Assembly: GCF_056712565.1 (NCBI RefSeq)
Contig: NZ_CM160072.1
Reading direction: 5' to 3' (one strand)
DNA: 64,000 nt
Shown: positions 1-64,000 of the stretch, piece by piece
How the letters are laid out: each line of letters opens with the position of its first letter
How positions within the stretch are numbered: position 1 is the stretch's first letter
Position numbers and translations under genes: made by a program
The notes under the pieces: model-generated
Database searches by the model: none
The model's input: the letters and a program-made list of their open reading frames with translations, nothing else
What the model was told of the DNA's origin: nothing

Positions 1-394
1 GACCAAGCGTTGGTGCGATTGTTGCTAACTGATTACTGGTTGCGGTGGAACCCAATCCACCTGTTGCTTCCGCTGCCGCCAGACTCTGATAGCGAGCCTG
101 ACCTGCAAGGTCTTTATACTGCTGAGAGTTGTAATACTGGTTAAGTGCCTGACCTTGCCCTTCCAGAGACGATAAGTTCTCAAGGCTGCCGACATACTTC
201 CCAGCCAGAGGAGTAAACAGCTTCAGGTTGTTCATGATGGTGTTGAACTGCTGATTTTGCAGGTCTGCGGCATACTTCTGAGCTTCTGCTGCATACTTTG
301 CGCTTTTATCAGAACTGCCACCTTTCCCGCCTTTTTCAGGGTAATAAGGTTCCTCGCCGCGCAGTTTTCTGCCCAGCGTAAATGCATATAACAT
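1..394 (-). CDS. P22 gp7-like ejection (internal virion) protein, N-terminal part; gene starts at 394 and runs off the window
   Basis: Minus-strand ATG at 394..392, translates MLYAFTLGRKLRGEEPYYPEKGGKGG...; position after gp14-like gene as in P22; identity from memory. Confidence 0.55.
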   Translation of the reverse strand, partial: MLYAFTLGRKLRGEEPYYPEKGGKGGSSDKSAKYAAEAQKYAADLQNQQFNTIMNNLKLFTPLAGKYVGSLENLSSLEGQGQALNQYYNSQQYKDLAGQARYQSLAAAEATGGLGSTATSNQLATIAPTLG

Positions 395-396
395 GG

Positions 397-852
397 CTAT
401 CTCCCGTGATTCAGGAAGTCGATTAGTTCTTCGCGTGTGGCGCTGTAAAACGTCACGTCATCCACGCCTTTGAAGTATTTCTTGATGGTTCCTACACGCT
501 TAAGGCCAATCATTGCGCAGTACATCTGCCCGTGGCGGAATTTGCGTGCAGCAAATGATGTGACGCACTGAACGGTGGTGTTGGTCAGAATGTATCGCCA
601 GAACGCCAGCCCTATTTCCTTGCTGAAGCCGCGAATCTCTGGCAGGTACATGGCGTGGCAATCGAATGTAAGCGGCTGAATCTCCTGATAGTAAACAATG
701 CCGCCAAACTGACCGTGCACGTTCACCTCAAAGTAACGGCAATCAGGTTTGTAGTCGTATCCATCACCGTTGTTGCTCCCGGCGATGATGTCAGGGTGAT
801 TTCCTACTGCTTCGATCAGGTCGATGTTTCGCGTTGGTTTGAATGTAATCAT
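397..852 (-). CDS. P22 gp14-like virion/ejection-associated protein
   Basis: 151-aa ORF; start overlaps stop of tail-needle gene; follows gp26 as in P22 gene order. Confidence 0.5.
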   Translation of the reverse strand: MITFKPTRNIDLIEAVGNHPDIIAGSNNGDGYDYKPDCRYFEVNVHGQFGGIVYYQEIQPLTFDCHAMYLPEIRGFSKEIGLAFWRYILTNTTVQCVTSFAARKFRHGQMYCAMIGLKRVGTIKKYFKGVDDVTFYSATREELIDFLNHGR

Positions 853-1553
853 CAGTCAATCAGCCCATGTAATCTAAGTGCTGTTTCAAGCGCCAGAATA
901 CGCTGCCGCGCCTGCTCCAAACCTGTAGCGATAGCTGCGACTTCGGATTGTGTGTACGTAGTGCCGACCGTGTATGACTGGTTAGCGTTGAATGAGCCAA
1001 GAAGTGGTGTGCCTGTGGCCGCTGTCCATCCGGTCTGCCTTGCTCCAACGACCTGAATTCCATCAACTGAATATGATGTTTTTACATCCAGCGGTGACGC
1101 AAGAGACTGCGATTCTGTTACGGTTTTCGATACGTAATCACTCTTAATGTCAGATATATCGCTTTCTACGCCATCCAGTCTTTGGTCAACAGTGACCAGA
1201 TGCGCCTGAATATCGATAACCTCATCCAGCAAGTAATCAACATCGCTACGCAGTACAACTATCTTCCCTTCGGCGGTTGTTAACCTGACCTCAAGGAGAT
1301 TTATCGCTTTTGTGTTTGCGGTGATTCTTGCATCGTGGTCAGCCAGTTCGACATCCTGTTCATCGTTTTTCACCTGAGCATCGTAAGCGCCCTGACCAGC
1401 CTGATTTGCTTTCCCGGCAATTGCGCCGACATCAGCCCCCTGATTAATGACATACAGCAGGTAAGACTGGCTGAATATATTGCGTGGAAGGATTGATGTA
1501 TCGAGCCGCGTCGCCTGCACAATAACAGGGGTGTTGAGATTCGAATCAGCCAT
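852..1553 (-). CDS. Tail needle protein (P22 gp26-like)
   Basis: Internal start [25 protein letters not shown]... closely matches recalled P22 gp26 N-terminus; ATGA overlap with upstream gene at 1553; 233 aa. Confidence 0.8.
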
Positions 1554-2971
1554 TACTCGATCCTTATCTGGCAGCCAGACAGAGTGACAGGTGACTTCGT
1601 GATAACGCGCAATTTGAAGCCGACATTTTTCCTGATGCGCCCGACTCGCTTCCACAAAACGCGTTTGTCGTAAACAAACGGTTCATTCTGCTCAATCATC
1701 TGCTCACGACCGTAATTGATGCCGTCAGTGGTTGCAGAGAGAAAAAGGCGGTCGGCGTACTGCGCAACGCCAGTTGAAGATTCAACTTCAAGGTCGAAAA
1801 CTCTGGCGTTATCCGCTTTGAACAGAGGAGTAAACAGCAGATGCTCCTGTTGCTTGTCGTACTGGCTGCTGATGTCGAATTGCAATTTCCCGGTCACGGA
1901 CTCCAGCTTATCGCCGCACGTTATCTGATTGCCTTCGTAAATGAAGTCGATAGCGCGGTACACATCGTCATACAGACCTGTTTTCAGTACACACCATTGC
2001 GGAGCATTGGCGCTTGAAGATGCGTCGTATACGAGGACATGGCGCGGAAGATGGATAATCAGCAGCTCATGCGCATCAAATCGCAGAGACTCCATCACAC
2101 CATCAGCCAGTTCATCAGCAGTGTAGGAGCGAAGAATTTTCTCAATGCTCGCGCTGGCGATTGGTGACACCTGCCCGGAACCGATGATGTATACAGACGG
2201 CGCACCTGTTGCCGGATTGCTGATGAACGCATAGGAATCAGCGAATGGCGTTTTGCAATAGGTTCCGGCGATGCCTTTTTGCACCATCAGTGATGGCTGT
2301 GCGACATACAAAGCAGCACCAACGGTGGTTGCGCCAGTCAGGGAGAAATATTCAATAGTCGATGAACCAAAGCAGACGATGAAGTCTCGCCATGTCCCGA
2401 TACCGATGATGCCGTCCGGCTGCGATTCTGCGCGATATTGTGCACTGTATCGGTCAGGGTGCGATTCGTCTTCAAGGTCAGTGATAAACCATGAATCAGT
2501 TCCGTCTTTTGACCACGCATAACGCCCACGTAAGCGAGTAATGTCGCGAACTGAACCTAACTCATACTGCGTGAATCCACTGTCTGTAGGCCAGTTTGAG
2601 ACGGTTTTAACCGTGCCATCATAACGATACTCGACCAGTTGACCATTAACGCCTACAGCCTGTGATGTTCGACCATGCGCCATTGATACGCGACCACTTC
2701 CGGCGACGTCACCGACTTCGCTTTCTCCTTTGTACAGCTTGCCGCCACACACGCGATAAACAGCACTCTGCGCCATGTTGTACTCGACGCCGCGCGATAT
2801 ACCATTCACATCAGAACGTTTGGCAATGCCCGGGAATGAGCGAAGATATCCGCTGCTGTTCAGGATTTCTTTGGGCGTAGCCAACATATTCACTGGCAGA
2901 TAGTCGATATAGTCGGCGTTTCGAAAGTCTTTGCCGACACCTTTCATAAGCGGAAGTTGCTGAATCGGCAT
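1553..2971 (-). CDS. Tail hub / head-completion protein (P22 gp10-like)
   Basis: 472-aa ORF, same length as P22 gp10, located between gp4-like and gp26-like genes. Confidence 0.7.
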
Positions 2972-2980
2972 TTATTCACC

Positions 2981-3442
2981 TCACGTACTCGGATCATCTT
3001 TCTCGATGTAAAACCGATTCCACGTAAACGCGCTTTTGTTACCACTACCGCGAGGCATGTCATTTCGCCGCTCAAGTGGTGGTATTTTGGTTAAAGCGAT
3101 ACAGATTGTCTGATATGCACTGTCAGCAGCGGTAAGGAGAGCGTCTGACGGCTGAATGACGTTATCCATGCACACTTGCACAGCGAGTTTCAAAGCGACG
3201 CCATCATTTGCCCATGCAGGGATGCCTGAATCATCGTCAGGTAACGGCATGATGCCGTTTTCTGTATCAGCAAACTGATACCCAAGCTCGATACCTTTCG
3301 CCTGCCATGCTGCCATCATGTCTTCGAGGTCATTAATGGCATCTTCAATTGCCTGAGGGTCAGCATCTGTCAACGTGGCATTGGAATACAGCCCGGCTTT
3401 TCGTAAAGCCTTTAGAACGAGATCACCCTTCGTTTTCGCCAT
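2981..3442 (-). CDS. Tail adaptor / head-completion protein (P22 gp4-like)
   Basis: 153-aa ORF immediately downstream of coat gene region, as in P22. Confidence 0.55.
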   Translation of the reverse strand: MAKTKGDLVLKALRKAGLYSNATLTDADPQAIEDAINDLEDMMAAWQAKGIELGYQFADTENGIMPLPDDDSGIPAWANDGVALKLAVQVCMDNVIQPSDALLTAADSAYQTICIALTKIPPLERRNDMPRGSGNKSAFTWNRFYIEKDDPST

Positions 3443-3611
3443 CTTCTTCCGCCTTAGCCACTTTTTGCTTCGTTGCGGTTTCTTCAGGAGTTTTTACCCA
3501 ACCTTTTTTCAGGTGAGATTTAACTTCTTCGTCATCAACAATGATGTAATCGACAGCAAACTGACCGCAGGTGATCATGTTGCCTGGCTTATAGAGCATT
3601 GTTCGTGCCAT
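3423..3611 (-). CDS. Small hypothetical protein between coat and gp4-like genes
   Basis: 62-aa ORF from internal ATG at 3611 with GGGAGAAG Shine-Dalgarno; overlaps gp4-like start by 20 nt. Confidence 0.3.
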   Translation of the reverse strand: MARTMLYKPGNMITCGQFAVDYIIVDDEEVKSHLKKGWVKTPEETATKQKVAKAEEDGENEG

Positions 3612-3652
3612 TGTCTTCTCCCAATAAAAATGGGGCCGAAGCCCCACCAAAA

Positions 3653-4906
3653 TTACTGCCCAGCAATAACGATGCCCGTATATTCAGGAACCAGTACAGA
3701 GCAACCGTACAGAGTGGTGAAACGCGCAGTGGTTACGCCTTTGATGTGGTCGAAGGAGTAAGACATGATCAGCGTAGCGCCCTGCTCGGTGGTTGCTGTC
3801 ATTACCTGTGGACCCTGACCAGTTGGGAACGCCAGTTTGCCGTACATCAGTTCAACAGAACCATCAGCCCAGAACAGGTTAGCAGGTGCTGCGTTCTTGT
3901 TGAGAATGGTGATTGCTGCTGATTCTGCCGGTTTGGCATCGACGTTTGCATATGGACGACTCGCAACATCAGTATTTTCAACAGGGAGAATCTTTGGAGA
4001 AATTGTTACGGTAGTTCCGCTAACAGCCAGAACACGGAATACCTGCGGTTGACCGGTGGTATCTTTTGTGATCTGGTGTACGGAATTCACACCGGCAATG
4101 GTGAACGCATCACCAACCTGCAAGCCAGATGCAGATACCGTAATAGTCCCCTGTCGGTTATCAACTGGCATACCATTTGAATCTTTCGCTTCAACCTTGT
4201 GTTCAGGTTGGCCTGATACTGTCAAGGATTCAGTGCTTCCTTTCGGTAATCGACCAGAAATATCGGTCTTGTAGCTATCAAAGGAAGCAACCGGAGGGAT
4301 CTGCGCTTTTTCGTATGCTGTCAGGGTTGCGCCCTGAGCGTAGGCTCGGTGACCAAGCTCGCCAGCAAGGTCTTTGTAGTTGAAGGGGTTCCAAAAAGAG
4401 CGGCGGTTGATACCCTGTGGCACACCAATCGCCGTCATGGTGGCATCAATACCTGCCGCACAGTTCCACAAATCACGGCCCTGTGAACCAGTGGTTGAGT
4501 CAGCCATTGTGATCACGTTAGTAGCACGCTGCGTGACCATGGAAATCAGGTCAGAGTCAATCTGTGCAGCAAGGCGCATACCTGCGGCGCGACCAGCTTC
4601 AGTTTTATGCTCAGGGTCACGCATTTCACGCGCATCCAGAGTGTACAGAATGTTTTTCGGCTCCTTGAACACTGAAGGAACAAGGCGCTGAACCAGTGCT
4701 GTTGGCGTTTTGCTGCTGAGGTCGAGGCCTTCCTCAATGTTCATGTGGTAATGCTGCGGACGATACAGAACATCACCTGCTCGCTGCATTGCTGTATCAC
4801 CGGGACGGAATTTTTTAGCGTTACGGGAAACTACGCAGGCGGCCTCAAAGCCTTCAACGTAGTTTTCGAACATGATTTCAAGGTCTTTTGCTAATTGGTT
4901 ATCCAT
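3653..4906 (-). CDS. Major coat protein (P22 gp5-like)
   Basis: 417-aa ORF; C-terminal half shares motifs with recalled P22 coat (FAGV, NxFWADD, SxP); follows scaffold gene. Confidence 0.85.
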   Translation of the reverse strand: MDNQLAKDLEIMFENYVEGFEAACVVSRNAKKFRPGDTAMQRAGDVLYRPQHYHMNIEEGLDLSSKTPTALVQRLVPSVFKEPKNILYTLDAREMRDPEHKTEAGRAAGMRLAAQIDSDLISMVTQRATNVITMADSTTGSQGRDLWNCAAGIDATMTAIGVPQGINRRSFWNPFNYKDLAGELGHRAYAQGATLTAYEKAQIPPVASFDSYKTDISGRLPKGSTESLTVSGQPEHKVEAKDSNGMPVDNRQGTITVSASGLQVGDAFTIAGVNSVHQITKDTTGQPQVFRVLAVSGTTVTISPKILPVENTDVASRPYANVDAKPAESAAITILNKNAAPANLFWADGSVELMYGKLAFPTGQGPQVMTATTEQGATLIMSYSFDHIKGVTTARFTTLYGCSVLVPEYTGIVIAGQ

Positions 4907-4924
4907 GCTTAATGCTCCGATAGG

Positions 4925-5818
4925 TTATTTTTTTGCCTTTTTAGCGGCGAAATACGGCGTCCAGTCACCAGTTTCCAGCGCCTTGGCTTTCAATTTGTCG
5001 AGGTTGTTGATTACTGCGCCGTTGCTCCCCTTAACCGTCGGGGTTGTGGCTGCCGTGGTTTTTGCTTTTGGCATGATTCTGGCCTTCGATTCGATACGTT
5101 CCAGCAGACGACCAATTGCTACGGGGTTGGTAGCTTCTGCCAGTTGCTTGCGCAGTTCAGCGTTGCGACCAAGCGCCAGAACAACGATTTCCGGCTTCTC
5201 TGACTCAAACAGGATCGCGTTTTGTGTCTCGATGGGGATTTCCTCGAGTACGGCCTGCTCAGCTTCCTGATAGCCAGGAACTTTGAGAGCCTTAACACGT
5301 TGCTGATATTTGGATAATCGCTCTTGATAGGCAGCCTGAAGCTCCTGCTCCTTCTGCTTGCGAGCCATCTCCTGTTGCTGGTACTTGCCATTATCCTCTG
5401 CCCACTTAGCCATGCGTTGCTGGTAGATTTCTTCATCGAAACCGATGTCCTCATCATCCAGTTTTGGCATTCGCGGTGGTTGAGTGATTACCGGCTGCTG
5501 CTCGACGGGTTTCTGAGACTGACGCATCAGCTCTTTCAGCTCGCGGTCTTTCTCTTTAATCGTCTTGCGCAGGTGTTTTACCAGTCCATGCTCAGCGCCA
5601 TCTTCGCTGGTTGGCGAATCCAGCTTTTCGTCACCAAAGTAGAATTCCTGTTCTGATTCGTCGTCATCAGTTTCAGTAGCCTCCTCTGCATCATTGCCTG
5701 AGGACTCACTGCCATCTTCTGTTTCGACTTTTTCAGCCAGTTCGACATCATCAGGAATCTGCTCTGACGCGTCGGTTTCGATTTCAACTTCTGGTGTGTT
5801 TTCTGCCATCTGGTCCAT
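4925..5818 (-). CDS. Scaffolding protein (P22 gp8-like)
   Basis: 297-aa ORF, highly acidic N-terminus and charged helical composition, between portal and coat. Confidence 0.7.
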   Translation of the reverse strand: MDQMAENTPEVEIETDASEQIPDDVELAEKVETEDGSESSGNDAEEATETDDDESEQEFYFGDEKLDSPTSEDGAEHGLVKHLRKTIKEKDRELKELMRQSQKPVEQQPVITQPPRMPKLDDEDIGFDEEIYQQRMAKWAEDNGKYQQQEMARKQKEQELQAAYQERLSKYQQRVKALKVPGYQEAEQAVLEEIPIETQNAILFESEKPEIVVLALGRNAELRKQLAEATNPVAIGRLLERIESKARIMPKAKTTAATTPTVKGSNGAVINNLDKLKAKALETGDWTPYFAAKKAKK

Positions 5819-5908
5819 TTGTTACCCCTGTTTACTCGATGTTCAGCCCATCGGAAGGCAATAGGGTGCCAGGCCTCATAAAGACAGCCATTGCACGTTA
5901 TGGGTTAA

Positions 5909-8107
5909 TTACTGCTGTGGTTGTTGCTGAGTTGATTTTTGCAGGATGCTGCTGATGTCCATGCGCTGCGCATGGCCCTGTGCCTGACTTTTCAGGACAA
6001 GCTCTGCATCAGCACGGGCATTGTCTCCTTGCTGTTGCTGGAACTGTCCGAGCAGTTTCAGAGCCTCGCGGATATCAGATTTCTGCTGGCTATCGGCAGA
6101 TGCGAGGATTTTCACAACATTTGCCGCTGCAACCTGAGCATCAGTCTGTGCCTGGAATGCTTTAACCTGAATGGCTGCCTGCTCGTTCTGCGCTTTCTGC
6201 AATTCAGCCTGACCAGCAAGAAGCTGACCTTGCGCAGCAACCATAGCCGGATCTGGCTGACTGGCCTGTTGTTGTTTCGCCTGCTCAACCATCTGCTGTT
6301 CTTCTGGCGTTCTCGGCTTGATAACTCCAGACAGAAGCAACTGATTGCGGTTGTATTCTTTAAGGTCGTCCATCCCTTCGCCGTCCATATTGTCGAGGAT
6401 CATCGACGATACAAGGTCGTGTTTCGGCGTTCCGGGCGGGATAAGTGCCAGCATGGAAAGTAACGACTTAACCGTTGCGTCACGGCGAGTAGCGAACGAC
6501 TGACCGACATCGACAGTCACTTCATAGTTACCCTGCGAAAGGTCGTTAAGCGCGATAACCTGCCCTGTCTGACGGTCAACCACTTCACCAGTCATCAGCG
6601 CCACGTCATCGCTGCCGTCCTCATTAACGATACGCATCGGCGTATCGCTGCCATAGACTTCACGAGCCATAGAAAGCCACACAACGCCAGCGCGACGCAT
6701 GGATTTAGCCATGTTGTCCATGTAGATATAGGACTGCGTATCCATCCGGTTAAAGATGCTATCAACGGTATCGGTAGCAACGTTGCTCGGCATGTTCTCA
6801 AGCTGCGACGCACCTGTAATTTGCTGAATAGCCGTTCCGGTGTACTGCAATAGCCCGGCAAGAGCTGGAGGCATTTGTGTCGGAGGCGTATAACTGCTGA
6901 CCTGAGCCTGCGCAGTAATATCTCCGTTTTTGTTTTTCAGACTGACCATCGGCAGGAACGCCGGGCGCTTTTTGTTGCGCTCCGCCCAATGAGTGGCGAG
7001 AGGACCAGGAATCATGTCAACATCAACTACAGGAATGCCATCACCGCCAGCCTGAGTAGCGTTATCTGCAATCATGGAAACCATCAGGTTCTCAAGACGC
7101 TGTGCATCCATCGCTTTTGCTGCGTGGCCTTCGATTCGTTCCTGATTATCAACAAATGAGCGACGTCCATATACCGGGATGAGAGGAATATGTTCGCCCG
7201 GAATACGCTTCGGTTCTTCCAGCCATTCAGCGCCAGACAGAAGGCCGCAATAAACGCGGCGTTTCTTCACCGTTCGCTCGCCAATCAGTTCGAATGCACC
7301 ATCGGTCAGCTCGTCGACAATATCTTTGATTTGCTCTTCATCATAGATTGCCGTTTCTCCGCTAACAGGGTTGCGCCATGCCGTGAGCTTCACCTTCTCT
7401 ATGCGAACTTCGTAGTAGCGCCCAACATAGATGGCATCTGGCGTTGACCAGTCATATTGAGTGCCAGTCTCATCACGAGAAAGGCCTGCCGCGATGGAAT
7501 CAGGGTATTCAGCCTCGAACGCTTTAGGCGTCATGGAGAACATTTCCATAGCCCACATAGCATCAGAACGGTCATATTGCTTGCTGTCCTGATCGAAGAA
7601 GACGCATGTCGCTGGGTCGTAAACAGGAAGAAGGCTGATGCGTCGCTGCTCGTTACTTGGGTCCATTTCATCTTCGTAATCGGCACACATGCGGAAACAA
7701 CCGAATCCGCCCGTTACAGCATCATCAAATGCGTTATCACACGCTTCGCCACCTGATGTTTCCTGATAGTCAGCGCGGAATTTGCCGTTCATCTTTTTGG
7801 CTAACGCTTCCGATGCCTTGTCATCCTTCGGCCTGAATTTAACGCTGATGCGATTCTGTCGATACTCGCCAATGATGCGATCACATTCACGGGCAATCTT
7901 ATTCAGTTCAAAGCGCGGGTAATGCTCAAACCTGCCTTCATCAAATGAGTAACCAGCGTTTGTGCTGCCTTCCCACTGTGCGCCGGATACCCGGACGAAA
8001 CGTTGAGCCTCAATAATCTGCTCACGCATATCCTGCGTTGCTGACCAGGCATTATCAAAGTTGCACAGCACCTTGCGATGCCAGTCAGTCATCTTTTTTT
8101 CTGCCAT
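5909..8107 (-). CDS. Portal protein (P22 gp1-like)
   Basis: 732-aa ORF directly downstream of TerL; long Gln/Ala-rich C-terminal helical tail as in P22 portal barrel. Confidence 0.85.
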   Translation of the reverse strand: MAEKKMTDWHRKVLCNFDNAWSATQDMREQIIEAQRFVRVSGAQWEGSTNAGYSFDEGRFEHYPRFELNKIARECDRIIGEYRQNRISVKFRPKDDKASEALAKKMNGKFRADYQETSGGEACDNAFDDAVTGGFGCFRMCADYEDEMDPSNEQRRISLLPVYDPATCVFFDQDSKQYDRSDAMWAMEMFSMTPKAFEAEYPDSIAAGLSRDETGTQYDWSTPDAIYVGRYYEVRIEKVKLTAWRNPVSGETAIYDEEQIKDIVDELTDGAFELIGERTVKKRRVYCGLLSGAEWLEEPKRIPGEHIPLIPVYGRRSFVDNQERIEGHAAKAMDAQRLENLMVSMIADNATQAGGDGIPVVDVDMIPGPLATHWAERNKKRPAFLPMVSLKNKNGDITAQAQVSSYTPPTQMPPALAGLLQYTGTAIQQITGASQLENMPSNVATDTVDSIFNRMDTQSYIYMDNMAKSMRRAGVVWLSMAREVYGSDTPMRIVNEDGSDDVALMTGEVVDRQTGQVIALNDLSQGNYEVTVDVGQSFATRRDATVKSLLSMLALIPPGTPKHDLVSSMILDNMDGEGMDDLKEYNRNQLLLSGVIKPRTPEEQQMVEQAKQQQASQPDPAMVAAQGQLLAGQAELQKAQNEQAAIQVKAFQAQTDAQVAAANVVKILASADSQQKSDIREALKLLGQFQQQQGDNARADAELVLKSQAQGHAQRMDISSILQKSTQQQPQQ

Positions 8108-8108
8108 A

Positions 8109-9524
8109 TCAACCTACACCACAAGGAATTGAGTAACTGGAATAGTCGGGTTGCGCAGCCGACTCCGGGCAATGCATACACATCATCAGCGCATCAGCCA
8201 GGTTAGGAGATGGGATACCGAGCTTCTGCTTCATTTCGACCTTAGTCATAAGCTCCAGTTTCCCGTTATTATTGAATTTGCGCTGAATCTGCGTCAGTTC
8301 TGCAAACAGTTTCTCCAGCATCTTCTCGCCTATCGCTTCTTTGTCGAAGCTCAGCATGTCGTCGGGGTCTGCATACTCACCGTGGACAACCGCCCGATAT
8401 GTCAGATACAGCCTGTCAGCCAGCGCGTAATAGAATTGCGCTCGCTTATTGCGGAATACATCGCCAATAGTGCGAACGTTGTCACCCTGTACGACTTCAT
8501 CAGCCCATGCTCCGGCCTGATACGGAGCATCTTCATCGAATGGCGATTCGCTGCCCTTGAACATCGTGGCGGTAATTTTCTTGCCGGAGAATGCTTCCGT
8601 TGTCTGTCTGCGTAGCCCTGCACCGACACCATCGCCATCCCACAGGTAATGGTCAGCGCCGTCTTCAATCGCCAGCGAAGTAGCCCAGTCAGCACCCTCG
8701 TTGATGTCCATCAGCAGACCTTCGGCAATGCGCTTAACTACCGAACCGTGACGCGATGCATAACCTTTAGCATCTGGCCCTGTATCTGATGGGTCATGCG
8801 CAGAGACAACAGCGCCTTTCGCTTTCCATCCGAGTTTCTTGTGCGCATCGGTTGCGGCTTCAAGCCATTCACGTTTGATGATTGCCATATCACTTGCGCT
8901 TACTGGCTCACCAAGCCAGATGTGACGATACAGTGTCGGGTTTCTGCGTTTACACTCTTCCATCTCCAGACGGAGAACTTCAGGAAAGTGCGGGTTGTCG
9001 GTGTAGTTCACCGTCAGCAGACAAATATCATCGGGAGGGTTTACTACGAATCGCTGATAGGTATCGTCGAGGATGTTTTTCGGGTTGAAGCTCACCCATA
9101 TTTCGGAAAATGGCTTGCGGATGGTTGGTATCAGGATATCCCATGATTCCTTCGTTACCGCTTCCGCTTCCTCCACCCAGCAGATATCAATGCCTTCGAG
9201 CGATTTAATCTTCGTCGGGTTGTTTTTGATGCCGTAGAACATGAACTCAGCATTCGTCCCGAGATGACGAATCATGGAACGCTGAATTTCAAACTCAGCC
9301 GTATACCCTTCACGCTCTATGGTGTCTTCAAGCAGCCGGATTACCGAATCGCTGATACTGTTTTGCAGTTCACGAGCGCAGAGAATACGCACTGGCTGCC
9401 GACGCGCCGCTTCAACAAGCAGTCTCGCAATTGCCCATGATTTACCGCTACCTCGACCGCCTTTGGCGACTTTGTAGCGATGCGCCTCAATGAACGGTTC
9501 AAAGATAGGATTAATCGAGGTCAT
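8109..9524 (-). CDS. Terminase large subunit
   Basis: 471-aa ORF with Walker A (KGGRGSGKS) near N-terminus; overlaps TerS stop by 4 nt. Confidence 0.9.
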   Translation of the reverse strand: MTSINPIFEPFIEAHRYKVAKGGRGSGKSWAIARLLVEAARRQPVRILCARELQNSISDSVIRLLEDTIEREGYTAEFEIQRSMIRHLGTNAEFMFYGIKNNPTKIKSLEGIDICWVEEAEAVTKESWDILIPTIRKPFSEIWVSFNPKNILDDTYQRFVVNPPDDICLLTVNYTDNPHFPEVLRLEMEECKRRNPTLYRHIWLGEPVSASDMAIIKREWLEAATDAHKKLGWKAKGAVVSAHDPSDTGPDAKGYASRHGSVVKRIAEGLLMDINEGADWATSLAIEDGADHYLWDGDGVGAGLRRQTTEAFSGKKITATMFKGSESPFDEDAPYQAGAWADEVVQGDNVRTIGDVFRNKRAQFYYALADRLYLTYRAVVHGEYADPDDMLSFDKEAIGEKMLEKLFAELTQIQRKFNNNGKLELMTKVEMKQKLGIPSPNLADALMMCMHCPESAAQPDYSSYSIPCGVG

Positions 9525-9961
9525 TTTCCGAATAGAGTACTCATCGGTGATGTTTCAATCTGGATTGCGCCGCCGTCTTTGCCTGTTAGCTCGTGATCAA
9601 CCTTGTCGCGCCATTTATCCTTCTGTCGGTTCTTAAGCCAGAAGATGGCAGCTGTTGTATCAGGCGGGTAATACTTCTCAAGAGGAGTTTCGACAATTCT
9701 GTTTTCAATAACACGAATATCGATGTCTGGAGCCACGAAGCCCATAGCGCGTTGATAAAGACGGTCACTAACTTCTGCATCAGCGACGGCCTTACCCTTT
9801 TTTATGGACTCCGAAAACTCAGGATAATCAAGCTTCCACTTGTTAATAGTTGACTCACTGACTTCGAAGAAATCAGCAAGCTCTGCATCGGTGTAGCCCA
9901 GCAAGCACAGTTTGCGTGCCTGTTCGGCATACGCCTCTTGATACTTTGTTGGGCGCGCCAT
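9521..9961 (-). CDS. Terminase small subunit
   Basis: 146-aa ORF immediately upstream of TerL with HTH-like N-terminus (YTDAELADFFEVSESTINKW). Confidence 0.7.
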   Translation of the reverse strand: MARPTKYQEAYAEQARKLCLLGYTDAELADFFEVSESTINKWKLDYPEFSESIKKGKAVADAEVSDRLYQRAMGFVAPDIDIRVIENRIVETPLEKYYPPDTTAAIFWLKNRQKDKWRDKVDHELTGKDGGAIQIETSPMSTLFGK

Positions 9962-9963
9962 GT

Positions 9964-10206
9964 TTATGCTCCGGTGGTGAACAGGTCTAACGCTTCCTTC
10001 GATTTACGCACCGCTTCGATAGTGCGGGTCGTGATATCTGAATTAGCGCCGCCTGACTGGAAGTGAATTTTGAATAGCTCAAGCTTCAGTTCGTCAGTGC
10101 CAATGAACTGAAATGCTTCCTCTGCGGCTGCGTTCTGGTTCATGACCAGCTTGTAAATCTCTAACTGGAATTTCTGTTCTTCAGTCATGGGAATAATCTC
10201 TGCCAT
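9964..10206 (-). CDS. Hypothetical protein (80 aa) upstream of terminase
   Basis: ORF with GGAG Shine-Dalgarno 9 nt upstream of ATG; P22-like phages carry a small ORF here (memory, low certainty). Confidence 0.45.
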   Translation of the reverse strand: MAEIIPMTEEQKFQLEIYKLVMNQNAAAEEAFQFIGTDELKLELFKIHFQSGGANSDITTRTIEAVRKSKEALDLFTTGA

Positions 10207-10433
10207 TGTTGGCTCCGTTTATCCGTTAAAAGGGATATCAGTTAAGTTATCCCGTGTAGGGTATAAGCCATTGTCGAGACCACTCATTGAATGGTCTCTG
10301 CAATAACCGATGTCTTTCCATCAGTCCGCCACCACAAAGAATCTTTTTTGCCATAAGGCAGGAGGTTCATCTTTCAGTGGCTGCCAGTGTTATTTCCCCA
10401 CTTTCTGGCTTGGGTTGTTTCGCTGTACTGCCG

Positions 10434-11045
10434 TTAATTGGTGAGTCCGGGGATTACGGTTTGCCCGTGCTGTTCAAGGCGTTCAATTCTCGCCAGTAGC
10501 TGAGGCTTCTTAATTTTTCCCCAGCGATTAAGCAGGCGGCCTGACATGCTGGCAACATCCTTCTCTTTCATGTACTCCAGCATTACGGCATTTCTCTCTT
10601 CTTCAAATTGACGATGACCAACCTGAAGCATGGCGTACATCCAGTTGAATGCGTTGATGTAAGCAATTTTGATACGCATTGCTTCTTTTTTGGTGTAGGA
10701 CATAACCAAAAGCATCAACCCATCCTTGCGGAGACGGTAGAATTTTTGCGGCTTACCATTCTGTAACTCATTGTTTTTATAGCAAAGCTCAAAGTTGAGC
10801 TTTGTATCAAACTCAGGAGGGCAAGCTTCTATGGTTCGTTCAATGTCACGAACCACGTTCTTCGGCAGCTTTCCAAATGCTTTTGCCACCATAAAAGAAT
10901 CTGTAACCGGATCGTTGTTTGCTACAAAAATTAGGTCTCTGAAATCTATATCGTTAACAACGGTTGGGTAGTTCATTGCGTCTTTACCTTTTAGAAAGAT
11001 GAGCCTGTTCGCACAGAAAAGCCGCCCCGAGATGGTCGCCACCAT
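10434..11045 (-). CDS. Rha-family phage regulatory protein (late-region copy)
   Basis: 203-aa ORF; N-terminal segment resembles Rha/ORF6N DNA-binding domain; true start may be internal ATG at 10976. Confidence 0.55.
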   Translation of the reverse strand: MVATISGRLFCANRLIFLKGKDAMNYPTVVNDIDFRDLIFVANNDPVTDSFMVAKAFGKLPKNVVRDIERTIEACPPEFDTKLNFELCYKNNELQNGKPQKFYRLRKDGLMLLVMSYTKKEAMRIKIAYINAFNWMYAMLQVGHRQFEEERNAVMLEYMKEKDVASMSGRLLNRWGKIKKPQLLARIERLEQHGQTVIPGLTN

Positions 11046-11123
11046 ATACGGCAGTTCTCAGGCTCAGCTTTCTGAAAGACTCGGGATTGTTACGCGCTGC
11101 GATGCGCGGTTTACTGCAGATAT

Positions 11124-11147
11124 AAAAAAGCCCCGCGAATGCGAGGC
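11124..11147 (-). terminator. Hairpin plus U-tract downstream of lysis cassette
   Basis: Minus strand GCCTCGC-ATTC-GCGGGGC followed by TTTTTT. Confidence 0.4.
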
Positions 11148-11321
11148 TAAATCCTGGTATTTGTAATGACTGGCTCTTATCTCAACGCAGCCCCTTACCG
11201 CGCGCCAGATGCTCAATATCAAGCATCAGCAATGAGATGTTTAATCTGGATTCACTCCAGAAGTGATCACCACCCTGTCTACAGAGCCAGATGTGAAGGA
11301 TGATGAGTAAAATTATCGCTA

Positions 11322-11759
11322 TCATCGAAGGCATTGCGTCCTGATGTACTCCTGCAGGTAGTTAACCTGCGCGGTTATCCTGTCGATTCCACTTCGGAGA
11401 CGGTAATAATTGAGTTCAGCATCTGCTGTAAGTCTTGGGTTTTCTCCATCGCCCATGCTGCTGGCTCCGGTCGTTGACTTTGCACAGGTGGCGGCGACTT
11501 GCAGGCGCTTACGCCCAGCAGAAACATCAGCACGGAGACTTTCGATAGTCGCGTTAGCATCAGCAAGCTCCTTTGTGTATCTTGCGTCGAGTTCTGCTAC
11601 ATCACGTTGACGCTTCCGCATATCAGCGATGATGGATGTGGCTTTATCGCGCTGCTCTTTGTAGGCGATTGCATTATCACGGTAATGATTAACAGCCCAT
11701 GACAGGCAGACGATGATGCAAATAATCAGAGCGGAGATAATCGCGGTGACTCTGCTCAT
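11322..11759 (-). CDS. Rz: Spanin inner-membrane subunit Rz
   Basis: 145-aa ORF with N-terminal TM segment and coiled-coil body; ATGA overlap with R stop. Confidence 0.85.
11375..11566 (-). CDS. Rz1: Spanin outer-membrane lipoprotein Rz1, embedded in Rz in a different frame
   Basis: ORF nested in Rz with signal peptide, lipobox (VSAC) and proline-rich stretch. Confidence 0.7.
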
Positions 11760-12232
11760 ACCTCAATCTCTCTGACCGTTCCGCCAGCCTCTTTGAATTT
11801 TGCAATCAGGTTGTCAGCCTTATGCTCGAACTGACCATAACCAGCGCCCGGCAGTGAAGCCCAGATATTGCTGCAACGGTCGATTGCCTGACGAATATCA
11901 CCGCGGTCAATCATCGGTAAAGCGCCACGCTCTTTAATCTGCTGCAATGCCACAGCGTCCTGACTTTTCGGAGAGAAGTCTTTCAGACCAAGCTGCTTAC
12001 GGTAGGCATCCCACCAACGGGAAAGAAGCTGGTAGCGTCCGGCGGCTGTTGATTTGAGTTTTGGGTTTAGCGTGACAAGCTTGCGAGGGTGATCGGAGTA
12101 ATCAGTAAATAGCTCTCCGCCTACAATGACGTCATAACCATGATTTCTGGTTTTCTGCCGTCCGTTATCAGTTCCCTCTGACCACGCCAGCATATCGAGG
12201 AACGCCTTACGTTGATTATTGATTTCCACCAT
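11756..12232 (-). CDS. R: Endolysin (lambda R-type lytic transglycosylase)
   Basis: 158-aa ORF matching recalled lambda R sequence and length. Confidence 0.9.
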
Positions 12233-12539
12233 CTTCTACTCCGGCTTTTTTAGCAGCGAAGCGTTTGATAAGCGAACCAATCGAGTCAGTACCGATGTAG
12301 CCGATGAACACGCTCGTTATATAAGCGAGATTGCTACTTAGTCCGGCGAAGTCGAGAAGGTCACGAATGAACCAGGCGATAATGGCGCACATCGTTGCGT
12401 CGATTACTGTTTTTGTAAACGCACCGCCATTATATCTGCCGCGAAGGTACGCCATTGCAAACGCAAGGATTGCCCCGATGCCTTGTTCCTTTGCCGCGAG
12501 AATGGCGGCTAACAGGTCATGTTTTTCTGGCATCTTCAT
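12216..12539 (-). CDS. S: Holin/antiholin (lambda S-type, dual start)
   Basis: 107-aa ORF beginning [22 protein letters not shown]..., near-identical to lambda S as recalled; GGGGG Shine-Dalgarno within upstream hairpin. Confidence 0.95.
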
Positions 12540-12664
12540 GTCTTACCCCCAATAAGGGGATTTGCTCTATTTAATTAGGAATAAGGTCGATTACTGATAG
12601 AACAAATCCAGGCTACTGTGTTTAGTAATCAGATTTGTTCGTGACCGATATGCACGGGCAAAAC

Positions 12665-12694
12665 GGCATGAGGTTGTTAGCGCAACCTCATGCC
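12665..12694 (-). terminator. Candidate tR'-like terminator between late promoter region and S
   Basis: 12-bp perfect stem (GGCATGAGGTTG/CAACCTCATGCC) with 6-nt loop, followed on minus strand by GTTTTG. Confidence 0.45.
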
Positions 12695-13135
12695 ACCCGC
12701 TTTCACGAAGGTCATGTGTAGAAGGCCGCAGCATAACTATCACTGATGAATTCAGGATAGCCAGTGGCTACGGCTCAGGTTGGGTTGTGGCGGTCGGTGC
12801 TGAACTCCGACTTAATGACGATAGGCGTGTACCGACGCCTCGTTTTACTTCCTCCGCTTTCACGGCTTCACCCTAGACCAGCTTTACGAAATCCTCGTAA
12901 ACCTAACCGCGGCAGATATGACCGGCACGGTGTGCCATATCACGGACCGGCGGGTGTCTCGTTCACCTGATTAACGCATCAGCCTGCGTATTCACCACAA
13001 CGATAAGAGTACTGCGCGGCACCTTTCACCAATTCCGCGAGGTCTGCGGGTTCAATGCTCTTACCTGTTGTGCAAACAAAAAAGCCACCGTTGCAACTTA
13101 AGAGTCACTAACGGCAGCTTACCTTCTAATTATGG

Positions 13136-13654
13136 CTAAATGGATAATTGCATGTCAAGGTTTTTAACAGCAACATGCTTAACTTTCTCAACACGTTTAC
13201 GCATTTTGAAAGCATTTTGCATTGGCTGGTATAAAACAAATAATGACGCTTTCAGGATGTCGTCAATTTCGTTTCTACAGGTTGCCAGTGAAGGTTTTCT
13301 CCATCCCTCGCCACCACGTCCACACATCTTGCGTGGCTTTGCAGTCGCGTGATAGTAGGATGCAATTGCTCGCTTAGATGAACCATGAGCGTAGTAGCTG
13401 AGGAGGATGCCAAAGGCTTTCTTGTCAATGTACATGACGGAATCAACGACCTGAGAAATCAACATTCCATCATCATCATTACACATTGGCCTTGTCATAA
13501 TTCTTCCCGGCTCTACGCTCTCCATGAACTTCGCTATTACGCTGCTCATGCGCTTTTCCAGACGACCTGAATAAACCCATGCGCCCCACAGTTCAAGCCA
13601 GCCATTCAGCCACTCGTGCTGCTCTTTGGTGAGGTTTAGTTCTCTTATGCTCAT
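13136..13654 (-). CDS. Q: Late antiterminator Q (phage 82/quuD-like family)
   Basis: 172-aa ORF with WGAW and CxDDD motifs recalled from Q82-type proteins; last gene before late region. Confidence 0.75.
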   Translation of the reverse strand: MSIRELNLTKEQHEWLNGWLELWGAWVYSGRLEKRMSSVIAKFMESVEPGRIMTRPMCNDDDGMLISQVVDSVMYIDKKAFGILLSYYAHGSSKRAIASYYHATAKPRKMCGRGGEGWRKPSLATCRNEIDDILKASLFVLYQPMQNAFKMRKRVEKVKHVAVKNLDMQLSI

Positions 13655-13839
13655 CGTCTTCCCCTCTTGCCTTGTTTGACCATCAGGACGCCGTTAACTA
13701 TTACGTGACGCTCGCCTTTGCTGTCTCGGTTGTACTTGAGCACTGTTCCTCTTGCGCAGGAAAGCATCCTCGCCACTTCGGTCTGATTGCCTCGTGTCTG
13801 GATAAGAAGCTCTGGTATCGTTTGAATTGTGGCGTTCAT
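13651..13839 (-). CDS. ninH: NinH
   Basis: 62-aa ORF with GNQTEVAR...RGTV motif matching recalled lambda NinH; overlaps Q start. Confidence 0.8.
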   Translation of the reverse strand: MNATIQTIPELLIQTRGNQTEVARMLSCARGTVLKYNRDSKGERHVIVNGVLMVKQGKRGRR

Positions 13840-14198
13840 GCGTTCTCCAGTTCGGTGATTTTTATTCCAAGCCGTCCGCCTGGTACTTTCACACCACGAA
13901 TTACGCGAATGTCATCGAATTGCTCGTCGTCTTCCGCAAATCCGGCGTGGATAAGGGAGTCGAGTAAACCTTTCAGGATGTTGTCGAGGTCGCGGCGGCG
14001 GGAGTCTGGAACGTCTGCGATGACTTTGATACGGAGTCGTGATTTGGTGAAAATGTCTAACTTGAGTTGGCGGATGATTTGCTGAACGTCTTTTCGGTAT
14101 TTCTGGCCTTTATCGCTTATGTAATATTGGCTTCCCCGTCTTCGCCAGTAGGTATTCACCGACGGCGGGTATGGAAGCACAAACTGATATTCGTTCAT
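13836..14198 (-). CDS. rusA: Holliday junction resolvase RusA
   Basis: 120-aa ORF with PPSxNxYxR, DxRRRDLDN and GGRL motifs of RusA. Confidence 0.85.
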   Translation of the reverse strand: MNEYQFVLPYPPSVNTYWRRRGSQYYISDKGQKYRKDVQQIIRQLKLDIFTKSRLRIKVIADVPDSRRRDLDNILKGLLDSLIHAGFAEDDEQFDDIRVIRGVKVPGGRLGIKITELENA

Positions 14199-14485
14199 GA
14201 CTTAATCTTCCCCTCCCTCAGCAGTATCGCCTGCGTTCTGATCACGCCTTCGAGGTGGTAAAGTCTGGCGTCTTTGTTGTCGAGATTATGGGTGCGTCGG
14301 TCGATTTCATCGTGACACGCACTACAAGCCCATGCACCGATCAGGTCGTCAGGCTTCATTCCCGTTCCGCAAATTCCAGCCATCCGGTAATGTGCCAGAA
14401 CTGTAGTTTCAGGGTTGCCATTGCATACGCCGTAAATACGTACCTGACATTCTCTTCCGCGCGCTTCTTTGCGTAGGTTAGCCAT
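14195..14485 (-). CDS. YbcO-like DUF1364 protein (putative nuclease)
   Basis: 96-aa ORF, Cys/His-rich, resembles recalled DLP12 YbcO; overlaps neighbours by 4 nt. Confidence 0.6.
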   Translation of the reverse strand: MANLRKEARGRECQVRIYGVCNGNPETTVLAHYRMAGICGTGMKPDDLIGAWACSACHDEIDRRTHNLDNKDARLYHLEGVIRTQAILLREGKIKS

Positions 14486-15207
14486 TAAGCAGCCTCCCCT
14501 GTTACTTTCAGCATTCCGTTATCGAGCAGCTTTCTGGTCAGCCACTGTTGACCACGCCCGGTGATTTTTGTGGTGAACGATATCTGTATTCCGTGATTTG
14601 TGTTGACCGCTGTTTCTTTCACTGTGAAATAGCCGCGATCCATATATTCCTGCATTGGCACATTGCGCCGGGAACCTGAAGCAATAAGGATTTTGTGATC
14701 ACGCATCCACGCAAACAGTTTGTTTTGACCAATACCAACAACCTTTGCAAAGTTTCCAATCAAAATTCCGCTGGCCTCGCCAACGCGATCGGCAAACTCA
14801 ACTTTAGGTGCGACAATTGCGAGCTGGTTTTCCAGTTGCATTTTCTGCTCAGCAAGATCGGCAGCAAGGCGCAACGCTTCCGGTAGCGTTTTGGGGATAT
14901 TAACCGCAGCTTCTTCAAGCTCTCGCCAGCGGTCAACAAGGCGAGCGGTGAACTCTGGCGACAACTGGGCAACAACGACAATACTGTCTCGCTTACCTTG
15001 TTCGCCCTCGAAGACGTAATGCTCGTACTGAACATTGAACCCTAAGTTATTGATTCTTTCGGAAACCTCAATTTGAGGAAGCCGGATAACACCATTTTTA
15101 GCCAGCGTTTCGATGGTACGTTTCACATTGTCATGACGCTTACCAACCAACTCAGCAATTTCAATGCTTGTCATTTTGATGGCATTGCCATTCATTAACT
15201 CATTCAT
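14485..15207 (-). CDS. Rha-family regulator / antirepressor-like protein
   Basis: 240-aa ORF; N-terminus MTSIEIAELVGKRHDNVKRTIE is a typical Rha domain. Confidence 0.75.
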   Translation of the reverse strand: MNELMNGNAIKMTSIEIAELVGKRHDNVKRTIETLAKNGVIRLPQIEVSERINNLGFNVQYEHYVFEGEQGKRDSIVVVAQLSPEFTARLVDRWRELEEAAVNIPKTLPEALRLAADLAEQKMQLENQLAIVAPKVEFADRVGEASGILIGNFAKVVGIGQNKLFAWMRDHKILIASGSRRNVPMQEYMDRGYFTVKETAVNTNHGIQISFTTKITGRGQQWLTRKLLDNGMLKVTGEAA

Positions 15208-15376
15208 CGTCTTCTTCCTCGTACATTGAGCTATTCGGATCGCTCATCAGTTCTGCGCAGCAATCGGAGCACACGTGAACTTCAAGCACATGCAGCTTCT
15301 GACCGCAGTTAGCGCACGTTAATGCCCGCTCGACGCTTTCTTTCTGGTATTGAAGGGATTGGGATGGGCTAAGCAT
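15200..15376 (-). CDS. ninF: NinF-like small zinc-ribbon protein (58 aa; below the ORF-track cutoff)
   Basis: Own translation: [58 protein letters not shown]; start overlaps upstream stop, stop overlaps Rha start. Confidence 0.65.
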   Translation of the reverse strand: MLSPSQSLQYQKESVERALTCANCGQKLHVLEVHVCSDCCAELMSDPNSSMYEEEDDE

Positions 15377-15794
15377 TATTGGCGTCCTGCATCATGAGAA
15401 ATACAATCATGGCGGCGCGGAGTGGAGATTCACCGCAGAAGTAGTAGCCAGGAATATTTTCCCATTCCCAACAACCTTCCTCTAAATCACCTCCTGACCA
15501 TGCGCACCATTCTTTTTCCGCTGTCATCCACATAGTGCTGATTTTGCTTTCAGTGATAATTGGCCACGCGTATTCAGGATTATTGCAAGGATTGAAGCAA
15601 TTTCCGTTTGAAGAACGGAAGCCATTAATATCCCTTTTTTGCGTCTGCCAAATAGGACCTCTTTCGTCAGTGGGGATCTCAGAATCGAAGTCTGCTTCGT
15701 CATCAGGTATGAAGAAATGCTCCTCCATATCTAAAGCCTCACATACTCGTCTGTTAATTTCAAAATCACTTAACTGTGAATAATCCATTGTCAT
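15369..15794 (-). CDS. Hypothetical nin-region protein (141 aa, Trp/Cys-rich)
   Basis: ORF from ATG at 15794 with GAGGAA Shine-Dalgarno, ATGA overlap with ninE stop. Confidence 0.55.
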
Positions 15795-15967
15795 TTCCTC
15801 GCACGATGTCTTAGCAACCGGATATCCCACAGGTGAGCCGTGTAGTTGAAGGTTTTTACGTCAGATTCTTTTGGGATTGGCTTGCGTTTATTTCTGGTGC
15901 GTTTCGTTGGAAGGTATTTGCAGTTTTCGCAGATGATGTCGGTGATACTTCGTCGCTGTCGCCTCAT
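15791..15967 (-). CDS. ninE: NinE
   Basis: 58-aa [37 protein letters not shown]... matching recalled lambda NinE; ATGA overlap with ninB. Confidence 0.7.
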
Positions 15968-16374
15968 TCGTACCTCCTGTCGGTAAATCTGACACCCTGA
16001 CCAATAGCCCATGCTGTTGTGTACTCGATCAGACTTGCCATACGCTTCACACTCATCTGCGCGCTGCTTTCGCGAATGTTGACGTATTCGCCTTCAAGCC
16101 CGGGCAAAACATCAGCTTCCTGTTTTGTTGCCACTGCATGACCGCTGATCAACAAAACCTTCCATTGTTCTGGTTTTAACCATTTATCGCGCCACTGAAC
16201 TTGCCTAGCGATATCTGCGACCATCGCGTGAAATTTTGCGTTCTGGTCAAGGTTGCGCTTGTAGTCAGTAATGCGGATGGTGACTGGCTTGTCTTTATCG
16301 AGTGGTGTTGCGAGGATGGCATTTATTGCAGCTTGCTGTTGTTGCTTAGTTCGGAGGAATATTGTTTGCTTCAC
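15964..16374 (-). CDS. ninB: NinB (Orf-family recombination mediator)
   Basis: 136-aa ORF with DQNAKFHAM...QWRDKWL motif resembling lambda NinB. Confidence 0.8.
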
Positions 16375-16385
16375 TGAATACTCCT

Positions 16386-16577
16386 TTATTTTTTATGCCT
16401 GTAACCCCATTCTTCCAGCAACCTTGCGGCGTACCACCCAAGAAACAAAGGAAAGAACATTACAATGAGATATTTCCCGCCACGGTCAATGTTCGAAATT
16501 GACCAGATTACGATGTAACCAGTGCAGGACAGGAATATTACAAACCCCAAAAAGCTACTTCGTCGACTCATGCTCAC
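16386..16577 (-). CDS. Small membrane protein (63 aa, two predicted TM helices)
   Basis: Hydrophobic ORF with basic C-terminus, translationally coupled to upstream gene. Confidence 0.45.
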   Translation of the reverse strand: MSMSRRSSFLGFVIFLSCTGYIVIWSISNIDRGGKYLIVMFFPLFLGWYAARLLEEWGYRHKK

Positions 16578-16991
16578 TCCTTCACTTTGATTCCAGCGGC
16601 GCGGATAGCCTCTACATCGCTTTCGTATTGCGATTCTGCACCTGAGTCATAGCCAATGTGATAATCACCGGGAAGTGGGCCTTTCTTTGGCTTTTGCAGC
16701 TCAATTTCAATAGCTGCTCTCGATGCCTGCCACGTTTGCCAGTGGCCTTGAACATCGTCCATCACGTATTGACCACCAATATCACCACTGCCAATTTCAT
16801 GGTGATTTTCAGGGTAACGGATAAGGTCTGAAGATTCGCCCCCCACGTCGTAACCAACTCTCTTCAAACTGGCATCTGCTTTCGTCATCTTTCATAAGGC
16901 AGTCACATTCAATAAAAATCGGCTCTCCCCAAGGAGTAGAACCTCCGCTATCACACATTCCTGTGTTATTGCACTTTTGGCACTTGCTCAC
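16574..16991 (-). pseudogene. Zn-ribbon protein gene apparently split by a frameshift at a G6 tract
   Basis: 60-aa GTG-start ORF (16809..16991, CxxC...CxC, GGAGG Shine-Dalgarno) overlaps a 104-aa ORF (16574..16888) in another frame; frames join at coding-strand G6 (plus C6 16839..16844). Confidence 0.35.
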
Positions 16992-17003
16992 ATTAACCTC
17001 CGA

Positions 17004-17210
17004 TTAACTCACAAAACGCCACGCCACTTTTGCTACGACAACAGGCATAACACCGATAATCACCCACAGAAAAATGCTACCGAAAAGCACACCAACCAGG
17101 TCTTTACCTTCGCCTACCAACCGGACAAAACTGCTGGCAACCACAATGAACGTCGCCACCATCCACATAGCACCGAGAATCCTCAATGCAGAAAAAATCA
17201 ACTCAACCAC
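17004..17210 (-). CDS. Small membrane protein (68 aa, GTG start)
   Basis: Two hydrophobic helices; first gene after tR2-like terminator, in the position of lambda ren/ninA. Confidence 0.4.
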   Translation of the reverse strand: MVELIFSALRILGAMWMVATFIVVASSFVRLVGEGKDLVGVLFGSIFLWVIIGVMPVVVAKVAWRFVS

Positions 17211-17224
17211 GATTTACCCTCCCC

Positions 17225-17257
17225 CAAATAAAAAGGCCTGCGATTACCAGCAGGCCT
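17225..17257 (-). terminator. tR2-like rho-independent terminator after the helicase gene
   Basis: Minus strand AGGCCTGC-8 nt-GCAGGCCT followed by TTTTTATTT. Confidence 0.6.
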
Positions 17258-17282
17258 GTTACAAGCTCAGTGATGTAGATGG

Positions 17283-18659
17283 TCATACGTCAGCCCCTTG
17301 TGCATATCGTCTGCCACGCGCAGCAGGTGCATTTGATGCTGTGCAAATCTGTCTGGCTTCATCCTGGTCACATGCAACAAAGTGTCCGTTGCAGAACCGC
17401 TGGTAAACCGTACCAAGTGAGCCAAAACGGTTTTTCGTCACGATGATTTCAGCAAATGGCGCGGCGCTACTGTTCTCGTCATATACCGCTTCCCGATAGA
17501 GCATGATGATTGAGTCTGCGTCCTGTTCAATGCTTCCTGAATCACGCAAATCTGCGTTTGTCGGGCGTTTGTTTGGTCGCTTCTCAACATCGCGTGAAAG
17601 CTGACTCAGGGAAATAACCGGTGTTTTCAGGTCTTTCGCCATCGCCTTCAGGCTTCCGGAGATGTGAGCAATTGCGAGGTCGTTGCGGTCTGCTTTCGGC
17701 TTCTCAATCAGGCCAAGATAATCCGCCATGATGAGTGAGAGGTTTGGATTTTCCTGTTTGTGCCGTTCTGCGATTGAGCGTATTTCTTCGACCGATAATC
17801 GCGAGGCATCGACTACCCATACATCCAAATCTGCAAGCTGACTCATGCCGTTAGCAACACGTGCCCAGCCCTCGTCATCCATCGATGCAGGATTTCGCAG
17901 TACGCTAACCGACATCCTCCCGGCGTTGGCAATGCTTCGCTCTGCAATCTGCAATGCGCTCATTTCCATTGAGAAAATCAATACCCCGCGCCGGACGTCA
18001 GAACCAGGAATAACGCGGCTTGCAACGCCTTCGGCAATCTTCAGCGCCAGTTCGGTTTTCCCCATACCAGGACGAGCAGCGATTATCACCAGGTCTTCCG
18101 CGTTCATCCCTCCGGTGATGGCATCAAGTTCTTCGATTCCGGTCTTCAGGGTATCGGACTCTTCTCCGTTCCTCAGACGCCTGTCAAGCGTGTCAGTGTA
18201 GTCGGTGATGATTTCCCCTAACCGTACAGGTTTAACCTCGTCACGGGGCTTTCTGATGGCTGAGAGACGTTTTACAAGTTCATCCATCGCCTGACTCGAT
18301 GCGTCGATGGTTCCGCTTTGGATTGGTTCACGCATTTCATCCATGATTTCCAGCACCAGACGGCGGTGATAGTTATCCGCGACCATTCCGGCATATCCCT
18401 TCAGGTTTGCGGCGCTCGGGCAGTTTTTGCTGGTCATCAGGATTGACGTGAAATGCTCCTCTCCGCACGCCTCGGCAACCATCAGCGCGTCGATTAGGTT
18501 TCTGTTTCTCGCCTGCTTCCGGATAACCTCGAAGGCTTTCCGGTAGAGCGGAATTGAAAACGCTTCCGGCTCCAGCGTTGCAAGAACGTCACTGGCGGTT
18601 GGAGTTAATCCACCAATCAGCAGGCCACCGATAACGCTCGCTTCGATATCCTGTCTCAT
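17283..18659 (-). CDS. Replicative DNA helicase (DnaB-like, P22 gp12-type)
   Basis: 458-aa ORF with Walker A (ARPGMGKT) and DnaB C-terminal domain motifs; overlaps O-like gene. Confidence 0.9.
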
Positions 18660-19603
18660 GCAATCCCCCTGTCTGCAAACTTCCCTTCCCGAACTCCCGT
18701 TAACGAGTCTTCTCTCAGCAGGTAATCAAAATCAGCCGTCCAGCCCGTGTCGTTGTCTCCGAAGTAAAACGGCTTGGCCTGATGCACAAACGCCCTGACA
18801 TACGCTCTGAAACCGTCCACGTTTGGCGTTTTCAGTTGCGGGATGATTTTCTTCAGGCGGCGTTTTCGTTTCTCGTTGACCGCAACAGCGTGTGGCAGTC
18901 TGTCACCGACTTCGGTGTTGTAGGCGTTCAGGAAGGATTCGTAGTCGATTCGTTCTGCCTTGCGACGTTCAGGTTTAACCTGCCCATCGCCTCCCCCATT
19001 GGGGGGTAGGGGGGTATTATTTATATTCTTGTTAATACCTTCTTGTTCATGATGTGCGGTTGTTTGTGCGGCTTCATGTGCGCTTTCATGTGCGGCATGT
19101 ACGCTGAAAGCCGCGCTATTGCTGGCTTCATCATGTGCGGCATCATGTGCGGTTGTTTGTGCGGCTTCATGTGCGGGTAAATTGTCCATTTTTTGAGCAT
19201 ATTCATGGTAATTTGTGATGGTTATCACACGGCCTTTTTGCTTCTCTCCATCAATGGAGATCATCCCCTCTTTCACAAAAACCTGAAGCATCCGCTCAAC
19301 CTGATCACGGCTTGCTGGCTTGCCATGTCTGTCGCATAACTGAAGACCTAAATCAGCTGCTGTCACAACCAGTTGACCGGGTTGCAGATGCCATTCATGA
19401 CCTTTGAAATTCGCTTTGTATGGCTTTCTGGCGGCATTCAGGAGAAGGTTTTCCCACAGGGTGCGAAGATAAACATCTTTCGCCCATGACTGTTTCAGAA
19501 TGCTCCGGTACAACGGAATGTAACCAGTTTTCTGGTTCTCCATCCTGTTGCTCCTGCGCTCGTGTGCGGCGCTGAAATCGTAGATTTTTGCTGTATTGCT
19601 CAT
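18656..19603 (-). CDS. Replication initiator (lambda O / P22 gp18-like)
   Basis: 315-aa ORF upstream of helicase; central repeated [10 protein letters not shown] peptide encoded by DNA iterons. Confidence 0.8.
19040..19190. repeat. Origin iterons inside the initiator gene
   Basis: About eight direct copies of a ~9-12 nt unit (catgtgcgg / ttgtgcgg) in two clusters. Confidence 0.6.
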
Positions 19604-19605
19604 AA

Positions 19606-19878
19606 CTACCTGCCTTGACGAAAGACCTTAAGAACATCGTTAAACTGACTTACGGATATGTCTTCTTTGAGAAGCTTTTCCAGAAATGCGTTTGGAATGA
19701 ACGTATATCCCTCCTCTTTTGGTAGAGACGGGAGCAACGCCCTCGCCTCAGCCTTCAGAAGCTCAGTTCTGGCAACTTTCACAAAAGAGATTTGAGTTCT
19801 TTCATCAATGGAACGAAGGAAGCGCAAACGCTTAGCTTCTTTGTGTGTATCAGGTGGATTAAAGCCTTTGTTTCGCAT
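19606..19878 (-). CDS. Hypothetical protein (90 aa) between cII and O-like gene
   Basis: Internal ATG at 19878 with GAGGT Shine-Dalgarno; basic protein; lambda has no gene here. Confidence 0.45.
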   Translation of the reverse strand: MRNKGFNPPDTHKEAKRLRFLRSIDERTQISFVKVARTELLKAEARALLPSLPKEEGYTFIPNAFLEKLLKEDISVSQFNDVLKVFRQGR

Positions 19879-19900
19879 ATAATTACCTCGTTGGATGTTG

Positions 19901-20194
19901 TTAAAATTCCATTTGTATTTGATCAGAACGCTCGGTTGCCGCCGGGCGTTTTTTATTGGTGAGAATCGAAGCAACTTGTCGTGCCAATCGAGCCATGTCG
20001 TCGTCGACAACACCCCATTCAAGAACAGCAAGCAGCATTGAGAACTTTGGAATCCAGTCCCTCTTCCACCTGCTGATCTGCGACTTATCAACGCCCACAG
20101 CTTCCGCTGTCTTCTCAGTTCCAAGCATTGCGATTTTGTTAAGCAACGCACTCTCGATTCTTAGAGCCTCGTTGCGTTTGTTTGCACGAACCAT
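19901..20194 (-). CDS. cII: Transcriptional activator CII
   Basis: 97-aa ORF MVRANKRNEALRIESALLNKIAMLG...QIQMEF matching recalled lambda CII; AAGGAAAT Shine-Dalgarno. Confidence 0.9.
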   Translation of the reverse strand: MVRANKRNEALRIESALLNKIAMLGTEKTAEAVGVDKSQISRWKRDWIPKFSMLLAVLEWGVVDDDMARLARQVASILTNKKRPAATERSDQIQMEF

Positions 20195-20253
20195 ATGTAA
20201 GTATTTCCTTAACAAATAAGAAGTTATGCGCATCAACTTATGCGCGTTGTATT

Positions 20254-20295
20254 CCCGCATTTCGGCGGGAATGAGGACCATGACTGTTAAAGAGC
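20254..20295 (-). promoter_or_regulatory. nutR (boxA GCTCTTTAAC plus boxB hairpin)
   Basis: On minus strand between cro and cII; boxB CCCGC-loop-GCGGG also found at nutL. Confidence 0.6.
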
Positions 20296-20302
20296 AATTT
20301 GC

Positions 20303-27179: not shown

Positions 27180-28115
27180 TTATGAAGTGGTTTTTACCTG
27201 TTCTCTTAACCAAGTAATAAATGCCTCAATTTTTGGCCACTGCCTGCCCGGTAATGTAGTGATGTAATAATGCTGATGGCATTTCACCGTCATATCGCCA
27301 AACGGCGCGACGAGCTCACCACTGGCAAGCCTTTTTTGTACCAGACGTTTCCTTCCCATCGCCACCCCAATATGATTCATCGCGGCGATAACGGCTAAAT
27401 CAGAGCGATCAAAGCCAATTCCAGAAGATGTCGGCAAATTAACCGCATAATGTTGCGCCCAACTATGCCATTCATCCGTACCGGAGTCGTTGCTCCATGC
27501 CTGTCTGTCATGGAGCAACGTACAGTGACGCAGGTTAATTACCGTGTTGGTTAAATCATGTCTATGAGCGTACTCCGGGCTGCAAACTGGCAGGATTTCT
27601 TCATCCATCAGAAAGTGATGAGCCAATTGCGCTGACGGCGCATCATCAAAGTAGATCGCCAAATCGATTCCGGCACGTTGCAAATTGACATTGTCATTAC
27701 CAGTGAGCACGGTGAGCGAAATAGACGGATATCGGCGTGTAAAGTCACCTAATGCGGGCACCAACCAGCATTGGGCGATAGAGGGCCGGGAATACAACGT
27801 TAACGTTCCCGATAACTCCTGATTTTTGATATCCAGAATTTCCTGATTCAGGGTATCCAGCGACGATTTTAGCGCCCAATAAACACGTTTCCCCTCGTGC
27901 GTTAATTCCACTTTGCGATGGGAACGAACAAACAACTGAATACCTAATTCTTCTTCCAGCTGATTGATACGGTGACTTACCGCACTGGGGCTCAGCGACA
28001 ATTCCTCTGCCGCAAGGGCGAAGGACTGATGCCTGGCAGCCACTTCAAAAGTATGCAGTTTTGATAGTTGCCAGCCGTTAAGCAGTCGATTTCTTATTTC
28101 ACGAAGGGGTTCCAT
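27180..28115 (-). CDS. dsdC: LysR-type regulator of D-serine utilisation
   Basis: ORF matches recalled DsdC (start MEPLREIRN at internal ATG); divergent from dsdXA. Confidence 0.95.
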   Translation of the reverse strand: MEPLREIRNRLLNGWQLSKLHTFEVAARHQSFALAAEELSLSPSAVSHRINQLEEELGIQLFVRSHRKVELTHEGKRVYWALKSSLDTLNQEILDIKNQELSGTLTLYSRPSIAQCWLVPALGDFTRRYPSISLTVLTGNDNVNLQRAGIDLAIYFDDAPSAQLAHHFLMDEEILPVCSPEYAHRHDLTNTVINLRHCTLLHDRQAWSNDSGTDEWHSWAQHYAVNLPTSSGIGFDRSDLAVIAAMNHIGVAMGRKRLVQKRLASGELVAPFGDMTVKCHQHYYITTLPGRQWPKIEAFITWLREQVKTTS

Positions 28116-28332
28116 AATCACCTCATTTTTCTCTTAAGTGTAAAAAAATAGCGGCAAAATTTCAGCTTCTAGGTGAGCTAAAGTGAACCATATCTCAATT
28201 CACCTTCATTTTTAGATGTAAATCACTCCATTGATGCAATTTAGCTCACGTGAAAGGCAAATTTTATCGTTTGTCAGCCTGCGTTGTTTTTTTGTCCAAT
28301 ATCATCAGGTTAATCACAGGGGAAGGTGAGAT

Positions 28333-29670
28333 ATGCACTCTCAAATCTGGGTTGTGAGCACGCTGCTTATCAGCATCGTGTTAATTGTACTGACCATCGT
28401 GAAGTTCAAATTCCACCCGTTTCTGGCGCTGTTGCTGGCCAGCTTCTTCGTGGGAACGATGATGGGCATGGGGCCACTGGATATGGTAAATGCTATTGAA
28501 AGTGGAATTGGCGGAACGCTGGGGTTCCTCGCTGCGGTTATCGGCCTTGGCACGATACTGGGAAAAATGATGGAAGTATCCGGGGCCGCAGAAAGAATTG
28601 GTCTGACACTTCAACGCTGCCGGTGGCTTTCAGCTGATGTCATTATGGTGCTGGTTGGCCTGATTTGCGGCATCACGCTGTTTGTTGAAGTGGGCGTCGT
28701 GCTATTGATTCCTCTGGCTTTTTCAATTGCCAAAAAAACCAATACCTCATTGTTAAAGCTGGCCATTCCGCTGTGTACCGCATTGATGGCAGTGCACTGC
28801 GTGGTTCCCCCACATCCGGCTGCTTTATATGTTGCCAATAAGCTGGGCGCAGATATCGGTTCGGTGATCGTCTACGGTTTGCTGGTTGGGCTGATGGCAT
28901 CACTGATCGGTGGCCCACTTTTCCTTAAATTTCTGGGGCAACGACTGCCCTTTAAACCTGTACCCACAGAGTTTGCCGATCTCAAAGTTCGCGATGAAAA
29001 AACACTACCGTCATTAGGCGCAACGTTATTCACCATACTGCTACCCATTGCGCTGATGTTGGTTAAAACGATTGCCGAATTGAATATGGCGCGTGAGAGT
29101 GGTTTGTATACCTTGCTTGAGTTTATTGGCAACCCTATCACTGCCATGTTTATCGCCGTATTTGTCGCCTATTATGTGTTGGGTATACGTCAGCATATGA
29201 GCATGGGGACGATGCTCACACATACGGAAAATGGTTTCGGTTCTATTGCTAATATTTTGCTGATTATCGGGGCCGGAGGCGCATTCAACGCCATTTTAAA
29301 AAGCAGCAGTCTCGCTGATACGCTGGCAGTTATTCTCTCCAATATGCATATGCACCCGATTCTTCTGGCCTGGTTGGTGGCACTTATTCTGCATGCTGCA
29401 GTGGGCTCCGCTACGGTGGCAATGATGGGGGCAACGGCAATTGTTGCACCCATGCTGCCGCTGTATCCCGACATCAGCCCGGAAATTATTGCAATTGCCA
29501 TCGGTTCAGGTGCGATTGGCTGCACGATCGTTACGGACTCGCTTTTCTGGCTGGTGAAGCAATATTGCGGTGCTACGCTCAATGAAACATTTAAATACTA
29601 TACGACAGCGACATTTATCGCTTCAGTCATCGCTCTGGCGGGCACATTCCTGCTGTCATTTATCATCTAA
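28333..29670 (+). CDS. dsdX: D-serine transporter (GntP family)
   Basis: 445-aa polytopic membrane ORF upstream of dsdA. Confidence 0.95.
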
Positions 29671-29687
29671 GCGCAAAGAGACGTACT

Positions 29688-31016
29688 ATGGAAAACGCTA
29701 AAATGAATTCGCTCATCGCCCAGTATCCGTTGGTAGAGGATCTGGTTGCTCTTAAAGAAACCACCTGGTTTAATCCTGGCACGACCTCATTGGCAGAAGG
29801 TTTACCTTATGTTGGCCTGACCGAACAGGATGTTCAGGACGCCCATGCGCGCCTGTCTCGTTTTGCGCCGTATCTGGCAAAAGCATTTCCTGAAACGGCT
29901 GCCGCGGGGGGGATTATTGAATCAGAACTGGTTGCTATTCCTGCTATGCAAAAACGGCTGGAAAAGGAATATCACCAGCCGATCGCCGGGCAATTGCTAC
30001 TAAAAAAAGACAGCCATTTGCCGATTTCCGGCTCCATAAAAGCACGTGGCGGGATTTATGAAGTCCTGGCCCATGCTGAAAAACTGGCTCTGGAAGCGGG
30101 TTTGCTGACACTTGAGGATGATTACAGCAAACTGCTTTCCCCGGAGTTTAAACAGTTCTTTAGCCAATACAGTATTGCTGTGGGATCAACCGGAAATCTG
30201 GGGTTATCAATTGGTATTATGAGCGCCCGCATCGGCTTTAAAGTAACGGTGCATATGTCTGCTGATGCCCGCGCCTGGAAAAAAGCGAAACTGCGCAGTC
30301 ATGGCGTTACTGTCGTGGAATACGAGCAAGATTATGGTGTTGCTGTCGAGGAAGGACGTAAAGCAGCGCAGTCTGACCCGAACTGTTTCTTTATTGATGA
30401 CGAGAATTCCCGCACGTTGTTCCTTGGATATTCCGTCGCAGGCCAGCGTCTTAAGGCACAATTTGCTCAGCAAGGTCGCATCGTCAATGCTGATAACCCT
30501 CTGTTTGTCTATCTGCCGTGTGGTGTTGGCGGTGGTCCTGGTGGCGTCGCATTCGGACTTAAACTGGCGTTTGGCGATCATGTTCACTGCTTTTTTGCCG
30601 AACCAACGCACTCCCCGTGTATGTTATTAGGCGTCCATACCGGATTACACGATCAGATTTCTGTTCAGGATATTGGCATCGACAACCTTACCGCTGCCGA
30701 TGGCCTTGCGGTTGGTCGCGCATCGGGCTTTGTCGGGCGGGCAATGGAGCGTCTGCTGGATGGCTTCTATACCCTTAGCGATCAAACCATGTATGACATG
30801 CTTAGCTGGTTGGCGCAGGAAGAAGGTATTCGTCTTGAACCATCGGCACTGGCGGGTATGGCCGGGCCTCAGCGCGTGTGCGCATCAGTAAGTTACCAAC
30901 AGATGCACGGTTTCAGCGCAGAACAACTGCGTAATGCCACTCATCTGGTGTGGGCGACGGGAGGTGGAATGGTGCCGGAAGAAGAGATGAATCAATATCT
31001 GGCAAAAGGCCGTTAA
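29688..31016 (+). CDS. dsdA: D-serine dehydratase (PLP-dependent)
   Basis: 442-aa ORF with PLP-lysine region (SGSIKARGG). Confidence 0.95.
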
Positions 31017-31123
31017 TAACGTTTCAACGCAGCATCGCCATCCTTTCCCTGGGTGAGCGATGCTGCCGATGACGCAGACTTAAGATTCTGCCGTTTTACC
31101 TGCTATAGCCTCCTCTTTTTCCA

Positions 31124-32662
31124 TCACCCAACGCCTTTCGCTGTAAACGGCGGTTTCGCAAACCAAACCAAAACCGTAAGTAAGATAAAAGCAATAGCCG
31201 CCATACGGAAAATCTCATTTGCAGAAATAGAAAGTGACTGCTGAGTTATTTCATTATTAATTTCATTAAGAACTCCTGAAAGCGAACCATAGTATTTATC
31301 CATAATTTGTGACGATGAATTAAACACGGGGTTAAATTGATCGATGGTTGCTGTCAACTGACTATGGTGTAACGATTCGCGGCGTCCCCACAGTGTCATT
31401 GTCAACGACGTACCAACTGATCCTGACAAGGTGCGAAAAAAATTACTCATACTCGAGGCATTGGCAAATTTATTATCTGGCAAGCCTGAAAACGAAATCG
31501 TTGTTAAGGGTAAAAAGAAACAGGCAACGGCGAATCCCTGAAAAAACTGTGGCAAAATGATGCCTGTAAAATCAATCGTTGGCATAAATGTCACAGAACG
31601 CCAGTAATAGCAAACCGCATACATCAAAAAACTAAATGTCACCAACAACCGCATATCAATTTTGTTGCCATAACGTCCTATCAAAGGTGATATTAATAGC
31701 GGCATGATACCGATGGGCGCATAGGCAAGTCCGGCCCATATCGCATTATACCCCATCGTTTCCTGGAGTAACTGCGGCATAAGAACTATCGCTCCAGAGT
31801 AAAATAAATACGCGCATGTGATACTCACAATACCAATGGTGAAATTACGGGACTTAAACAAACTGAGGTCAAGAATCGGATTCTCTGAGGTCGACTCCCA
31901 AATGACTAAAGAGATCAGAGAAATAACTGATACTACTGTTAGTAGTATTATTGTACTCGAGTTGAACCAATCCAGATCGCGCCCTTTATCAAGCATAATT
32001 TGCAAGCCACCAACACCGAGCACTAACAGGGTCAGTCCTGGTAGATTCATTTTGACCGGTGAAGTCTCAGTTTCTCGTCCTTTAAGTAAGGTTAAGCATA
32101 ATGTCAGGACGATAATCCCCATAGGGACATTGATTAAAAATATCCAACCCCAGCTAAAGTTATCGCAAATATAGCCGCCCAATATCGGCCCACATATCGG
32201 AGCGATAATCACGGTCATTGACCATAATGCCAGAGCAAATGTTCTTTTTTCTGGTGGATAATTCCTTAATAATAAACTCTGTGACAGTGGAATTAACGGC
32301 CCCGCCATTAACCCCTGAACGACTCTAAAAAATATCAGCACATCAAGATTGGTCGATAAACTACACATTAATGAAGACAGCGAAAAAAAGGTTACTGAAA
32401 GTAAAAATAACCTTAATTCGCCTATTCTTTGTGCCAGCCTGCCGGTAACAGGGATCGCAATGGCATTTGCTACGCCAAACGAGGTGATAACCCAGGTGCC
32501 TTCGTCTGTTGATGCTCCCAGAAAGCCAGATATTGTCGGTATTGCGACGTTAGAAATAGTGGAATCCAACATTTGCATAAACGTCGCTAATGACAATGCA
32601 ATAGTGACGCACCATAACGTCCCACCGGTTAATGGTGCAGGAGTTGATTTAGTGATTGCCAT
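31124..32662 (-). CDS. emrY: MFS multidrug efflux pump EmrY
   Basis: 512-aa 14-TM MFS-like ORF downstream of emrK. Confidence 0.9.
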   Translation of the reverse strand: MAITKSTPAPLTGGTLWCVTIALSLATFMQMLDSTISNVAIPTISGFLGASTDEGTWVITSFGVANAIAIPVTGRLAQRIGELRLFLLSVTFFSLSSLMCSLSTNLDVLIFFRVVQGLMAGPLIPLSQSLLLRNYPPEKRTFALALWSMTVIIAPICGPILGGYICDNFSWGWIFLINVPMGIIVLTLCLTLLKGRETETSPVKMNLPGLTLLVLGVGGLQIMLDKGRDLDWFNSSTIILLTVVSVISLISLVIWESTSENPILDLSLFKSRNFTIGIVSITCAYLFYSGAIVLMPQLLQETMGYNAIWAGLAYAPIGIMPLLISPLIGRYGNKIDMRLLVTFSFLMYAVCYYWRSVTFMPTIDFTGIILPQFFQGFAVACFFLPLTTISFSGLPDNKFANASSMSNFFRTLSGSVGTSLTMTLWGRRESLHHSQLTATIDQFNPVFNSSSQIMDKYYGSLSGVLNEINNEITQQSLSISANEIFRMAAIAFILLTVLVWFAKPPFTAKGVG

Positions 32663-33825
32663 TAAAGTTGTCCATTATGCGAAATAATGTTGCTAATTTC
32701 TTTTTCTATCGGACTGGTATCGATAACTAAAGCCTTACTGGTATAAGCAGGCATGGACGTCACGGTTGAAGCCAGATCGGGCATCTCGGCAATGTCTTCA
32801 TTCTTCGTATCAATAGTAGCAGTCATCGATAAACCAATGCGCAAAGGGTGTTCCATGAGTTCTTTTGGATCCAGAGAAACTTCAACCGGTACACGCTGAA
32901 CGATTTTGATCCAGTTCCCTGTCGCATTTTGTGCAGGTAATAAGGAGAACGCATTGCCGGTTCCCATATTGATCCCTGTCACCCGACCATGAAACACAAC
33001 ATTTTCACCATAAAGATCGCTGATAATATTGACCGATTGACCAATCCGTACATCCGTGAGTTGTGTTTCTTTAAAGTTGGCATTAACCCACATTTGACGC
33101 GCCGGTACGACAGCCATTAACGATTGTCCGGGACTCACTGTTTCGCCGACCTGAACACTTCTTTGGGCAATATAACCGGTAACCGGACTCTTAATATCCG
33201 TACGTTTAAGCGCCAACCAGGCTTCTTTGGTTGCATCTGCAGCTTCAATGACTTGTGGCTGACGGTTTAATGGTGTGTTCATTACTAAAGCTTTATTCGC
33301 TTTATAAGCCTGGATAGCAGCATTCAATGCCGCTTTGCTACTTATTAACGTATCTTTGGTATGCTCCAGCGCTTCTTTTGAAATAACCCCTTGCTTCGCT
33401 AAAGGCACACGACGGTTATAATCTTCTAAAGATTGTTGATACTGAATACGTGCTGAAGCGACTTCGGCACTGTATTGTTTATCCTGTAAGTATAGTTTAT
33501 TCGTTTGCCGAACAATATTTGCCAGATTATTTTTAGCTTTATTGAGTGCGATAGTGGCATCAGTTTTATCCAGTGAAACTAAAATGTCACCTTGTCGAAC
33601 GTAGTTCGTATCTTTATGATTAACGACAGTGACACTGCCTGAGACTTGTGCAGAAATTGGATCTGCATTTCCCGTGACATAGGCGTCATCTGTACTAATC
33701 ATGTCTTTTAATTCCATTGACCAATAGGCATAGGCACCTGAAAACGCAATAAATAAAACTACCGCTAACAAAGCAAAATACTTTCTTCTGTCAGAATGTT
33801 TTTTATTTGAATTAACCTGTTCCAC
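32662..33825 (-). CDS. emrK: Membrane fusion protein EmrK
   Basis: 387-aa ORF with N-terminal TM anchor and coiled-coil/biotinyl-like domains; ATGA overlap with emrY. Confidence 0.9.
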   Translation of the reverse strand: MEQVNSNKKHSDRRKYFALLAVVLFIAFSGAYAYWSMELKDMISTDDAYVTGNADPISAQVSGSVTVVNHKDTNYVRQGDILVSLDKTDATIALNKAKNNLANIVRQTNKLYLQDKQYSAEVASARIQYQQSLEDYNRRVPLAKQGVISKEALEHTKDTLISSKAALNAAIQAYKANKALVMNTPLNRQPQVIEAADATKEAWLALKRTDIKSPVTGYIAQRSVQVGETVSPGQSLMAVVPARQMWVNANFKETQLTDVRIGQSVNIISDLYGENVVFHGRVTGINMGTGNAFSLLPAQNATGNWIKIVQRVPVEVSLDPKELMEHPLRIGLSMTATIDTKNEDIAEMPDLASTVTSMPAYTSKALVIDTSPIEKEISNIISHNGQL

Positions 33826-33997
33826 TATTATCTCTCATTTCGCATAGATGAAATTTATGAATTGAATGAAAAGAGTATTCATTCTTCATATCAAACACAG
33901 TGCATGTTTTGCACATTATCCCAGGAACGTTGGAGGGCTAATTTAAATGAGGTGCAAAAAAACAACAGAGGACTAAACCGCGGCTTTTGCAATACAA

Positions 33998-34014
33998 TTC
34001 TTACGCCTGTAGGA
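33998..34014. promoter_or_regulatory. Candidate EvgA box in the emrK-evgA intergenic region
   Basis: TTCTTACGCCTGTAGGA resembles the EvgA consensus TTCYTACA-N2-TGTRGAA (from memory). Confidence 0.35.
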
Positions 34015-34239
34015 TTAGTGAGAAAACTTATAGTGCTCATTTGAAACTATAAATCATCGGTATCATCCCTGATTTTATTGTTGACATTTTATTTATGCCG
34101 ACTATTTATATGGTATACTTGTCGAATTATCTTAAAGGAAGCTCAAATTTTCTTATTTTTATTGAGAAAATGAGATGATACCTTATGTCTGTATTACTAC
34201 AAGGAGAAGGGAAATGCTTCATTGCAAAGGGAATAATCT

Positions 34240-34854
34240 ATGAACGCAATAATTATTGATGACCATCCTCTTGCTATCGCAGCAATTCGTAATTTATTGA
34301 TCAAAAACGATATTGAAATCTTAGCAGAGTTGACTGAAGGCGGAAGCGCCGTTCAGCGGGTGGAAACACTTAAGCCTGATATCGTCATCATTGATGTCGA
34401 TATCCCCGGAGTTAACGGTATCCAGGTGTTAGAAACGCTGAGAAAGCGCCAATATAGCGGAATTATTATTATTGTCTCCGCTAAAAATGACCATTTTTAC
34501 GGGAAACATTGTGCTGATGCTGGCGCTAATGGTTTCGTGAGTAAAAAAGAAGGCATGAACAATATCATTGCGGCTATTGAAGCTGCAAAAAATGGCTACT
34601 GCTATTTCCCCTTCTCTCTCAACCGGTTTGTTGGAAGTTTAACGTCCGACCAGCAAAAACTCGACTCCTTATCGAAACAAGAAATTAGTGTCATGCGGTA
34701 TATTCTTGATGGCAAGGATAATAATGACATTGCTGAAAAAATGTTCATCAGCAACAAAACTGTCAGCACTTATAAAAGTCGCTTGATGGAAAAATTAGAA
34801 TGCAAATCACTGATGGATCTTTACACATTCGCACAACGTAACAAAATCGGCTAA
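34240..34854 (+). CDS. evgA: Response regulator EvgA (NarL/FixJ family)
   Basis: 204-aa ORF with receiver domain and C-terminal LuxR-type HTH. Confidence 0.95.
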   Translation: MNAIIIDDHPLAIAAIRNLLIKNDIEILAELTEGGSAVQRVETLKPDIVIIDVDIPGVNGIQVLETLRKRQYSGIIIIVSAKNDHFYGKHCADAGANGFVSKKEGMNNIIAAIEAAKNGYCYFPFSLNRFVGSLTSDQQKLDSLSKQEISVMRYILDGKDNNDIAEKMFISNKTVSTYKSRLMEKLECKSLMDLYTFAQRNKIG

Positions 34855-34858
34855 CCAC

Positions 34859-37800
34859 ATGAAGTTTTTACCCTATATTTTTCTTCTCTGTTGTGGTCTT
34901 TGGTCGACCATAAGCTTCGCAGACGGAGATTACATCGAATATCGTGGCATCAGTAGTAACAACCGTGTCACACTTGATCCACTACGTCTGAGCAACAAGG
35001 AATTACGTTGGCTCGCGAGCAAAAAAAATCTTGTGATTGCAGTACACAAGTCCCAAACAGCTACGTTGTTGCATACCGATTCGCAGCAACGGATTCGTGG
35101 TATTAATGCTGATTATTTAAATCTTTTAAAAAGAGCGTTAAATATCAAATTAACACTCCGGGAATACGCAGATCATCAAAAAGCAATGGACGCGCTGGAA
35201 GACGGTGAAGTTGATATAGTGTTATCACATTTAGTTGCTTCGCCGCCTCTTAATGATGACATTGCTGCAACTAATCCTCTGATAATTACCTTTCCGGCGC
35301 TGGTCACTACCCTTCACGATTCAATGCGACCGCTTACCTCATCAAAACCAGTAAATATTGCTCGAGTAGCAAATTATCCCCCAGACGAGGTAATTCATCA
35401 ATCATTTCCAAAAGCAACAATTATCTCTTTTACAAATTTATATCAGGCATTAGCATCCGTCTCAGCCGGACAGAATGATTACTTTATTGGTAGTAACATC
35501 ATTACCAGCAGTATGATTTCCCGTTATTTTACTCACTCCTTAAATGTAGTGAAGTATTATAACTCACCGCGTCAATATAACTTTTTATTAACCAGAAAAG
35601 ATTCAATCGTTCTTAATGAAGTACTCAATCGATTTGTTGATGCTTTAACAAATGAAGTTCGCTATGAAGTATCACAAAATTGGCTTGATACAGGAAACCT
35701 GGCCTTTCTGAACAAACCATTAGAACTCACTGAACATGAAAAACAGTGGATTAAGCAGCATCCCGATTTAAAGGTGCTGGAAAATCCTTACTCGCCACCC
35801 TATTCTATGACAGATGAAACTGGCTCAGTTCGGGGCGTGATGGGTGATATTCTTAATATTATTACCTTGCAAACAGGTTTAAATTTTTCTCCGATCACCG
35901 TTTCACATAATATTCATGCTGGGACACAGCTTAACCCCGGTGGATGGGATATATTGCCCGCCGCTATTTATAGTGAAGATCGAGAAAATAATGTTTCATT
36001 TGCTGAAGTCTTCATAACAACGCCTTACGTTTTTGTCATGCAAAAAGCGCCTGACAGTGAACAAACATTAAAAAAAGGAATGAAAGTTGCCATTCCATAT
36101 TATTATGAGCTTCATTCGCAATTAAAAGAGATGTATCCGGAGGTAGAGTGGATAAAAGTCGATAACGCCAGCGCTGCATTTCACAAGGTCAAGGAAGGTG
36201 AACTTGATGCTCTGGTCGCGACACAGTTAAATTCGCGTTACATGATCGACCATTACTATCCTAATGAACTTTATCATTTTCTTATTCCCGGCGTTCAGAA
36301 TGCATCACTTTCGTTCGCTTTTCCTCGCGGAGAACCGGAACTTAAGGATATTATTAATAAAGCACTGAATGCAATTCCCCCAAGCGAAGTTCTGCGCCTG
36401 ACCGAAAAATGGATTAAAATGCCCAATGTGACCATTGACACATGGGACCTCTATAGCGAGCAGTTTTATATTGTTACGACATTATCCGTTTTATTAGTTG
36501 GCAGTAGCCTTTTATGGGGATTCTACCTGTTACGCTCAGTTCGTCGTCGTAAAGTTATTCAGGGTGATTTAGAAAACCAAATATCATTCCGGAAAGCACT
36601 CTCGGACTCCTTACCGAATCCAACTTATGTTGTAAACTGGCAAGGTAATGTCATTAGTCATAATAGTGCATTTGAACATTATTTCACTGATGATTACTAC
36701 AAAAATGCAATGTTGCCATTAGAAAACAGTGAATCCCCCTTTAAAGATGTTTTTTCTAATACGCATGAAGTCACAGCAGAAACGAAAGAAAACCGAACAA
36801 TATACACACAGGTATTTGAAATTGATAATGGCATCGAGAAAAGATGCATTAATCACTGGCATACCTTATGTAATCTGCCAGCAAGCGAACATGCTGTTTA
36901 TATTTGTGGTTGGCAAGATATTACCGAGACGCGTGATTTAATTCATGCACTCGAAGTAGAGAGAAATAAAGCGATCAATGCAACTGTCGCAAAAAGCCAG
37001 TTTCTGGCAACAATGAGTCACGAAATAAGAACACCAATAAGCTCCATTATGGGCTTCCTGGAACTTCTGTCGGGTTCTGGTCTTAGCAAGGAACAACGGG
37101 TGGAGGCGATTTCACTTGCCTACGCCACCGGACAATCACTCCTCGGCTTAATTGGTGAAATCCTTGATGTCGACAAAATTGAATCGGGTAACTATCAACT
37201 TCAACCACAATGGGTCGATATCCCTACTTTAGTCCAGAACACTTGTCACTCTTTCGCTGCGATTGCTGCAAGCAAATCGATCGCATTAAGTTGCAGCAGT
37301 ACGCTTCCTGAACGCTACCTGGTTAAGATCGACCCTCAGGCGTTTAAGCAGGTCTTATCTAATTTACTGAGTAATGCTCTCAAATTTACTACCGAGGGGG
37401 CAGTAAAAATTACGACCTCCCTGGGTCACATTGATGACAACCACGCTGTTATCAAAATGACGATTATGGATTCTGGAAGTGGATTATCGCAGGAAGAACA
37501 ACAACAACTGTTTAAACGCTATAGCCAAACAAGTGCAGGTCGTCAGCAAACAGGTTCTGGTTTAGGCTTAATGATCTGCAAAGAATTAATTAAAAACATG
37601 CAGGGCGATTTGTCATTAGAAAGTCATCCAGGCATAGGAACGATATTTACGATCACAATCCCGGTAGAAATTACCCAACAAGTGGCGGCTGTCGAGGCAA
37701 AAGCAGAACAACCTATAACACTACCTGAAAAGTTGAGCATATTAATCGCGGATGATCATCCGACCAACAGGCTATTACTCAAACGCCAGCTAAATCTATT

Positions 37801-38452
37801 AGGATATGATGTTGATGAAGCCACTGATGGTGTGCAAGCGCTACACAAAGTCAGTATGCAACATTATGATCTGCTTATTACTGACGTTAATATGCCGAAT
37901 ATGGATGGTTTTGAGTTGACTCGCAAACTCCGTGAGCAAAATTCTTCCTTACCCATCTGGGGGCTTACAGCCAACGCACAGGCTAACGAACGTGAAAAAG
38001 GGTTAAATTGCGGCATGAACTTATGTTTGTTCAAACCGTTGACTCTGGATGTACTGAAAACACATTTAAGTCAGTTACACCAGGTTGCGCATATTGCACC
38101 TCAGTATCGCCACCTTGATATCGAGGCCCTGAAGAATAATACGGCGAATGATCTACAACTGATGCAGGAGATTCTCATGACTTTCCAGCATGAAACGCAT
38201 AAAGATCTACCCGCTGCGTTTCATGCACTAGAAGCTGGCGATAACAGAACTTTCCATCAGTGTATTCATCGCATCCACGGTGCGGCTAACATCCTGAATT
38301 TGCAAAAGTTGATTAATATTAGCCACCAGTTAGAAATAACACCTGTTTCAGATGACAGTAAGCCTGAAATTCTTCAGTTGCTGAACTCTGTAAAAGAACA
38401 CATTGCAGAGCTGGACCAGGAGATTACTGTTTTCTGTCAGCAAAATGACTAA
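34859..38452 (+). CDS. evgS: Hybrid sensor kinase EvgS
   Basis: 1197-aa ORF with periplasmic solute-binding-like domains, HisKA/HATPase, receiver and HPt domains. Confidence 0.95.
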   Translation: MKFLPYIFLLCCGLWSTISFADGDYIEYRGISSNNRVTLDPLRLSNKELRWLASKKNLVIAVHKSQTATLLHTDSQQRIRGINADYLNLLKRALNIKLTLREYADHQKAMDALEDGEVDIVLSHLVASPPLNDDIAATNPLIITFPALVTTLHDSMRPLTSSKPVNIARVANYPPDEVIHQSFPKATIISFTNLYQALASVSAGQNDYFIGSNIITSSMISRYFTHSLNVVKYYNSPRQYNFLLTRKDSIVLNEVLNRFVDALTNEVRYEVSQNWLDTGNLAFLNKPLELTEHEKQWIKQHPDLKVLENPYSPPYSMTDETGSVRGVMGDILNIITLQTGLNFSPITVSHNIHAGTQLNPGGWDILPAAIYSEDRENNVSFAEVFITTPYVFVMQKAPDSEQTLKKGMKVAIPYYYELHSQLKEMYPEVEWIKVDNASAAFHKVKEGELDALVATQLNSRYMIDHYYPNELYHFLIPGVQNASLSFAFPRGEPELKDIINKALNAIPPSEVLRLTEKWIKMPNVTIDTWDLYSEQFYIVTTLSVLLVGSSLLWGFYLLRSVRRRKVIQGDLENQISFRKALSDSLPNPTYVVNWQGNVISHNSAFEHYFTDDYYKNAMLPLENSESPFKDVFSNTHEVTAETKENRTIYTQVFEIDNGIEKRCINHWHTLCNLPASEHAVYICGWQDITETRDLIHALEVERNKAINATVAKSQFLATMSHEIRTPISSIMGFLELLSGSGLSKEQRVEAISLAYATGQSLLGLIGEILDVDKIESGNYQLQPQWVDIPTLVQNTCHSFAAIAASKSIALSCSSTLPERYLVKIDPQAFKQVLSNLLSNALKFTTEGAVKITTSLGHIDDNHAVIKMTIMDSGSGLSQEEQQQLFKRYSQTSAGRQQTGSGLGLMICKELIKNMQGDLSLESHPGIGTIFTITIPVEITQQVAAVEAKAEQPITLPEKLSILIADDHPTNRLLLKRQLNLLGYDVDEATDGVQALHKVSMQHYDLLITDVNMPNMDGFELTRKLREQNSSLPIWGLTANAQANEREKGLNCGMNLCLFKPLTLDVLKTHLSQLHQVAHIAPQYRHLDIEALKNNTANDLQLMQEILMTFQHETHKDLPAAFHALEAGDNRTFHQCIHRIHGAANILNLQKLINISHQLEITPVSDDSKPEILQLLNSVKEHIAELDQEITVFCQQND

Positions 38453-38458
38453 ATAGCG

Positions 38459-38486
38459 GCTCCCACAATGTTCAAATGTGGGAGCT
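38459..38486. terminator. Hairpin between convergent evgS and yfdE
   Basis: GCTCCCACA-10 nt-TGTGGGAGC followed by TATTT. Confidence 0.4.
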
Positions 38487-38507
38487 ATTTACCAGCACAT
38501 CTTACAT

Positions 38508-39653
38508 TTATGATGAGAACTCCTGGCGAATTTGTTCCCCATGCTGGTCGAGCGTTGCCGCTCCCGGCATAACATGCGGGTCCGCGCAGCCGCTGATTTT
38601 TATCGGATTACCCGGCATCATTATTCCCCCGGCTTCAATCAACATATTTCTCGCCTGAGTTTGTGGTAAATTAATGGCCTCAGCCACACTTAATAACGGC
38701 GCGACGGGCACACCAACTTCATGTATTCTGGCTAACCAAACTTCAGCTGCCTGCGTTTTTAACGTCCGCTCAATATATTGTTTAAGAATAGCCTGGTTTT
38801 GTACGCGTAAAATATTGCTGCTAAATCGGGGATCATTAACCAGTTCTGTAAGCTCCAGTGCCTGGCATAACACAGAAAAAAGCTTGTCATTACCACAACA
38901 AATCGTAATCGGCTTATCCTGAGTATCGAAAACATCAAAAGGTGCCATGTAGGGATGGCGATTTCCCAGGCGTTGTGGTGACTTCCCAGTCGCGATATAT
39001 GCCATCAGTCCATGCTCCAGAAAACTCAGAGTGGCATCAAACATCGCTATATCGACATGCGCCCCTCTCTGGCTCTTTTCGCGGCCATAAAGTGCACTCA
39101 CTATTCCACTGAATAAATAAACACCGCCACAGAGATCCGCAAGAGAGGTACCAACGCGCACTGGCGGAGCATCAGGGTATCCTGTTTCCATCATTATCCC
39201 GCTCATTGCCTGAATGATGGTATCGTAGGCAGGAGCATCTTTTAGCGGACCGGTATGTCCGAAACCTGACGATGAAGCATATATAAGGCGCGGGTTGATT
39301 TCTTGTAGCGTTTCCCATGAAAACCCCAGTTTTTCCATTGTACCTGGGCGAAAATTCTCAGCTAATACATCCGCTTGTTTAAGCATATTTATAAATATAC
39401 TTTTATCGTGATCATTCTTTAAATCAAGAACCACACTCTCTTTGCCATGATTAATAAAACTGTAATAGAGTGACTGTCCATCCACATAGGGACCAAATGT
39501 GCGGGTATCATCACCATGACCCGGCGGCTCAACTTTAATTACCCTTGCACCCATATTACAAAGAAGTTGAGTTCCGAAAGGCCCATTAAGGACATGCGTC
39601 ATATCGATAACTAATAAGCCTTCAAACGGCCCTTTGCATTCATTATTTGTCAT
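38508..39653 (-). CDS. yfdE: Acetyl-CoA:oxalate CoA-transferase (family III)
   Basis: ORF matches recalled YfdE; start at internal ATG (381 aa). Confidence 0.85.
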   Translation of the reverse strand: MTNNECKGPFEGLLVIDMTHVLNGPFGTQLLCNMGARVIKVEPPGHGDDTRTFGPYVDGQSLYYSFINHGKESVVLDLKNDHDKSIFINMLKQADVLAENFRPGTMEKLGFSWETLQEINPRLIYASSSGFGHTGPLKDAPAYDTIIQAMSGIMMETGYPDAPPVRVGTSLADLCGGVYLFSGIVSALYGREKSQRGAHVDIAMFDATLSFLEHGLMAYIATGKSPQRLGNRHPYMAPFDVFDTQDKPITICCGNDKLFSVLCQALELTELVNDPRFSSNILRVQNQAILKQYIERTLKTQAAEVWLARIHEVGVPVAPLLSVAEAINLPQTQARNMLIEAGGIMMPGNPIKISGCADPHVMPGAATLDQHGEQIRQEFSS

Positions 39654-39726
39654 TTGCTTATGCCTTGAAAAAAGCCGAAGGTGAAAAGACACTTCGGCAT
39701 TTATGTAAAATCAATAACATGATTAA

Positions 39727-40671
39727 TTATGAAACCAGTCGACTGACATAAATCCACAAAGGAGCCGTGACGACAAAACCCAGTACGCTCACAGCCAATG
39801 ACGCTGTACCAGTGCGGGTGTAGACATTAAACCGGCTGGCAATAATGATTCCGGAGAATGCCGGCGGTAATGCGCCTGCCAGTACCATCATCTGCAAATG
39901 TTCGCTATTCAAATGACATGCCATACCTACGAGAAGCAGCGCCAGTGGCATCAGAATCAGCTTCAGGAAAGTGTTATAAGCAATTTCGGCACTGAACTCG
40001 AATTTATGTGCAGCCAGAGTCAACCCCGCAGCGAATACCGCTACCCCTGAGTTAGCCTTCGCAATCAGATTAAAGGTTGGGTCCCATGCTGCCGGAATTT
40101 TTACCCCAACCAGCACCAGGATCGTTGCCAGAACAGGTGCCCATACTACTGGCTCCTTTGCCGCAGAAATTAATGCGCTCAGATTACTATTCTTCTTACC
40201 ATCCGCTCCTGAGGAAGGATTCAGCAAATACAGACCAATAGGAATAGTAATTGCGTTAACAATAATAGAAATAATTGCTACCACTAAACCTGTTGATACG
40301 GAATCACCATAAATAGGGTCGAGAACTGCAAACCCCAGGAATCCGATGGTAGGTGAGCCTGCAATTAATGCACATACTGCTGCTTCTGCATGGGTACGTT
40401 TAAAAAATTTGTAGCAACCAAACCAGGAGAAAAAGAAACATCCGACAATAACCACAAGTGATACAAGGGTCAGGCGAGTGTCCGCAAAAATCATTTCCCT
40501 GTTTGCCCGGGTAATAGAAACAAATAGGGCCGCAGGAAGAGCGTAGTTTAATACCAGTTTATTAAATGCCCGAGCTTGATCTTCTGAAAAAGTTTCTCGT
40601 CTGCCGCTAAAATAACCCAACAGCATGATTACGATAATAGGCAATAAATCGCCAATAAAAAATGTTAGCAT
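39727..40671 (-). CDS. yfdV: Putative transporter (AEC family)
   Basis: 314-aa polytopic membrane ORF between yfdE and oxc. Confidence 0.85.
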
Positions 40672-40740
40672 AATAGTATTTCCGATAAGGGTCCCCTCAC
40701 CATCGCATAATAAGTTGGCAAGAGGAGACGATGTCAGTAT

Positions 40741-42435
40741 TTAATTACCAGCGACTTGTTTTGGGTTAAGTTTGGTAATATGGCCACTTTCAGTTCCTGC
40801 TGCTGGGTCGATGACCACATTAATAATGGTCGGTTTGCGCGACTGAATTCCGGTGGTTAAAGCATGACGAAGTTCATCTGTCGTGGTGACGTTATAGCCA
40901 AGGCCACGAAACGCATCCATTAATTTGTCATACCTTGCATGGTGCAACAGATCCGTTGGCGATGGTGCACCAGCGCCGCTGAGATCAACACCGTCTCCTC
41001 TGTAGATGCCGCCATTATTAAAAATAACGATCGTCACCGGCAGGTTATATCGACAAATCGTTTCAATCTCCATCCCACTGAAACCAAAAGCACTATCACC
41101 TTCAATAGCGACAACCGGAGAACCAGAGGTCACGCTAGCACCGATGGCATAGCCCATACCGATGCCCATGACACCCCAGGTGCCACAATCCAGACGACGA
41201 CGTGGTTTATACATATCAATAATATTTCGTGCATTATCCAGGGTATTTGCCCCTTCATTAACTAAATAAATATCCTGGTTCTCGCGCAAAACATCGCGCA
41301 CGGCACTCAATGCATTAAAGTAATTTAATGGTTGGGTATCTGTACTTAACTTTTCATGCATTTTTTGTGCATTTTGCTGCTTGTGGATATTTAAAATATC
41401 GCGCCACACCAGTGGAGTCGTAAATGTGTTTTGTTTCAATTCTGCCAGCATACCTTGCATACTGGATGCAATATCGCCAACGACTGGCACAGCAATGGGG
41501 CGGTTGCTGTCAATTTCCTGCGGTTCAATATCCAGTTGAATAAACTGTGTATCTGCCGCCCATCCTTTTTTACCGTGTGCCAGTAACCAATTCAGTCGTG
41601 CACCAACAAGCATGACAACGTCAGCATTTGCCAGGGCAAACGAACGCGCAGCTGCCGCAGAAAGTGGATGCGTATCTTCGAGGATCCCTTTCGCCATAGA
41701 CATTGGCAGGAATGGAATCTGGGCACTTTCAATAAATTCACGAAGCTGTTCATCAGATTGTGAATACGCCGCGCCTTTGCCAAGGATAATTAATGGTCGT
41801 TCAGCTTTTGCTAAAAGCGAAATTGCGCTAGTGACTGACTTCGGGCATGGCAATAATGCTGGCGACGGATTTTCAACTTTAACAATCGTGGTTAACGCTT
41901 CGTCTTTTTCCATCGTCGCGGCCAGGACATTTGCTGGCAAATCAAGATAAACACCGCCAGGACGACCCGATACTGAGACCCGGATAGCGCGTGCCAATGC
42001 AATGCCAAGATCCTGCGGCTGATTAACGCGAAATGCTGCTTTGGCATACGGTTTTGCCGCATTCATTTGGTCCAGCTCTTCATAATCACCTTGCTGGAGA
42101 TCGACGATCGCGCGGTCGCTGGAGCCGCTAATCATGATCATCGGAAAACCATTTACCGTTGCATTGGCCAATGCGGTCAAACCGTTGAGGAATCCTGGCG
42201 CAGACACTGTCAGGCAGATCCCTGGTTTTTGGGTAAGAAAACCGCTTGCTGCAGCGGCATAGCCTGCCGACTGCTCATGACGAAAACCAATATAACGAAT
42301 GCCTTCCGCCTGGGCATGGCGCGCCATATCCGTCACAGGAATACCTACAACACCATAAATAGTGTCAATATTATTCTGTTTTAATGCTTCAACGATGATA
42401 TGCATACCATCTGTCATTTGAAGTTGATCTGACAT
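40741..42435 (-). CDS. oxc: Oxalyl-CoA decarboxylase (ThDP-dependent)
   Basis: 564-aa ORF with ThDP-binding motif (GDSAFGFSG...NN). Confidence 0.95.
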   Translation of the reverse strand: MSDQLQMTDGMHIIVEALKQNNIDTIYGVVGIPVTDMARHAQAEGIRYIGFRHEQSAGYAAAASGFLTQKPGICLTVSAPGFLNGLTALANATVNGFPMIMISGSSDRAIVDLQQGDYEELDQMNAAKPYAKAAFRVNQPQDLGIALARAIRVSVSGRPGGVYLDLPANVLAATMEKDEALTTIVKVENPSPALLPCPKSVTSAISLLAKAERPLIILGKGAAYSQSDEQLREFIESAQIPFLPMSMAKGILEDTHPLSAAAARSFALANADVVMLVGARLNWLLAHGKKGWAADTQFIQLDIEPQEIDSNRPIAVPVVGDIASSMQGMLAELKQNTFTTPLVWRDILNIHKQQNAQKMHEKLSTDTQPLNYFNALSAVRDVLRENQDIYLVNEGANTLDNARNIIDMYKPRRRLDCGTWGVMGIGMGYAIGASVTSGSPVVAIEGDSAFGFSGMEIETICRYNLPVTIVIFNNGGIYRGDGVDLSGAGAPSPTDLLHHARYDKLMDAFRGLGYNVTTTDELRHALTTGIQSRKPTIINVVIDPAAGTESGHITKLNPKQVAGN

Positions 42436-42488
42436 GATTAATAACCTCGAAATTTTTATAAATTGGGAGCCAGAAGCCCCCGTTAATA

Positions 42489-43739
42489 TCAGATGGCGTG
42501 GTTTTGCTTCATTGCAGCAATTTCATCGTCGCTATAACCCAGCTCCTGCAATACAGCAGCGGTATGTTCACCTAATAGCGGCGCAGCTTTAATATCCGGC
42601 GTAAAGGCAGAGAATTTCATTGGACAACCAACTGTCAGATATTTTCCACGCAACGGTTGTTCCACTTCGACAACACTGCCACTTTGGCGCAAAGAGGGAT
42701 CAAGTGAAATTTCTTTCATACTTAAAACCGGTGCACAAGGAATATCAAACTGAGTCAAATAGGCCACCGCTTCATGTTTATCAATAGTGACAGTGTATTT
42801 TTCGATTTCAGCAAAAATATCGAAAATATGTGGCTGTCGGGCATGGGCTGTACTGTATGCCGGATCGGTAATCCATTCTGGTTTGCCGATGGCTTTACAG
42901 GTGTTTTCCCAATTTTGCTCCTGAATAGTGAAATAAATATAGGCGTTAGGATCGGTTTCCCAGCCTTTACATTTCAGGATCCAGCCAGGCTGACCGCCCC
43001 CACCCGCATTACCACCGCGGGGAACTGCATCACCAAATGTGCCATTCGGATACTGCGGGTATTCTTCCAGATAACCCAATTTATCGAGACGCTGCTGGTC
43101 GCGTAATTTCACGCGGCAAAGGTTCAACACGGCATCCTGCATTGACATGGTGACTCGTTGCCCACGCCCCGTTTTTTCGCGATGCAGCAAAGCAGCAAGT
43201 AAACCGATCAGCAAATGCATTCCGGTGTTGCTGTCACCCAACGCTGCAGCGCTTACCAGCGGCGGACCGTCCCAAAAACCTGTAGTAGATGCCGCGCCAC
43301 CCGCTGCCTGAGCAACGTTTTCATAGGCTTTTACATTCACATAAGGCGAACACTCATCAAACCCTTTGATCGAACCAAAAATCAGACGTGGATTGATTTC
43401 TTGAATATGCTCCCAGGTGAAGCCCATATGATCAATGGCCCCTGGATGAAAGTTCTCGACTAAGATATCAGCTTCGCGGATCAGCTTTTCCATTACCTCT
43501 TTGCCTTCCGCTGTTTTGGTATTTAATTCAATAGAACGTTTGTTACTGTTAAGCATGGTGAAGTAAAGCGCATCGATATCAGGAATATCTCGCAGCTGGT
43601 GGCGCGTTACGTCACCAACGCCGGGACGTTCAATTTTAATGACGTCAGCGCCAAACCAGGCCAGCATTTGAGTACAAGATGGGCCAGATTGCACACCGGT
43701 GAAATCGAGAACTTTAATTCCTTGAAGTGGAGTTGACAT
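42489..43739 (-). CDS. frc: Formyl-CoA:oxalate CoA-transferase
   Basis: 416-aa family III CoA-transferase ORF upstream of oxc. Confidence 0.95.
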
Positions 43740-44250
43740 AGCAATACCTATTAGTTAATTAAATATGTGTTAATTTAGCGTTTATTTAAGGCATAACGCC
43801 TCTATAAATAATCTGCAAAATATCGTCGTAGCTGCACTCGAAATTTTTAAATTCCTGTATCAAGTGCTGAAAATCATTTCATCGCTACTTCCAATTCCTT
43901 TCTGCATGGTAAGTAGTGAGGACGAAAAGAAGAATATAATAAATATTGGCTCGCGGTAATCAGAGAGAGCCGCGACATTTGTGATGTTATTCTTACAACT
44001 GTAAGAAGTGTCAGTGATTTACAAGTAAGGTTATGATTACACTATTTAAAGCGTACCATAAAATATAACATAACAAATGATTTGTGATAATATGGGATTA
44101 TTGCGGTTTACTTTGAGGAAGATAAAATGCGAGTTTATAGAACCGCGAGCGCCAAATAATTTTATGACCACAACCTGTCGTATTGTGGTCATAAAAAATT
44201 GTCGACTGGAGGGAGTTAAATCCTTTACCTCAATATATTGCCTGTCAGGT

Positions 44251-44886
44251 TTAGTTCACAAACAGTGCTTCGCTATCAACGATGATTCCATCTTCCGCAC
44301 CTTTAAGCGCCAGGTTTGCCTCGTAGTATTGCTTTTTATCAAGCAGTTTCTGCGCATCAGCAAGTGCATTACGAGTCTGTTTAAGCGGCATCAAATATTG
44401 GTTTTCCATTACACCAACACCGGCCAGGCGAAGCTCTTCCATTGCCCCCTTTTTATCCCCTTTCGCCATTTTTTCGTTGGCAATTTTTATCGCGGCTTCT
44501 TTTTCGGGGGTTGCTACATAACTCTCAGAAATTCCGACAGATGCATTAATGACAATATATTGGTCATCATTGACGTTGGTCTTTTTACCTAGCTTAGCGA
44601 ACTTTGCCCATTCGGTACTATCATCTGACAGCAAAGCGGAAGCTTCATTGGTCAGTTCTTTTGCCTTTTCCGGATCGCCATGAAACAGAGCCAGGCGCGC
44701 TACCTGCACGTCACGCATCGCATATAAACCTTGTTCAGAGATACGCTCTGCTGCCGCTGCCGTTTTCTGGGTTTGCTGAACTTGCTGAGTTTGCTGTTGT
44801 GCCGCTACCGGTGCATTATCAGCAGCCCATACAGTTGAAGATGCCAGAATTGCTGTGACCATCGTAGCCATAATTAAACGTTTCAT
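44251..44886 (-). CDS. yfdX: Periplasmic protein YfdX
   Basis: 211-aa ORF with signal peptide; K-12 synteny. Confidence 0.85.
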
Positions 44887-45181
44887 ACTTACCTCATTCT
44901 TTAACAGTTTTAGAAAACGCCGCCATCATATTGGGTGAGCATGAAATGAGAAATCAGAGAGCAACGGACATTTTGAAAGGGTTATCTTACAACTGTAGTT
45001 ATTATCGCAAAGCGGCATTTAGTCTTACAGTTGTAGGAATATGCTTCCTGTCACAGAGAACTATTCTTATATACCAAAAAGAGATGTCATTTATTATATC
45101 GATGTAAATACTGATTAATTATATGTAAATACAGCAATAACGTCGTAGGTTTTCAGTGAACCATTTTCAGGATAACTTTCT

Positions 45182-45457
45182 ATGAAAGTAAACTTAATGC
45201 TTTTTAGCTTATTTTTATTGGTCTCTATTATGGCATGCAATGTTTTTGCATTTTCTATTTCTGGTGGTGGTAGTGAGGCGAGCTATAAAGAGACAGAAAA
45301 AACGTCAGCGATGACGACAACTCACTCTACAAAAATTCAGCCATCACAGGCGATTTTGTTAAAAATGAGAGAAGATGCGCCACCATTAAACCTCACAGAA
45401 GAAATTCCGCCCCCTTTTCCGACAAAGGCGAATTATCTTATCCATCCTGTGCGATAG
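45182..45457 (+). CDS. ypdI: Lipoprotein YpdI
   Basis: 91-aa ORF with signal peptide and lipobox (MAC); K-12 synteny. Confidence 0.7.
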   Translation: MKVNLMLFSLFLLVSIMACNVFAFSISGGGSEASYKETEKTSAMTTTHSTKIQPSQAILLKMREDAPPLNLTEEIPPPFPTKANYLIHPVR

Positions 45458-45533
45458 CGTCTGTCACACGGCAGGTGAACAATCATGTCTGATGCTGATG
45501 TGAACACCTGCCCAAATGAGCCATCCTGACCCA

Positions 45534-45776
45534 CTATCGCCTGCCATACCCCACCATAAAGCGAATCATCAAGCCACAAGCCGGGGCAAGAAACATAAAT
45601 ATCCCCGTCACTAGTTCATTACCGCCAGTTAACCACATGGTGAAGTAGTAAATGAGTGCAGCGAGGATCACCATGCCGAAGAAAGAAGAGACCGCCGATA
45701 TCATGTTCAGTACCTGACCGATGTATCCGCTTACGCAGACAATACACAGGGCGAGAAACATCCATAAATAAATCAT
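45534..45776 (-). CDS. yfdY: Small membrane protein YfdY
   Basis: 80-aa hydrophobic ORF; K-12 synteny. Confidence 0.7.
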   Translation of the reverse strand: MIYLWMFLALCIVCVSGYIGQVLNMISAVSSFFGMVILAALIYYFTMWLTGGNELVTGIFMFLAPACGLMIRFMVGYGRR

Positions 45777-46128
45777 AGCTCAACCTCCTGCCGCGCTAAA
45801 AAACCTGTAACTTCAGTCACTTTAATAGTAAGACAATCCTTAACCTCTGGCAATTTTTGCTAAGCATCAATGAAAACAGCAAGTTAAATGCAACGCTATT
45901 GCGTGCGGAAAACTTTTTACTTTGCACGATTAATAATCAGTAGCTGAAAGCAGTCAGCGAGTGATAAAGTACAGATACCGCATTCATGCTCCTCGTGGTT
46001 ATGTCCTGACTAGTCTTTACACTCTTTACAGGAACCATTGTCGTACATGATGGCCTAATCAATTGAGTGTACCGCTGTCGACATGGAATCTTCTGCGATA
46101 CAACAATTCGTATCTACAGAAGGTAACT

Positions 46129-47049
46129 ATGTTTCCAAAATGCAAATTTTCCCGCGAGTTTCTGCATCCTCGCTACTGGCTCACGTGGTTTGGGCTTGGT
46201 GTACTCTGGCTTTGGGTACAGCTTCCTTATCCTGTTCTCTGCTTTCTCGGCACGCGTATCGGCACAATGGCGCGACCATTCCTGAAACGTCGTGAATCTA
46301 TCGCCCGTAAAAACCTGGAACTTTGTTTCCCGCAGCATTCTGCGAAAGAGCGCGAGAAGATGATTGCCGAAAACTTTCGTTCACTCGGCATGGCGCTGGT
46401 AGAAACCGGCATGGCGTGGTTCTGGCCCGACAGTCGCGTACGTAAATGGTTTGATGTGGAAGGGCTGGATAACCTTAAACGCGCACAAATGCAAAATCGC
46501 GGCGTAATGGTTGTCGGCGTCCATTTTATGTCGCTGGAACTGGGCGGTCGGGTGATGGGACTTTGCCAACCAATGATGGCCACCTATCGCCCGCATAATA
46601 ATCAGCTGATGGAATGGGTGCAGACCCGTGGTCGCATGCGCTCTAACAAAGCGATGATCGGCAGAAATAATCTGCGCGGTATTGTCAGTGCACTGAAGAA
46701 AGGTGAAGCGGTATGGTTTGCTCCCGATCAGGATTATGGTCGTAAAGGCAGCTCCTTCGCGCCGTTCTTTGCGGTGGAAAATGTCGCCACAACCAATGGC
46801 ACCTATGTCCTCTCTCGTCTCTCTGGCGCAGCCATGTTGACCGTAACGATGGTAAGAAAAGCGGATTACAGCGGATATCGTTTGTACATCACCCCAGAGA
46901 TGGAAGGCTACCCGACAGATGAAAATCAAGCCGCTGCCTATATGAACAAGATTATCGAGAAAGAGATCATGCGCGCACCGGAGCAGTACCTCTGGATCCA
47001 CCGTCGCTTTAAAACGCGCCCGGTGGGTGAATCGTCGTTATACATTTAA
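46129..47049 (+). CDS. lpxP: Lipid A palmitoleoyltransferase (cold-induced)
   Basis: ORF matches recalled LpxP from internal ATG (306 aa). Confidence 0.9.
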   Translation: MFPKCKFSREFLHPRYWLTWFGLGVLWLWVQLPYPVLCFLGTRIGTMARPFLKRRESIARKNLELCFPQHSAKEREKMIAENFRSLGMALVETGMAWFWPDSRVRKWFDVEGLDNLKRAQMQNRGVMVVGVHFMSLELGGRVMGLCQPMMATYRPHNNQLMEWVQTRGRMRSNKAMIGRNNLRGIVSALKKGEAVWFAPDQDYGRKGSSFAPFFAVENVATTNGTYVLSRLSGAAMLTVTMVRKADYSGYRLYITPEMEGYPTDENQAAAYMNKIIEKEIMRAPEQYLWIHRRFKTRPVGESSLYI

Positions 47050-47404
47050 CAAACGGCTCTCACTCTTTCCCTCCTCAAATCAGCCATAATAACCTCATGG
47101 TTTTTATGGCTTTTTTCTTAAGGTTTTTTCCTTCGCTGAATATCTAATTATTACCGTCAGAAATTAAACTGTCGCCGATATGAGACACCTGTAAGTTACT
47201 AAAAGTAAATAAGAAAATGCCTCTTGTCTCGTTTCAGTTTTAGGCGTACATTAGCGCCGTCTCGAGCAGTTTAGCTCAGAATTCTGGGATGATGCCCACG
47301 GTAAAATACAGGACGTTTAAGGTCGTTTTGCCCGGTGTCAACTCACTGTATCAGGTGTAATAAAGTCATTCAGGCGTAACAGTAGTTACGCGGAGAGATG
47401 TAAA

Positions 47405-47476
47405 GTGAAATATTTCTTTATGGGCATTTCTTTTATGGTCATCGTTTGGGCCGGTACTTTTGCCCTGATGATCTAA
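47405..47476 (+). CDS. ypdK: Small membrane protein YpdK (23 aa, GTG start)
   Basis: Own translation (M)KYFFMGISFMVIVWAGTFALMI with GGAG Shine-Dalgarno; matches recalled K-12 YpdK. Confidence 0.5.
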   Translation: MKYFFMGISFMVIVWAGTFALMI

Positions 47477-47540
47477 AAGCAAACTGTGCAATGAAAAACA
47501 GGAGCCATCAGGCTCCTGTTTGCATTTCTGGCGATGGTGT

Positions 47541-48779
47541 TTATTCCGCGTTTTCGTGAATATGTTTGCTGCTGGCAGGTAGTAAACCGTCGGCACGGAA
47601 CATCGCTTTAATCCCACGAATCGCCTGACGAATACGGTCGCGGTTTTCAATCAGTGCAAAGCGCACATGCGTATCGCCGTAGTCGCCAAAGCCAATCCCT
47701 GGAGAGACACAGACCTTCGCTTCGTTAAGCAATTTCTTGGCAAATTCCAGCGAGCCCATGGCAGCATACGGTTCCGGGATTTTCGCCCAGACATACATCG
47801 AAGCCTTCGGCATTTCGACCATCCAGCCCGCTTCATGCAGCCCTTTCACCAGCACATCACGGCGGCGTTTGTACTGTTCGGCAATATCGCGCACGCACTG
47901 TTGATCGCCCTCCAGCGCCGCAATAGCCGCCACCTGCAACGGCGTAAAGGTGCCGTAATCGTGATAGCTTTTAATACGTGCCAACGCGCTGACCAGCGTT
48001 TTGTTACCGACCATAAAGCCGATACGCCAGCCCGCCATGTTGTAGCTTTTCGACAGCGTAAAGAACTCGACCGCCACGTCGCGTGCACCTGGCACCTGCA
48101 TGATTGACGGCGCTTTCCAGCCATCGTAGACGATGTCCGCATAGGCCAGGTCGTGGACCACCAGCACATCGTAGCGTTTCGCCAGCGCCACAACCTTTTC
48201 GAAGAACTCCAGCTCCACGCATTGCGCGGTTGGGTTCGACGGGAAGCCGAGGATCATCATCTTCGGTTTCGGATAACTTTCGCGAATGGCGCGTTCCAGT
48301 TCGTTGAAGAAATCGACACCTTCCACCAGCGGCACTGAGCGTACCTGCGCCCCGGCAATCACCGCGCCGTAAATATGAATGGGGTAACTTGGATTCGGCA
48401 CCAGCACTGTGTCACCGTGATCCAGTGTCGCCAGCATCAGATGCGCCAGGCCCTCTTTCGAACCAATAGTGACGATGGCTTCTGATTCCGGGTCGATTTC
48501 AACGTCGTAGCGATCCTGATACCAGCGGGAAATGGCGCGACGTAACCGCGGAATGCCGCGTGAAGTGGAGTAACCATGCGTGTCCGGGCGCTGGGCCACC
48601 GTACATAATTTTTCGACGATATGCGGCGGAGTCGCACCGTCCGGGTTACCCATACTGAAATCGATAATATCTTCGCCGCGCCGACGCGCAGCCATTTTCA
48701 GTTCAGCGGTAATGTTAAAAACGTAGGGCGGGAGACGATCAATACGCGTAAAGCGACGTTCAGGGCGAGTGTCAGCCAT
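47541..48779 (-). CDS. alaC: Glutamate-pyruvate aminotransferase AlaC
   Basis: 412-aa PLP-dependent aminotransferase ORF; K-12 synteny. Confidence 0.9.
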
Positions 48780-49155
48780 AATTTCCTCAGATTAACGTTA
48801 GCGCCCGGACCGTCCGAGCGACGTCGCCACGATGGTGGCTGTTTTGAAAATAGCCTGATTAATTTCTGTCTGTCCAGCGTTTTAGAACATTTTTATCAAT
48901 GGCTTTAAATGAGGAACTCCACTTCAAAAACAGGAAATTTATCTACGCTAACAAGAAAATTACCACTCATTTTATTAACATTATAATTTCAATAAATTTA
49001 CCAACCAGATGTGCATTATCAAGAGATGCATTGCTAATACACCATTTATCTTTCAATCCCCTTTTAAAATTGTGGTTTTTCCTCAAAAACGGCCTGCTGG
49101 TCATCAGCCTTCAGGTTACCTATCATAGAGGTTTAATCCTTATTCAGAGTCACCC

Positions 49156-50853
49156 GTGCACGAAATATTCAACATGCTGCTGGCGGTCTTCGATCGGGCC
49201 GCGTTAATGCTTATCTGCCTGTTTTTTCTCATCCGTATCCGCCTGTTTCGCGAACTGTTGCACAAGTCGGCACACTCACCGAAAGAGCTGCTCGCCGTTA
49301 CCGCCATTTTCTCGCTGTTCGCCCTGTTCAGCACCTGGTCCGGCGTTCCCGTAGAAGGCTCGCTGGTGAACGTACGTATTATCGCGGTGATGTCAGGCGG
49401 AATTCTGTTTGGCCCGTGGGTGGGCATCATTACCGGCGTGATTGCGGGTATTCACCGTTATTTAATTGACATCGGCGGCGTAACGGCGATCCCCTGCTTT
49501 ATCACCAGCATTCTGGCGGGTTGTATATCGGGCTGGATCAACCTGAAAATCCCCAAAGCACAGCGCTGGCGCGTCGGTATTCTCGGCGGCATGTTGTGTG
49601 AAACGTTGACCATGATTCTGGTGATTGTCTGGGCACCAACTACCGCATTGGGGATCGATATCGTCTCTAAAATCGGGATTCCAATGATCCTCGGTAGCGT
49701 CTGTATCGGCTTTATTGTGCTGCTGGTGCAAAGCGTTGAGGGCGAAAAAGAGGCCAGCGCCGCGCGGCAGGCCAAGCTGGCGCTGGATATCGCCAACAAA
49801 ACGCTACCGCTGTTTCGCCATGTCAATAGCGAGTCATTACGCAAAGTTTGTGAAATTATTCGCGATGATATTCACGCCGATGCGGTGGCGATGACTAATA
49901 CTGATCATGTGCTGGCCTATGTCGGCGTGGGTGAACACAACTATCAGAATGGCGATGACTTCATTAGCCCGACTACCCGACAGGCGATGAATTACGGAAA
50001 AATCATCATTAAAAACAATGATGAAGCCCACCGCACACCAGAGATTCATTCCATGCTGGTGATCCCATTGTGGGAGAAAGGCGTTGTGACCGGAACGCTG
50101 AAAATTTACTACTGCCACGCGCATCAGATAACCTCGTCATTACAGGAAATGGCGGTCGGTCTGTCACAAATCATCTCCACGCAACTGGAGGTTTCGCGCG
50201 CTGAGCAGCTGCGTGAAATGGCAAATAAGGCAGAGCTTCGCGCCCTGCAAAGCAAAATTAATCCCCATTTTCTGTTTAACGCTTTGAACGCTATTTCATC
50301 GTCAATCCGTCTGAATCCGGATACTGCTCGCCAGCTGATCTTTAATTTGTCGCGCTATCTGCGCTATAACATTGAATTAAAAGACGATGAGCAAATCGAT
50401 ATCAAAAAAGAGCTGTATCAAATTAAAGACTATATTGCCATTGAGCAGGCCCGCTTTGGCGACAAGCTGACGGTTATCTATGATATTGATGAAGAGGTGA
50501 ATTGCTGCATTCCCAGCCTGCTGATCCAGCCGTTGGTGGAAAACGCCATTGTCCACGGTATCCAGCCTTGCAAAGGTAAAGGCGTTGTCACCATCAGCGT
50601 TGCAGAGTGCGGTAATCGGGTACGCATTGCGGTGCGAGATACCGGGCACGGCATCGATCCAAAGGTGATTGAGCGGGTCGAAGCGAACGAAATGCCGGGC
50701 AATAAAATTGGCCTGCTGAATGTCCATCATCGCGTGAAGTTATTGTATGGCGAGGGGCTGCATATCCGCCGCCTGGAACCAGGAACGGAAATTGCGTTTT
50801 ACATTCCTAACCAACGCACCCCAGTCGCCTCACAGGCTACCTTATTGCTTTGA
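49156..50853 (+). CDS. ypdA: Sensor histidine kinase YpdA (LytS-type)
   Basis: 565-aa ORF with 5TM-LytS sensor, GAF and His-kinase domains. Confidence 0.9.
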
Positions 50854-50867
50854 GCCGGAGTGATATT

Positions 50868-51605
50868 GTGAAAGTCATCATTGTTGAAGACGAATTCCTG
50901 GCACAACAGGAACTGAGCTGGCTAATTAAAGAGCACAGCCAGATGGAGATTGTCGGCACCTTTGACGACGGTCTGGACGTGTTGAAGTTTTTGCAGCATA
51001 ACCGCGTCGACGCCATTTTTCTGGATATCAATATTCCGTCGCTGGACGGTGTGTTGCTGGCGCAAAACATCAGCCAGTTCGCCCATAAACCGTTTATTGT
51101 ATTCATCACCGCGTGGAAAGAACATGCGGTGGAAGCATTTGAACTGGAAGCGTTTGACTACATTCTCAAACCGTATCAGGAGTCACGCATTACCGGGATG
51201 CTGCAAAAACTGGAAGCAGCCTGGCAACAACAGCAGACCAGCAGTACGACACCTGCCGCGACGGTAACGCGTGAGAATGACACCATTAATCTGGTGAAAG
51301 ATGAGCGAATCATCGTCACGCCAATTAACGATATCTATTACGCCGAAGCGCACGAGAAAATGACCTTTGTCTATACGCGGCGTGAATCCTACGTAATGCC
51401 GATGAACATTACCGAGTTTTGCAGCAAGCTGCCGCCGTCGCATTTTTTCCGCTGCCATCGCTCATTTTGTGTCAATCTGAACAAAATACGCGAAATCGAA
51501 CCGTGGTTTAATAACACCTACATTCTGCGGCTGAAAGATCTGGATTTTGAAGTGCCGGTCAGCCGTAGCAAAGTTAAAGAATTCCGCCAGTTAATGCATC
51601 TGTAA
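50868..51605 (+). CDS. ypdB: LytTR-family response regulator YpdB
   Basis: GTG start with GGAG Shine-Dalgarno (track start is TTG at 50850); receiver plus LytTR domains. Confidence 0.85.
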   Translation: MKVIIVEDEFLAQQELSWLIKEHSQMEIVGTFDDGLDVLKFLQHNRVDAIFLDINIPSLDGVLLAQNISQFAHKPFIVFITAWKEHAVEAFELEAFDYILKPYQESRITGMLQKLEAAWQQQQTSSTTPAATVTRENDTINLVKDERIIVTPINDIYYAEAHEKMTFVYTRRESYVMPMNITEFCSKLPPSHFFRCHRSFCVNLNKIREIEPWFNNTYILRLKDLDFEVPVSRSKVKEFRQLMHL

Positions 51606-51617
51606 TCGGGAACTTTC

Positions 51618-52475
51618 ATGAAAGCACCAGGCTTGCCCGCCGATCAACAATTTTTCGCCGATCTGTTCAGCGGCCTGGTGCTTAACCCGCAACTCCTTGG
51701 GCGCGTCTGGTTTGCCAGCCACCCCGCCTCATTGCCAGTGGGCAGTTTATGTATTGATTTTCCCCGTCTGGATATCGTGCTACGCGGCGAATACGGCAAT
51801 CTGCTGGAAGCAAAGCAGCAACGTATGGTGGAAGGAGAAATGCTGTTTATTCCGGCACGCGCGGCTAATTTACCGGTCAACAACAAACCGGTGATGCTGT
51901 TAAGCCTGGTGTTCGCACCGACCTGGCTTGGCTTATCATTTTACGATAGCCGCACCACGTCGTTGTTACATCCTGCTCGCCAGATCCAACTTCCCAGCCT
52001 GCAACGCGGCGAAGGTGAAGCGATGCTTACCGCCCTCACCCATCTTAGCCGTTCGCCGCTGGAGCAGAATATCATTCAGCCACTGGTGTTAAGTTTGCTG
52101 CATCTTTGCCGTAACGTGGTGAATATGCCGCCGGGCAATTCGCAGCCGCGCGGCGATTTTCTCTATCACAGCATTTGTAACTGGGTTCAGGATAATTATG
52201 CCCAGCCGCTCACCCGCGAGAGCGTGGCTCAGTTTTTTAATATCACGCCCAATCATCTGTCAAAACTGTTTGCTCAGCATGGAACAATGCGTTTTATCGA
52301 GTATGTTCGCTGGGTACGAATGGCAAAGGCAAGGATGATTTTGCAGAAATATCATCTGTCGATTCATGATGTGGCACAGCGTTGCGGTTTTCCGGACAGC
52401 GACTATTTTTGTCGCGTTTTCCGGCGTCAGTTTGGCCTGACGCCGGGAGAGTACAGCGCCCGTTTTCAGGGCTAA
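51618..52475 (+). CDS. ypdC: AraC-family transcriptional regulator YpdC
   Basis: 285-aa ORF with C-terminal AraC-type HTH. Confidence 0.85.
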   Translation: MKAPGLPADQQFFADLFSGLVLNPQLLGRVWFASHPASLPVGSLCIDFPRLDIVLRGEYGNLLEAKQQRMVEGEMLFIPARAANLPVNNKPVMLLSLVFAPTWLGLSFYDSRTTSLLHPARQIQLPSLQRGEGEAMLTALTHLSRSPLEQNIIQPLVLSLLHLCRNVVNMPPGNSQPRGDFLYHSICNWVQDNYAQPLTRESVAQFFNITPNHLSKLFAQHGTMRFIEYVRWVRMAKARMILQKYHLSIHDVAQRCGFPDSDYFCRVFRRQFGLTPGEYSARFQG

Positions 52476-52477
52476 CG

Positions 52478-54973
52478 TCAGAAGGTTAATTCCGTTTCCA
52501 GCAGCGTCAGGATGCTTTGCGCATCTTGCGCGGCAAACAACGACTGGCGGAAGTTTTTATTCACCAGTTTGCGCGCCAGCTGCGAGAAGACTTTCACATG
52601 ATTCATCCCTTCGTTAGCGCCCAGCGTCAGCATGATCACCAGTTCGACTTCGCCCATTTCTGACTGCCAGTCAACCGGTTTCACCAACCGGGCAATGCTG
52701 ATACTGGAATGACGGATCCACTGTGATTTGGTGTGCGGGATCGCCACGCCAAAACCAACGCCAGTAGTAACAATCTCTTCCCGCTGCCAGACATCTTCTT
52801 CCAGCTCGAACGGATGTTCAGTACGCCCGTTAACACCGAGGTTACCGCACAGGAACTGGATCGCCTGCTCTTTATTACTAAAGGACTGATCAACAAAGAT
52901 ATTCTCTAGTGCCAGCAGTGGGCGAACGTCTTCTTCCGGCGCAAACGCGGTAAGTAACGCTTCAATTTCCTGCGCGCTGCGGCACTCGCACGCCTGACGC
53001 GCCAGTTCCCGACACGCCTCGCTATCCAGTTGACGAAGCTGGCTTTTCACTGCCGGAATACGCGGGCTACTCATGCTTAGCTCATCCAGGCCCAGCCCTA
53101 GCAGTAGCGGCAGATAACGACTTTCACCGCCCAGTTCACCGCAAATACCTACCCATTTGCCGCGCTGATGCGCAGCGGTAACAATCTGCTGCAACATGCG
53201 CAGGAACGATGGCGTAATCGGGTTATACAGCGGCGATACGCGCGGGTTATTACGATCGACCGCATACAGATACTGGGTCATATCGTTGGAGCCGATACTG
53301 AAGAAATCGACCTCATCGCAGAAGTGGTCGATGATGTAGCACACCGACGGCACTTCCACCATGATACCCAGCGTAATCGTCTCTGCATGACGCAGGCCAT
53401 CGCGCTTAAGCTCAACGATCGCTTTTTGGATCTCACCCTTCACCCATAAGATCTGATCGAGACTGTGGACCATTGGGATCATCAACTGGGCGTTGCCGAA
53501 ACTGGCAGCGCGCAAAATCGCCCGCAATTGAGTACGGAACAGGCCAGCAAATTCCGGGTAAATACGTACCGCGCGATAGCCGAGGAACGGGTTCTCTTCC
53601 TGGGGAATGTTGAGGTAAGGAATGCTTTTATCGCCACCGATGTCCATCGTGCGGAAGATAATCGGCTTGTCGCCCGCCGCCAGTAGCACCTGCTGGTACG
53701 CTTCAAACTGTTCCTGCTCGTCCGGCGCGCTGTCGCGATCCATATAGAGCATTTCGGTACGAAACAGCCCAACGCCTTCCGCGCCGTTGGCAAACGCGCC
53801 TGGGGCTTCCAGAGCTGTGCCAATATTCGCCGCAATATCAATACGCTTTTTATCACGGGAATAGGCCAGCTGCGCGGCAGCTTGCGCCTGTTGTTTTTGG
53901 CGTTTATCCGCCAGCGTCTGCGCCACCTGGTAATAACCGCTCACCGCATCGTTGGGATTAATTGCCAGTACGCCGCACTGGGCATCAAGCACTGCAGGTT
54001 GCCCGGCATAACGGGCAATCGCATCCAGCGGCAGGCCGCTCAGTACCGGGATCGCCGAAGCGCGGGCCAGAATCAGGGTATGCGAGGTGCGCCCGGTTTT
54101 CTCCAGAATCATGCCCGCAAGATTTTTTAAATCGAGGCTCAAAAACTGGCTTGGGGTTAAATCTTCAGCCACCAGAATGGTCGGTTTTTCAAGCACCAGA
54201 TTATTGCGCGGTTTTAGTTCCGGCCAGGTGATATGCAGCAACTGTTCGCTGATATCGCGAATGTCGCTGACCCGCTCGCGCAGATAATCGCTGGCAGAAG
54301 CAGAAAGTTTGGCACAAATCTGCTCCATATTGCTGATGATCGCCGCCCCCAGCCCCTGATGCTGTTCTGCCATCAGGTGACGGATATTGCCTGCAAATTC
54401 ATCATCCTGAATCAGCGACAAATGGGCGCTGAGGATAGTTTTGCTTTCGCCGTCACGCTCACGCAATTGCTGGTTCAGTTGCTCGGCAAGCGTTGCCAGA
54501 CTGTGCTCCAGTAGGGTGGAATCTTGCGCACTCGCAGGGATCACCCGATAACTGTCGAGGCTGTCGCTCTGTAACAGGGTCAGTGTACCCACGCCAACGC
54601 CGCTTGCCAGCACGTTGCCGTATAGTAAATCCGGGTTCAGGCGGCTTAATGAACTCGGCAGCGGATGCGCCGTCAGTTCTGCCAGCGTCGGCTGGACGCT
54701 ATCGCTGTCGATAAAGCGCACCTGGATATACTCTTCCAGCACTCGCCGCGCCTGCTCTTCATCGCTACCGCTAATGTTCAGGCTGCAACTGTCATTAAAT
54801 AAAGTGCCAGTGCCAATCAGCGCCAGCGAGCTTTTCGCATCGGCCTTTGCGTTCTGGCGATGGTTAATAAAAGTGATTTCGCTTTGCCACTGGCTGCACT
54901 GCTCTTTAAGTTCCCACGCCGGACGAGCATGTAGACCGTTAGGCAAAGGACAGAGAAATTGAATCGTTAACAT
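52478..54973 (-). CDS. fryA: PTS multiphosphoryl transfer protein FryA
   Basis: 831-aa ORF with HPr-like, Enzyme I-like and IIA-like segments. Confidence 0.9.
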   Translation of the reverse strand: MLTIQFLCPLPNGLHARPAWELKEQCSQWQSEITFINHRQNAKADAKSSLALIGTGTLFNDSCSLNISGSDEEQARRVLEEYIQVRFIDSDSVQPTLAELTAHPLPSSLSRLNPDLLYGNVLASGVGVGTLTLLQSDSLDSYRVIPASAQDSTLLEHSLATLAEQLNQQLRERDGESKTILSAHLSLIQDDEFAGNIRHLMAEQHQGLGAAIISNMEQICAKLSASASDYLRERVSDIRDISEQLLHITWPELKPRNNLVLEKPTILVAEDLTPSQFLSLDLKNLAGMILEKTGRTSHTLILARASAIPVLSGLPLDAIARYAGQPAVLDAQCGVLAINPNDAVSGYYQVAQTLADKRQKQQAQAAAQLAYSRDKKRIDIAANIGTALEAPGAFANGAEGVGLFRTEMLYMDRDSAPDEQEQFEAYQQVLLAAGDKPIIFRTMDIGGDKSIPYLNIPQEENPFLGYRAVRIYPEFAGLFRTQLRAILRAASFGNAQLMIPMVHSLDQILWVKGEIQKAIVELKRDGLRHAETITLGIMVEVPSVCYIIDHFCDEVDFFSIGSNDMTQYLYAVDRNNPRVSPLYNPITPSFLRMLQQIVTAAHQRGKWVGICGELGGESRYLPLLLGLGLDELSMSSPRIPAVKSQLRQLDSEACRELARQACECRSAQEIEALLTAFAPEEDVRPLLALENIFVDQSFSNKEQAIQFLCGNLGVNGRTEHPFELEEDVWQREEIVTTGVGFGVAIPHTKSQWIRHSSISIARLVKPVDWQSEMGEVELVIMLTLGANEGMNHVKVFSQLARKLVNKNFRQSLFAAQDAQSILTLLETELTF

Positions 54974-54997
54974 AACCGCTCCGGGTTAATCAGGAGA

Positions 54998-56035
54998 TCA
55001 TCTGAAATCCGTCAGTTGAACAACCGTCTCACGCGTAAAACGTTGAATAAGGGCAGATAAAAGTTGCTGCATCTGCAAAATGTCGCGGCAGTCGGCAATC
55101 GATGCGGCGCAATGTCCGTGGCGGGTTGCTGGCCCCATCACCACTGTGGGTACGCCAGTGCCGGTTAAGTGCACCGCCCCACCGTCCGTGCCGCCATTGC
55201 TGAACATATCTGACTGCAACGGTACGCCAATTTCTGCCGCCACGGTTTCGATCCAGGCGATAAGTTTTGGCGGCGCAATCAGTGACTTGTCGCTTAACAC
55301 CAGCATCGGCCCGTTACCAATCTGGCGATGGTTAGCTGCGCCATAATCAAAGTTTTTCGCCCAGCAGGCGGTATCAAGCACAATGGCGACATCCGGCGAC
55401 ACCGCGCGGGTGGCAGTTTGCCCGCCGCGTAATCCCACCTCTTCGCTGGAACTTGCCACCAGCCACACTTCCGCAGGCAGTTCGGCGTCGTGCAGCTCAC
55501 GCAGTAACGTCACCAGCAGATAGCAACCGAGGCGGTCATCAAAGGCTTTCCCCATCACCCGCTGGTGAGGGAGAACCTGAAAAGTGGTATCGAAGGTAAC
55601 GCGATCGCCTGGACGAATTCCTGCCTGCATCACTTCGTCACAGGAGCGCGCGCCAATGTCCACGCGCATGGCGCTGACGTCATTCCCCTGCCGATCGCCG
55701 TCAAGCAGGCCTGGAATTTTGCACTCTTCACGGGTAGTGATACGCACCGACTGAAGCTGGCGGGCAGCCATGCGTACATTGCCAACCGGCAACACATCGA
55801 TCGCCCCTTCGCGGGAGATGCTGCGCACCATAAATCCCACTTCGTCCATATGCGCACAGATCATCACCTTCGGACCTGTCGACTCATTGAGTCGGATCAG
55901 CACCGATCCCAGACCATCAAATCGCACTTCTTTTTGCAGGCGATCCGCTTCTTCCAGCAGGATCTGCCGCACTTCCTGTTCCGAGGAGGCGATCGCATCT
56001 GCCTCGCTCAACGCTTTTAATAGCGATAAATCCAT
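54998..56035 (-). CDS. ypdE: M42-family aminopeptidase YpdE
   Basis: 345-aa ORF; K-12 synteny. Confidence 0.85.
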
Positions 56036-57120
56036 TATGCCTCTCCCGTGAGCAACACTGTTTTCGGCATGGCGTAGAGCACCTCTGCGCCTTGCGGGGT
56101 AACCAGCACAACATCTTCGATGCGCACGCCCCCTTGCCCTGGCAAATAAATCCCTGGCTCCACGGTCAGTAACATACCTGGCTGTAGCGTCGTGGTGTCC
56201 CGCGGTGAAAAACGCGGATCTTCATGGACTTCAATGCCGATAGCATGACCGGTGTTATGGCCGAAATAGTCGCCATAACCGGCTTCTGTAATCACCCGGC
56301 GCGCGGCATCGTCAACCTGCTGGCAGCGCACGCCGGGGCGAATCGCGGAGATTGCTGCGAGCTGTGCCTGCAGGACAATTTGATAGACGTTAAACAGCGG
56401 GTGAGATTCGGCGCTCACCCCTTCGCCATTCACCAGCAAGGTGCGCGTCATATCAGAGCAGTAGCCCTGATAGAGCGCACCGAAATCGAGAGTGACAAAC
56501 TCGCCCGCTGTAACAATCTTGTCGCTGGCTTTGCCGTGCGGCAGCGCCCCACGCCAGCCGCTGGCGACAATGGTGTCAAAAGAGGCTTTTTCTGCGCCCT
56601 GCCGGCGCATAAACCACTCCAGTTCAGCGGCTATCTCGCATTCGCTCATTCCCGCCTGAATAAAGCGGCGAATATGCTCTGCGCCACGATCGGCAATCCC
56701 GCAGGCAAGGCGGATTTTCTCCACCTCTTCTGGCGTTTTGATTTGCCGCAGCACATCCGGCGTGGCGCTCACCAGTTTCGCATTGAGTTCGGACTGCCAG
56801 CGGTGCGCGGTTTCCCAACTCACCTGCTGGCCTTCAAAACCGAGCGTTTGCAACTGCTCATCGGCAATGATTTGTCTGACGATGGTGGCAAGCGTGTGCA
56901 TCGCGTCGAGCAAATGCAGCTGGTAACCTTGCGTGCGGGCTTCTACATCCGCGTAATAGCGCGAATCCACCAGAATGTGCGCACTTTCACGGCTAATCAC
57001 CACATAACCTGATCCGGTGGAGATCCCCAGATGCGGCTGTTTGTTCTGCCGTGAGGAGAGAAGCACCGCATCCAGTTGTTGTGCCTTAAGCCAGTCACGC
57101 AGCGAAGCGAGTAATGTCAT
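56035..57120 (-). CDS. ypdF: Xaa-Pro aminopeptidase YpdF (M24 family)
   Basis: 361-aa ORF with M24 metal-binding motifs; overlaps ypdE. Confidence 0.85.
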
Positions 57121-57135
57121 CTGGATTTTTCCTTC

Positions 57136-58383
57136 TTACAGGCTATCGATTAACAATTTGCCTTTACGGAACATCATCAGACGCAGGAACACCACCATCA
57201 GCGCAGTTATGACTGCCCCCAGCGCGATCCCCGCCATGTAGACGCCGAGGTTAGTGACCAGCGGCCATGCCCAGATAGCGGACTCCGGGAACCATTGCAC
57301 TGCGCCCAGCCAGACTGCGGCGGTTGAGCCGACAATCGCGCCAACCATATACGACGGAATGGCGGTGATAGGGCTTTCCAGTGCAAACGGAATCGCACCC
57401 TCACTGATCCCCATAAAGGCAAGGAACATCGCGGTCTTACCCTGCGGATAAAGCTGGGCGTTGAACAAGCGTTTGCCAGTTAAGCGACGATCGATAATGG
57501 TCGCCAGACCCAGACCAATCGGCGGAATAACGATAGCGATAGAACGTGCAGTGACCGGTAATACGTGGTCAGTGGTAAAGCTGAAGGCAACGAAACCTGC
57601 CGCTTTGTTGATCGGGCCACCAAGGTCGATTGCTGTCGCCGCGGCGATCCCCATTGCGTACATCAGCGCGCCCTTCTCACCTGCAGCGGTCAGCACGGTA
57701 CGGATACCGCCGTTGATCCAGCCACCAAAGGGGGTGATGACGTAGTACATCGCCAGCATGACAAAAATGGCGGAAAGAATCGGTAGCAAAAATGTGGTTT
57801 TGAACGCTAACAGGAAATCCGGTAACTGGATTTTCTGGTTCATCCATTTCACAAGGTAACCGGCAACGATAGAAATAATCAGCGCACCAATGAAGGTGGA
57901 CGGCACCGGCGAAGAGGTCGCCCATTGCATAATGCTGGGATCGAAGTTCAGCAGTTGCGTCGGCTGGGTAGACATCAAGCCGCCGATAAAACCAGCCGGG
58001 AACGCCAGTTTGCCACCGATAGAGTTCGCCACAAAAGCAGCAAACATCGGAATGGCAAAACCAAACAACACGCCGCCGAAGGATTGCGACAGCCAGGCAA
58101 ATTTAAGTAAGGAGAGGTCGAAACCAGAGAATTTCCCGCTATTAAGAGCATCCATGATGCCGATATCAGCAGGAATTTTAAGCCAGCTATAAGCAATCAG
58201 CTGACTGAAAGCGAGGATCACACCGCCCATAATTAAGGTCGGCACCATGCGTGAAATCCCTGACATCACATGCTGCGGGAGTTCACCCCAGAAGCTGGAT
58301 TTAGAGGCCTGCGGATTCTTAACTGCCGCTGCCGCACCGGATGCGCCATGCACAACGGTTGCACTGCGTTTTTTAATGGCCAT
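57136..58383 (-). CDS. fryC: PTS fructose-like IIC component FryC
   Basis: 415-aa polytopic membrane ORF. Confidence 0.85.
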   Translation of the reverse strand: MAIKKRSATVVHGASGAAAAVKNPQASKSSFWGELPQHVMSGISRMVPTLIMGGVILAFSQLIAYSWLKIPADIGIMDALNSGKFSGFDLSLLKFAWLSQSFGGVLFGFAIPMFAAFVANSIGGKLAFPAGFIGGLMSTQPTQLLNFDPSIMQWATSSPVPSTFIGALIISIVAGYLVKWMNQKIQLPDFLLAFKTTFLLPILSAIFVMLAMYYVITPFGGWINGGIRTVLTAAGEKGALMYAMGIAAATAIDLGGPINKAAGFVAFSFTTDHVLPVTARSIAIVIPPIGLGLATIIDRRLTGKRLFNAQLYPQGKTAMFLAFMGISEGAIPFALESPITAIPSYMVGAIVGSTAAVWLGAVQWFPESAIWAWPLVTNLGVYMAGIALGAVITALMVVFLRLMMFRKGKLLIDSL

Positions 58384-58404
58384 AACAATTATCCCTGTCG
58401 AATA

Positions 58405-58731
58405 TTACTGTTGTTCAGAGGCAATCATCTCTTCGATTTCTTTGATGATTCCCGCAGCGTTTTTAATTGCGTCCTGCAAAGTGATTTCATAAACGTCGCG
58501 TGATTCGAAACGTTCGTTATCTTCCGGGGTAACTGCCACGGAGTGGATGATGATGGTCGCTTCGGCGATATCCTGCGCCGTCAGGCGATTCTGGATACCG
58601 TCCGCGCCCTGGGTTTCAATTTTCACTTCATAACCGGCTTCTACCGCCGCTTCTTCCAGCGCCTGAGCGGCCATAAAAGTGTGAGCCAGGCCCATTGGGC
58701 AGGCACATAAGGCAATCAGTTTCTTACTCAT
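58405..58731 (-). CDS. fryB: PTS fructose-like IIB component FryB
   Basis: Internal ATG gives 108 aa with phosphorylatable Cys motif (LCACPMG). Confidence 0.85.
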   Translation of the reverse strand: MSKKLIALCACPMGLAHTFMAAQALEEAAVEAGYEVKIETQGADGIQNRLTAQDIAEATIIIHSVAVTPEDNERFESRDVYEITLQDAIKNAAGIIKEIEEMIASEQQ

Positions 58732-58949
58732 CGTTAATTCCTCGTTCAGTGATAGTTGACGAGTGGAATTATGAACGTGCAAAACAAATCGCCGTTACCA
58801 GACAAATAATGCATTTACTGGAGAATTAATCCCGCTGTACGGAAGTGTGACGCAGGTCGGCCTTGTGAGGGGGACACAAAGAAAATTTAATTAACTGTAT
58901 GATTTAAAAGATTATCGGGAGAGTTACCTCCCGATATAACAGGAAGGAT

Positions 58950-59915
58950 TTAGAGAATGTGACCTAAGGTCTGGCGTAAATGTGCACCGGAACCGAGAAG
59001 GCCCGGATTGTCATGGACGATGAGATACACCGGAATATCATGGACATATTCTTTAAAGCGCCCTTTATCTTCAAATGCGGCGCGGAAACCAGAGGCTTTG
59101 AAGAACTCAAGGAAGCGCGGCACGATACCACCCGCAATAAACACGCCGCCAAATGTCCCGAGATTGAGCGCCAGATTGCCGCCAAAACGGCCCATAATGA
59201 CGCAAAACAGCGACAACGCGCGGCGGCAATCGGTGCAGCTGTCAGCCAGCGCGCGTTCGGTAATATCTTTTGGCTTGAGATTTTCTGGCAGGCGGTTGTC
59301 GGCTTTAACAATTGCGCGATACAAATTCACCAGTCCAGGGCCAGAAAGCACGCGTTCCGCCGAAACATGACCAATTTCCGCACGCAATATTTCGAGGATA
59401 ATGCCCTCTTCTTCACTATTCGGCGCAAAATCAACGTGACCGCCTTCTCCTGGCAAGCTTACCCAACGCTTATCGACATGGACCAGATGCGCAACCCCAA
59501 GCCCTGTTCCGGCACCGTAAACCGCAATAGGCTTACCTTCTACCGGTTCTGCGCCACCAAACTGAATCAGATGCTCTTTTTTCAGCATCGGGATCGCCAT
59601 CGATACAGCAGTAAAATCGTTAATAATTTCCAGATGGCTAAAACCGAGATTCTTTTTCATTTCGGCAATTGAGAACGCCCAGGTATGGTTGGTCATTGCC
59701 ACCCAGTCACCGGTAATTGGGCAAGCGATGGCAATACAGCCGTCTTTCACCTCGACCTTATGTTCTTCAAGATAAACGCGAATGACCGCTTCGAGGCTGG
59801 GGTAATCAAGCCCTGAATAGGTCTTAGCCTGCGAGATTTCACCACTGGCAATATCACACAGAGCAAGACGTGCGTTGGTGCCGCCCACATCACCGACTAA
59901 TGCATACTTTGTCAT
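58950..59915 (-). CDS. glk: Glucokinase
   Basis: 321-aa [22 protein letters not shown]... matching recalled Glk. Confidence 0.95.
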
Positions 59916-60118
59916 TCTTCAACTGCTCCGCTAAAGTCAAAATAATTCTTTCTCACACTGTAAATACCTAGGGGCATAACAACAACGCCGGAAAGGCAGG
60001 CTCCCTGTAAATATCGATCTGGGTCACACAATTACTTTATCGTTTCAGCACCAATTGCAGCGATGCCTTTTTGCAAGCTGGGCAAACTAAGTATCTGACC
60101 CCGCATAAGGAATAGAAC

Positions 60119-61375
60119 ATGCTCCATCCGCGAGCCAGAACCATGTTGTTATTATCGCTCCCCGCCGTGGCAATTGGGATTGCGTCCAGTCTTATTCTGA
60201 TTATGGTGATGAAAATCGCCTCGGTATTACAGAATTTGCTCTGGCAACGACTGCCGGGAACTCTGGGGATAGCCCAGGATTCACCTCTCTGGATCATCGG
60301 TGTATTAACGCTAACGGGTATTGCGGTGGGGTTGGTTATCCGTTTCAGCCAGGGTCATGCCGGACCAGACCCCGCCTGTGAACCGCTTATCGGCGCACCG
60401 GTTCCGCCCTCTGCGCTACCAGGACTTATCGTAGCATTAATTCTCGGTCTTGCTGGCGGCGTCAGCCTGGGGCCGGAACATCCGATCATGACCGTCAATA
60501 TCGCCCTTGCCGTCGCCATTGGCGCTCGTCTGTTACCGCGCGTCAACCGAATGGAGTGGACTATTTTAGCCTCTGCCGGAACTATCGGCGCGCTGTTTGG
60601 CACACCTGTTGCGGCGGCATTGATATTTTCGCAAACCTTAAATGGCAGTAATGAAGTTCCGCTATGGGATCGTCTCTTTGCGCCGTTAATGGCGGCAGCA
60701 GCTGGTGCACTTACTACCGGATTATTTTTCCATCCTCATTTTTCACTGCCCATTGCGCATTACGGACAGATGGAAATGACCGATATTCTCAGCGGTGCAA
60801 TTGTCGCGGCGATTGCCATCGCAGCAGGGATGGTCGCCGTATGGTGCTTACCACGGTTGCACGCGATGATGCATCAAATGAAAAATCCGGTGTTCGTGCT
60901 GGGTATTGGCGGACTTATTCTCGGTATTCTGGGGGTTATTGGTGGACCGGTTTCGCTGTTTAAAGGGCTGGATGAGATGCAGCAGATGGTGGCAAATCAG
61001 GCTTTCAGCACCAGCGATTACTTTTTGCTGGCGGTGATAAAACTTGCCGCCCTGGTCGTTGCTGCCGCCAGTGGCTTTCGCGGTGGGCGAATCTTCCCGG
61101 CAGTGTTTGTCGGCGTGGCATTAGGGTTGATGCTTCATGAGCACGTTCCCGCCGTTCCAGCGGCAATAACCGTTTCCTGCGCTATACTCGGCATCGTGCT
61201 GGTGGTAACACGCGATGGCTGGTTAAGTCTTTTTATGGCGGCAGTCGTTGTACCCAATACCACATTGCTACCGCTGCTCTGTATCGTCATGCTCCCGGCA
61301 TGGCTGTTATTAGCAGGTAAGCCGATGATGATGGTCAATCGTCAGAAGCAACAGCCACCCCACGATAACGTTTAG
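60119..61375 (+). CDS. yfeO: Putative ion channel (ClC-like) YfeO
   Basis: 418-aa polytopic membrane ORF; K-12 synteny. Confidence 0.85.
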
Positions 61376-61489
61376 CAAAAAATGCTCTCCTTTATGATTT
61401 AAGAGTTATGGCGATGATACGGCGCTTTACCTCCCCGTAATATTGCGTTAACAGGCCGCTGACGGCTTCGATCGTGAAGGAGAATAACA

Positions 61490-61816
61490 ATGTTCAGGTC
61501 ACTGTTTCTGGCGGCCGCCCTGATGGCATTTACCCCGCTTGCGGCAAACGCAAGTGAAATCACCCTACTGCCATCAATCAAATTACAAATTGGCGATCGC
61601 GATCATTACGGTAATTACTGGGACGGTGGTCACTGGCGCGACCGTGACTACTGGCACCGCAATTATGAATGGCGTAAAAACCGCTGGTGGCGTCATGATA
61701 ATGGCTACCATCGTGGCTGGGATAAGCGTAAAGCGTATGAGCGTGGCTATCGTGAAGGCTGGCGCGATCGTGACGATCATCGTGGAAAAGGCCGCGGACA
61801 TGGACACCGCCATTAA
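61490..61816 (+). CDS. ypeC: Periplasmic protein YpeC
   Basis: 108-aa ORF with signal peptide and Arg/Asp/Trp/His-rich repeats. Confidence 0.75.
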
Positions 61817-61956
61817 ACGCATCCGTCAATGGAGCACAATGCCTGATGCGACGCTAGCGCGTCTTATCAGGCCTACAAACCAGCTCTTTAACGCGTAGGG
61901 CGGATAAAGCATTTACGCCGCATCCGCCAATGGTGCCAAATGCGACGCTCATTCAA

Positions 61957-63204
<1,248 letters not shown>

Positions 63205-63207
63205 CTA

Positions 63208-63229
63208 AAACATAGCCTTTGCTATGTTT
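63208..63229. promoter_or_regulatory. MntR-box palindrome upstream of mntH
   Basis: AAACATAGC-N4-GCTATGTTT inverted repeat 13 nt upstream of mntH start. Confidence 0.5.
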
Positions 63230-63530
63230 CATGCTACGTTAAATGAGAATGATTATCAAACTCATTTAAATGGGTTGTGATGATTTCTCTGATAGACCAG
63301 GATTATGACTACGAAAAGATAGATGACTCGAATGTTATGGTTATGTTTAATATTAGCACATTTACATAACCTTCCGCTTCCATACACAACATAGCAGAAA
63401 TGTATGACAGATCACTATTTTTGAAGCTTGTCACAGGACGTCATTATATTGTGTGTCAGATCTCGTTTTCCTTAACCATGTTACATAGAATGTGCACGGA
63501 AATTTAACCTGCCTCATATTTGGAGCAAAT

Positions 63531-64000
63531 ATGGACCGCGTCCTTCATTTTGTACTGGCACTTGCCGTTGTTGCGATTCTCGCACTGCTGGTAAGCAGCG
63601 ACCGCAAAAAAATTCGTATCCGTTATGTTATTCAACTGCTTGTTATCGAAGTGTTACTGGCGTGGTTCTTCCTGAACTCCGACGTTGGTCTGGGCTTCGT
63701 GAAAGGCTTCTCCGAAATGTTCGAAAAACTGCTCGGATTTGCCAACGAAGGGACTAACTTCGTCTTTGGTAGCATGAATGATCAAGGCCTGGCATTCTTC
63801 TTCCTGAAAGTGCTGTGCCCAATCGTCTTTATCTCTGCGCTGATCGGTATTCTCCAGCATATTCGCGTATTGCCGGTGATTATCCGCGCAATTGGTTTCC
63901 TGCTCTCCAAAGTCAACGGCATGGGCAAACTGGAATCCTTTAACGCCGTCAGCTCCCTGATTCTGGGTCAGTCTGAAAACTTTATTGCCTATAAAGATAT
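63531..64000 (+). CDS. nupC: Nucleoside:H+ symporter NupC (N-terminal part, runs off window)
   Basis: [36 protein letters not shown]... with GGAG Shine-Dalgarno; continues past window end. Confidence 0.9.

Follow-up and report, generated by a model that had tools for sequence, protein, structure and literature searches.

Does the short open reading frame between the coat gene and the gp4-type gene of a P22-like prophage encode a protein and, if it does, what is that protein for? We examined this locus in a window of 64,000 nucleotides, by which we mean the whole stretch of DNA that was analysed (NZ_CM160072.1). Positions 1..~26000 of the window belong to a Lederbergvirus prophage that resembles CUS-3 and lies on the minus strand. 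It is cut at the left window edge after a gp14-like gene (397..852); no tRNA genes were found in the window. The small ORF runs on the minus strand from 3611 to 3423 (189 nt including the stop codon, with ATG at 3611-3609 and TGA at 3425-3423) and specifies a product of 62 amino acids, MARTMLYKPGNMITCGQFAVDYIIVDDEEVKSHLKKGWVKTPEETATKQKVAKAEEDGENEG. A Shine-Dalgarno sequence, GGGAG (3618..3622, minus), can be read upstream with a 6-nt spacer to the ATG. The upstream neighbour is the coat (major capsid) gene of CUS-3 type (3653..4906, minus; 417 aa), which matches PF11651 P22_CoatProtein (E 1.6e-75) and phrog_283. The downstream neighbour is a gp4-type head-tail adaptor (tail accessory factor) gene (2981..3442, minus; 153 aa), which matches PF11650 P22_Tail-4 (E 7e-41) and phrog_637, head-tail adaptor Ad3 (E 5.7e-70). 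The sequence-only reading had described a 62-residue ORF with a good Shine-Dalgarno sequence and a 20-nt overlap with gp4, and on re-reading the sequence all of this was as stated.

Directly 3' of the coat stop, a terminator scan reveals a terminator-like hairpin followed by a U-rich tract (3624..3648, minus). The hairpin has a GGGGC-UUCG-GCCCC core and an extended stem (3648-3629), and is placed between the coat stop and the Shine-Dalgarno sequence of the small ORF. It is the sole structure kept in the centroid fold of the 66-nt segment that contains it, and this segment, taken whole, folds no more stably than shuffled sequences (z -0.49). The annotations of related phages mark an equivalent element: Sf6 and phage L list it as a terminator, named "t coat" in Sf6, and P22 lists it as a stem_loop. 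A longer, 75-residue version of the ORF starting from a TTG at 3650 was rejected: this TTG is inside the hairpin and is used by no homologue. On the opposite strand, a 128-codon ORF with a GTG start (3375..3761, plus) spans the small ORF, the hairpin and the 3' end of the coat gene; nothing supports it, and it is almost certainly a shadow of the genes on the minus strand. The length of the small ORF is uninformative by itself, because the ORF listing for the window contains dozens of spurious ORFs of 30-130 residues.

Conservation is a better guide. We calculated dN/dS from the DNA of five divergent alleles over codons 1-46, i.e. outside the overlap with gp4, and also ran the whole ORF. The annotated frame gives values of 0.12-0.50, compared to about 0.6-3.6 in the two shifted control frames, with dS among the five alleles reaching about 1.9. 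Changes are concentrated at third codon positions, for example 9/8/27 at the three positions between the window and the relative L016. The sequence-only reading had set conservation of the frame across P22-like relatives as the check beforehand, and had named an unconserved frame with non-coding-like variation as the outcome that would speak against a gene. What we find is the reverse, both in these ratios and in the conserved synteny described below, so the annotated frame is coding. The pattern of substitution thus marks the small ORF as a genuine coding sequence under purifying selection, carried by a P22-like (Lederbergvirus) prophage of CUS-3 type.

The gene is also widespread. Its locus is 97.6-99.7% identical in 11 isolated phages, including CUS-3, Sf101, Kapi1 and JEP4, and it is carried by 425 of the 5426 complete E. 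coli genomes at a nucleotide identity of at least 90%. E. coli DSM 30083 (ATCC 11775) carries an identical copy (100%), and so does an APEC O1:K1:H7 strain; the host of the prophage is therefore E. coli. Protein searches return 46 matching clusters, one of them on at least 1000 contigs, and 35 representatives at 50% clustering. In every full-length E. coli record among the matches listed, PGAP names the product a "hypothetical protein" beside a "packaged DNA stabilization gp4 family protein".

Which family does the product belong to? The small ORF matches phrog_1175 with an E-value of 9.2e-29, residues 2-56 aligning to profile positions 1-55 of 72, and the same profile is matched by P22 orf69 (NP_059631; E 4.5e-31) and by 29 of 30 aligned relatives of the small ORF. 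A direct BLASTP comparison of the small ORF with P22 orf69 aligns 42 residues at 26% identity (E 4e-7). The premise of the sequence-only reading that P22 itself has no gene here was wrong: in NC_002371, orf69 is placed at 6135..6344, beyond gene 5 and the stem-loop after it, and overlaps gene 4 by 17 nt. Judged by profile and position, the small ORF is the CUS-3-type orthologue of P22 orf69, epsilon34 gene 6 and phage L orf186. Since it is the counterpart of P22's long-annotated orf69, it is ordinary and already known, being annotated in CUS-3, Sf101, P22 and hundreds of E. coli genomes. A tblastn search with P22 orf69 finds 102 phage records, and many Salmonella P22-like phages (L, ST64T, epsilon34 with its gene 6, and BTP1) match orf69 over the first ~44 residues only.

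The accessible part of the literature on epsilon34 dates the knowledge of P22 orf69 to 1991, and describes the P22 gene as dispensable in the laboratory, i.e. for plaque formation; it also notes that homologues of epsilon34 gene 6 vary in length and that the P22 and Scho1 versions have internal deletions (PMC2629481). A literature search of partial coverage on P22 orf69, hkbT, WDGH and the interval between the coat gene and gene 4 returned nothing relevant. Pfam and NCBIfam contain no family for the small ORF, Rfam contains none for its region (best E 0.8, far below gathering), and the PADLOC defence HMMs give 0 families at E ≤ 0.1 for the small ORF, orf69, Orf186 and two long relatives.

The AlphaFold2 (AF2) model and the alignments divide the protein into a conserved folded N-terminal domain (codons 1-45; 3477..3611, minus) and a variable, acidic, disordered tail (codons 46-62; 3426..3476, minus). 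In the model, which was built from 30 sequences, a β-hairpin (3-15/18-26) is followed by a helix (27-35), a GW turn (37-38), a second helix (42-51) and a disordered end. The mean pLDDT is 79, with about 87-94 over residues 1-40; in the tail it falls to means of 48 for residues 51-60 and 38 for residues 61-62, and residues 55-62 are all below 50. Y7, G37 and W38 are invariant in the family alignments, and M5, L6, G10, D21 and P42 are nearly so. A profile search of 177,635 distinct PDB chain sequences, with orf69 included in the profile, gives no meaningful match (the best is a ribosomal protein, E 0.097), and a fold search against PDB structures finds no match for the model of the small ORF. 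Matches in BFVD are to uncharacterised phage proteins only. The N-domain is thus a confidently modelled, predicted fold that is absent from the solved structures and Pfam families searched. A Dec-like capsid decoration protein was considered and rejected, as the small ORF has no PDB match of any kind; phage L Dec is itself present there as 6E3C (PMC6449081).

The C-terminal part has no comparable constancy. Tails in the family range from 7 to 145 residues and vary in content as well as length. They are mostly net acidic, and in about half of them there is a short patch of basic residues (such as KPGRKPK, KRGRPAK or RGRPRK). A broad basic-patch pattern occurs in 17 of the 32 sequences scanned, 31 of which are relatives, and an RGRP/GRP-type core occurs in few; one relative has a weak match to the Pfam AT_hook (PF02178; E 0.015). 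The tail of the small ORF has a net charge of -4 over its last 20 residues and no basic motif. We therefore rejected an AT-hook DNA-binding protein, as this tail lacks a GRP core flanked by basic residues. Relatives of 99-184 residues carry long coiled-coil or acidic regions. In two relatives the end of the protein gave the impression of an HeH/Rho_N-like motif, which was not backed by Pfam and was set aside. In phage L, Orf186 (L017, AY795968, 2501..3061) consists of the N-domain, an inserted WDGH domain (PF25311; E 2e-40, 98 residues) and a basic tail (KERKKPGPKPKAESDADKD). The same 186-residue form, with WDGH between the N-domain and the basic tail, is found in many Salmonella P22-like phages, epsilon34 (gene 6), ST64T and BTP1 among them.

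The small gene is also a site of recombination. We compared the window by sliding identity and mismatch positions with L005, an E. coli prophage (CP123346) whose small-ORF allele is 87% identical. The two are 95-100% identical through the portal and scaffold genes to about 5010, and again from about 3552 through gp4 and gp10, whereas between them (~5006..3552, minus) identity falls to 55-72%. This corresponds to a cassette swap of ~1.45 kb, which starts in the scaffold gene, ~27 codons before its end, takes in the whole coat gene and the hairpin, and reaches ~20 codons into the small ORF. The encoded proteins follow the same pattern, with 97% identity for scaffold, 65% (amino acids) for coat, 99% for gp4 and 98% for gp10; within the small ORF, residues 1-22 are 64% identical and residues 23-62 are 100% identical. 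One junction therefore maps to about codon 20 of the small ORF (3540..3560, minus), and the left one to the C-terminal segment of scaffold, which is the coat-binding part. Co-evolution of the N-terminus of the small ORF with the coat protein was considered, as the L005 swap carries both, and rejected: L016 pairs a window-type coat (87%) with an L005-type N-terminus (86%). Because the N-terminus in L016 does not track the coat type, the junction is read as a recombination boundary and not as a signal of coat interaction.

In all metagenomic or genomic relatives examined (12/12, with about 34-87% identity to the query), the small ORF is placed immediately 5' of a gp4-type adaptor gene. This sample represents 12 of 14 exact-protein look-ups and accession fetches. 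The adaptor neighbour belongs to PF11650 in 11 of the 12; in the twelfth (L018) it has an N-terminal Gp77 "fiber-tail adaptor" domain and a weak PF11650 match. The gp4 proteins of these relatives are down to 25% identical to that of the window. Three of the loci (L008, L009, L010) have extra ORFs between the coat gene and the small ORF, and none has any between the small ORF and gp4. The order coat, small gene, gp4 is common to the window, P22, L, CUS-3 and Sf101. In a metagenomic relative (L012), the gene 3' of the small ORF (6194..8377) encodes 727 residues, with a P22_Tail-4 adaptor fused to large extra domains.

The contact between the two genes is itself conserved. In the window, 20 nt (3423..3442, minus) are dual-coding: they specify the end of the small ORF, DGENEG and the stop, and in the +1 frame the start of gp4, MAKTKGD. 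Conservation of DGENEG and the stop is not creditable to the small protein, because those 6-7 codons also encode the conserved N-terminus of gp4. Ten gp4-overlapping arrangements, with P22, L and Sf6 counted, have overlaps of 11, 14, 14, 17, 17, 20, 20, 20, 23 and 26 nt (sites are listed for the window, L003, L004, L005, L009, L010, L012, L013, L014, L016, L017 and L020). All of these lengths are 2 mod 3, so that gp4 is always in the +1 frame; L008, L018 and L019 have gaps of 2-6 nt instead. The constant frame implies a putatively homologous dual-coding junction, kept over very deep divergence. Given this overlap geometry and the terminator-like hairpin annotated after the coat gene in Sf6, P22 and L, we propose a model of coupled expression: the geometry suggests that the small ORF is the first cistron of a low-expression head-completion block in which translation of gp4 is coupled to it.

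What, then, might the protein do? Our proposal, which we hold tentatively and with somewhat less than even confidence, is that the small protein is a dispensable accessory factor, co-translated with gp4 and acting at packaging or head completion. The small ORF is read as part of the late operon, immediately 3' of the post-coat hairpin, and has a strong ribosome-binding site of its own. Ribosomes that end the small ORF would pass translation to the gp4 start, and the two proteins would be made together at similarly low levels. The N-domain would then serve as a dispensable helper at the step from DNA packaging to head completion, as gp4 docks on the portal, working on gp4, the portal or the capsid. 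The small protein would not be an ordered, stoichiometric component of the virion. The linkage to gp4 in 12/12 relatives, which holds even where extra ORFs follow the coat gene, supports such a role, and the result that no family member or fold match is found among PDB chains speaks against an ordered virion part. In vitro, gp4, gp10 and gp26 alone suffice to complete P22 heads. For this reason, and because the P22 gene is dispensable, the helper role would be at most quantitative. The tight linkage to gp4 could also stem from shared expression signals and not from shared function.

An extended form of the proposal seems improbable to us. It would make the N-domain a previously undescribed fold that P22-like podophages universally use as a handle linked to gp4 or the portal, tethering interchangeable C-terminal modules (none, basic patches, coiled-coils or a WDGH domain) to the packaging and head-completion vertex. 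If this were true, the family would represent a modular portal-vertex accessory system, or a vehicle for co-injected cargo, that is uncharacterised despite 35 years of annotation.

The alternative that survives best, although we think it unlikely, is that the product has no part in morphogenesis and is an accessory protein of the late operon, for example for host modulation or counter-defence, with the N-domain as the handle and the working cargo in the variable C-terminal part. The dispensability of the P22 gene in the laboratory, as given in the accessible part of PMC2629481, would agree with this, as would the recombination junctions inside the gene and the extreme variability of the C-terminal content, from none in CUS-3 to WDGH in phage L Orf186 and coiled-coil or acidic regions in the relatives of 99-184 residues. 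With such cargo (WDGH, coiled-coil or acidic stretches, basic patches), the protein looks more like an accessory, moron-type product than a core assembly factor. However, morons are usually sporadic, yet the small gene is present in 12/12 loci and always abuts gp4. The PADLOC searches give no match, and the version in the window is under purifying selection although it carries no cargo.

A quite unlikely reading is that the product is a minor or internal virion protein, packaged in few copies close to the portal or to the end of the DNA and perhaps ejected. Sf101 gp06 (L001, NC_027398, 3110..3298) is labelled "virion structural protein" in RefSeq, and the small gene sits among structural genes. 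The basic patch in about half of the relatives, together with the one weak AT_hook match (E 0.015), could allow contact with DNA. Against this, the GenBank record of Sf101 has "hypothetical protein", as do all other database records, and no experimental basis was found for the RefSeq label. High-resolution structures exist for the virions and tail machines of P22 and Sf6. No PDB chain belongs to the family, although the search profile included P22 orf69. In the small ORF itself the tail is acidic and lacks a basic motif. Virions of epsilon34 show a strong band of ~15 kDa on gels, which is the Dec decoration protein. Apart from this one strong band, the tailspike and the size of the ejection protein gp13, the epsilon34 gels are those of P22, and the accessible part of their description mentions no separate band for the gene 6 product (PMC2629481). 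A literature search of partial coverage on Lederbergvirus virion proteomics returned no proteomic report for the family.

Compared to these, a purely translational role is very improbable. Beyond the post-coat terminator, synthesis of gp4 would then be set or enabled by translation of the small ORF, and the peptide would be nearly functionless. The strong Shine-Dalgarno sequence, the end of the small ORF inside gp4 and the constant overlap frame in all ten overlapping arrangements are what a leader would need, and Sf6-type phages show the same arrangement with a small ORF that is apparently unrelated. But a dN/dS near 0.2 over codons 1-46 is not expected of a pure leader, nor is the invariance of Y7, G37 and W38 in relatives down to about 25-35% identity, nor a confidently predicted fold. 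Finally, that the ORF is an untranslated chance or annotation artefact, as its shortness among many spurious ORFs of similar length and the missing Pfam or NCBIfam family might suggest, has next to no probability left and is effectively refuted by the conservation test, in view of the frame-specific purifying selection, the conserved start and Shine-Dalgarno sequence, and the existence of hundreds of intact copies and of deeply divergent homologues. The sequence-only reading had offered a small virion or assembly factor or an artefact; the artefact falls by conservation and the virion protein is without support among PDB chains, while an assembly factor, by virtue of the gp4 linkage, stays plausible.

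For discovery this adds little, as the gene has long been annotated, always as a hypothetical protein. Our results correct the notion that P22 lacks a gene in the interval between coat and gp4, quantify the purifying selection on the frame and the invariable linkage to gp4 over deep divergence, and define the orf69 family as a conserved domain of 45 residues with a swappable tail. Few assembly systems are as well studied as that of P22, so a late gene that is universally conserved but has no assigned role represents a small standing gap.

The packaging and head-completion helper proposed here can be set beside several named systems. The closest are CUS-3 ECRS218_0017 and Sf101 gp06, which are 98-100% identical in protein, have the identical gene arrangement and are annotated as a 189-nt CDS. 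There is essentially no difference between them and the small ORF of the window, which is the same gene in a prophage copy. Behind the post-coat hairpin, P22, epsilon34 and phage L have orf69, gene 6 and Orf186, respectively, in the position of the small ORF. Their stops likewise lie inside gene 4 (the overlap is 20 nt in the window and 17 nt in P22 and L), and they share with the small ORF the N-terminal motif [ML][IL]YKxG...[IV]D..[ED][VL]...[LV]K.GW..P. They differ in what follows the N-domain: the small ORF, as in the CUS-3 type, ends in a short acidic tail, KAEEDGENEG, where P22 orf69 has a basic PRKGRKPK patch, and, unlike the small ORF, the L and epsilon34 versions contain the inserted WDGH domain.

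Sf6 gene 6, which is similar to HK620 hkbT, is more distant. In Sf6 (L003, NC_005344, 6185..6370) it encodes 61 residues at the same position, after the "t coat" terminator, and its last 26 nt are shared with the gp4 homologue, in the relative frame seen for the small ORF. Unlike the small ORF, it belongs to PHROG 3251, and the small ORF gives no match to phrog_3251. An hhalign comparison of the small-ORF family with PHROG 3251 gives a faint match over 30 columns (E 0.02, probability 2.4%) on an equivalent ...VI.E.DF...K.GFV segment. We treat Sf6 gene 6 as a positional analogue, and may be either a very remote homologue or a replacement of the orf69 family.

Outside the P22-like phages, the nearest analogy is with gpFI of phage lambda. 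The small protein shows no sequence or fold similarity to gpFI or to any PDB chain, and the comparison is therefore an analogy only. gpFI, whose gene lies between E and FII, is an accessory protein of DNA packaging; it is small, dispensable or leaky, absent from the virion, and built from one small folded domain and a long, charged, flexible region. By analogy, the small protein resembles gpFI in its gene position, between the major capsid gene and a head-completion, adaptor-type gene, and in its architecture, with the order of the two domains reversed.

Follow-up and report, generated by a model that had tools for sequence, protein, structure and literature searches.

The two open reading frames analysed here are, as judged from sequence identity, the rha and roi genes of CUS-3, a published E. 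coli prophage, and as such were already known. The window (the whole 64-kb stretch of DNA that was analysed) corresponds to prophage CUS-3, with an identity of 99.7% over 6 kb, and the products of both reading frames are 100% identical to CUS-3 proteins. Both lie on the minus strand, with coordinates that agree exactly with the first-pass annotation and positions as given there; this annotation had described them as two Rha-family regulator genes:

10434..11045, minus strand: late-region reading frame (ORF A, rha), 203 aa
14485..15207, minus strand: nin-region reading frame (ORF B, roi), 240 aa, the start of which overlaps the ninF stop

Our analysis makes it highly probable that CUS-3 has in rha and roi two genes whose products share a distantly related pRha N-terminal domain and end in different C-terminal modules, which are placed in separate operons, arrived separately through mosaic exchange and are, by homology, IHF-linked growth regulators. 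The sole new element found here is a predicted leader upstream of rha, which seems to control a swappable slot for accessory genes. The order of genes around rha is Rz (11322-11759) > rha > orf80/hkbM > TerS, and around roi it is ninF > roi > hkbD > rusA > ninH > Q. No third pRha-like reading frame was found in the 64-kb window. Phage_pRha, ANT and ORF11CD3 are among the domains of the Bro network (PMC10111431). A third member of this network, CUS-3 ant, is located outside the window; it contains the P22_AR_N and P22_AR_C domains and is accompanied by mnt genes.

The late-region reading frame is a bona fide Rha by its Pfam and TIGR02681 matches, its position and its identity with P22 Rha along the whole length, and its placement in the Rha family by the first-pass annotation is upheld. 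Two domains were detected in the protein:

10638..10904, minus strand: Phage_pRha domain of Rha, at residues 48-136 in the numbering of the 203-aa form (Pfam, 76.6 bits)
10449..10604, minus strand: ORF11CD3 domain of Rha, residues 148-199 (Pfam, 91.1 bits)

The curated cutoff for Phage_pRha is 29.9 bits, TIGR02681 is matched at 84.8 bits against a threshold of 45.95, and the PHROG match is phrog_518, named 'Rha-like' (E 9e-82). In the AlphaFold model the pRha domain is built as helix-helix-beta-hairpin, and ORF11CD3 is modelled as a helical hairpin (helices 97-142 and 146-170 in the 180-aa model). Window Rha shares the pRha domain and the slot directly after Rz with P22 ORF201/Rha and phi80 Rha (Henthorn & Friedman 1995; PF09669, TIGR02681). 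With P22 Rha it shares 53% identity along its whole length (E 4e-71), and with phi80 Rha 38% over 165 residues covering the pRha domain (E 2e-30). The whole architecture, pRha plus ORF11CD3, is shared with P22 Rha, of which the C-terminal 56 residues are 95% identical, and the DNA of P22 rha is 91-98% identical to that of window rha from about nt 480 of the gene; phi80 Rha, in contrast, is without ORF11CD3. The DNA-binding domains of the P22 and phi80 proteins are only about 40% identical to that of window Rha, and the target sequence of window Rha may therefore differ. In the window, in P22 and in phi80 alike, rha occupies the slot after Rz and before the packaging genes, and this slot is kept across 80 viral loci, with the order Rz > rha > packaging side in most of them.

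The start of rha is probably Met24, at window position 10976, and not 11045, which divides the reading frame as follows:

10434..10976, minus strand: coding sequence of rha with Met24 as the probable start, 180 aa
10977..11045, minus strand: N-terminal extension of 23 codons as annotated in GenBank CP000711; it probably belongs to the leader and does not code for protein

The internal Met24 is the start used by RefSeq/PGAP and by most Rha homologs, giving a protein of 180 aa which RefSeq names 'Rha family transcriptional regulator' (P0002, 705 members). Every leader type keeps the Met24 ATG and its Shine-Dalgarno sequence, whereas the upstream ATG is not kept as a start. In phi80-like leaders a 2-nt difference in length puts the 23-codon extension out of frame, in Stx-type leaders an in-frame TGA closes it, and the PHROG and Pfam matches of the 203-aa form begin at residue 23 or later. 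A gain for annotation lies here, as the CUS-3 GenBank record calls rha 'hypothetical' and gives it a start codon that is probably wrong.

The nin-region reading frame is, by its sequence, the named gene roi and not an Rha. Its product has the same length as HK022 Roi (Clerget & Boccard 1996) and is 87% identical to it over 240 residues (E 1e-156), rising to 98% in the KilAC domain. HK022 also shares the order ninF-roi-hkbD-rusA-ninH-Q, with roi located in the nin region between the replication genes and Q. The following parts of Roi can be distinguished:

14911..15174, minus strand: N-terminal domain of Roi, pRha type, residues 12-99 (Pfam, 36.7 bits; cutoff 29.9)
14524..14832, minus strand: ANT/KilAC domain of Roi, residues 126-228 (Pfam, 113.5 bits)
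15013..15147, minus strand: variable patch of Roi, residues 21-65, second helix and beta-hairpin in a low-confidence model

Assignment of Roi to the pRha fold is marginal. HK022 Roi itself scores 25.2 bits for Phage_pRha, which is under the Pfam cutoff, and TIGR02681 has no match in window Roi; P22 Rha picks up the Roi N-domain at E 1e-4, and hhalign of this domain against the Rha alignment gives E 3e-4 with a probability of 40%. The description of both genes as Rha-family members holds at most in so far as both products exceed the Phage_pRha cutoff, Roi by a small margin, but Roi has neither the architecture nor the position of the Rha type, since it ends in ANT/KilAC and is encoded in the nin operon. 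The ANT/KilAC domain is nearly invariant among close Roi homologs. Residues 21-65, on the other hand, share only 40% identity with HK022 Roi, while the remainder of the protein reaches 95-98%, and it is in these residues that the variation among 114 Roi homologs gathers, with at least nine alleles. This pattern suggests that the patch, a putative recognition helix and wing in a structure model that is itself unreliable (pLDDT 45), might give window Roi a DNA specificity different from that of HK022 Roi. By domain architecture, Roi can be likened to the AriS-like regulators (Azulay et al. 2022, PMC9043618), in which KilAC acts on the host SOS response and interchangeable N-domains, pRha included, act on phage genes. 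Window Roi has the pRha plus KilAC version of this architecture; AriS-like proteins, however, come from phages of Listeria and other Firmicutes, so that the host phylum differs, sequence relatedness is low, and roi is placed in the nin operon.

Pairwise alignment of Rha and Roi revealed no significant similarity (E 0.065), which bears out the divergence between the two copies expected by the first-pass annotation. HMM searches likewise define the two architectures, with the C-terminal module being ORF11CD3 in Rha and ANT/KilAC in Roi. What the proteins appear to share is a distantly related, winged-helix-like pRha N-domain only, and the term 'divergent paralogs' that had been applied to them is apt at the level of this domain but not beyond it. 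A match of both proteins to Pfam Phage_pRha could be read as a sign that rha and roi are recent paralogs, formed by duplication within the prophage and retaining an overlapping, redundant function. The lack of pairwise similarity, the unlike C-termini and the closer relatives of each gene in phages that have one of the two (P22 carries rha only and HK022 roi only) effectively refute this reading, to which we give almost no credence. The separate acquisition earlier proposed is favoured by these same observations and by the internally mosaic make-up of both genes. The two genes are best seen as independently acquired mosaic modules and not as duplicates; redundancy is unlikely, and distinct targets, as had been suggested, are plausible. 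Neither Rha nor Roi has a match among solved structures.

The presence of two such genes in one prophage is not notable; it is normal to find several, ant being the third in CUS-3. The pairing of rha with roi is common and ordinary in lambda-like phages: Stx2 phages, among them Stx2_10902, carry both, phiON-2011 and Stx2_10902 have gene sets comparable to that of CUS-3, and many complete E. coli genomes have both genes at the same 4-kb spacing. RefSeq names rha and roi routinely. The original observation is thus correct but known, as it concerns named genes of a published phage, both regularly annotated and often found together.

By position, roi is translationally embedded in the nin (delayed-early) operon, and rha follows Rz in the late operon, being preceded by a terminator and by a leader predicted to sequester its Shine-Dalgarno sequence; each gene probably came in through its own mosaic recombination event. 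No promoter was identified, so the timing of expression is read from position alone. By homology with phi80 and P22 Rha and with HK022 Roi, each protein may be a non-essential DNA-binding regulator that is inhibitory to lytic growth if the host is without IHF. We infer that the N-domains bind DNA and that ORF11CD3 serves for oligomerisation or for binding of a partner; expression of rha would be low and guarded, and an IHF phenotype would be expected in CUS-3 itself. The block of lytic growth in IHF-deficient hosts, given earlier as the hallmark of Rha, is indeed described for Rha (PMC4936722), and phi80 rha is annotated with 'DNA synthesis inhibition in IHF- hosts'. It does not belong to Rha alone, because growth inhibition in IHF mutants also defines Roi, going by the title of Clerget & Boccard 1996 as it appears in the reference list of PMC3430580 (ref. 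59). Both classical genes of 'IHF-mutant growth inhibition' appear to share one DNA-binding fold, with the variation of Roi located in the predicted recognition elements.

It is also conceivable, though we consider it unlikely, that one or both proteins are classical antirepressors which inactivate the CI-type repressor of their own or of a co-resident prophage. The families phrog_63, phrog_373 and phrog_20738 are labelled anti-repressor, but such labels are propagated names and not tests. KilAC is found in P1 proteins of the Ant1/KilA type (PMC9043618), and trans-acting antirepressors are known in Gifsy prophages; the source records, however, describe Roi as a DNA-binding protein and not as a repressor binder. 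Furthermore, a dedicated ant of the P22 type, with mnt genes, already exists in CUS-3, a late-operon rha would come too late for deciding the induction of its own prophage, and the P22_AR_N and P22_AR_C domains of the P22 Ant type are absent from both Rha and Roi in Pfam searches.

The link with IHF extends to a putative binding site inside roi:

15043..15055, minus strand: perfect IHF core consensus in roi (AATCAATAACTTA; perfect WATCAANNNNTTR), by sequence match

No other perfect match occurs in the 64 kb of the window. A perfect consensus is present at the same codon position in HK022 roi and also inside P22 rha; in window rha a core position is mismatched, and phi80 rha is without an IHF site. 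Clerget and Boccard, in 1996, reportedly placed an IHF site inside roi, adjoining a Roi-binding site. Such sites call to mind the BstA protein with its aba self-immunity element (Owen et al. 2021, PMC8585504), which combines a C-domain with a DNA-binding, KilA-N-like N-domain of the Bro network, blocks phage DNA replication and is neutralised by a short DNA element in its own gene. Rha and Roi could by analogy be inter-phage weapons that block DNA replication, with an IHF-requiring DNA site in the gene protecting their own phage and the 'IHF-mutant' phenotype being a failure of self-immunity. The phi80 annotation and the perfect sites in roi and P22 rha agree with this idea, but the state of the site in window rha and phi80 rha does not, and the motif is partly a by-product of conserved N-N-x-L codons. 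BstA has other domains than Rha and Roi, and it is expressed constitutively from the prophage, whereas rha would be expressed late and guarded at translation. No match to PADLOC-DB defence models was obtained for either protein at E <= 0.01. We hold this explanation to be quite improbable.

The gap between Rz and rha contains three further elements:

11118..11148, minus strand: intrinsic-terminator-like hairpin and T-run (terminator scan)
11093..11108, minus strand: small conserved CGCGC/GCGCG hairpin between terminator and leader
10971..11085, minus strand: predicted structured leader RNA of about 115 nt, the 3' arm of which contains the rha Shine-Dalgarno sequence (inverted repeat and covariance model)

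The same terminator and leader precede rha in P22 and phi80, and in phi80 a terminator is annotated at this place. The terminator is conserved across leader types, with variants of the stem, and was found upstream of 50 of the 65 leader elements. In the small hairpin four pairs are retained in 22-23 of 23 sequences, but they barely vary and are uninformative either way on structure. The leader contains an inverted repeat of 20 nt (90% complementary), and covariance model R1 scores 134 bits at this position. In two alignments, both fitted to the model, pairing holds in 96.1% and 94.4% of cells, and 19 and 21 of 28 pairs have changed on both sides; the covariation values of 0.48 and 0.42 compare with 0.19 and 0.15 in shuffled controls and at most 0.09 in slid controls. 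When 12 leader types were folded independently the Shine-Dalgarno sequence was paired in all of them, and the arms show matched changes of length between types. G-U pairs and far lower scores on the reverse strand indicate that the leader is a sense-strand RNA. A conserved, compensated helix with the Shine-Dalgarno sequence in its 3' strand, as predicted here, is what characterises the generic class of cis-acting leaders that sequester this signal. No Rfam covariance model reached its gathering score anywhere in the window, and matches in 10900-11400 were at chance level only (E >= 0.097).

In lambdoid phages this leader stands in front of more than 25 different cargo genes, most of which encode Bro-network DNA-binding proteins. 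The chances appear to us even that rha is one cargo of an undescribed cassette, widespread in lambdoid and P22-like phages, in which the terminator and the leader of about 115 nt lock the Shine-Dalgarno sequence of the next gene. Such a cassette would head a hypervariable late-operon slot filled mostly with Bro-network DNA-binding cargo (Rha, KilA-N, P22_AR_N and KilAC types, Roi-like proteins included) and would keep potentially self-toxic regulators silent on an abundant late transcript until the helix is opened by some trigger; the IHF-dependent Rha phenotype, known for decades, could stem from misregulation of this lock. The multitude of cargo genes might also mean that the leader is only a DNA linker, kept as a boundary for the homologous recombination that swaps cargo, and not a functional RNA. 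That mosaic lambdoid genomes have conserved boundary sequences is an established idea, 'bsq' features being annotated in the CUS-3 record, and the folding-energy z-score of the leader is weak (-1.4 only). Yet a recombination linker has no reason to preserve base pairing, which the compensated pairs, the far lower controls, the matched arm lengths and the signs of a sense-strand RNA all indicate, and we regard a purely linking role as quite improbable. The linker and RNA roles can coexist.

The proposed cassette resembles the IsrK-orf45-anrP locus of Salmonella Gifsy-1 (Hershko-Shalev et al. 2016, PMC4825925), where a terminator is likewise followed by a read-through mRNA with the ribosome-binding site in a helix before an antirepressor-like gene, again in a lambdoid prophage. 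The rha leader, however, is without homology to it in sequence or structure (no matching Rfam family) and heads many different cargo genes, and neither a trans-acting short RNA nor a conserved upstream reading frame was identified in comparing it with the IsrK locus. If real and undescribed, the cassette would represent a new class of cis-regulatory RNA; it would mark a hot spot for exchange of accessory genes in the medically important Stx phages, K1 phage CUS-3 and P22-like phages, and would make the old question of how rha is restrained directly testable. Compared with P22 and phi80, the CUS-3 type of the rha region has an additional stretch of about 140 nt separating Rz from the terminator.

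The two genes lie in a published prophage. The region matches CUS-3 of E. coli RS218 (CP000711) at 99.7% identity, and the CUS-3 Rha and Roi proteins are each 100% identical to those encoded here. Subtraction of 12744 from a coordinate of the CUS-3 record gives the window coordinate, and this offset places the start of the window inside the CUS-3 prophage and attR near window position 27463. The part of the window past attR (about 27464-64000) is outside the CUS-3 prophage; a low-GC stretch at about 32-46 kb (39-46% GC) may be another island. The first-pass annotation had described two Rha-family regulator genes in this prophage, and both are present on the minus strand at the coordinates given there, with matches to Pfam Phage_pRha that exceed its curated cutoff (29.9 bits).

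10434..11045, minus strand: rha ORF as first annotated, 203 aa
14485..15207, minus strand: roi ORF, 240 aa
15013-15147, minus strand: hypervariable patch of Roi (residues 21-65), a putative recognition helix plus wing

On one side of the rha ORF is Rz (11322-11759), on the other an 80-aa ORF and then the genes for small and large terminase. The roi ORF is located upstream of Q, within tightly packed nin-type genes. CP000711 names the nin-region gene roi ('DNA-binding protein') and calls the late-region gene a 'hypothetical protein'. For the late-region gene RefSeq has 'Rha family transcriptional regulator', for the nin-region gene 'phage antirepressor KilAC domain-containing protein'; many complete E. 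coli genomes carry the pair under these names with the same 4 kb spacing.

The product of the late-region ORF matches Phage_pRha with 76.6 bits and ORF11CD3 with 91.1 bits in Pfam and, in addition, TIGR02681 ('phage regulatory protein, Rha family') with 84.8 bits (cutoff 45.95), so its proposed relation to Rha is borne out by the profile searches. It is 53% identical to P22 Rha/ORF201 over the full length (E 4e-71) and 38% identical to phi80 Rha across the pRha domain. In P22 and phi80, rha directly follows Rz/Rz1, the same slot as in the window, and the order endolysin, Rz, rha, orf80/hkbM, TerS, TerL is kept across 80 related viral loci. Homology and gene order together identify the late-region gene as a genuine Rha. 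Comparison with P22 indicates that the gene is internally mosaic, with a recombination junction at window position about 10565 (minus strand): the pRha domain is 40% identical whereas ORF11CD3, the final 56 residues, is 95% identical, and DNA identity rises from 47-68% in the 5' part to 91-98% from about nucleotide 480 onwards (the 3' ~130 nt). The AlphaFold model of Rha (mean pLDDT 83) has a helix-helix-beta-hairpin domain at the N-terminus; beyond it, a long helical hairpin spans ORF11CD3. A sequence search of the PDB returned no relatives of Rha or Roi, and no solved structure matched Rha significantly. The weak matches are winged-helix regulators, and because they are weak we only infer that Rha is winged-helix-like.

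The nin-region ORF matches Phage_pRha with 36.7 bits and ANT/KilAC with 113.5 bits. HK022 Roi is 87% identical to its product (E 1e-156), the neighbours are identical in the two (ninF-roi-hkbD-rusA-ninH-Q), and the start of roi overlaps the stop of ninF; by these comparisons the gene is roi. Its membership in the Rha family is marginal: its Phage_pRha score barely exceeds the cutoff, HK022 Roi scores 25.2 bits, which is under the cutoff, and TIGR02681 gives no match to the window Roi. P22 Rha finds the window Roi at E 1e-4, and hhalign against the Rha alignment gives E 3e-4 with a probability of 40%. Alignment with HK022 indicates that roi is also mosaic, as residues 21-65 are 40% identical and the remainder of the protein is 95-98% identical. 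Among 114 close Roi homologs, nearly all variation falls within residues 21-65, where at least 9 alleles are present, and the KilAC domain is almost invariant. The AlphaFold model of Roi is poor (pLDDT 45, from a shallow 17-sequence alignment) and its KilAC part was not used; in the usable N-terminal part, the patch corresponds to the second helix and the beta-hairpin, and hhalign of Roi to Rha maps it likewise. This suggests that DNA-binding specificity has been swapped among the alleles.

Rha and Roi show no significant similarity in pairwise alignment (E 0.065) and their C-terminal domains differ. Duplication within the prophage, which was considered as a source of the pair, is rejected on this pairwise value. 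The separate acquisition proposed earlier is thus supported, while the second supposed Rha gene is the named gene roi, only marginally a member of that family. P22 carries rha without roi; HK022 carries roi, with a gene for KilA-N+P63C in the rha slot; phiON-2011 has two annotated Rha-family genes and ant-type genes; and Stx2_10902 has Roi (81% identity) together with Rha after Rz (63% identity). Across 5,426 complete E. coli genomes, roi is matched in 1,111, and rha plus its leader is matched, at least partially, in 2,142. CUS-3 itself contains a third gene of the Bro network of phage DNA-binding domains, a P22-type ant (P22_AR_N + P22_AR_C) which adjoins two mnt genes and lies outside the window (record 5572-6495). 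The prophage therefore has three Bro-network regulators, not two, and several such regulators per phage are normal. In CUS-3, rha and roi are independently acquired modular regulators from a well-documented network, and as such they are already known and ordinary.

The founding Rha genes were defined by a product that blocks phage growth in IHF-deficient hosts (PMC4936722), and rha of phi80 is annotated with 'DNA synthesis inhibition in IHF- hosts'. Going by the title of Clerget and Boccard (1996) as cited in PMC3430580, Roi is defined by the same phenotype. The two 'Rha' genes of the earlier description are thus the two classical genes of the IHF phenotype, and they appear to share one N-terminal fold. 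Roi would be expressed alongside the delayed-early nin genes and Rha alongside the late genes; with diverged N-terminal domains, each would recognise DNA targets of its own, and the two would act through different C-terminal modules. The best experimental lead for the KilAC domain as found in Roi is AriS of Listeria phages, whose KilAC domain lowers the host SOS response and whose interchangeable N-terminal domain (AntA/B, Bro-N or pRha) targets phage genes (PMC9043618).

The IHF core consensus (WATCAANNNNTTR) has a sole perfect match in the 64-kb window, at 15043-15055 on the coding (minus) strand within roi. In HK022 roi the same codon position also holds a perfect match (L002, the HK022 record, 5738-5750), with only ~60% DNA identity in the surrounding patch. 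Clerget and Boccard (1996) reportedly place an IHF site beside the Roi-binding site within HK022 roi, and the matches in the two roi genes fit this. A self-immunity function similar to that of BstA was considered in this context. BstA, which a P22-like prophage encodes, acts by abortive infection: its N-terminal domain is KilA-N-like and binds DNA, the protein prevents replication of phage DNA, and a DNA element inside the BstA gene neutralises it for the phage that encodes it (PMC8585504). The classical IHF phenotype of Rha and Roi would then reflect a failure of IHF-dependent self-immunity. Inhibition of phage growth by Rha and Roi only when IHF is missing, together with the consensus inside roi, speaks for this explanation; PADLOC, in which neither protein matches a catalogued defence system, lends it no support, and we regard it as rather unlikely. 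The consensus was also considered as a feature of all pRha genes and this was downgraded. The identical 13-mer occurs in P22 rha, where it falls on the homologous 'INNLG' codons (L004, the P22 record, 39835-39847), but the window rha has a one-mismatch version (10764-10776) with the mismatch in the core, Stx alleles also have a core mismatch, and no site is present in phi80 rha. The N-N-x-L codons are conserved, and part of the motif signal is therefore a by-product.

Analysis of the Rz-rha interval points to a structured RNA leader in front of rha. Its elements and further copies in other phage records are as follows.

10971-11148, minus strand: terminator plus structured ~115-nt leader, with the Shine-Dalgarno (SD) predicted to be sequestered
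11148-11118, minus strand: terminator-like hairpin with T-run, from a terminator scan; phi80 annotation has one in the same place
between the terminator and the long helix, minus strand: small CGCGC/GCGCG hairpin
11078-11059 with 11007-10988, minus strand: long-range helix from a 20-nt inverted repeat, its 3' arm entering the SD of Met24
further leader copies: L004 (P22) 39537-39649; L005 (phi80) 43669-43780 and 45263-45358; L006 17198-17312 and 18562-18673; L002 (HK022) 1861-1977

The leader bears on the start of rha. RefSeq and most homologs use Met24, which gives a protein of 180 aa starting at window position 10976. The Met24 ATG and its SD are kept in every leader type whereas the upstream ATG is not, and the 23-codon extension of the GenBank rha (10977-11045, minus strand) overlaps the non-coding leader; in other leader types it either loses the frame or runs into a stop codon. 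The GenBank start of CUS-3 rha is thus probably wrong, 23 codons too early, and Met24 the conserved start. A promoter scan of the coding strand near rha found none, and no conserved promoter was seen by eye inside the leader. Loci of the CUS-3 type carry ~140 additional nt after the Rz stop, ahead of the terminator (window about 11160-11320); Rz and the start of rha are 349-350 nt apart in these loci and 202-220 nt apart in other types.

The leader is kept across CUS-3, P22, phi80 and Stx phages, with merely 38-63% identity in the downstream protein. The 53 distinct leaders form several types whose arms covary with matched length changes (CTG/CAG, CTTG/CAAG, CTTTG/CAAAG), and a clear compensation is present between CUUUC...AAAAGG in the window and CUAUC...AAUAGG in the L085 leader. 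In all 12 types, folded independently, the SD is paired to an upstream CCUUU-like anti-SD. A covariance model built from nine leaders finds every rha locus on the sense strand and gives only weak echoes on the reverse strand. RNAalifold on plain MAFFT alignments recovered the helix only in part owing to indels, and alignments to the covariance model were therefore used instead. Two sets were scored, the second gathered separately from viral contigs with a search pattern consisting of the 3' arm only, which left out types with a P22-type SD.

Covariation in the leader helix. Both alignments are model-fitted, the sequences are phylogenetically related, and the 3' arm is the search pattern of set 2.
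Distinct sequences: set 1, 35; set 2, 50
Cells forming a standard pair: set 1, 96.1% (shuffled 80.0%); set 2, 94.4% (shuffled 79.1%)
Pairs changed on both sides: set 1, 19/28 (shuffled 12.2; slid, at most 6); set 2, 21/28 (shuffled 12.4; slid, at most 8)
Covariation score: set 1, 0.483 (shuffled 0.190; slid, at most 0.089); set 2, 0.418 (shuffled 0.150; slid, at most 0.077)
Shuffles attaining the observed values: set 1, 0/500; set 2, 0/500

The folding-energy z-score of the leader is weak (-1.4), and because of this the structure is argued from covariation. Rfam has no family matching the leader, and a literature search of incomplete coverage returned no earlier description of it, which is weak evidence for novelty.

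Copies of the leader also stand directly before genes other than rha, namely the P22_AR_N+ORF11CD3 'ant' of Stx phages, gp49 of phi80 and, in the rha slot of HK022, the KilA-N+P63C gene. Among 66 elements in viral contigs, the ORFs starting at the 3' end of the element belong to more than 25 families. The cargo, as typed with Pfam, includes pRha+ORF11CD3, KilA-N+ORF11CD3, KilA-N+P63C, KilA-N alone, X+KilAC and a Roi-like pRha+KilAC, as well as T5orf172, HNH, a JAB fusion, a TerB-like protein and several small or unknown proteins; in lambdoid phages it is mostly Bro-network proteins. The upstream sequence is long enough to judge in 65 elements: 50 have a terminator-like hairpin 20-66 nt upstream, and Rz lies upstream in 23. 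Two cassettes stand in tandem at 4 loci. In our reading, the terminator and SD-locking leader form a conserved head for an accessory-gene slot that is hypervariable and belongs to the late operon. The leader might instead be a mere recombination linker; such a linker leaves the preserved base pairing unexplained, although both roles could coexist. As the head of an accessory-gene slot, the leader would limit translation, from the abundant late transcript, of DNA-binding regulators that are potentially self-toxic, and the helix might be opened by a trans-acting RNA, by RNase III processing or by a protein. The closest analogue, which is not homologous, is IsrK-orf45-anrP of Gifsy-1, where read-through of a terminator yields an mRNA with a sequestered ribosome-binding site before an antirepressor-like gene (PMC4825925). 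The leader cassette is the one item here that may be new and may merit an experiment.

Two further groups of cargo were also observed. In five viral contigs (L115 11820-11913, L116 2289-2382, L120, L109 and L118) the leader precedes small ORFs (71-96 aa) without a Pfam match that share a '...CQH' ending at the C-terminus; at two loci an ORF of this kind lies in tandem with a second cassette of leader and cargo, a short way upstream of it. The phi80 gp49 gene (L005 45352-46080) and its relatives in L110, L132 and L145 form a leader-headed family that resembles N15 gp59; the N-terminal ~80 aa are conserved and the C-termini vary, one of them being a Prok-JAB domain.

Follow-up and report, generated by a model that had tools for sequence, protein, structure and literature searches.

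The interval 11322..12539 of the 64,000-nucleotide stretch analysed here (the window; contig NZ_CM160072.1) carries a phage lysis cassette, and the question that it raises is from which phage lineage, or lineages, its genes were drawn. The initial annotation had taken S, R and Rz/Rz1 to be near-identical to those of lambda, set in a P22-type structural background and ending at a recombination joint near the rha gene. The coordinates that it gave are exact, the interval being filled by four intact ORFs on the minus strand (Table 1). Comparison at the nucleotide and protein levels with the reference genomes of lambda (J02459) and P22 (BK000583) points to a mosaic within the cassette itself: with a probability that we put at about 0.95, the S leader, S, R and the 5' end of Rz represent the lambda allele, and the periplasmic domain of Rz together with Rz1 the P22/HK97 allele. 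The similarities to the reference genomes are far above chance (BLAST E = 0).

Table 1. Positions of the lysis genes and of neighbouring features in the window
Feature	Position	Strand	Remarks
Q late antiterminator, phage-21 type	13136..13654	minus	Pfam PF06530; PDB 6P18/6JNX Q protein, E 1e-91
Candidate late promoter pR'	13129..13158	minus	TTGACA-18-CATAAT; consensus scan, 11/12 matches; overlaps the end of Q
Candidate tR' terminator hairpin and U-run	13076..13120	minus	11+6 bp stem, then UUUUUUGUUUG; Sf6 tR' at matching position
Lambda-like S leader	12540..12789	minus	Roughly CUS-3 'bsq3'; BLAST boundary at 12789
Hairpin upstream of S	12561..12545	minus	AUCCCC-UUAUU-GGGGGU; position of the lambda sdi stem-loop; contains the G-run before Met1
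S	12539..12216	minus	107 aa; intact ORF
R	12232..11756	minus	158 aa; intact ORF
Rz	11759..11322	minus	145 aa; intact ORF
Probable recombination joint within Rz	11643..11700	minus	Informative sites and Sf6 bsq7
Rz1	11560..11375	minus	61 aa; intact ORF; +1 frame, wholly within Rz
50-aa ORF	11182..11334	minus	Overlaps the Rz stop codon; homologue of Sf6 gene 65 and epsilon34 gp67
Terminator-like hairpin and T-run	11119..11148	minus	Consensus scan: 8-bp stem, 6 GC pairs; between cassette and rha
rha-like gene	10434..11045	minus	Pfam PF09669 and PF10549; 52% aa identity to P22 rha overall
Terminase small subunit, TerS	9961..9521	minus	No P22 or lambda hit
Terminase large subunit, TerL	9524..8109	minus	Pfam Terminase_3; Sf6 gp2-type

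In a megablast comparison with phage records, positions 11100..13200 proved 100% identical at the nucleotide level to phage CUS-3 of E. coli RS218 (CP000711), whose record annotates the S holin, R lysozyme, Rz and Rz1 genes (ECRS218_0025–0028), with zero differences within the cassette, and places the boundary sequences bsq3 and bsq4 on either side of it. Positions 1..26772 of the window form the right-hand part of a CUS-3-like prophage that is 99.7% identical to CUS-3 over 1..15423 and departs from the CUS-3 record at 15423–17255 (part of the nin region) and 22051–22881 (an early-left segment). Several ExPEC/APEC chromosomes (ATCC 11775, APEC O1, SF-468 and others) carry the nin variant with 100% identity, so that the window holds a relative of CUS-3 rather than the deposited CUS-3 sequence. 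The interval thus almost certainly represents the lysis genes of the late operon in a CUS-3-like prophage of the P22 family, residing in the chromosome of an extraintestinal pathogenic E. coli: an ordinary four-gene cassette that has been annotated before. Its genes and the joint within Rz are both already known from public records (CUS-3, Sf6) and from the published classification of spanins.

The lambda-like parts begin with S and its leader. The leader (12789..12540) matches lambda 44936..45185 at 240/250 nt (96.0%), versus 57.3% for P22. S itself shares 321/324 nt (99.1%) and 106/107 amino acids (99.1%) with lambda S, as against 88.4% nt and 89.6% amino acid identity to P22 gp13; its sole amino-acid change from lambda, R105G, is also present in Sf6, to whose S protein this allele is identical. 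A match to Pfam PF05106 (105 bits, cut-off 23.8) places the protein in the lambda S holin family of class I holins. The dual start ATG-AAG-ATG (Met1-Lys2-Met3; ATGAAGATG at 12539..12531), from which S107 would begin at 12539 and S105 at 12533, and the 60 nt before it, hairpin included, are identical to lambda, as had been proposed; the only difference from lambda close by is a synonymous TTA/TTG at codon 10 (Leu10). The P22 holin begins MKKM in place of the MKM found here. In both the MFE and the centroid fold, the upstream hairpin has a stem of 6 bp and a loop of 5 nt. Since the folding energy of the 81-nt leader is not better than that of shuffled sequences (z = 0.38), its support comes from identity to lambda and not from thermodynamics. 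On the strength of the 99% identity, S would be expected to form holes at a set time, with S107 inhibiting S105.

R is likewise near-identical to its lambda counterpart, sharing 461/477 nt (96.6%) and 155/158 amino acids (98.1%), so that for both S and R the likeness seen by the initial annotation is borne out. Thirteen of the codons that differ from lambda R are synonymous and three nonsynonymous, the pattern expected under purifying selection, and the catalytic Glu19 is retained. Pfam gave no match to R at E <= 0.001; decisive for the identification were the matches to PHROGs and to the PDB, which include the solved lambda lysozyme (1AM7, E 7e-105; 3D3D, E 8e-103). Sequence, fold and Glu19 together identify the product as a lambda R endolysin, that is, a lytic transglycosylase. 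P22 gp19 is unrelated to R, with no protein hit and 40.9% nucleotide identity. We note that in RefSeq E. coli genomes the identical R gene is mostly named "glycoside hydrolase family 24 protein" and in one of them "family 104 protein", an inconsistency of annotation.

The spanin genes tell another story. As described initially, Rz1 lies embedded in Rz in the +1 frame (offset mod 3 = 1), but the accompanying view that Rz and Rz1 are near-identical to lambda does not hold: Rz as a whole shows 56.6% amino acid identity to lambda Rz versus 93% to P22 gp15, and Rz1 shows 45% over 40 amino acids to lambda versus 95.1% (58/61) to P22 Rz1, the corresponding nucleotide figures for Rz1 being 54.7% and 96.8%. 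Neither Rz, at 56.6%, nor Rz1, at 45% (40 aa), can on these grounds be assigned to the lambda allele or to the lambda o-spanin family. Rz is an i-spanin by its match to Pfam PF03245 (122 bits), with an N-terminal hydrophobic anchor at residues 1–26 and two periplasmic cysteines, Cys92 and Cys143. Rz1 matches Pfam PF06085 (72.7 bits) and is an o-spanin of the HK97/P22 type, with a VSAC lipobox whose cysteine is Cys20 and a proline-rich mature part; unlike lambda Rz1 (C29) it has no second cysteine. In keeping with these assignments, Kongari et al. (2018; PMC6139136, Table 4) list the CUS-3 o-spanin with those of P22, Sf6 and epsilon34 under the HK97 family and not under that of lambda. For lambda, one of the two cysteines Rz C152 and Rz1 C29 is reported to be enough for function (PMC6139136). 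Because Rz C143 is the equivalent of lambda Rz C152 and Rz1 is devoid of an equivalent of C29, the C-terminal cysteine of Rz would carry the required disulfide here.

The division of likeness runs through Rz. For its nucleotides 1–60, identity is 96.7% to lambda versus 68.3% to P22; for nucleotides 61–438 it is 58.3% to lambda versus 93.9% to P22. Measured against these reference phages, Rz thus appears to be a chimera whose first ~20–30 codons are lambda-like and whose remainder is P22/HK97-like. Sliding 100-nt windows, the check by which the lambda likeness was to be mapped, upheld it from the S leader through S and R to ~60–90 nt into Rz, but not for the rest of Rz or any part of Rz1: identity to lambda stays at 92–100% from 12790 to ~11700, falls to 70–75% by 11690–11500 and is at background beyond. 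Identity to P22 is ~90–94% in S and 86–99% over 11740..11331, with a drop to background in R. In a three-way alignment, lambda-specific sites continue down to 11700/11682, and P22-specific sites take over from 11667. The switch from lambda to P22 alleles, which the initial annotation had located near rha, therefore lies inside Rz at ~11700–11667, or about codons 20–31, where the part of the gene that encodes the transmembrane segment ends. That part is nearly the same in lambda, P22 and the window and so offers a natural place for a homologous crossover. The 48-nt 'bsq7 boundary sequence' annotated inside Rz of Sf6 matches window positions 11690..11643 at 48/48 nt, and it follows from that annotation that the joint had been recognised earlier.

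Two other accounts of this pattern deserve consideration. Were S-R-Rz-Rz1 a single lambda-derived module whose only joint lay downstream near rha, one would understand why identity to lambda stands at 97–99% over S, R and the first ~60 nt of Rz and why gene order and the embedding of Rz1 are as in lambda; this account is nonetheless refuted by the sliding windows, by the informative sites, which switch reciprocally at 11700–11667, and by the per-gene identities (58% to lambda versus 94% to P22 for Rz after nucleotide 60; 45% versus 95% of amino acids for Rz1). The published classification moreover sets the Rz1 of CUS-3 outside the lambda o-spanin family, and we reject this account, giving it next to no credence. 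Scarcely more probable is that the drop in lambda identity reflects uneven rates of divergence, with a conserved transmembrane segment and a fast-evolving periplasmic domain, and not recombination. The boundary does fall at the end of a segment conserved in lambda, P22 and the window, but the pattern is reciprocal, with 96.7% identity to lambda and 68.3% to P22 upstream of it and 58.3% and 93.9%, respectively, downstream, and variation in rate cannot swap the nearest relative; the unrelatedness of P22 gene 19 to R also argues for modules with separate histories. We therefore discarded uneven rates as an explanation as well.

The preferred reading remains that of a mosaic cassette, the two parts of which were probably joined through homologous recombination within the conserved part of Rz that encodes its transmembrane segment. 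A joint so placed would keep the C-terminal domain of Rz and the Rz1 with which it interacts together as a cognate pair. As to the direction of the exchange, the evidence of three genomes allows either lambda or the present arrangement to be the recombinant. Lambdoid mosaicism is seen here in textbook form: lysis genes are exchanged as sub-modules with one joint falling within gene Rz, and a joint at the conserved stretch lets the Rz periplasmic domain and the embedded Rz1 move together. The main value of the analysis lies in correcting the annotation: the spanins are of the P22/HK97 type, the terminase is of the Sf6 type, and the breakpoint is in Rz and not in rha.

Set against individual phages, the cassette resembles that of lambda (J02459 45186..46427) in its S leader (96%), S, R and Rz codons 1–~25, and in its dual start, hairpin, gene order and embedded Rz1; lambda differs in having an Rz of 153 amino acids (145 here), another allele of the Rz periplasmic domain and Rz1, the Rz1 cysteine C29, and Q, pR' and tR' of its own type. 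The 13-19-15-Rz1 cassette of P22 (BK000583 38244..39425) is alike in Rz (93%), Rz1 (95%), the holin homologue (89.6% of amino acids) and the downstream orf80 (98.8%), and differs in its unrelated gp19 endolysin and in the first ~20 codons of Rz (68% nt). Genes 60–65 of Sf6 (NC_005344 36463..37820) show the same mosaic arrangement, 97.5% identical at the nucleotide level over window 11160..12778. Sf6 also shares the identical S, a homologue of the 50-aa ORF in its gene 65, bsq7 inside Rz, the phage-21-type Q and the TerL type; it differs in the N-terminal part of TerS and in carrying tRNA-Asn and tRNA-Thr between tR' and S, where the window has a 294-bp spacer.

The function of the cassette may be deduced from its near-identity to the experimentally studied S and R of lambda and 15 and Rz1 of P22, and would correspond to the canonical three-step lambdoid lysis pathway. 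Late transcripts would start at pR' and be antiterminated by the phage-21-type Q. Translation of S from its two starts would then yield the S107 antiholin and the S105 holin in a ratio that the upstream stem-loop may help to set, as in the dual-start antiholin mechanism (PMC9636201). S105 would build up in the inner membrane and trigger at a set time to form large holes, through which the soluble cytoplasmic R transglycosylase could exit and degrade the peptidoglycan. Finally, Rz in the inner membrane and the outer-membrane lipoprotein Rz1 would, as a spanin complex, fuse the two membranes and remove the outer membrane, a barrier that the Rz–Rz1 complex disrupts (PMC6139136).

That the cassette is instead an inactive relic in a decaying prophage, as might be suggested by the two early-region segments in which this prophage departs from the CUS-3 record, we hold to be very unlikely. 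All four ORFs are intact and of full length, the start motifs, lipobox, Glu19 and Rz cysteines are kept, R differs from lambda mostly at synonymous positions, and the DNA of the cassette is 100% identical to that of CUS-3. King and colleagues are said to have described CUS-3 in 2007 as an inducible, virion-forming phage, which we likewise count against decay. The relic was accordingly rejected, on the intact ORFs, the conserved motifs and the identity to CUS-3, and the cassette is taken to be a real, well-known and functional-looking module.

Upstream of the cassette, the late-control genes come from elsewhere. No similarity was found between Q and either lambda Q or P22 Q, and the Q/pR'/tR' region is 98.5% identical at the nucleotide level to Sf6, in which the late promoter at the corresponding site is annotated as nearly identical to that of phage 21. 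Similarity to lambda starts at 12789 (lambda 44936), downstream of this differing module, so that the transition from a 21-type Q module to an S leader of lambda type lies at about 12789. The spacer that separates tR' from the S leader (12779..13072, 294 bp) occurs at full length only in CUS-3 and phage Huey, and to ~80% in IME10. A tRNA scan of the whole window found none, the tRNA-Asn and tRNA-Thr of Sf6 being absent, and an Rfam scan of 9000..14500 at E <= 1 returned only a meaningless snoRNA match well below threshold.

On the downstream side, the 50-aa ORF matches phrog_11822, a family of unknown function, over its full length (E 4e-38) and has a hydrophobic N-terminus. It is annotated in Sf6 and epsilon34 but not in the CUS-3 record, and it travels with the HK97/P22-type Rz/Rz1 in CUS-3, Sf6 and epsilon34, being absent from P22 and lambda. 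The three homologues show just 1–2 differences, all nonsynonymous and too few for a test of selection. That the product is a membrane-associated and uncharacterised addition to the lysis cassette, as its fifth component or as a modulator of it, is a speculation that we consider unlikely. Beyond it lies the GC-rich, terminator-like hairpin, oriented along late transcription, at the homologous spot of which a rho-independent terminator is annotated in epsilon34; Q-modified polymerase presumably reads through it.

The rha-like gene that follows is itself mosaic relative to P22, its 5' two-thirds being ~50% identical at the nucleotide level and its 3' third, encoding the C-terminal ORF11CD3 domain, 92–97%, with an internal joint at ~10605–10640. 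Similarity to P22 stops at 11331, resumes at ~10605 inside rha, runs through orf80, the product of which is 98.8% identical to that of P22, and stops again at 9965. Joints near rha, as initially suggested, do therefore exist, but they separate P22-like from non-P22 sequence (11331, ~10605 and 9965) and not lambda from P22.

The P22-type background that had been ascribed to the structural and packaging genes stands with respect to the type of phage, but not for the terminase. By tblastn against P22, the virion genes are matched in colinear order at 35% (portal), 29% (coat), 41% (gp4), 93% (gp10), 62% (gp26), 93% (gp14) and 82% (gp7) identity, the P22 scaffold protein finding no match in the same search, and they form a P22-like (Lederbergvirus) virion module. 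In agreement with this, the P22-like phages of E. coli and Shigella, CUS-3 among them, were described as syntenic with P22 in the epsilon34 genome paper, though with coat proteins that share only 14–28% identity with their counterparts in the Salmonella phages (PMC2629481). In BLASTP searches, on the other hand, neither P22 gp3 and gp2 nor lambda Nu1 and A gave a significant match to TerS and TerL, so that the terminase does not fall with that of P22; TerL instead matches the 'Gene 2 protein' of PDB 4IDH (Sf6 gp2) with 1049 bits. Nucleotide similarity to Sf6 in the terminase region amounts to 88% and is confined to 7692..9609. TerS is Sf6-like at the nucleotide level only over its last ~90 nt (C-terminal), its N-terminal ~115 codons being unlike Sf6 gp1 and P22 gp3, a pattern suggestive of an exchanged DNA-recognition domain alongside a large terminase of the Sf6 type.

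Of 5426 complete E. coli genomes, 744 carry at least 80% of the cassette, and 4520 carry some part of it. Among phage records, 61 contain at least 80% of this R and Rz arrangement, versus 36 for lambda's own R and Rz, many of these 36 being lambda itself. The same S-R-Rz/Rz1 combination is found in Sf6, epsilon34, HK75, mEp213 and others, and in P22-like phages the lysis cassettes have been described as combining holins and lysins of various non-homologous types (PMC2629481). A 48.4-kb record named 'Campylobacter phage CJLB-4' (MW057783.1) carries R–Rz 100% identical to lambda at lambda-like coordinates and is probably lambda DNA in a misnamed deposit.

Follow-up and report, generated by a model that had tools for sequence, protein, structure and literature searches.

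The analysed stretch of DNA (64,000 nucleotides, referred to as the window) carries a prophage that is 100% identical to the E. coli prophage CUS-3 and has its late genes on the minus strand. On this strand, the gene for a phage-21-type Q antiterminator of 172 aa (13136–13654; Pfam PF06530, E = 1.6e-25; 100% identical to the annotated CUS-3 Q) lies upstream of the holin gene S of the lambda S107/S105 type (12216–12539; PF05106, E = 2.4e-30; annotated as S in CUS-3), so that a Q-to-S gap of 596 bp remains at 12540–13135. Few pieces of phage DNA have been studied as thoroughly as the lambdoid Q-to-lysis interval, which is known to harbour Shiga toxin genes and tRNA genes, such as the ileZ-argN-argO tRNA genes of Stx phages. 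The initial annotation had described a gap of roughly 600 bp with a strong hairpin, without a convincing open reading frame or a credible tRNA, at a cargo position of lambdoid phages. These observations hold, while the interpretation given to them is only partly supported by the present data. No tRNA was detected by ARAGORN in the window, nor in CUS-3, Huey, IME10, lambda or HK75, and the Rfam 15 scan of positions 11500–14500 gave zero matches up to E = 10, tRNA models included, as did the scan of the whole window at the gathering score. An Rfam search had been proposed as a check of the gap; it returned nothing, the structured RNA that is present being a member of a family absent from Rfam. 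The full leader RNA folds better than its shuffled versions (z = −5.05).

At the Q-proximal side of the gap we identified a putative late promoter PR' of the phage 21 type (TTGACA, 18 nt, CATAAT; 13129–13158, minus strand), which overlaps the end of Q, matches 11 of 12 consensus positions and is one base off the sequences annotated as pR' in Sf6 and HK75. The Sf6 record describes its own pR' as 'nearly identical to phage 21 late promoter' and likens its own tR' to the phage 21 late terminator. By homology, 13129–13158 is probably the late promoter PR'. Directly downstream lies tR' (13075–13118, minus strand), which consists of a hairpin at 13084–13118 (−20.2 kcal/mol, z = −4.4) followed by U6-G-U3 at 13075–13083, and which in alignments falls on the annotated Sf6 and HK75 tR' as well as on the position of the lambda tR'. 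The first 64 bp at the 5' side of the gap differ by a single base from the annotated promoter and terminator of Sf6 and HK75, and the arrangement resembles the late control region of phage 21, Sf6 and HK75 (PR', qut, tR'). Since tR' adjoins PR', any 6S-like PR'-tR' transcript would have a length of about 45 nt, and the predicted short leader RNA would end near position 13078 (+45). Short PR'-tR' RNAs of lambdoid phages include the lambda 6S RNA and StxS of Stx phages (PMC7547250). As for StxS, a terminator placed immediately after a constitutive promoter would be expected to yield a short RNA in lysogens; unlike the 6S RNA and StxS, the predicted CUS-3 RNA would measure only about 45 nt.

The perfect 12-bp stem that had originally been singled out as candidate tR' does exist, as GGCATGAGGTTG and CAACCTCATGCC (12665–12676 and 12683–12694, minus strand) are complementary at 12 of 12 positions around a 6-nt loop; by our own estimate, a perfect 12-bp hairpin is expected by chance in 600 nt with a frequency of approximately 3e-4. 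Together with its flanks the stem folds at −27.9 kcal/mol (z = −5.6), and none of 200 shuffles folded equally well. That this stem represents tR', and that the approximately 450 nt from PR' to the stem form a 6S-like terminated RNA, is nevertheless very improbable. It is true that the hairpin is strong, that it is followed by the tail GUUUUG, and that it is kept in all homologues examined. However, a better terminator with a hairpin and U6 adjoins PR' and matches the annotated Sf6 and HK75 tR', and in lambda the same 12-bp hairpin is found well downstream of the position of lambda's own tR'. We looked for two marks of tR', namely a G+C-rich hairpin with a run of at least five U, and a location that closely follows PR' and the Q-loading site together with homology to an annotated tR', and the 12-bp stem displays neither. 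The terminator scan skips it because it has only four U, this U-run is flanked by CGGG and CCCG, which pair around it, and the stem is located about 430 nt from PR'; the PR'-tR' transcript would end approximately 390 nt upstream of it. The proposals that the stem is tR' and that a 6S-like RNA reaches it were thus mistaken. Among 66 distinct homologues the stem is perfect in a minority, most of them having one to three mismatches, and pair 5 is unpaired in 46. No covariation was found in this set, as 89.6% of the cells pair, a value that was matched by 392 of 500 shuffles. RNAalifold and pair counting on the 66 distinct S leaders yielded zero compensatory pairs, and the 12-bp stem was not picked by RNAalifold at full length, so this approach cannot validate it. 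Most likely, this conserved hairpin of the S leader is a structural element or a back-up terminator that would limit leaky holin expression. Tandem late terminators in lambda were reportedly the subject of a paper by Luk and Szybalski in 1983, on which this reading does not rely.

The 12-bp stem is part of a lambda-type 5' leader of S (12540–12780, minus strand), which corresponds to 'bsq3' in CUS-3, the span of the latter extending five bases further 5'. Besides the stem, this leader contains hairpin A (12725–12774, z = −6.7), hairpin C (12600–12640, z = −5.0) and a stem-loop (12545–12561) just before the S start codons. It is near-identical in lambda, Sf6, HK75 and IME10, and its last 115 nt are almost invariant among the 66 distinct homologues. 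The likeness to lambda includes the CCCCUUAUUGGGGG stem-loop right before the two S start codons; the lambda 'sdi' stem-loop is said (Blasi et al. 1989) to set the S107/S105 start-codon ratio. This part of the gap brings nothing new compared to lambda, and no described function was found for the upstream S-leader hairpins, the 12-bp stem included. The possibility that the gap encodes one or more small proteins is hardly credible, even though phage Huey annotates two hypothetical CDSs in this region and a 50-aa ORF (12591–12743, minus strand) matches phrog_22751 with E = 1.4e-29. The variable sites of this ORF are distributed 11/13/12 over the codon positions, without third-position bias; its start codon is lost in 4 of the 66 distinct homologues, and it is intact in 57 and broken in 9. 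A 68-aa plus-strand ORF is antisense and lies within the hypervariable RNA domain described below, and neither this ORF nor a 31-aa ORF has a PHROG match. No ORF was found that combines an intact frame with a bias of substitutions towards third positions among the homologues, and the codon-position and start-codon tests bear out the earlier statement that the gap holds no credible CDS. The match to phrog_22751 most likely reflects the repeated annotation of conserved non-coding DNA.

To place the middle of the gap in context, we surveyed the slot between tR' and the S leader in 127 sequences that were anchored on the conserved S leader. Of these, 55 contain tRNA-Asn and tRNA-Thr, 28 are of the lambda type, 14 are of the HK75 type, and 29 belong to the CUS-3 type or two related types. 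All slot types lie between the same flanks, which the CUS-3 record annotates as the boundary sequences bsq3 and bsq4, and the slot is a mosaic of conserved flanks with swapped, even nested, interiors. The description of the Q-to-S position as a lambdoid cargo slot was therefore right: Sf6-type relatives hold tRNA-Asn and tRNA-Thr at the place where CUS-3 has two structured modules, and the Sf6-type cassette was the only one in which ARAGORN detected tRNAs. Sf6 and phage L are documented cases of late operons with tRNA genes at their 5' end (PMC8022706). The first CUS-3 module, Element 1 (12996–13072, minus strand; −29.3 kcal/mol, z = −2.9), is an extended hairpin with a variable apex above a closing stem that is conserved (CACAAC.AGG.UAAGAGCA / UGCUCUU.UC.GUUGUG). 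The closing helix of Element 2 starts within it, at the 6 nt that end Element 1 (12996–13001). In other phages, lambda included, the closing stem bears at least 10 different apical sequences, and in some of them the apex is a canonical T-arm GCGGUUCGAUUCCGC. The HK75-type cassette retains canonical D and T arms, and a weak match of this cassette to the tmRNA 3' end (12.4 bits) is the sole exception to the empty Rfam results. The lambda-type cassette looks degenerate. Neither the lambda-type nor the HK75-type cassette was detected with the covariance model R1 that is introduced below, and both are treated as relatives by their position and common closing helix only.

The second module, Element 2 (12784–13001, minus strand), is a tRNA-like structured RNA whose closing helix has its 3' end at the exact position of the tRNA-Thr 3' end in sister phages. 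R1, which was built without any E. coli lambdoid sequence, matches it at 12999–12926 (39.7 bits, E = 1e-8) and 12875–12786 (28.5 bits, E = 1e-5). All parts that define the family are present in the expected order: helix P1 (12993–13001 with 12784–12792), the AAU linker (12990–12992), hairpin P2 (12985–12989 / 12974–12978) with the loop GGCUGA (12979–12984), a variable domain (12812–12973), and hairpin P3 (12807–12811 / 12793–12797) with the UCAGC-containing loop AGUUCAGCA (12798–12806). The minimum-energy fold is closed by P1, with P2 and P3 formed. The window copy is an atypical, long-insert member in that its middle domain measures 162 nt and R1 detects it only as two halves, and it is without a terminator of its own in the window. 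Elsewhere in the window, a weak R1 match (E = 0.19) is located at 21399–21506 in the nutL-N leader. We also considered the CUGAUG motif as part of a hammerhead or other ribozyme, but rejected this reading since the A9 and GAAA core positions were absent on inspection and no Rfam match was obtained.

Members of the family share a common layout. From 5' to 3', a closing helix with a minimum of 7 bp is followed by the AAU linker and then by a hairpin with the size of a D-arm, whose loop, GGCUGA, is near-invariant. The middle domain lies where a tRNA would have its anticodon arm; it is hypervariable and ranges from 31 to about 300 nt. Last comes a 5-bp hairpin with the loop AGWUCAGCA, set directly against the 3' half of the closing helix in the way that a tRNA T-arm abuts the acceptor stem. 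In the seed of 31 sequences, 98.1% of the cells are paired and compensatory change is seen at 9 pairs; both sides are changed in 45 cells, compared to 9.0 +/- 2.2 in shuffles (0/500). In an independent set of 79 bacterial-genome matches, 97.7% of the cells pair, with 84 both-side changes versus 17.4 +/- 3.2 (0/500), and all five P3 pairs covary. Slid controls paired in 25–56% of cells. Seed members were chosen partly by P1/P3 pairing, and A4 was fitted to the model, but both P1 strands are held in register by adjoining invariant motifs. The three inner and most conserved P1 positions vary by G-U only and have zero unpaired cells, which fits an RNA on this strand. Conserved RNA structure in homologous phages, which the initial annotation had named among its criteria, is thus present in the covarying helices of the Element 2 family. 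The two loops are complementary over five bases (GCUGA/UCAGC), with 98.7% of cells pairing, and from this complementarity and conservation a loop-loop ('elbow') pairing may be proposed; loop-loop covariation is absent, the search having fixed the 5' loop, and the apparent invariance of the 5' motif is likewise partly due to its use as a search motif. Variant 3' loops (AGAUAAGCA, AGACCAGCA) were not accompanied by compensation in the 5' loop in two further collection scans. The middle domains are nearly all unique (104 singletons among 150) and would fit a neutral spacer as well as a payload.

The family is present in at least 258 phage records, in 1352 of 5426 complete E. coli genomes, which is a quarter of them, and in 75 species-representative genomes spread over the Proteobacteria. 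It includes members in the model phages P1, HK620, D3 and PY54, and it is annotated in none of these records. Upstream of its members we found three unrelated Q families (PF03589, PF06530, PF06323), and downstream three holin families. tRNAs occur within 1.5 kb of 17 of the 101 distinct elements, all of them on the same strand and several at a tRNA-like spacing of 5–14 nt, and in the ban operon of phage P1 two copies follow tRNA-Asn and tRNA-Thr. Neither Rfam 15 (including 6S, tmRNA, YrlA, STnc100, AgvB and ribozymes) for Element 2, nor Rfam for the consensus-like member L173, gave a match, and no description of the family was found in the full-text literature, which was also queried with the motif sequences. 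Element 2 is therefore a member of a large family that is described in no database or paper searched.

Three other explanations of the conservation were weighed. The first holds that the conserved sequences act only as DNA recombination 'boundary sequences' for lambdoid module exchange, the RNA structure being incidental. Although the bsq3/bsq4 annotation in CUS-3 and the mosaic slot with its nested swaps fit this idea, we regard it as highly unlikely: the helices covary with pairing kept and with G-U on the transcribed strand at positions without unpaired cells, the orientation of the family always agrees with that of flanking tRNAs and late genes, and members are not confined to lambdoid Q-S junctions but are also found in P1 and within tRNA arrays. 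The second, that Elements 1 and 2 are functionless, decaying tRNA pseudogenes in a tRNA slot, would account for their filling the exact tRNA-Asn/tRNA-Thr slot, for the degenerate-looking lambda-type version that R1 does not detect, for the D and T arms of the HK75 type and for the T-arms in some Element 1 apices. It is quite unlikely, however, since hundreds of phages of Gamma-, Beta- and Alphaproteobacteria keep the core of Element 2 and show compensatory changes in it, its loops are near-invariant and yet not tRNA loops, and pairing in 97–98% of cells is not expected of pseudogenes. The third is that the structured leader acts in cis and yields no RNA that works in trans, shielding the long untranslated stretch from Rho and RNases and silencing holin and endolysin in lysogens by back-up terminators. 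Terminator-like hairpins are indeed enriched near family members (31/97 downstream and 20/97 upstream versus 8/113 control windows), the leader is structured throughout, and its S-proximal 115 nt hardly vary. Nonetheless, no lysis gene follows the Element 2 homologues of the P1 ban operon or of tRNA arrays, and generic structure does not require near-invariant loops, which makes a role in cis alone unlikely. With a terminator-like hairpin after about a third of the members, some may be stand-alone or leader-terminal RNAs instead of products of processing.

The comparison with tRNAs shows where the resemblance begins and ends. P1 (UGUGGUG/CGCCACA) and P3 (GUCGG/CCGAC) abut without a linker, as in the stack of a 7-bp acceptor stem on a 5-bp T-stem, and the same stacking is found throughout the family. 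Like the late-operon tRNAs, Element 2 occupies the same slot on the same strand between the same flanks, and it has this minihelix stack and a D-arm-sized 5' hairpin. Unlike them, it lacks a cloverleaf with an anticodon arm (ARAGORN, Rfam tRNA models), the canonical D loop (G18 G19), the T loop (UUCRANY) and a 3' CCA; instead it has the 'elbow' loops GGCUGA and AGWUCAGCA (AGUUCAGCA in the window), the tail ACCC, and the variable domain. CCA follows P1 in 11 of 101 family members and is not conserved. Known tRNA-like RNAs include the tRNA-like domain of tmRNA, the bacterial YrlA Y RNAs, the MHV68 TMERs and engineered 'tRNA scaffolds'. With these and the T4 RNAs rnaC and rnaD, Element 2 has in common the idea of a tRNA-shaped top half with a non-tRNA insert and a location beside tRNAs. 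It resembles them neither in sequence nor by model, and the Rfam models of tmRNA and YrlA found no match in the window. T4 rnaC, located among clustered tRNA genes, has a GGGUUCGAAUCCC T-arm and an acceptor strand at its end. A relationship to the T4 species 1 and 2 RNAs (rnaC, rnaD) was rejected, as R1 found no match in the T4 tRNA region. In Stx-like prophages, the interval from Q to the lysis genes has been reported to encode Hfq-type sRNAs, namely PasA/C/D and STnc100 (bioRxiv 10.64898/2026.05.13.724894), and AgvB. Element 2 resembles these as exchangeable non-coding RNA cargo of the Q-to-holin interval; they are short, have their own terminator and act by seed pairing, whereas Element 2 is without its own terminator in the window, in which the STnc100, AgvB and AsxR Rfam models found no match.

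Based on the present data, we consider it probable, on the whole, that the gap serves the CUS-3 late operon as its untranslated leader, composed of three exchangeable modules, and that Element 2 is processed from it into a stable, tRNA-shaped RNA. Module 1 (13075–13158) would comprise the phage-21-type PR', the Q-loading and pause region, and tR'. Judging from homology and established Q biology, it should give only the terminated RNA of about 45 nt in the lysogen, and Q would permit readthrough upon induction. Module 2 would be the slot for non-coding RNA cassettes, occupied in CUS-3 by the tRNA-derived or tRNA-like Elements 1 and 2, and module 3 the lambda-type S leader with its conserved hairpins, including the stem-loop near the dual S start codons. 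Element 2 would be transcribed only with the late operon and, in P1, with the C1-controlled ban operon. Our best guess is that it is a processed, stable late RNA of tRNA-like nature: the minihelix geometry and the tRNA-like spacing in arrays would fit a substrate of RNase P and the tRNA-processing machinery, which might excise it by RNase P cleavage at the 5' end and 3' trimming, so that it would accumulate as a tRNA-shaped RNA. The conserved top half may then serve as the recognition or effector surface, and the variable domain as a phage-specific payload. More tentatively, Element 2 could represent a new and widespread class of phage tRNA mimics, matured like a tRNA, whose top half engages a host or defence component or scaffolds a hypervariable effector; we hold this to be possible, though doubtful. 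Candidate partners would be tRNA-end-modifying toxins, RNase P, or factors at the ribosome factor-binding site. If this mimicry exists, the RNA would be made with late or derepressed transcripts, its target would recognise the acceptor/elbow region of tRNA, and lambda would keep only a decayed relic of Element 2.

These findings suggest that a conserved tRNA-shaped RNA, reported by no annotation pipeline, is common in the Q-to-lysis interval. They provide a candidate for a phage RNA with a new function late in infection, be it in translation, tRNA metabolism or counter-defence. For annotation, they move tR' away from the position given to it earlier, and they make 'hypothetical protein' ORFs over such regions doubtful, probably including plp and upl of P1. 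They also suggest that the enigmatic tR'-to-S spacer of lambda can be explained as the relic of a slot for tRNA or tRNA-like cassettes.

The gap between the antiterminator gene Q and the holin gene S contains Element 2 (12784-13001, minus strand), the window copy of a phage RNA family that we classify as a tRNA-like non-coding RNA. The initial annotation had described this gap as roughly 600 bp without a credible coding sequence or tRNA. Indeed, it measures 596 bp (12540-13135) within a minus-strand late region of lambdoid type, bounded by Q (13136-13654, minus strand; 172 aa, PF06530 in Pfam) and S (12216-12539, minus strand; PF05106, lambda S type), after which R and Rz follow; ARAGORN detects no tRNA in it, and its ORFs lack convincing coding potential. 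In Sf6, the annotation of the homologous gene notes a similarity to phage 21 Q. Rfam 15 returned no match in the gap up to E = 10, and none in the whole window at the gathering score. Compared with shuffled sequences, the complete leader RNA has far more structure (z = −5.05). Across the gap, identity is 100% to prophage CUS-3 from E. coli K1 strain RS218 and to many E. coli chromosomes, for example UTI89, S88 and IHE3034. Since the nutL region (21220-21650) shows only 97% identity to the CUS-3 record (93% coverage), as opposed to the identical gap, the window prophage is a CUS-3 variant with mosaic differences.

The gap opens with a known module. A near-consensus late promoter PR' (13158-13129, minus strand; TTGACA, 18 nt, CATAAT) overlaps the end of Q, and is followed by a 35-nt hairpin (13118-13084, minus strand; −20.2 kcal/mol, z = −4.4) with a U6-G-U3 tract. 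Apart from a single base, this 64-bp promoter-terminator block matches what Sf6 and HK75 annotate as pR', qut and tR', and the Sf6 record compares its own pR' and tR' with the phage 21 late promoter and terminator. We infer that PR' and tR' function in the window. A perfect 12-bp stem with a 6-nt loop is present at 12665-12694, as initially reported, but it is not the tR' that it was proposed to be, because the annotated tR' of Sf6 and HK75 aligns to the hairpin and U6-G-U3 just after PR' instead, and lambda's own tR' lies at this same relative position; the 12-bp stem also occurs in lambda, farther downstream. Judged from the sequence, a short RNA of ~45 nt is expected in lysogens, which would be the counterpart of lambda 6S RNA and of StxS (PMC7547250).

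The suggestion that the Q-to-S position serves as a cargo site was borne out by a survey that took the conserved beginning of the S leader (CTGAGCCGTAGCCACTG) as its anchor and in which 120 viral contigs and reference phages were gathered. Between the same flanks, the interval from terminator to anchor holds alternative inserts: tRNA-Asn plus tRNA-Thr (55 sequences), a lambda type (28), an HK75 type in which the D and T arms are canonical (14), the CUS-3 type (14), and two shorter relatives of the latter (12 and 3). Every non-tRNA type has a 7-bp closing helix, the 3' strand of which ends precisely at the position of the tRNA-Thr 3' end. The helix reads UGUGGUG/CGCCACA in the window, UGUGGUG/CACCACA in one relative and UGUGCUG/CAGCACA in lambda, and these differences are compensatory. 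Lambda (NC_001416, ~44.86-44.95 kb, between tR' and S) retains this helix and an AAU linker; the two conserved hairpin loops are missing from its insert, where R1, the covariance model of the family, gives no match, and the insert resembles a degenerated remnant of this cassette. In HK75 (~1634-1770), a 133-nt RNA occupies this slot; it shares the closing helix and has a 75-nt insert, a D arm GCUC-AAUGGC-GAGC and a T arm GCCGG-UUCGAUU-CCGGC; its only Rfam match is a weak one to the tmRNA 3' end (12.4 bits).

Two hairpins recur in the CUS-3 type and both of its relatives, one on the 5' side with loop GGCUGA and one on the 3' side with loop AG(U/A)UCAGCA; their stems covary. A search of viral contigs with the 5' motif, the invariance of which is in part a consequence of this way of searching, gave at least 120 matches in contigs from many environments. 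Among the matches listed, 127 of 145 occurrences have, 60-420 nt downstream, a perfect 5-bp hairpin adjoined by a strand complementary to the 5' flank, where we estimate ~0.02 per occurrence by chance. In the large majority the loop of this hairpin is AGAUCAGCA or a close variant, although the loop was not a search criterion. The family consensus reads, 5' to 3', helix P1, AAU, P2 (GCGCA-GGCUGA-UGCGC), a variable domain, P3 (GCCGG-AGAUCAGCA-CCGGC) and the other strand of P1. R1 was built from a seed of 31 sequences, excluding E. coli lambdoid members. It matches Element 2 as two halves (12999-12926, 39.7 bits, E = 1e-8; 12875-12786, 28.5 bits, E = 1e-5) because the middle domain is 162 nt long. 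Such domains are extremely diverse, 150 distinct sequences falling into 121 clusters with 104 singletons; a few are found repeatedly and seem to have structure of their own. The domain in the window (12812-12973) has both ends in common with that of another contig (L187) while the centres differ, and hence the mosaicism is nested, a cassette within a cassette. A weak R1 match (12.8 bits, E = 0.19) at 21399-21506 (plus strand) includes a P3-like hairpin of loop AGAUAAGCA; it falls in the homologue of the nutL/boxA leader of the leftward early operon and may be due to chance.

As in tRNA, a helix of at least 7 bp stacks directly on a 5-bp hairpin and a short linker leads to a hairpin the size of a D arm, the insert occupying the place of the anticodon arm and variable loop. 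Unlike tRNA, the family has no canonical loops and no anticodon arm, and a 3' CCA is found in 11 of 101 members; neither tRNA detectors nor any Rfam model picks it up. T4 rnaC is analogous in layout only. The conserved loops are complementary (GCUGA with UCAGC), and we hypothesize that they pair; variant 3' loops occur without compensation in the 5' loop. Building on the observed anatomy, homology, covariation, context and distribution of the family, we propose that transcription of the cassette would be restricted to the late phase, and that tRNA-type excision, by RNase P and 3' trimming, would yield a stable tRNA-shaped RNA, of which the conserved top half could be a recognition surface or a scaffold for a variable payload.

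One rival to such a stable RNA is a decayed pseudogene, and here the state of the helices is relevant. In the seed, picked partly by P1 and P3 pairing, 98.1% of cells are paired (26-49% in slid controls), 9 pairs show compensatory change, and both sides have changed in 45 cells versus 9.0 ± 2.2 after shuffling (0 of 500 shuffles). The 79 R1 hits in bacterial genomes, in an alignment fitted to R1, have 97.7% of cells paired and 84 double changes versus 17.4 ± 3.2 (0 of 500), with all five P3 pairs covarying. This set was drawn from 75 species-representative genomes with an exact 22-mer, among them Gamma-, Beta- and Alphaproteobacteria, one member of the Magnetococcia and some metagenome-assembled genomes that bear the labels Verrucomicrobiota and Phycisphaerales. 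Alignment freedom could not have created the covariation, since neighbouring invariant motifs hold both P1 strands in register. A second rival is a boundary sequence acting at the DNA level; the three inner, most conserved P1 positions of the bacterial set vary through G-U only, with zero unpaired cells, which points to an RNA on the same strand.

A purely cis-acting leader structure is a third rival, to be read against the genomic context. Three mutually unrelated Q families (PF03589, PF06530, PF06323) are among the upstream neighbours, and three holin families among the downstream ones; terminator-like hairpins are enriched on both sides (31/97 downstream and 20/97 upstream, versus 8/113 control windows). 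tRNA genes lie within 1.5 kb of 17 of the 101 distinct elements, always on the same strand and several at a spacing of 5-14 nt, as in phage D3 and in a Pseudomonas phage where the element is followed by tRNA-Asn, tRNA-Thr and the lysis genes, in this order. Phage P1 (AF234172) has two copies (1502-1599, 71 bits; 1763-1882, 26.5 bits; plus strand) in the ban operon, which is under C1 control, downstream of a dicF-like region, tRNA-Asn and tRNA-Thr. The second of these and a copy in Pseudomonas phage P52 (35 bits) are divergent. Small proteins are the remaining rival. In the listed records, family sites carry no annotation, or only hypothetical proteins and plp of phage P1. The predicted minus-strand ORFs plp and upl may be mis-annotations, because the phage P1 copies overlap them on the opposite strand. 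The family itself is missing from Rfam 15, none of the listed records annotates it, and we found no description of it in the searchable literature. BLAST with a 61-nt core retrieved 258 phage records (including Klebsiella 76, Pseudomonas 61 and Escherichia 54), and 1352 of 5426 complete E. coli genomes (859 places on plasmids).

On the upstream side of Element 2 lies Element 1 (12996-13072, minus strand), a hairpin with a closing stem that lambda and other phages retain and an apex that is exchanged. Among its homologues the apex comes in at least 10 versions, and some of these include a canonical T arm; in the homologues L135, L141 and L233 the T-arm sequence (GCGGUUCGAUUCCGC) lies directly 5' of the closing strand. 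The apical T arms suggest that Element 1, too, derives from a tRNA. GUUGUG at 12996-13001 serves both as the 3' strand of Element 1 and as the start of P1 of Element 2; it can pair with CACAAC at 13067-13072 or with CACAAC within 12784-12792, and these pairings are mutually exclusive.

The cassette is followed by the lambda-type S leader (12540-12780, minus strand; bsq3 in the CUS-3 annotation), which, like the promoter-terminator module, is already known. RNAalifold found no compensatory pairs in it across 66 distinct homologues. A 50-aa ORF (12591-12743, minus strand) matches phrog_22751 (E = 1.4e-29) and has no coding signature across the 66 homologues; phrog_22751 appears to derive from conserved leader DNA that is non-coding and has been annotated repeatedly. 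The 12-bp stem folds at −27.9 kcal/mol (z = −5.6). Across the homologues, 89.6% of its cells pair, which shuffles equal in 392 of 500 cases, and its pair 5 is unpaired in 46 of 66; the window simply has an allele in which the stem is perfect. Its role may be that of a back-up terminator or of a structural element in the mRNA. Among otherwise near-identical leaders, positions 12684, 12685 and 12690 (5' arm; T, A or G at 12690) and 12669 are hypervariable, and these changes mostly create mismatches, without covariation of the partners. A further stem-loop (12545-12561) adjoins the two S start codons and corresponds to the lambda sdi element.

What the first reader, a model, noticed from the sequence alone, without database searches (positions are those of the whole stretch)
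15200..15376. Unannotated NinF-like zinc-ribbon gene below the 60-aa ORF cutoff
A 58-aa ORF with a CxxC...CxxCC motif is translationally coupled on both sides (start overlaps the upstream stop; its stop overlaps the Rha start). It is absent from the supplied ORF track and fills an otherwise unexplained gap.
Basis: partly seen in the sequence, partly recalled or inferred. Interest (0 to 1): 0.25.

Follow-up and report, generated by a model that had tools for sequence, protein, structure and literature searches.

The report
Known phage gene ninF, correctly spotted

Summary
The ORF is real. It lies at 15200-15376 on the minus strand and encodes 58 aa with C21xxC24...C36xxC39C40. It overlaps NinX upstream by 8 nt (ATGCTTAG) and a Rha/KilAC (Roi-like) gene downstream by 8 nt (ATGAATGA).

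It is NinF itself:
- Pfam PF05810 scores 51.6 bits against a cutoff of 27.5.
- PHROG 672 matches at E 6e-37.
- It is 85% identical to lambda NinF and 98% to Kapi1 NinF.
- The DNA is 100% identical to prophages in E. coli ATCC 11775, APEC O1 and S88, where RefSeq annotates this exact ORF as "protein NinF" (WP_000950973.1).

dN/dS against seven phage ninF genes is 0.06-0.41. Four cysteines, the acidic tail, the overlaps and the position before the junction-resolvase genes hold even in homologues of 34-45% identity.

"Unannotated" is therefore an artefact of the length cutoff. "Zinc ribbon" is only partly supported. A Cys4 site is very likely, but the AF2 model (pLDDT 82) puts the second Cys pair at the start of a helix, which is treble-clef-like. 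No solved structure matches significantly.

The function is unknown. The gene is non-essential in lambda. The family is uniformly acidic (pI 4.05-5.66), so I favour a small zinc-stabilised protein-binding accessory factor of the delayed-early operon. Ordinary and already known.

The parts
15200..15376 (-). ninF coding sequence: 58 aa, ATG start, TGA stop
   Evidence: ORF. Pfam PF05810 NinF E 8.2e-14, 51.6 bits against cutoff 27.5. PHROG 672 E 5.7e-37 over the full length. 85% identical to lambda NinF and 98% to Kapi1 NinF. Identical ORF annotated as WP_000950973.1 'protein NinF'. dN/dS 0.06-0.41.
15257..15316 (-). Cys-rich core CANCGQKLHVLEVHVCSDCC (C21, C24, C36, C39, C40): the putative Cys4 metal site
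   Evidence: Translation. C21, C24 and C36 are invariant and C39 is at least 90% conserved across 24 homologues down to 34% identity. C40 is conserved only among the close relatives. It substitutes for C39 in Salmonella 'CEASC' variants. In the AF2 model a knuckle at residues 21-24 packs against a helix at 37-44.
15369..15376 (-). 8-nt overlap ATGCTTAG: the ninF start codon lies inside the last codons and TAG stop of ninX
   Evidence: Sequence read directly. The same 8-nt overlap is annotated in Kapi1 and P22. A 4-nt overlap with NinE is annotated in lambda, HK620, 434 and ES18.
15385..15388 (-). Shine-Dalgarno-like AGGA, 8 nt before the ninF ATG, inside ninX
   Evidence: Sequence read directly. 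This is a consensus resemblance only.
15200..15207 (-). 8-nt overlap ATGAATGA: the start codon of the Rha/KilAC gene lies inside the last codons and TGA stop of ninF
   Evidence: Sequence read directly. ninF overlaps the downstream gene by 8-20 nt in all six other phages examined, whether that gene is roi, ninG or an HNH endonuclease.
15216..15220 (-). Shine-Dalgarno-like GAGGA for the downstream Rha/KilAC gene, embedded in the codons of the NinF acidic tail (YEEEDDE)
   Evidence: Sequence read directly. This is a consensus resemblance only.
15369..15794 (-). ninX (DUF2591), the upstream neighbour. The RefSeq start is used; the mechanical ORF extends to a GTG at 15830
   Evidence: Pfam PF10765 Phage_P22_NinX E 2.9e-14. 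RefSeq annotation. Translation.
14485..15207 (-). Rha N-terminal / KilAC C-terminal antirepressor-type gene (Roi-like), the downstream neighbour
   Evidence: Pfam ANT (KilAC) E 7.9e-33 and Phage_pRha E 6.2e-09. PHROG 63 'anti-repressor Ant' E 1.6e-99. The equivalent gene is annotated as roi in HK620, CUS-3 and H-19B.
13136..16374 (-). The nin-region operon holding ninF: ninB, ninE, ninX, ninF, rha/roi-like, ybcO (DUF1364), rusA, ninH, Q
   Evidence: Pfam hits for every member. RefSeq annotation of the identical DNA. A tR2-like terminator hairpin lies at 17257..17234 (-) after the helicase gene, and a PR'-like promoter match at 13158..13129 (-) at the end of Q (consensus scans only).

Best explanation
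Identity. The interval is ninF, a member of the small NinF family (Pfam PF05810, PHROG 672). It sits in the nin region of a P22-like/lambdoid prophage of E. coli, on the window's minus strand.

Shown here. It is a genuine protein-coding gene under purifying selection. It is packed between ninX and a Roi-like Rha/KilAC gene with 8-nt overlaps on both sides. It lies in the block between a tR2-like terminator and gene Q.

Inferred expression. By analogy with lambda and P22, it is transcribed only in lytic growth, on the antiterminated PR (delayed-early) transcript. Ribosomes finishing ninX reinitiate at the overlapping ATG to translate it, and ribosomes finishing ninF do the same for the downstream gene.

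Product. The model shows an N-terminal helix (about residues 4-18), a CxxC knuckle (21-24), a second Cys pair at the start of a short helix (36-44), and a disordered tail DPNSSMYEEEDDE. This part is inferred from the AF2 model and from conservation.

Most likely mechanism (inferred, not shown). The four cysteines hold one Zn2+ that stabilises a fold too small to have a hydrophobic core. Net charge is about -9 (pI 4.3) and the protein has no basic surface, so it probably acts by binding another protein rather than nucleic acid. It would be a dispensable accessory modulator of the early lytic programme. Because it always lies just upstream of the Holliday-junction resolvase genes (NinG/Rap or YbcO-RusA), the partner may belong to that recombination and DNA-processing module, or may be a basic host DNA-binding protein.

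Its function has not been determined experimentally.
For: Identity:
- Pfam NinF 51.6 bits against cutoff 27.5.
- PHROG 672 E 5.7e-37.
- 85% identical to lambda NinF and 98% to Kapi1 NinF.
- 100% DNA identity to RefSeq genomes that annotate 'protein NinF' at the same coordinates.

Coding:
- dN/dS 0.06-0.41 against lambda, Kapi1, HK620, ES18, P22, 434 and phiKp_30.

Cys4 site:
- C21, C24 and C36 invariant, C39 at least 90% conserved, in 24 sequences down to 34% identity.

Fold:
- AF2 mean pLDDT 81.8, helices at 4-18 and 37-44.

Acidity:
- pI 4.05-5.66 and net charge -3 to -12 in all 24 family members.

Synteny and overlaps:
- Conserved in lambda, Kapi1, HK620, ES18, P22 and 434.
- In distant homologues, ninX-ninF-(gene)-ninG-ninH-Q and ninE-ninF-ybcO-rusA-ninH-Q.
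- Synteny of ninD/E/F is also noted in PMC4118853.

Operon frame:
- A terminator-like hairpin follows the helicase gene, a promoter-like site lies at the end of Q, and there is no strong signal around ninF.

Expression and dispensability:
- ninF is not detected in the Kapi1 lysogen transcriptome (PMC12922286).
- Lambda ninF is scored non-essential once Q is supplied in trans, and it is removed by viable nin deletions cited there (PMC10695390).

Protein binding:
- Yeast two-hybrid pairs of lambda NinF with M (two vector combinations), A and U (PMC3224144).
Against: - No experiment shows zinc binding, a partner or a phenotype for any NinF. None was found in four literature searches.
- The two-hybrid partners are head and tail proteins (A, M, U), not recombination proteins. 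They are mostly single-vector hits of uncertain relevance.
- Conserved position next to the resolvase genes may reflect only the conserved order of the whole nin region.
- The acidic tail codons also carry the Shine-Dalgarno-like GAGGA of the downstream gene, so part of that conservation could act at the RNA level.
- The AF2 model has a modest pTM (0.49) and contains no metal.
- Coupling is inferred from the geometry only.
Confidence: 0.9

Rival explanations
1. NinF is a nucleic-acid-binding zinc-finger regulator, comparable in size and Cys4 pattern to phage Mu Com (a translational activator that binds RNA) or the P2 Ogr / P4 Delta late-gene activators. On this reading it controls expression of neighbouring or late genes.
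For: It has a small Cys4 motif and lies in a regulatory-rich region just upstream of an antirepressor-type gene, ninH and Q. The weak sub-threshold resemblances are all to nucleic-acid-associated zinc modules: the Cas12f1-like TNB domain at E 0.0097 and a TnpB-like protein at E 0.14.
Against: - Net charge is about -9, with only 3 Lys/Arg, and the whole family has pI 4.05-5.66. That is the opposite of what a DNA/RNA-binding finger needs.
- No Pfam, NCBIfam or PDB match to Com, Ogr or any other regulator reaches significance.
- The gene is dispensable in lambda when Q is supplied.
- The comparison with Com and Ogr rests on my own knowledge. It was not tested by alignment here.
Confidence: 0.07
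2. The peptide itself matters little. The ORF is kept mainly as a translational relay, so that ribosomes pass from ninE/ninX to the downstream gene (ninG, roi or an HNH gene) through overlapping stop and start codons.
For: Overlaps occur at both ends in all seven phages examined, although the flanking genes differ. The Shine-Dalgarno-like GAGGA of the downstream gene is built from the NinF tail codons. No phenotype is known for ninF.
Against: - A relay needs only an open frame, yet dN/dS is 0.06-0.41.
- Four cysteines, Y10, R17, L28 and E32 are kept down to 34% identity.
- The length is held at 56-61 aa.
- In one distant homologue, ninF is followed by a 110-nt gap before ybcO, so there is no overlap there, yet the protein is conserved.
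Confidence: 0.06
3. The ORF is a chance open frame in an intergenic spacer and makes no protein.
For: Spurious ORFs of 50-70 codons are common in this window. NinF was not detected in a lysogen transcriptome, as expected for any repressed prophage gene.
Against: Family-level homology is above curated cutoffs. The frame is under purifying selection. Position, length and cysteines are conserved in 223 phage records and in distant relatives. Many independent groups and RefSeq annotate it.
Confidence: 0.01

Closest known systems
Bacteriophage lambda NinF (NP_040638, orf56 of the nin region; Pfam PF05810, PHROG 672)
   Same: 85% identity over 52 aa. It has the same CANCGQKLHVLEVHVC..CC core and the same DPNSSM-EEEDD tail. 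It holds the same place in the nin region between ninE and the junction-resolvase gene, and overlaps both neighbours.
   Different: - The N-terminal 10 residues differ: [12 protein letters not shown] here, as in P22 and Kapi1, against (V/M)IDQNRSYEQ in lambda.
- The start codon is ATG here and GTG in lambda.
- The upstream neighbour is ninX here and ninE in lambda.
- The downstream neighbour is a Roi-like Rha/KilAC gene followed by ybcO-rusA here, and ninG (rap) in lambda.
NinF of P22-like phages (P22 gp58/orf58b; Escherichia phage Kapi1 QOC59549)
   Same: 58 aa, 98% identical to Kapi1 NinF. The ninX-ninF arrangement with an 8-nt overlap is identical. Kapi1 also has the same downstream antirepressor, HNH/DUF1364, RusA, NinH, Q order.
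   Different: There is one amino-acid difference from Kapi1 (S7T). P22 has ninG downstream instead of the Roi-like gene.
Generic small Cys4 zinc modules (zinc ribbon; treble clef as in RING, LIM and ArfGAP domains)
   Same: There are two Cys pairs 11 residues apart. The AF2 model shows a knuckle plus the N-terminus of a helix. The best, non-significant, Foldseek matches are the RING, LIM and ArfGAP domains (E 0.4 or higher).

Membership tests
NinF (Pfam PF05810 / PHROG 672) | Score above the curated family threshold | tested here: met
   Pfam NinF E 8.2e-14, 51.6 bits against gathering cutoff 27.5, covering profile positions 1-25 of 25. PHROG 672 E 5.7e-37, positions 1-58 of 58.
NinF (Pfam PF05810 / PHROG 672) | Full-length similarity to the prototype, lambda NinF | tested here: met
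   BLASTP gives 44/52 identical residues (85%), E 1e-32.
NinF (Pfam PF05810 / PHROG 672) | Conserved cysteines CxxC-x11-CxxC | tested here: met
   C21, C24, C36 and C39 are present. C21, C24 and C36 are invariant and C39 is at least 90% conserved in the family alignment.
NinF (Pfam PF05810 / PHROG 672) | Length of about 56-61 aa with an acidic C-terminal tail | tested here: met
   58 aa, tail YEEEDDE, pI 4.27. Full-length family members are 56-66 aa with pI 4.05-5.66.
NinF (Pfam PF05810 / PHROG 672) | Position in the nin region: after ninE/ninX, before the resolvase block, ninH and Q | tested here: met
   Window order is ninB-ninE-ninX-ninF-rha-ybcO-rusA-ninH-Q. The same relative position is seen in lambda, Kapi1, HK620, ES18, P22, 434 and two distant homologues.
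   The AF2 model (pLDDT 81.8) shows only a two-residue beta bridge around the first knuckle and puts C36/C39 at the start of helix 37-44, which is treble-clef-like. DZR_2 scores 16.6 bits against a cutoff of 27. No structural match is significant.
   Only conservation of the four Cys supports it. It needs metal analysis of purified protein.
Translationally coupled gene pair | Stop codon of the upstream gene overlaps or abuts the start codon of the downstream gene | tested here: met
   ATGCTTAG at 15369-15376 and ATGAATGA at 15200-15207.
Translationally coupled gene pair | Downstream translation depends on upstream translation | not testable with these tools
   It needs nonsense-mutant or reporter experiments.

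The most novel reading that the evidence does not exclude
NinF could be a zinc-stabilised acidic decoy: a mimic of nucleic acid or of a protein tail. Early in lytic growth it would bind and neutralise a basic host DNA-binding or defence protein. Alternatively it would tune the phage's own junction-resolving nucleases (Rap, or YbcO/RusA). Either would give the first function to one of the last uncharacterised lambda genes. My evidence does not exclude this. The family is uniformly acidic, is conserved under purifying selection, lies next to the resolvase genes and has no known function.
Probability: 0.15. Interest if true: 0.45.

Novelty: already known. Interest (0 to 1): 0.07.

Why it matters
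For the scan it matters little. The gene is a textbook member of the lambda nin region and is already annotated in RefSeq at these coordinates. Its absence from the ORF track shows only that a 60-aa cutoff hides real small phage genes; ninE (58 aa in the RefSeq annotation) falls under the same cutoff.

More generally, NinF remains one of the few lambda proteins with no assigned function. The comparative picture assembled here makes concrete, testable predictions for anyone who wants to characterise it:
- A very small family: 41 clusters at 50% identity among 1.84 billion representative proteins.
- An invariant Cys4 pattern.
- A strongly acidic protein.
- A fixed position before the resolvase genes.

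Tried and rejected
- Chance ORF: rejected on homology, dN/dS and synteny.
- A gene on the + strand: no ORF of 30 aa or more overlaps 15200-15376 on that strand.
- NCBIfam: no model matches NinF, so that library adds nothing.
- Solved-structure relatives by sequence profile: the best is ShdD at E 0.009 over 23 residues around a 'EVYVCEKCC' motif, with HPV E6 zinc motifs at E 0.03 or higher. I judged these to be motif-level chance resemblance.
- First AF2 run with only close homologues: pLDDT 65, pTM 0.26, too poor to use. The second run, with distant homologues added, reached pLDDT 81.8.
- Exhaustive profile search for remote relatives that might carry an annotated function: only 41 clusters, all NinF-sized proteins, fragments or fusions.
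- Literature: the first search was swamped by unrelated 'NINF...' words. Whole-word searches found only genome descriptions, the lambda two-hybrid map and a CRISPRi essentiality screen. No functional study turned up.
- tRNA search of the window: none found.

Full report
**1. The observation**

The ORF list has an ATG-started, 58-codon ORF at exactly 15200..15376, on the minus strand of the window. Its product is [58 protein letters not shown].

Reading the minus strand confirms both overlaps.
- The upstream frame ends ...GAC GCC AAT AAT GCT TAG. The ninF ATG (15376-15374) sits inside it, giving an 8-nt overlap, ATGCTTAG.
- ninF ends ...GAA GAC GAT GAA TGA. The downstream gene's ATG (15207-15205) sits inside that, giving an 8-nt overlap, ATGAATGA.
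- Shine-Dalgarno-like AGGA and GAGGA lie 8 nt before the two ATGs.

No ORF of 30 aa or more on the + strand overlaps the interval. An open frame of this length is not in itself unusual, since one search lists many spurious ones nearby. The case for a gene therefore rests on comparative evidence.

**2. What it is**

The protein matches Pfam NinF (PF05810) at E 8.2e-14, 51.6 bits against a gathering cutoff of 27.5. It matches PHROG 672 ('unknown function') over its full length at E 5.7e-37. It is 85% identical to lambda NinF over 52 aa and 98% identical to NinF of the P22-like phage Kapi1.

A 2-kb stretch around it is 100% identical to prophages in E. coli ATCC 11775, APEC O1, S88 and other strains. 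Related DNA occurs in 2380 of 5426 complete E. coli genomes. In ATCC 11775, RefSeq annotates the identical 177-nt ORF as 'protein NinF', WP_000950973.1. Many phage records name it NinF as well.

**3. Neighbourhood**

On the minus strand the order is:
- ninB (16374-15964)
- ninE
- ninX (15794-15369)
- ninF
- a Rha N-terminal / KilAC C-terminal antirepressor-type gene, called roi in HK620, CUS-3 and H-19B (15207-14485)
- ybcO/DUF1364
- rusA
- ninH
- Q (13654-13136)

Each has a Pfam hit above its cutoff and matching RefSeq annotation. A strong terminator-like hairpin follows the DnaB-type helicase gene (17257..17234, minus strand). An 11/12 promoter-like match lies at the end of Q (13158..13129, minus strand). 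Nothing comparable lies next to ninF (these are consensus scans only).

This is the classical nin region of lambdoid phages, between tR2 and Q. The wider record shows a P22-like prophage next to dsdC/torI, with a portal, a P22-type capsid protein and gp4/gp10-type proteins.

**4. Is it really coding?**

Nei-Gojobori dN/dS between the window's ninF and ninF of lambda, Kapi1, HK620, ES18, P22, 434 and Klebsiella phage phiKp_30 is 0.30, 0.06, 0.41, 0.11, 0.16, 0.24 and 0.32. That is purifying selection in this frame.

tblastn finds the protein in 223 phage records, 222 of them covering at least 80% of it.

An exhaustive HMMER profile search of 1.84 billion representative proteins finds only 41 clusters. 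The family is therefore real but very small, and confined to enterobacterial lambdoid phages.

In an alignment that includes members only 34-50% identical, M1, C21, C24, E32 and C36 are invariant. Y10, R17, L28 and C39 are at least 90% conserved. C40 is conserved only among close relatives. In Salmonella variants reading CEASC, C39 is replaced by Ser and C40 is retained, so the CC doublet may offer alternative ligands.

**5. Conserved arrangement**

ninF overlaps both neighbours in lambda, Kapi1, HK620, ES18, P22 and 434. The upstream overlap is 4 or 8 nt and the downstream overlap is 8 to 20 nt. This holds although the upstream gene is ninE or ninX and the downstream gene is ninG, roi or an HNH endonuclease.

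Two distant homologues found in other assemblies keep the same place: ninX-ninF-orf-ninG-ninH-...-Q, and ninE-ninF-ybcO-rusA-ninH-Q. In the second, a 110-nt gap follows ninF, so the downstream overlap is not universal.

**6. Structure**

With close homologues only, AlphaFold2 gave a poor model (pLDDT 65). With distant homologues added, mean pLDDT rose to 81.8 and pTM to 0.49. The model shows a helix at residues 4-18, a CxxC knuckle at 21-24 with a minimal beta bridge, a second helix at 37-44 that starts at C36, and an unstructured acidic tail.

So a Cys4 metal site is very probable. The label 'zinc ribbon' is unproven.

**7. How it most likely works**

Shown:
- It is a conserved, selected small protein.
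- All 24 aligned family members are acidic, with pI 4.05-5.66 and net charge -3 to -12. This one has pI 4.27, charge -9.3, and only three Lys/Arg.
- It lies in the delayed-early block.

From the literature:
- Lambda ninF is non-essential once Q is supplied in trans (PMC10695390).
- ninF is not detected in the transcriptome of a Kapi1 lysogen (PMC12922286).
- Yeast two-hybrid screens paired lambda NinF with M (two vector combinations), A and U. Its function is listed there as unknown (PMC3224144).

Inferred:
- It is transcribed from the antiterminated PR transcript during lytic growth.
- It is translated by reinitiation at the overlapping stop and start codons.
- It folds around one zinc ion.
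- Because it is so acidic, it acts by binding a protein rather than DNA or RNA, as a dispensable accessory factor. The partner may be in the adjacent recombination and junction-resolution module, or may be a basic host protein.

I put identity at above 0.95 and this mechanistic sketch at roughly 0.35.

Rivals:
- A Com/Ogr-like nucleic-acid-binding regulator. The charge and the absence of any homology argue against it.
- A mere translational relay. Residue-level conservation argues against it.
- A chance ORF. The comparative data refute it.

**8. Comparison with the known, and novelty**

Every defining feature of the NinF family that I could test is met: the profile score, similarity to the prototype, the Cys pattern, size and tail, and position. 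The gene is a member, nearly identical to P22-type NinF, and already annotated in public databases.

Nothing here is new apart from a tidier comparative description. Interest is low. The only more novel reading that remains open is that NinF is an acidic zinc-stabilised decoy or modulator with a specific target. No evidence here goes beyond composition and gene order for that reading.

Noticed in passing
window 16574-16991 (-): Two overlapping ORFs lie between the helicase gene and ninB: 60 aa at 16809..16991, Cys-rich (MSKCQKCNNTGMCD...), and 104 aa at 16574..16888. They correspond to a gene that RefSeq marks 'hypothetical protein, frameshifted' in the identical ATCC 11775 prophage. Pfam found nothing for the 104-aa part.
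   Followed up: partly
window 17234-17257 (-) and 13129-13158 (-): A strong terminator-like hairpin (AGGCCTGC...GCAGGCCT followed by TTTTATTT) lies right after the DnaB-type helicase gene, in the position of lambda tR2. An 11/12 sigma-70 promoter-like match (TTGACA-18-CATAAT) lies at the 3' end of gene Q, in the position of PR'. These are consensus scans only.
   Followed up: no
window 12540-13135: The roughly 600-nt gap between Q and the holin gene contains no tRNA gene. The otherwise very similar phage Kapi1 carries tRNA-Asn and tRNA-Thr at this place.
   Followed up: partly
window 15791-16012 (-) and 15369-15830 (-): The mechanical ORFs for ninE (73 aa) and ninX (153 aa, GTG start) are longer than the RefSeq gene models (58 aa and 141 aa, starting at 15967 and 15794). 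The RefSeq starts give 4-nt overlaps with the preceding stop codons, so the whole ninB-ninE-ninX-ninF-rha-ybcO-rusA-ninH-Q block is a chain of overlapping genes. With the RefSeq start, ninE (58 aa) also falls under a 60-aa cutoff.
   Followed up: partly
related proteins P0004, P0033, P0039, P0082, P0104, P0018/P0057: Database variants of NinF include:
- a form with a 5-aa tandem duplication (HVLEV-HVLEV);
- Salmonella forms with C39 replaced by Ser and C40 kept;
- forms with replaced C-termini;
- predicted fusions carrying NinB+NinF, NinE+NinF or YbcO+NinF Pfam domains.
These suggest that mosaic recombination joints or deletions often fall within or beside ninF.
   Followed up: no
L006 1201-1374 (Klebsiella phage phiKp_30, LC768498.2): This phage record has an intact ninF (GTG start, 57 aa, 82% identical) that is not annotated there. 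The table shows no CDS between ninB and the next gene at that spot.
   Followed up: partly

What the first reader, a model, noticed from the sequence alone, without database searches (positions are those of the whole stretch)
16386..17210. Nin-region cluster of small membrane proteins plus a Zn-ribbon gene split at a G6 tract
Between the tR2-like terminator and ninB lie two small two-helix membrane proteins (68 and 63 aa) flanking a 60-aa Zn-ribbon ORF and a 104-aa ORF in overlapping frames. The frames can be joined by a 1-nt shift at a coding-strand G6 homopolymer (plus 16839-16844). This is either a sequencing or real frameshift, or a slippery site giving two products. Small membrane proteins at this position are candidates for superinfection exclusion or toxin-like functions.
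Basis: seen in the sequence. Interest (0 to 1): 0.4.

Follow-up and report, generated by a model that had tools for sequence, protein, structure and literature searches.

The report
Frameshifted accessory gene in P22-like prophage
A small non-essential prophage gene has been broken by one extra G in a run of Gs; the break is real, inherited and already flagged as a pseudogene in public annotation, and it sits between two real small membrane-protein genes of unknown function, so the finding is ordinary.

Summary
On the minus strand, downstream of a tR2-type terminator (17257-17234), lie a 68-aa two-helix membrane ORF (17004-17210), a 60-aa Zn-ribbon ORF (16809-16991) overlapping a 104-aa ORF (16574-16888), a 61/63-aa two-helix membrane ORF (16386-16571/16577) and ninB. 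The two overlapping ORFs are one gene broken by a +1 G insertion (G6, 16839-16844). Phage phiv205-1 is otherwise identical across this gene but has G5 and an intact 138-aa ORF. Of 204 complete E. coli genomes carrying this region, 33 have G6; almost all others examined are one base shorter, i.e. in frame. Relatives such as HK022 encode the two glycines as GGA GGC, with no run, so there is no conserved slippery site. The shift separates invariant motifs of the family (phrog_343 / PF26207 / PGAP 'phiTE_015 family'), and the 104-aa ORF has no ribosome-binding site. RefSeq already annotates it as 'frameshifted'. It is not a sequencing error: the allele recurs in independent assemblies, including APEC O1, S88 and ATCC 11775. 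Both membrane ORFs are real genes under purifying selection. orf68 is common (107 phage records); orf61 is rare and missed by PGAP. The function of all three genes is unknown. Interest is low.

The parts
17283..18659 (-). DnaB-type replicative helicase gene (P22 gene 12 type); upstream neighbour of the cluster
   Evidence: ORF; RefSeq product 'replicative DNA helicase' WP_001248388.1.
17224..17257 (-). tR2-type intrinsic terminator: 8-bp G+C-rich stem, 8-nt loop, then TTTTTATTT
   Evidence: stem 17257-17234; fold energy -15.7 kcal/mol; sequence identical to the 'tR2' feature of Lahn2 and the 'terminator' feature of HK75.
17004..17210 (-). orf68: conserved small protein with two predicted transmembrane helices (phrog_1165; WP_000229808.1; HK022_58, HK75_43, Lahn2 ORF69); function unknown
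   Evidence: phrog_1165 E=6.7e-36 over the full length. Shine-Dalgarno GGAGGG 7 nt before the GTG start, and two hydrophobic segments at about residues 4-33 and 38-60. Full-length tblastn matches in 107 phage records, down to 42% identity. dN/dS 0.39 against 611R6, Fisher p=0.002.
16574..16991 (-). Frameshifted pseudogene: N-terminal Zn ribbon (C4, C7, C29, C31) fused to a PF26207 / phrog_343 / 'phiTE_015 family' core; 138 aa when intact
   Evidence: Intact in phiv205-1, which is identical across the gene apart from G5. phrog_343 E=3.2e-31 across the shift point. Homologues carry PF26207. RefSeq annotates it 'frameshifted' in ATCC 11775, S88, APEC O1, FY26 and ExPEC XM.
16839..16844 (-). G6 homopolymer (GGG GGG) where the intact allele has G5 (GGG GGC, Gly-Gly): the site of the +1 insertion
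   Evidence: HK022 and 611R6 encode the same Gly-Gly as GGA GGC.
16809..16991 (-). 60-aa ORF: the predicted actual translation product of the broken gene (Zn ribbon, the first 19 residues of the family core, a 9-residue out-of-frame tail)
   Evidence: Shine-Dalgarno GGAGG 5 nt before GTG 16991; translation.
16574..16888 (-). 104-aa ORF: the out-of-frame remainder of the broken gene, not an independent gene
   Evidence: No Shine-Dalgarno sequence before ATG 16888. Its first 15 residues are out-of-frame sequence, and it lacks the invariant E37-S38-R39/F42-E43 motif.
   Evidence: Shine-Dalgarno AAGGAG 5 nt upstream, lying inside the last codons of the upstream gene. Homologues are 61 aa. dN/dS 0.20 at dS about 1.0 against a 72%-identical homologue that sits directly after a DnaB gene in another context, Fisher p=6e-6. 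Present in 4 phage records.
15964..16374 (-). ninB (Orf-family recombination mediator); downstream neighbour
   Evidence: RefSeq WP_000814617.1 'recombination protein NinB'.

Best explanation
The overlapping 60-aa and 104-aa ORFs are the two halves of one accessory nin-region gene (Zn ribbon plus PF26207/phrog_343 core, 138 aa). The gene was inactivated by a slipped-strand +1 insertion in a G5 run (GGG GGC became GGG GGG C). The mutation is real and is inherited with a P22-like prophage integrated at the dsdC/torI site of a group of closely related E. coli that includes ATCC 11775, APEC O1 and S88. Shown: the insertion, its distribution, the intact alleles, and the separation of the family's invariant motifs. 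Inferred: ribosomes start at GTG 16991, read the Zn ribbon and 19 core residues, shift frame and stop after 60 aa. The 104-aa frame has no ribosome-binding site and is not translated to a useful level. Loss of translation up to the stop codon probably also removes translational coupling to orf61, whose Shine-Dalgarno sequence lies in the last codons of the broken gene. The gene is dispensable like other nin-region genes, so the break is tolerated in a resident prophage. That prophage carries at least one other homopolymer frameshift (A7 in a DUF4752 gene). orf68 and orf61 are real small membrane-protein genes. They are probably transcribed only from the early rightward (PR-type) operon, after antitermination through the tR2-type terminator. 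Their role is unknown.
For: The window differs from phiv205-1 by one extra G across the 441-nt gene alignment, and the phiv205-1 ORF is an intact 138 aa. Over the surrounding 987 nt, phiv205-1 and E19035 each differ from the window by 1 mismatch and 1 gap. The G6 81-mer, exact or with one substitution, occurs in 33 of 204 complete E. coli genomes that carry the region. The other 27 rows of the best-60 list are one base shorter, and so are the rows sampled from the remainder, with one exception. Thirty of about 31 genomes with the window's 10-kb haplotype have G6. G5 alleles are GGG GGC; HK022 and 611R6 use GGA GGC. The invariant residues E37 S38 R39 F42 E43 lie upstream of the shift, and W84 W87 Q88 S90 R91 K135 K137 lie downstream. 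There is no Shine-Dalgarno sequence before the 104-aa ORF, while orf68, the GTG 16991 start, orf61 and ninB all have strong ones. RefSeq labels the gene 'frameshifted'. The S88 sublineage has since gained an N62H change at a nearly invariant residue. A second frameshift, A7 instead of A6, lies in the DUF4752 gene of the same prophage. Nin-region genes are non-essential, and non-functional copies are already known in Sf6 (PMC5630979).
Against: No expression or read-level data were available, so a low level of frame restoration cannot be excluded. One genome, ExPEC XM, carries this same prophage (24 kb, 1 mismatch) with G5, plus a second related prophage with G6. Strain B27 has a G4 (-1) frameshift at the same codons in a different allele. 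The tract has therefore changed more than once, unless these are assembly errors or products of recombination between prophages. The 60-aa product keeps an intact Zn ribbon, a module also found at the N-terminus of unrelated phage proteins, so it might retain some activity.
Confidence: 0.85

Rival explanations
1. The extra G is a sequencing or assembly error and the gene is intact in the real organism.
For: Homopolymers are error-prone. Other 1-nt length differences occur among near-identical copies of this prophage: A9/A10 in APEC O1 and a T deletion in FY26.
Against: The identical G6 allele is present in 33 complete genomes from many laboratories and years, including APEC O1, S88 and several independent assemblies of the type strain. 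Four of them share a later substitution on the G6 background, which implies inheritance.
Confidence: 0.02
2. The G6 tract is a programmed recoding site (+1 ribosomal frameshift at GGG-G, or transcriptional slippage) that yields both a 60-aa Zn-ribbon peptide and the full-length protein.
For: tRNA-Gly can re-pair after a +1 slip on GGG G. The next 0-frame codon, CGA, is rare in E. coli (own knowledge). The 0 frame stops only 9 codons later.
Against: Programmed sites are conserved, and this one is not. Most alleles are in frame, close relatives have G5, and others have GGA GGC. No stimulatory element was identified. Slippage on a run of six G is expected to be inefficient (own knowledge).
Confidence: 0.04
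3. The G run is a contingency (phase-variable ON/OFF) switch for this accessory gene in resident prophages.
For: G5 and G6 occur on an otherwise identical 24-kb prophage backbone (ExPEC XM versus the window). G6 also sits in a second prophage, at ybhC, in ExPEC XM. A G4 frameshift occurs at the same codons in strain B27.
Against: Thirty of about 31 genomes with the same 10-kb haplotype have G6, and none has G7, which indicates stable inheritance rather than frequent switching. Five to six G is short compared with known contingency tracts, and E. coli has active mismatch repair (own knowledge). The ExPEC XM and B27 cases could be recombination between co-resident prophages or assembly noise.
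Confidence: 0.06
4. The split has produced two independently functional genes: a stand-alone Zn-ribbon peptide and a stand-alone C-terminal domain protein.
For: Many family members of 87-106 aa lack the Zn ribbon, so the core can work without it. The Zn ribbon is a separable module found on other phage proteins.
Against: The stand-alone members all begin with the invariant M-DESRxQFEE segment. The 104-aa ORF has lost that segment and has no Shine-Dalgarno sequence. In the other phages examined, the Zn ribbon is always an N-terminal domain of a larger protein.
Confidence: 0.03

Closest known systems
PF26207 / phrog_343 / PGAP 'phiTE_015 family protein' (Sf6 gene 48, HK022_59, Gally 'similar to P22 EaD', an unnamed BP-933W protein)
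   Same: Sequence family, position between the replication genes and ninB, and the mosaic build from conserved blocks MDESRKQFEE / WQASRAAIEIE / IRAAGxKVKE.
   Different: The window copy is frameshifted. It also belongs to the minority of members that carry an N-terminal Zn ribbon: only 3 phage records cover at least 80% of the 138-aa query. The family has no known function.
Decayed nin-region genes in lambdoid and P22-like phages (Sf6: one nin gene with a premature stop, one disrupted by IS911)
   Same: A non-essential, mosaic nin-region gene inactivated by a simple mutation and tolerated by the phage (PMC5630979).
   Different: The lesion here is a homopolymer +1 insertion, and it is fixed in a prophage lineage rather than seen in one laboratory phage.
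Programmed +1 frameshifting (E. coli prfB) and transcriptional slippage genes
   Same: Two overlapping frames that a 1-nt shift at a repetitive site can join.
   Different: The site and the two-frame architecture are not conserved among homologues. There is no in-frame stop or recognised stimulator at the shift site. prfB features are from own knowledge.
Small phage membrane proteins that exclude superinfecting phage (T4 Imm, P22 SieA/SieB, HK97 gp15)
   Same: Size and predicted two-helix membrane topology of orf68 and orf61.
   Different: No sequence similarity to any defence or exclusion family in PADLOC, Pfam or NCBIfam. No own promoter detected, and the genes lie behind a terminator in the early lytic operon. 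No phenotype data.
Lambda-type tR2 terminator
   Same: Sequence identical to the features annotated tR2 (Lahn2) and terminator (HK75), in the same place after the replication genes.
   Different: None seen.

Membership tests
PF26207 / phrog_343 ('phiTE_015 family') | Significant profile match spanning the protein | tested here: met
   The G5-corrected translation matches phrog_343 at E=3.2e-31 over residues 27-138, and the 104-aa fragment alone at 6e-23. The 100%-identical cluster P0001 and all listed homologues carry PF26207. The local Pfam and NCBIfam copies gave no hit.
PF26207 / phrog_343 ('phiTE_015 family') | One uninterrupted ORF holding both invariant blocks (ESRxxFE and WxxWQxSR...KVK) | tested here: not met
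   The G6 insertion separates the blocks into two frames. The window copy is a pseudogene of the family.
PF26207 / phrog_343 ('phiTE_015 family') | Location between the replication genes / orf68 and ninB in lambdoid or P22-like genomes | tested here: met
   Same position in phiv205-1, 611R6, 683R2, HK022, Gally, E19035 and ExPEC XM.
Programmed ribosomal frameshift / recoding site | Slippery motif and two-frame layout conserved among homologues | tested here: not met
   Most alleles are in frame. The motif is G5 in close relatives and GGA GGC in HK022 and 611R6.
Programmed ribosomal frameshift / recoding site | Measurable synthesis of the trans-frame product | not testable with these tools
   Needs a reporter assay or proteomics.
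Phase-variable contingency locus | Tract length varies among very close relatives or within clones | tested here: inconclusive
   Thirty G6 to one G5 among genomes with the same 10-kb haplotype. One G5 copy on the identical backbone in ExPEC XM, and one G4 allele in B27. These cannot be separated from recombination or assembly error.
phrog_1165 (orf68 family) | Full-length profile match and conserved position directly after the tR2-type terminator | tested here: met
   E=6.7e-36 over residues 1-68 of 68. Same position in HK75, HK022, 611R6, 683R2 and Lahn2. 107 phage records.
Superinfection-exclusion / defence membrane proteins | Homology to a described exclusion or defence protein | tested here: not met
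   No PADLOC, Pfam or NCBIfam family at E<=0.1-1 for orf68 or orf61.
Superinfection-exclusion / defence membrane proteins | Exclusion or toxicity phenotype | not testable with these tools
   Needs expression and plating experiments.
Intrinsic (tR2-type) terminator | G+C-rich hairpin followed by a U tract, downstream of the replication genes | tested here: met

The most novel reading that the evidence does not exclude
The Gly-Gly G-run may act as a mutational ON/OFF switch, or a low-level +1 recoding site, for a nin-region accessory gene in resident prophages. Three observations are compatible with this: a +1 allele on two prophage backbones, an apparent G5 revertant on an identical backbone, and an independent -1 allele in another strain. 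Separately, orf61 is an unannotated, selectively constrained small membrane protein whose translation would be coupled to that switch. It could act in lytic-phase exclusion or membrane modulation.
Probability: 0.08. Interest if true: 0.4.

Novelty: already known. Interest (0 to 1): 0.1.

Why it matters
It matters little. The result shows that the overlapping ORFs are a pseudogene and not a recoding signal, which saves follow-up effort. It also gives three small annotation points. First, RefSeq misses orf61, a 61-aa membrane-protein gene with a strong ribosome-binding site and dN/dS of 0.2. Second, RefSeq starts the intact gene at an internal Met and so drops a Zn-ribbon domain that has its own Shine-Dalgarno/GTG start. 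Third, the gene family, orf68 and orf61 are conserved early-operon proteins of lambdoid and P22-like phages that still have no assigned function. If the G-run did switch at an appreciable rate, it would be a modest example of contingency behaviour in a prophage accessory gene.

Tried and rejected
- **Profile searches.** Pfam, NCBIfam and PADLOC scans of all five ORFs or products gave nothing.
- **Solved structures.** PDB sequence and profile searches gave only chance hits or none.
- **Structure prediction.** An AlphaFold2 model of the intact 138-aa protein, built from a 46-sequence alignment, was of low confidence (mean pLDDT 56, Zn-ribbon region below 50). I ran no fold search, because matches to such a model would be meaningless.
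- **RNA genes.** An Rfam gathering scan and ARAGORN found no RNA gene in the window, so an RNA-gene explanation for the region was dropped.
- **Literature.** Searches for 'phiTE_015' and 'PF26207' found no paper. A search on nin region plus transmembrane gave only general background.
- **Two separate genes.** I considered the 104-aa ORF as an independent gene equivalent to the 87-106-aa family members that lack a Zn ribbon. I rejected this because those members start with the invariant MDESRxQFEE block, which the 104-aa ORF lacks, and because it has no Shine-Dalgarno sequence.
- **Sequencing error.** I rejected this on the 33-genome recurrence and on the derived substitution in the S88 group.

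Full report
**Context.** The window is 99.992% identical over 49.7 kb to E. coli ATCC 11775 (3 mismatches, 1 gap). The region of interest lies in a P22-like (Lederbergvirus-type) prophage integrated next to dsdC/torI. All genes of the finding are on the minus strand, in the early rightward operon. Their order is cII, replication protein, DnaB-type helicase (17283-18659), terminator, orf68, the split gene, orf61, ninB (15964-16374), ninE, ninX, ninF and onward to Q.

**Checking the observation.** The coding-strand G6 is at 16839-16844. The hairpin at 17257-17234 followed by TTTTTATTT is the only terminator-like site in 15900-17400 and folds at -15.7 kcal/mol. Its sequence is identical to the feature annotated tR2 in phage Lahn2 and 'terminator' in HK75. 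Hydropathy windows give two hydrophobic helices in each small protein. One correction applies: the 63-aa ORF most likely starts at ATG 16571 (61 aa). That start has AAGGAG 5 nt upstream, and its homologues are 61 aa long.

**What the overlapping ORFs are.** Phage phiv205-1 (MN340231) matches the window exactly across the 441-nt gene alignment except that it has G5 where the window has G6. Its ORF is an uninterrupted 138 aa. Deleting one G from the window sequence reproduces that protein exactly.
- The intact protein matches phrog_343 across the shift point (E=3.2e-31). Its homologues all carry PF26207.
- RefSeq/PGAP annotates the window's allele as a 'frameshifted' pseudogene, sometimes named 'phiTE_015 family protein'. 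This is seen in ATCC 11775, S88, APEC O1, FY26 and ExPEC XM.
- In a 46-sequence alignment the invariant residues E37, S38, R39, F42 and E43 lie before the shift point (residue 51). W84, W87, Q88, S90, R91, K135 and K137 lie after it. Neither ORF therefore holds the complete conserved core.
- The GTG at 16991 has a good Shine-Dalgarno sequence (GGAGG, 5 nt spacing). The ATG of the 104-aa ORF has none.

**Real mutation or error.** An 81-nt probe centred on the tract finds the region in 204 of 5,426 complete E. coli genomes.
- Twenty-nine genomes match exactly, and four more (S88, MS7163, N53, N62) match with one substitution and the same 81-nt span. That gives 33 genomes with G6.
- The next 27 rows have spans one base shorter. 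The rows sampled from the remaining 144 genomes are also one base shorter, with one exception described below.
- A G5 probe finds 15 exact matches.
- The G6 genomes come from many laboratories and include APEC O1, S88 and several assemblies of the type strain.
- The S88 group carries a later A-to-C change (window 16807) on the G6 background. It converts the nearly invariant N62 to H.

This is an inherited mutation, not a sequencing artefact.

**Programmed slippage or phase variation.** The slippery motif is not conserved.
- The Zn-ribbon-bearing alleles (phiv205-1, 683R2, E19035) have GGG GGC. HK022 and 611R6 encode the same Gly-Gly as GGA GGC.
- Homologues are single ORFs of 87-170 aa.
- Among about 31 genomes that share the window's 10-kb haplotype, 30 have G6 and one has G5, and none has G7. 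This pattern indicates stable inheritance.

Two observations keep a small door open.
- ExPEC XM carries the window's prophage at dsdC/torI with G5; 24,081 nt align with 1 mismatch and the 1-nt gap. It also carries a second P22-like prophage at ybhC, with a different immunity region but the same replication-nin module, and that copy has G6.
- Strain B27 has a G4 (-1) frameshift at the same codons in a different allele, which is also annotated as frameshifted.

These cases may reflect a slippage hot spot, exchange between co-resident prophages, or assembly noise. Other 1-nt homopolymer differences occur among near-identical copies of this prophage: A9/A10 in APEC O1 and a T deletion in FY26. The same prophage also has an A7-for-A6 frameshift in a DUF4752 gene at window 25932-26217. 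Together these fit ordinary mutational decay of accessory genes in a resident prophage. Nin-region genes are non-essential and highly mosaic, and non-functional copies are already described in Sf6 (PMC5630979).

**Architecture of the intact gene.** The family core begins at M(K)DESRxQFEE, which is Met33 of the 138-aa form. Many members of 87-106 aa start there and lack the Zn ribbon. PGAP also starts the intact gene at this internal Met, giving 106 aa (WP_024189664.1).
- The upstream GTG has the Shine-Dalgarno sequence. The 32-residue extension holds CxxC...CxC.
- A diverged copy of this ribbon keeps its four cysteines in another family member, P0026.
- Residues 4-38 recur at 56-66% identity at the N-terminus of unrelated phage proteins, including Seurat gp78 (179 aa) and Pseudomonas phage LSL4 gp153 (425 aa).

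The Zn ribbon is therefore a real, portable N-terminal module. The function of the core is unknown. There were no Pfam, NCBIfam or PADLOC hits in the local libraries, no PDB relatives, and the AlphaFold2 model was of low confidence.

**The small membrane proteins.**
- **orf68** matches phrog_1165 over its full length and is annotated in RefSeq (WP_000229808.1). It occupies the first position after the terminator in HK75, HK022, 611R6, 683R2 and Lahn2 (as ORF69). It occurs in 107 phage records, down to 42% identity in Salmonella P22-like phages. Its dN/dS against 611R6 is 0.39 (p=0.002).
- **orf61** is rare: four 90%-identity clusters among 5.8 billion protein sequences, and four phage records. 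It is nonetheless real. It has a strong Shine-Dalgarno sequence. A 72%-identical homologue sits in a different context, directly after a DnaB gene. Its dN/dS is 0.20 at dS of about 1.0 (p=6e-6). None of the five RefSeq loci inspected annotates it.
- The Shine-Dalgarno sequence of orf61 (AAGGAG) lies in the last codons (KVKE) of the upstream gene, and the stop codon is 2 nt before the ATG. I infer that the frameshift, which ends translation 235 nt upstream, removes translational coupling.
- No sigma-70-like promoter is detected between the terminator and ninB. I infer that these genes are expressed only from antiterminated early transcripts. That argues weakly against a lysogen-expressed exclusion function. 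It does not exclude a lytic-phase role of the T4 Imm kind (own knowledge).

**Module mosaicism.** The region between the terminator and ninB varies by phage.

| Phage or locus | Genes between the terminator and ninB |
|---|---|
| HK75 | orf68 only |
| 683R2 | orf68, Zn-core (144 aa) |
| 611R6 | orf68, core (94 aa), orf61 |
| HK022 | orf68, core (105 aa), an unrelated 84-aa ORF |
| Gally | core (102 aa), orf61 (not annotated in the record) |
| phiv205-1, E19035 | orf68, Zn-core (138 aa), orf61 |
| Window | orf68, Zn-core (broken), orf61 |

Sources.

**Verdict.** The feature is a lineage-specific pseudogene of a non-essential prophage gene and is already flagged as such in RefSeq. Novelty is nil and interest is low. 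The residual value is in the minor annotation corrections and in three conserved early-operon proteins that still have no assigned function.

Noticed in passing
window 25932-26217 (+): There is a second homopolymer frameshift in the same prophage. A DUF4752-family gene has A7 where the related prophage of strain E19035 has A6 and an intact gene. RefSeq marks it 'frameshifted' in ATCC 11775 and ExPEC XM.
   Followed up: partly
L017 (ExPEC XM 2644220-2668299) and L018 (ExPEC XM 805160-833240): One genome holds two P22-like prophages that share the replication-nin module. The dsdC/torI copy matches the window over 24 kb (1 mismatch, 1 gap) but has G5. The ybhC copy has a different immunity region and int/xis, and it has G6. 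This could be recombination between prophages, reversion or mis-assembly.
   Followed up: partly
L021 (strain B27, NZ_AP027424.1 1456251-1456570): An independent frameshift of opposite sign (G4, i.e. -1) lies at the same Gly-Gly codons in a different allele of the family that has no Zn ribbon. It is also annotated 'frameshifted'. It is seen in a single genome, so an assembly error is not excluded.
   Followed up: partly
window 16386-16571 (-): orf61 is not annotated in any of the five RefSeq loci inspected (L001, L002, L010, L017, L018). Yet it has a strong Shine-Dalgarno sequence, is conserved, and has dN/dS of 0.2. It is probably a missed small gene.
   Followed up: yes
window 16893-16991 (-): PGAP starts the intact gene at internal Met33 (106 aa) and so omits the Zn-ribbon extension, which has its own Shine-Dalgarno/GTG start. 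The same ribbon (residues 4-38) is the N-terminal domain of unrelated proteins in Seuratvirus phages, Pseudomonas phages (LSL4, CHA_P1, Epa16/17/26) and Cronobacter phage Peggy.
   Followed up: partly
alignments A2/A3 (family of the gene at 16574-16991): The PF26207 family is an intragenic mosaic. Three conserved blocks (MDESRKQFEE, WQASRAAIEIE, IRAAGxKVKE) are separated by segments that are swapped between members. The conserved C-terminal KVKE codons also encode the Shine-Dalgarno sequence (AAGGAG) of the next gene.
   Followed up: no
window 21243 and 21833; L019, L020: Near-identical copies of this prophage differ mainly by 1-nt indels: A9 versus A10 in an intergenic tract in APEC O1, and a T deletion in FY26 that creates another annotated frameshift. 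These are either slippage mutations or assembly noise.
   Followed up: partly
window about 24000-27000 (prophage early-left region): RefSeq annotation of the identical ATCC 11775 sequence shows further decayed genes: a partial ead/Ea22-like gene and a partial DUF2737 gene. The prophage sits at the dsdC/torI junction with torI as its excisionase-like end gene. No integrase lies at this end.
   Followed up: no
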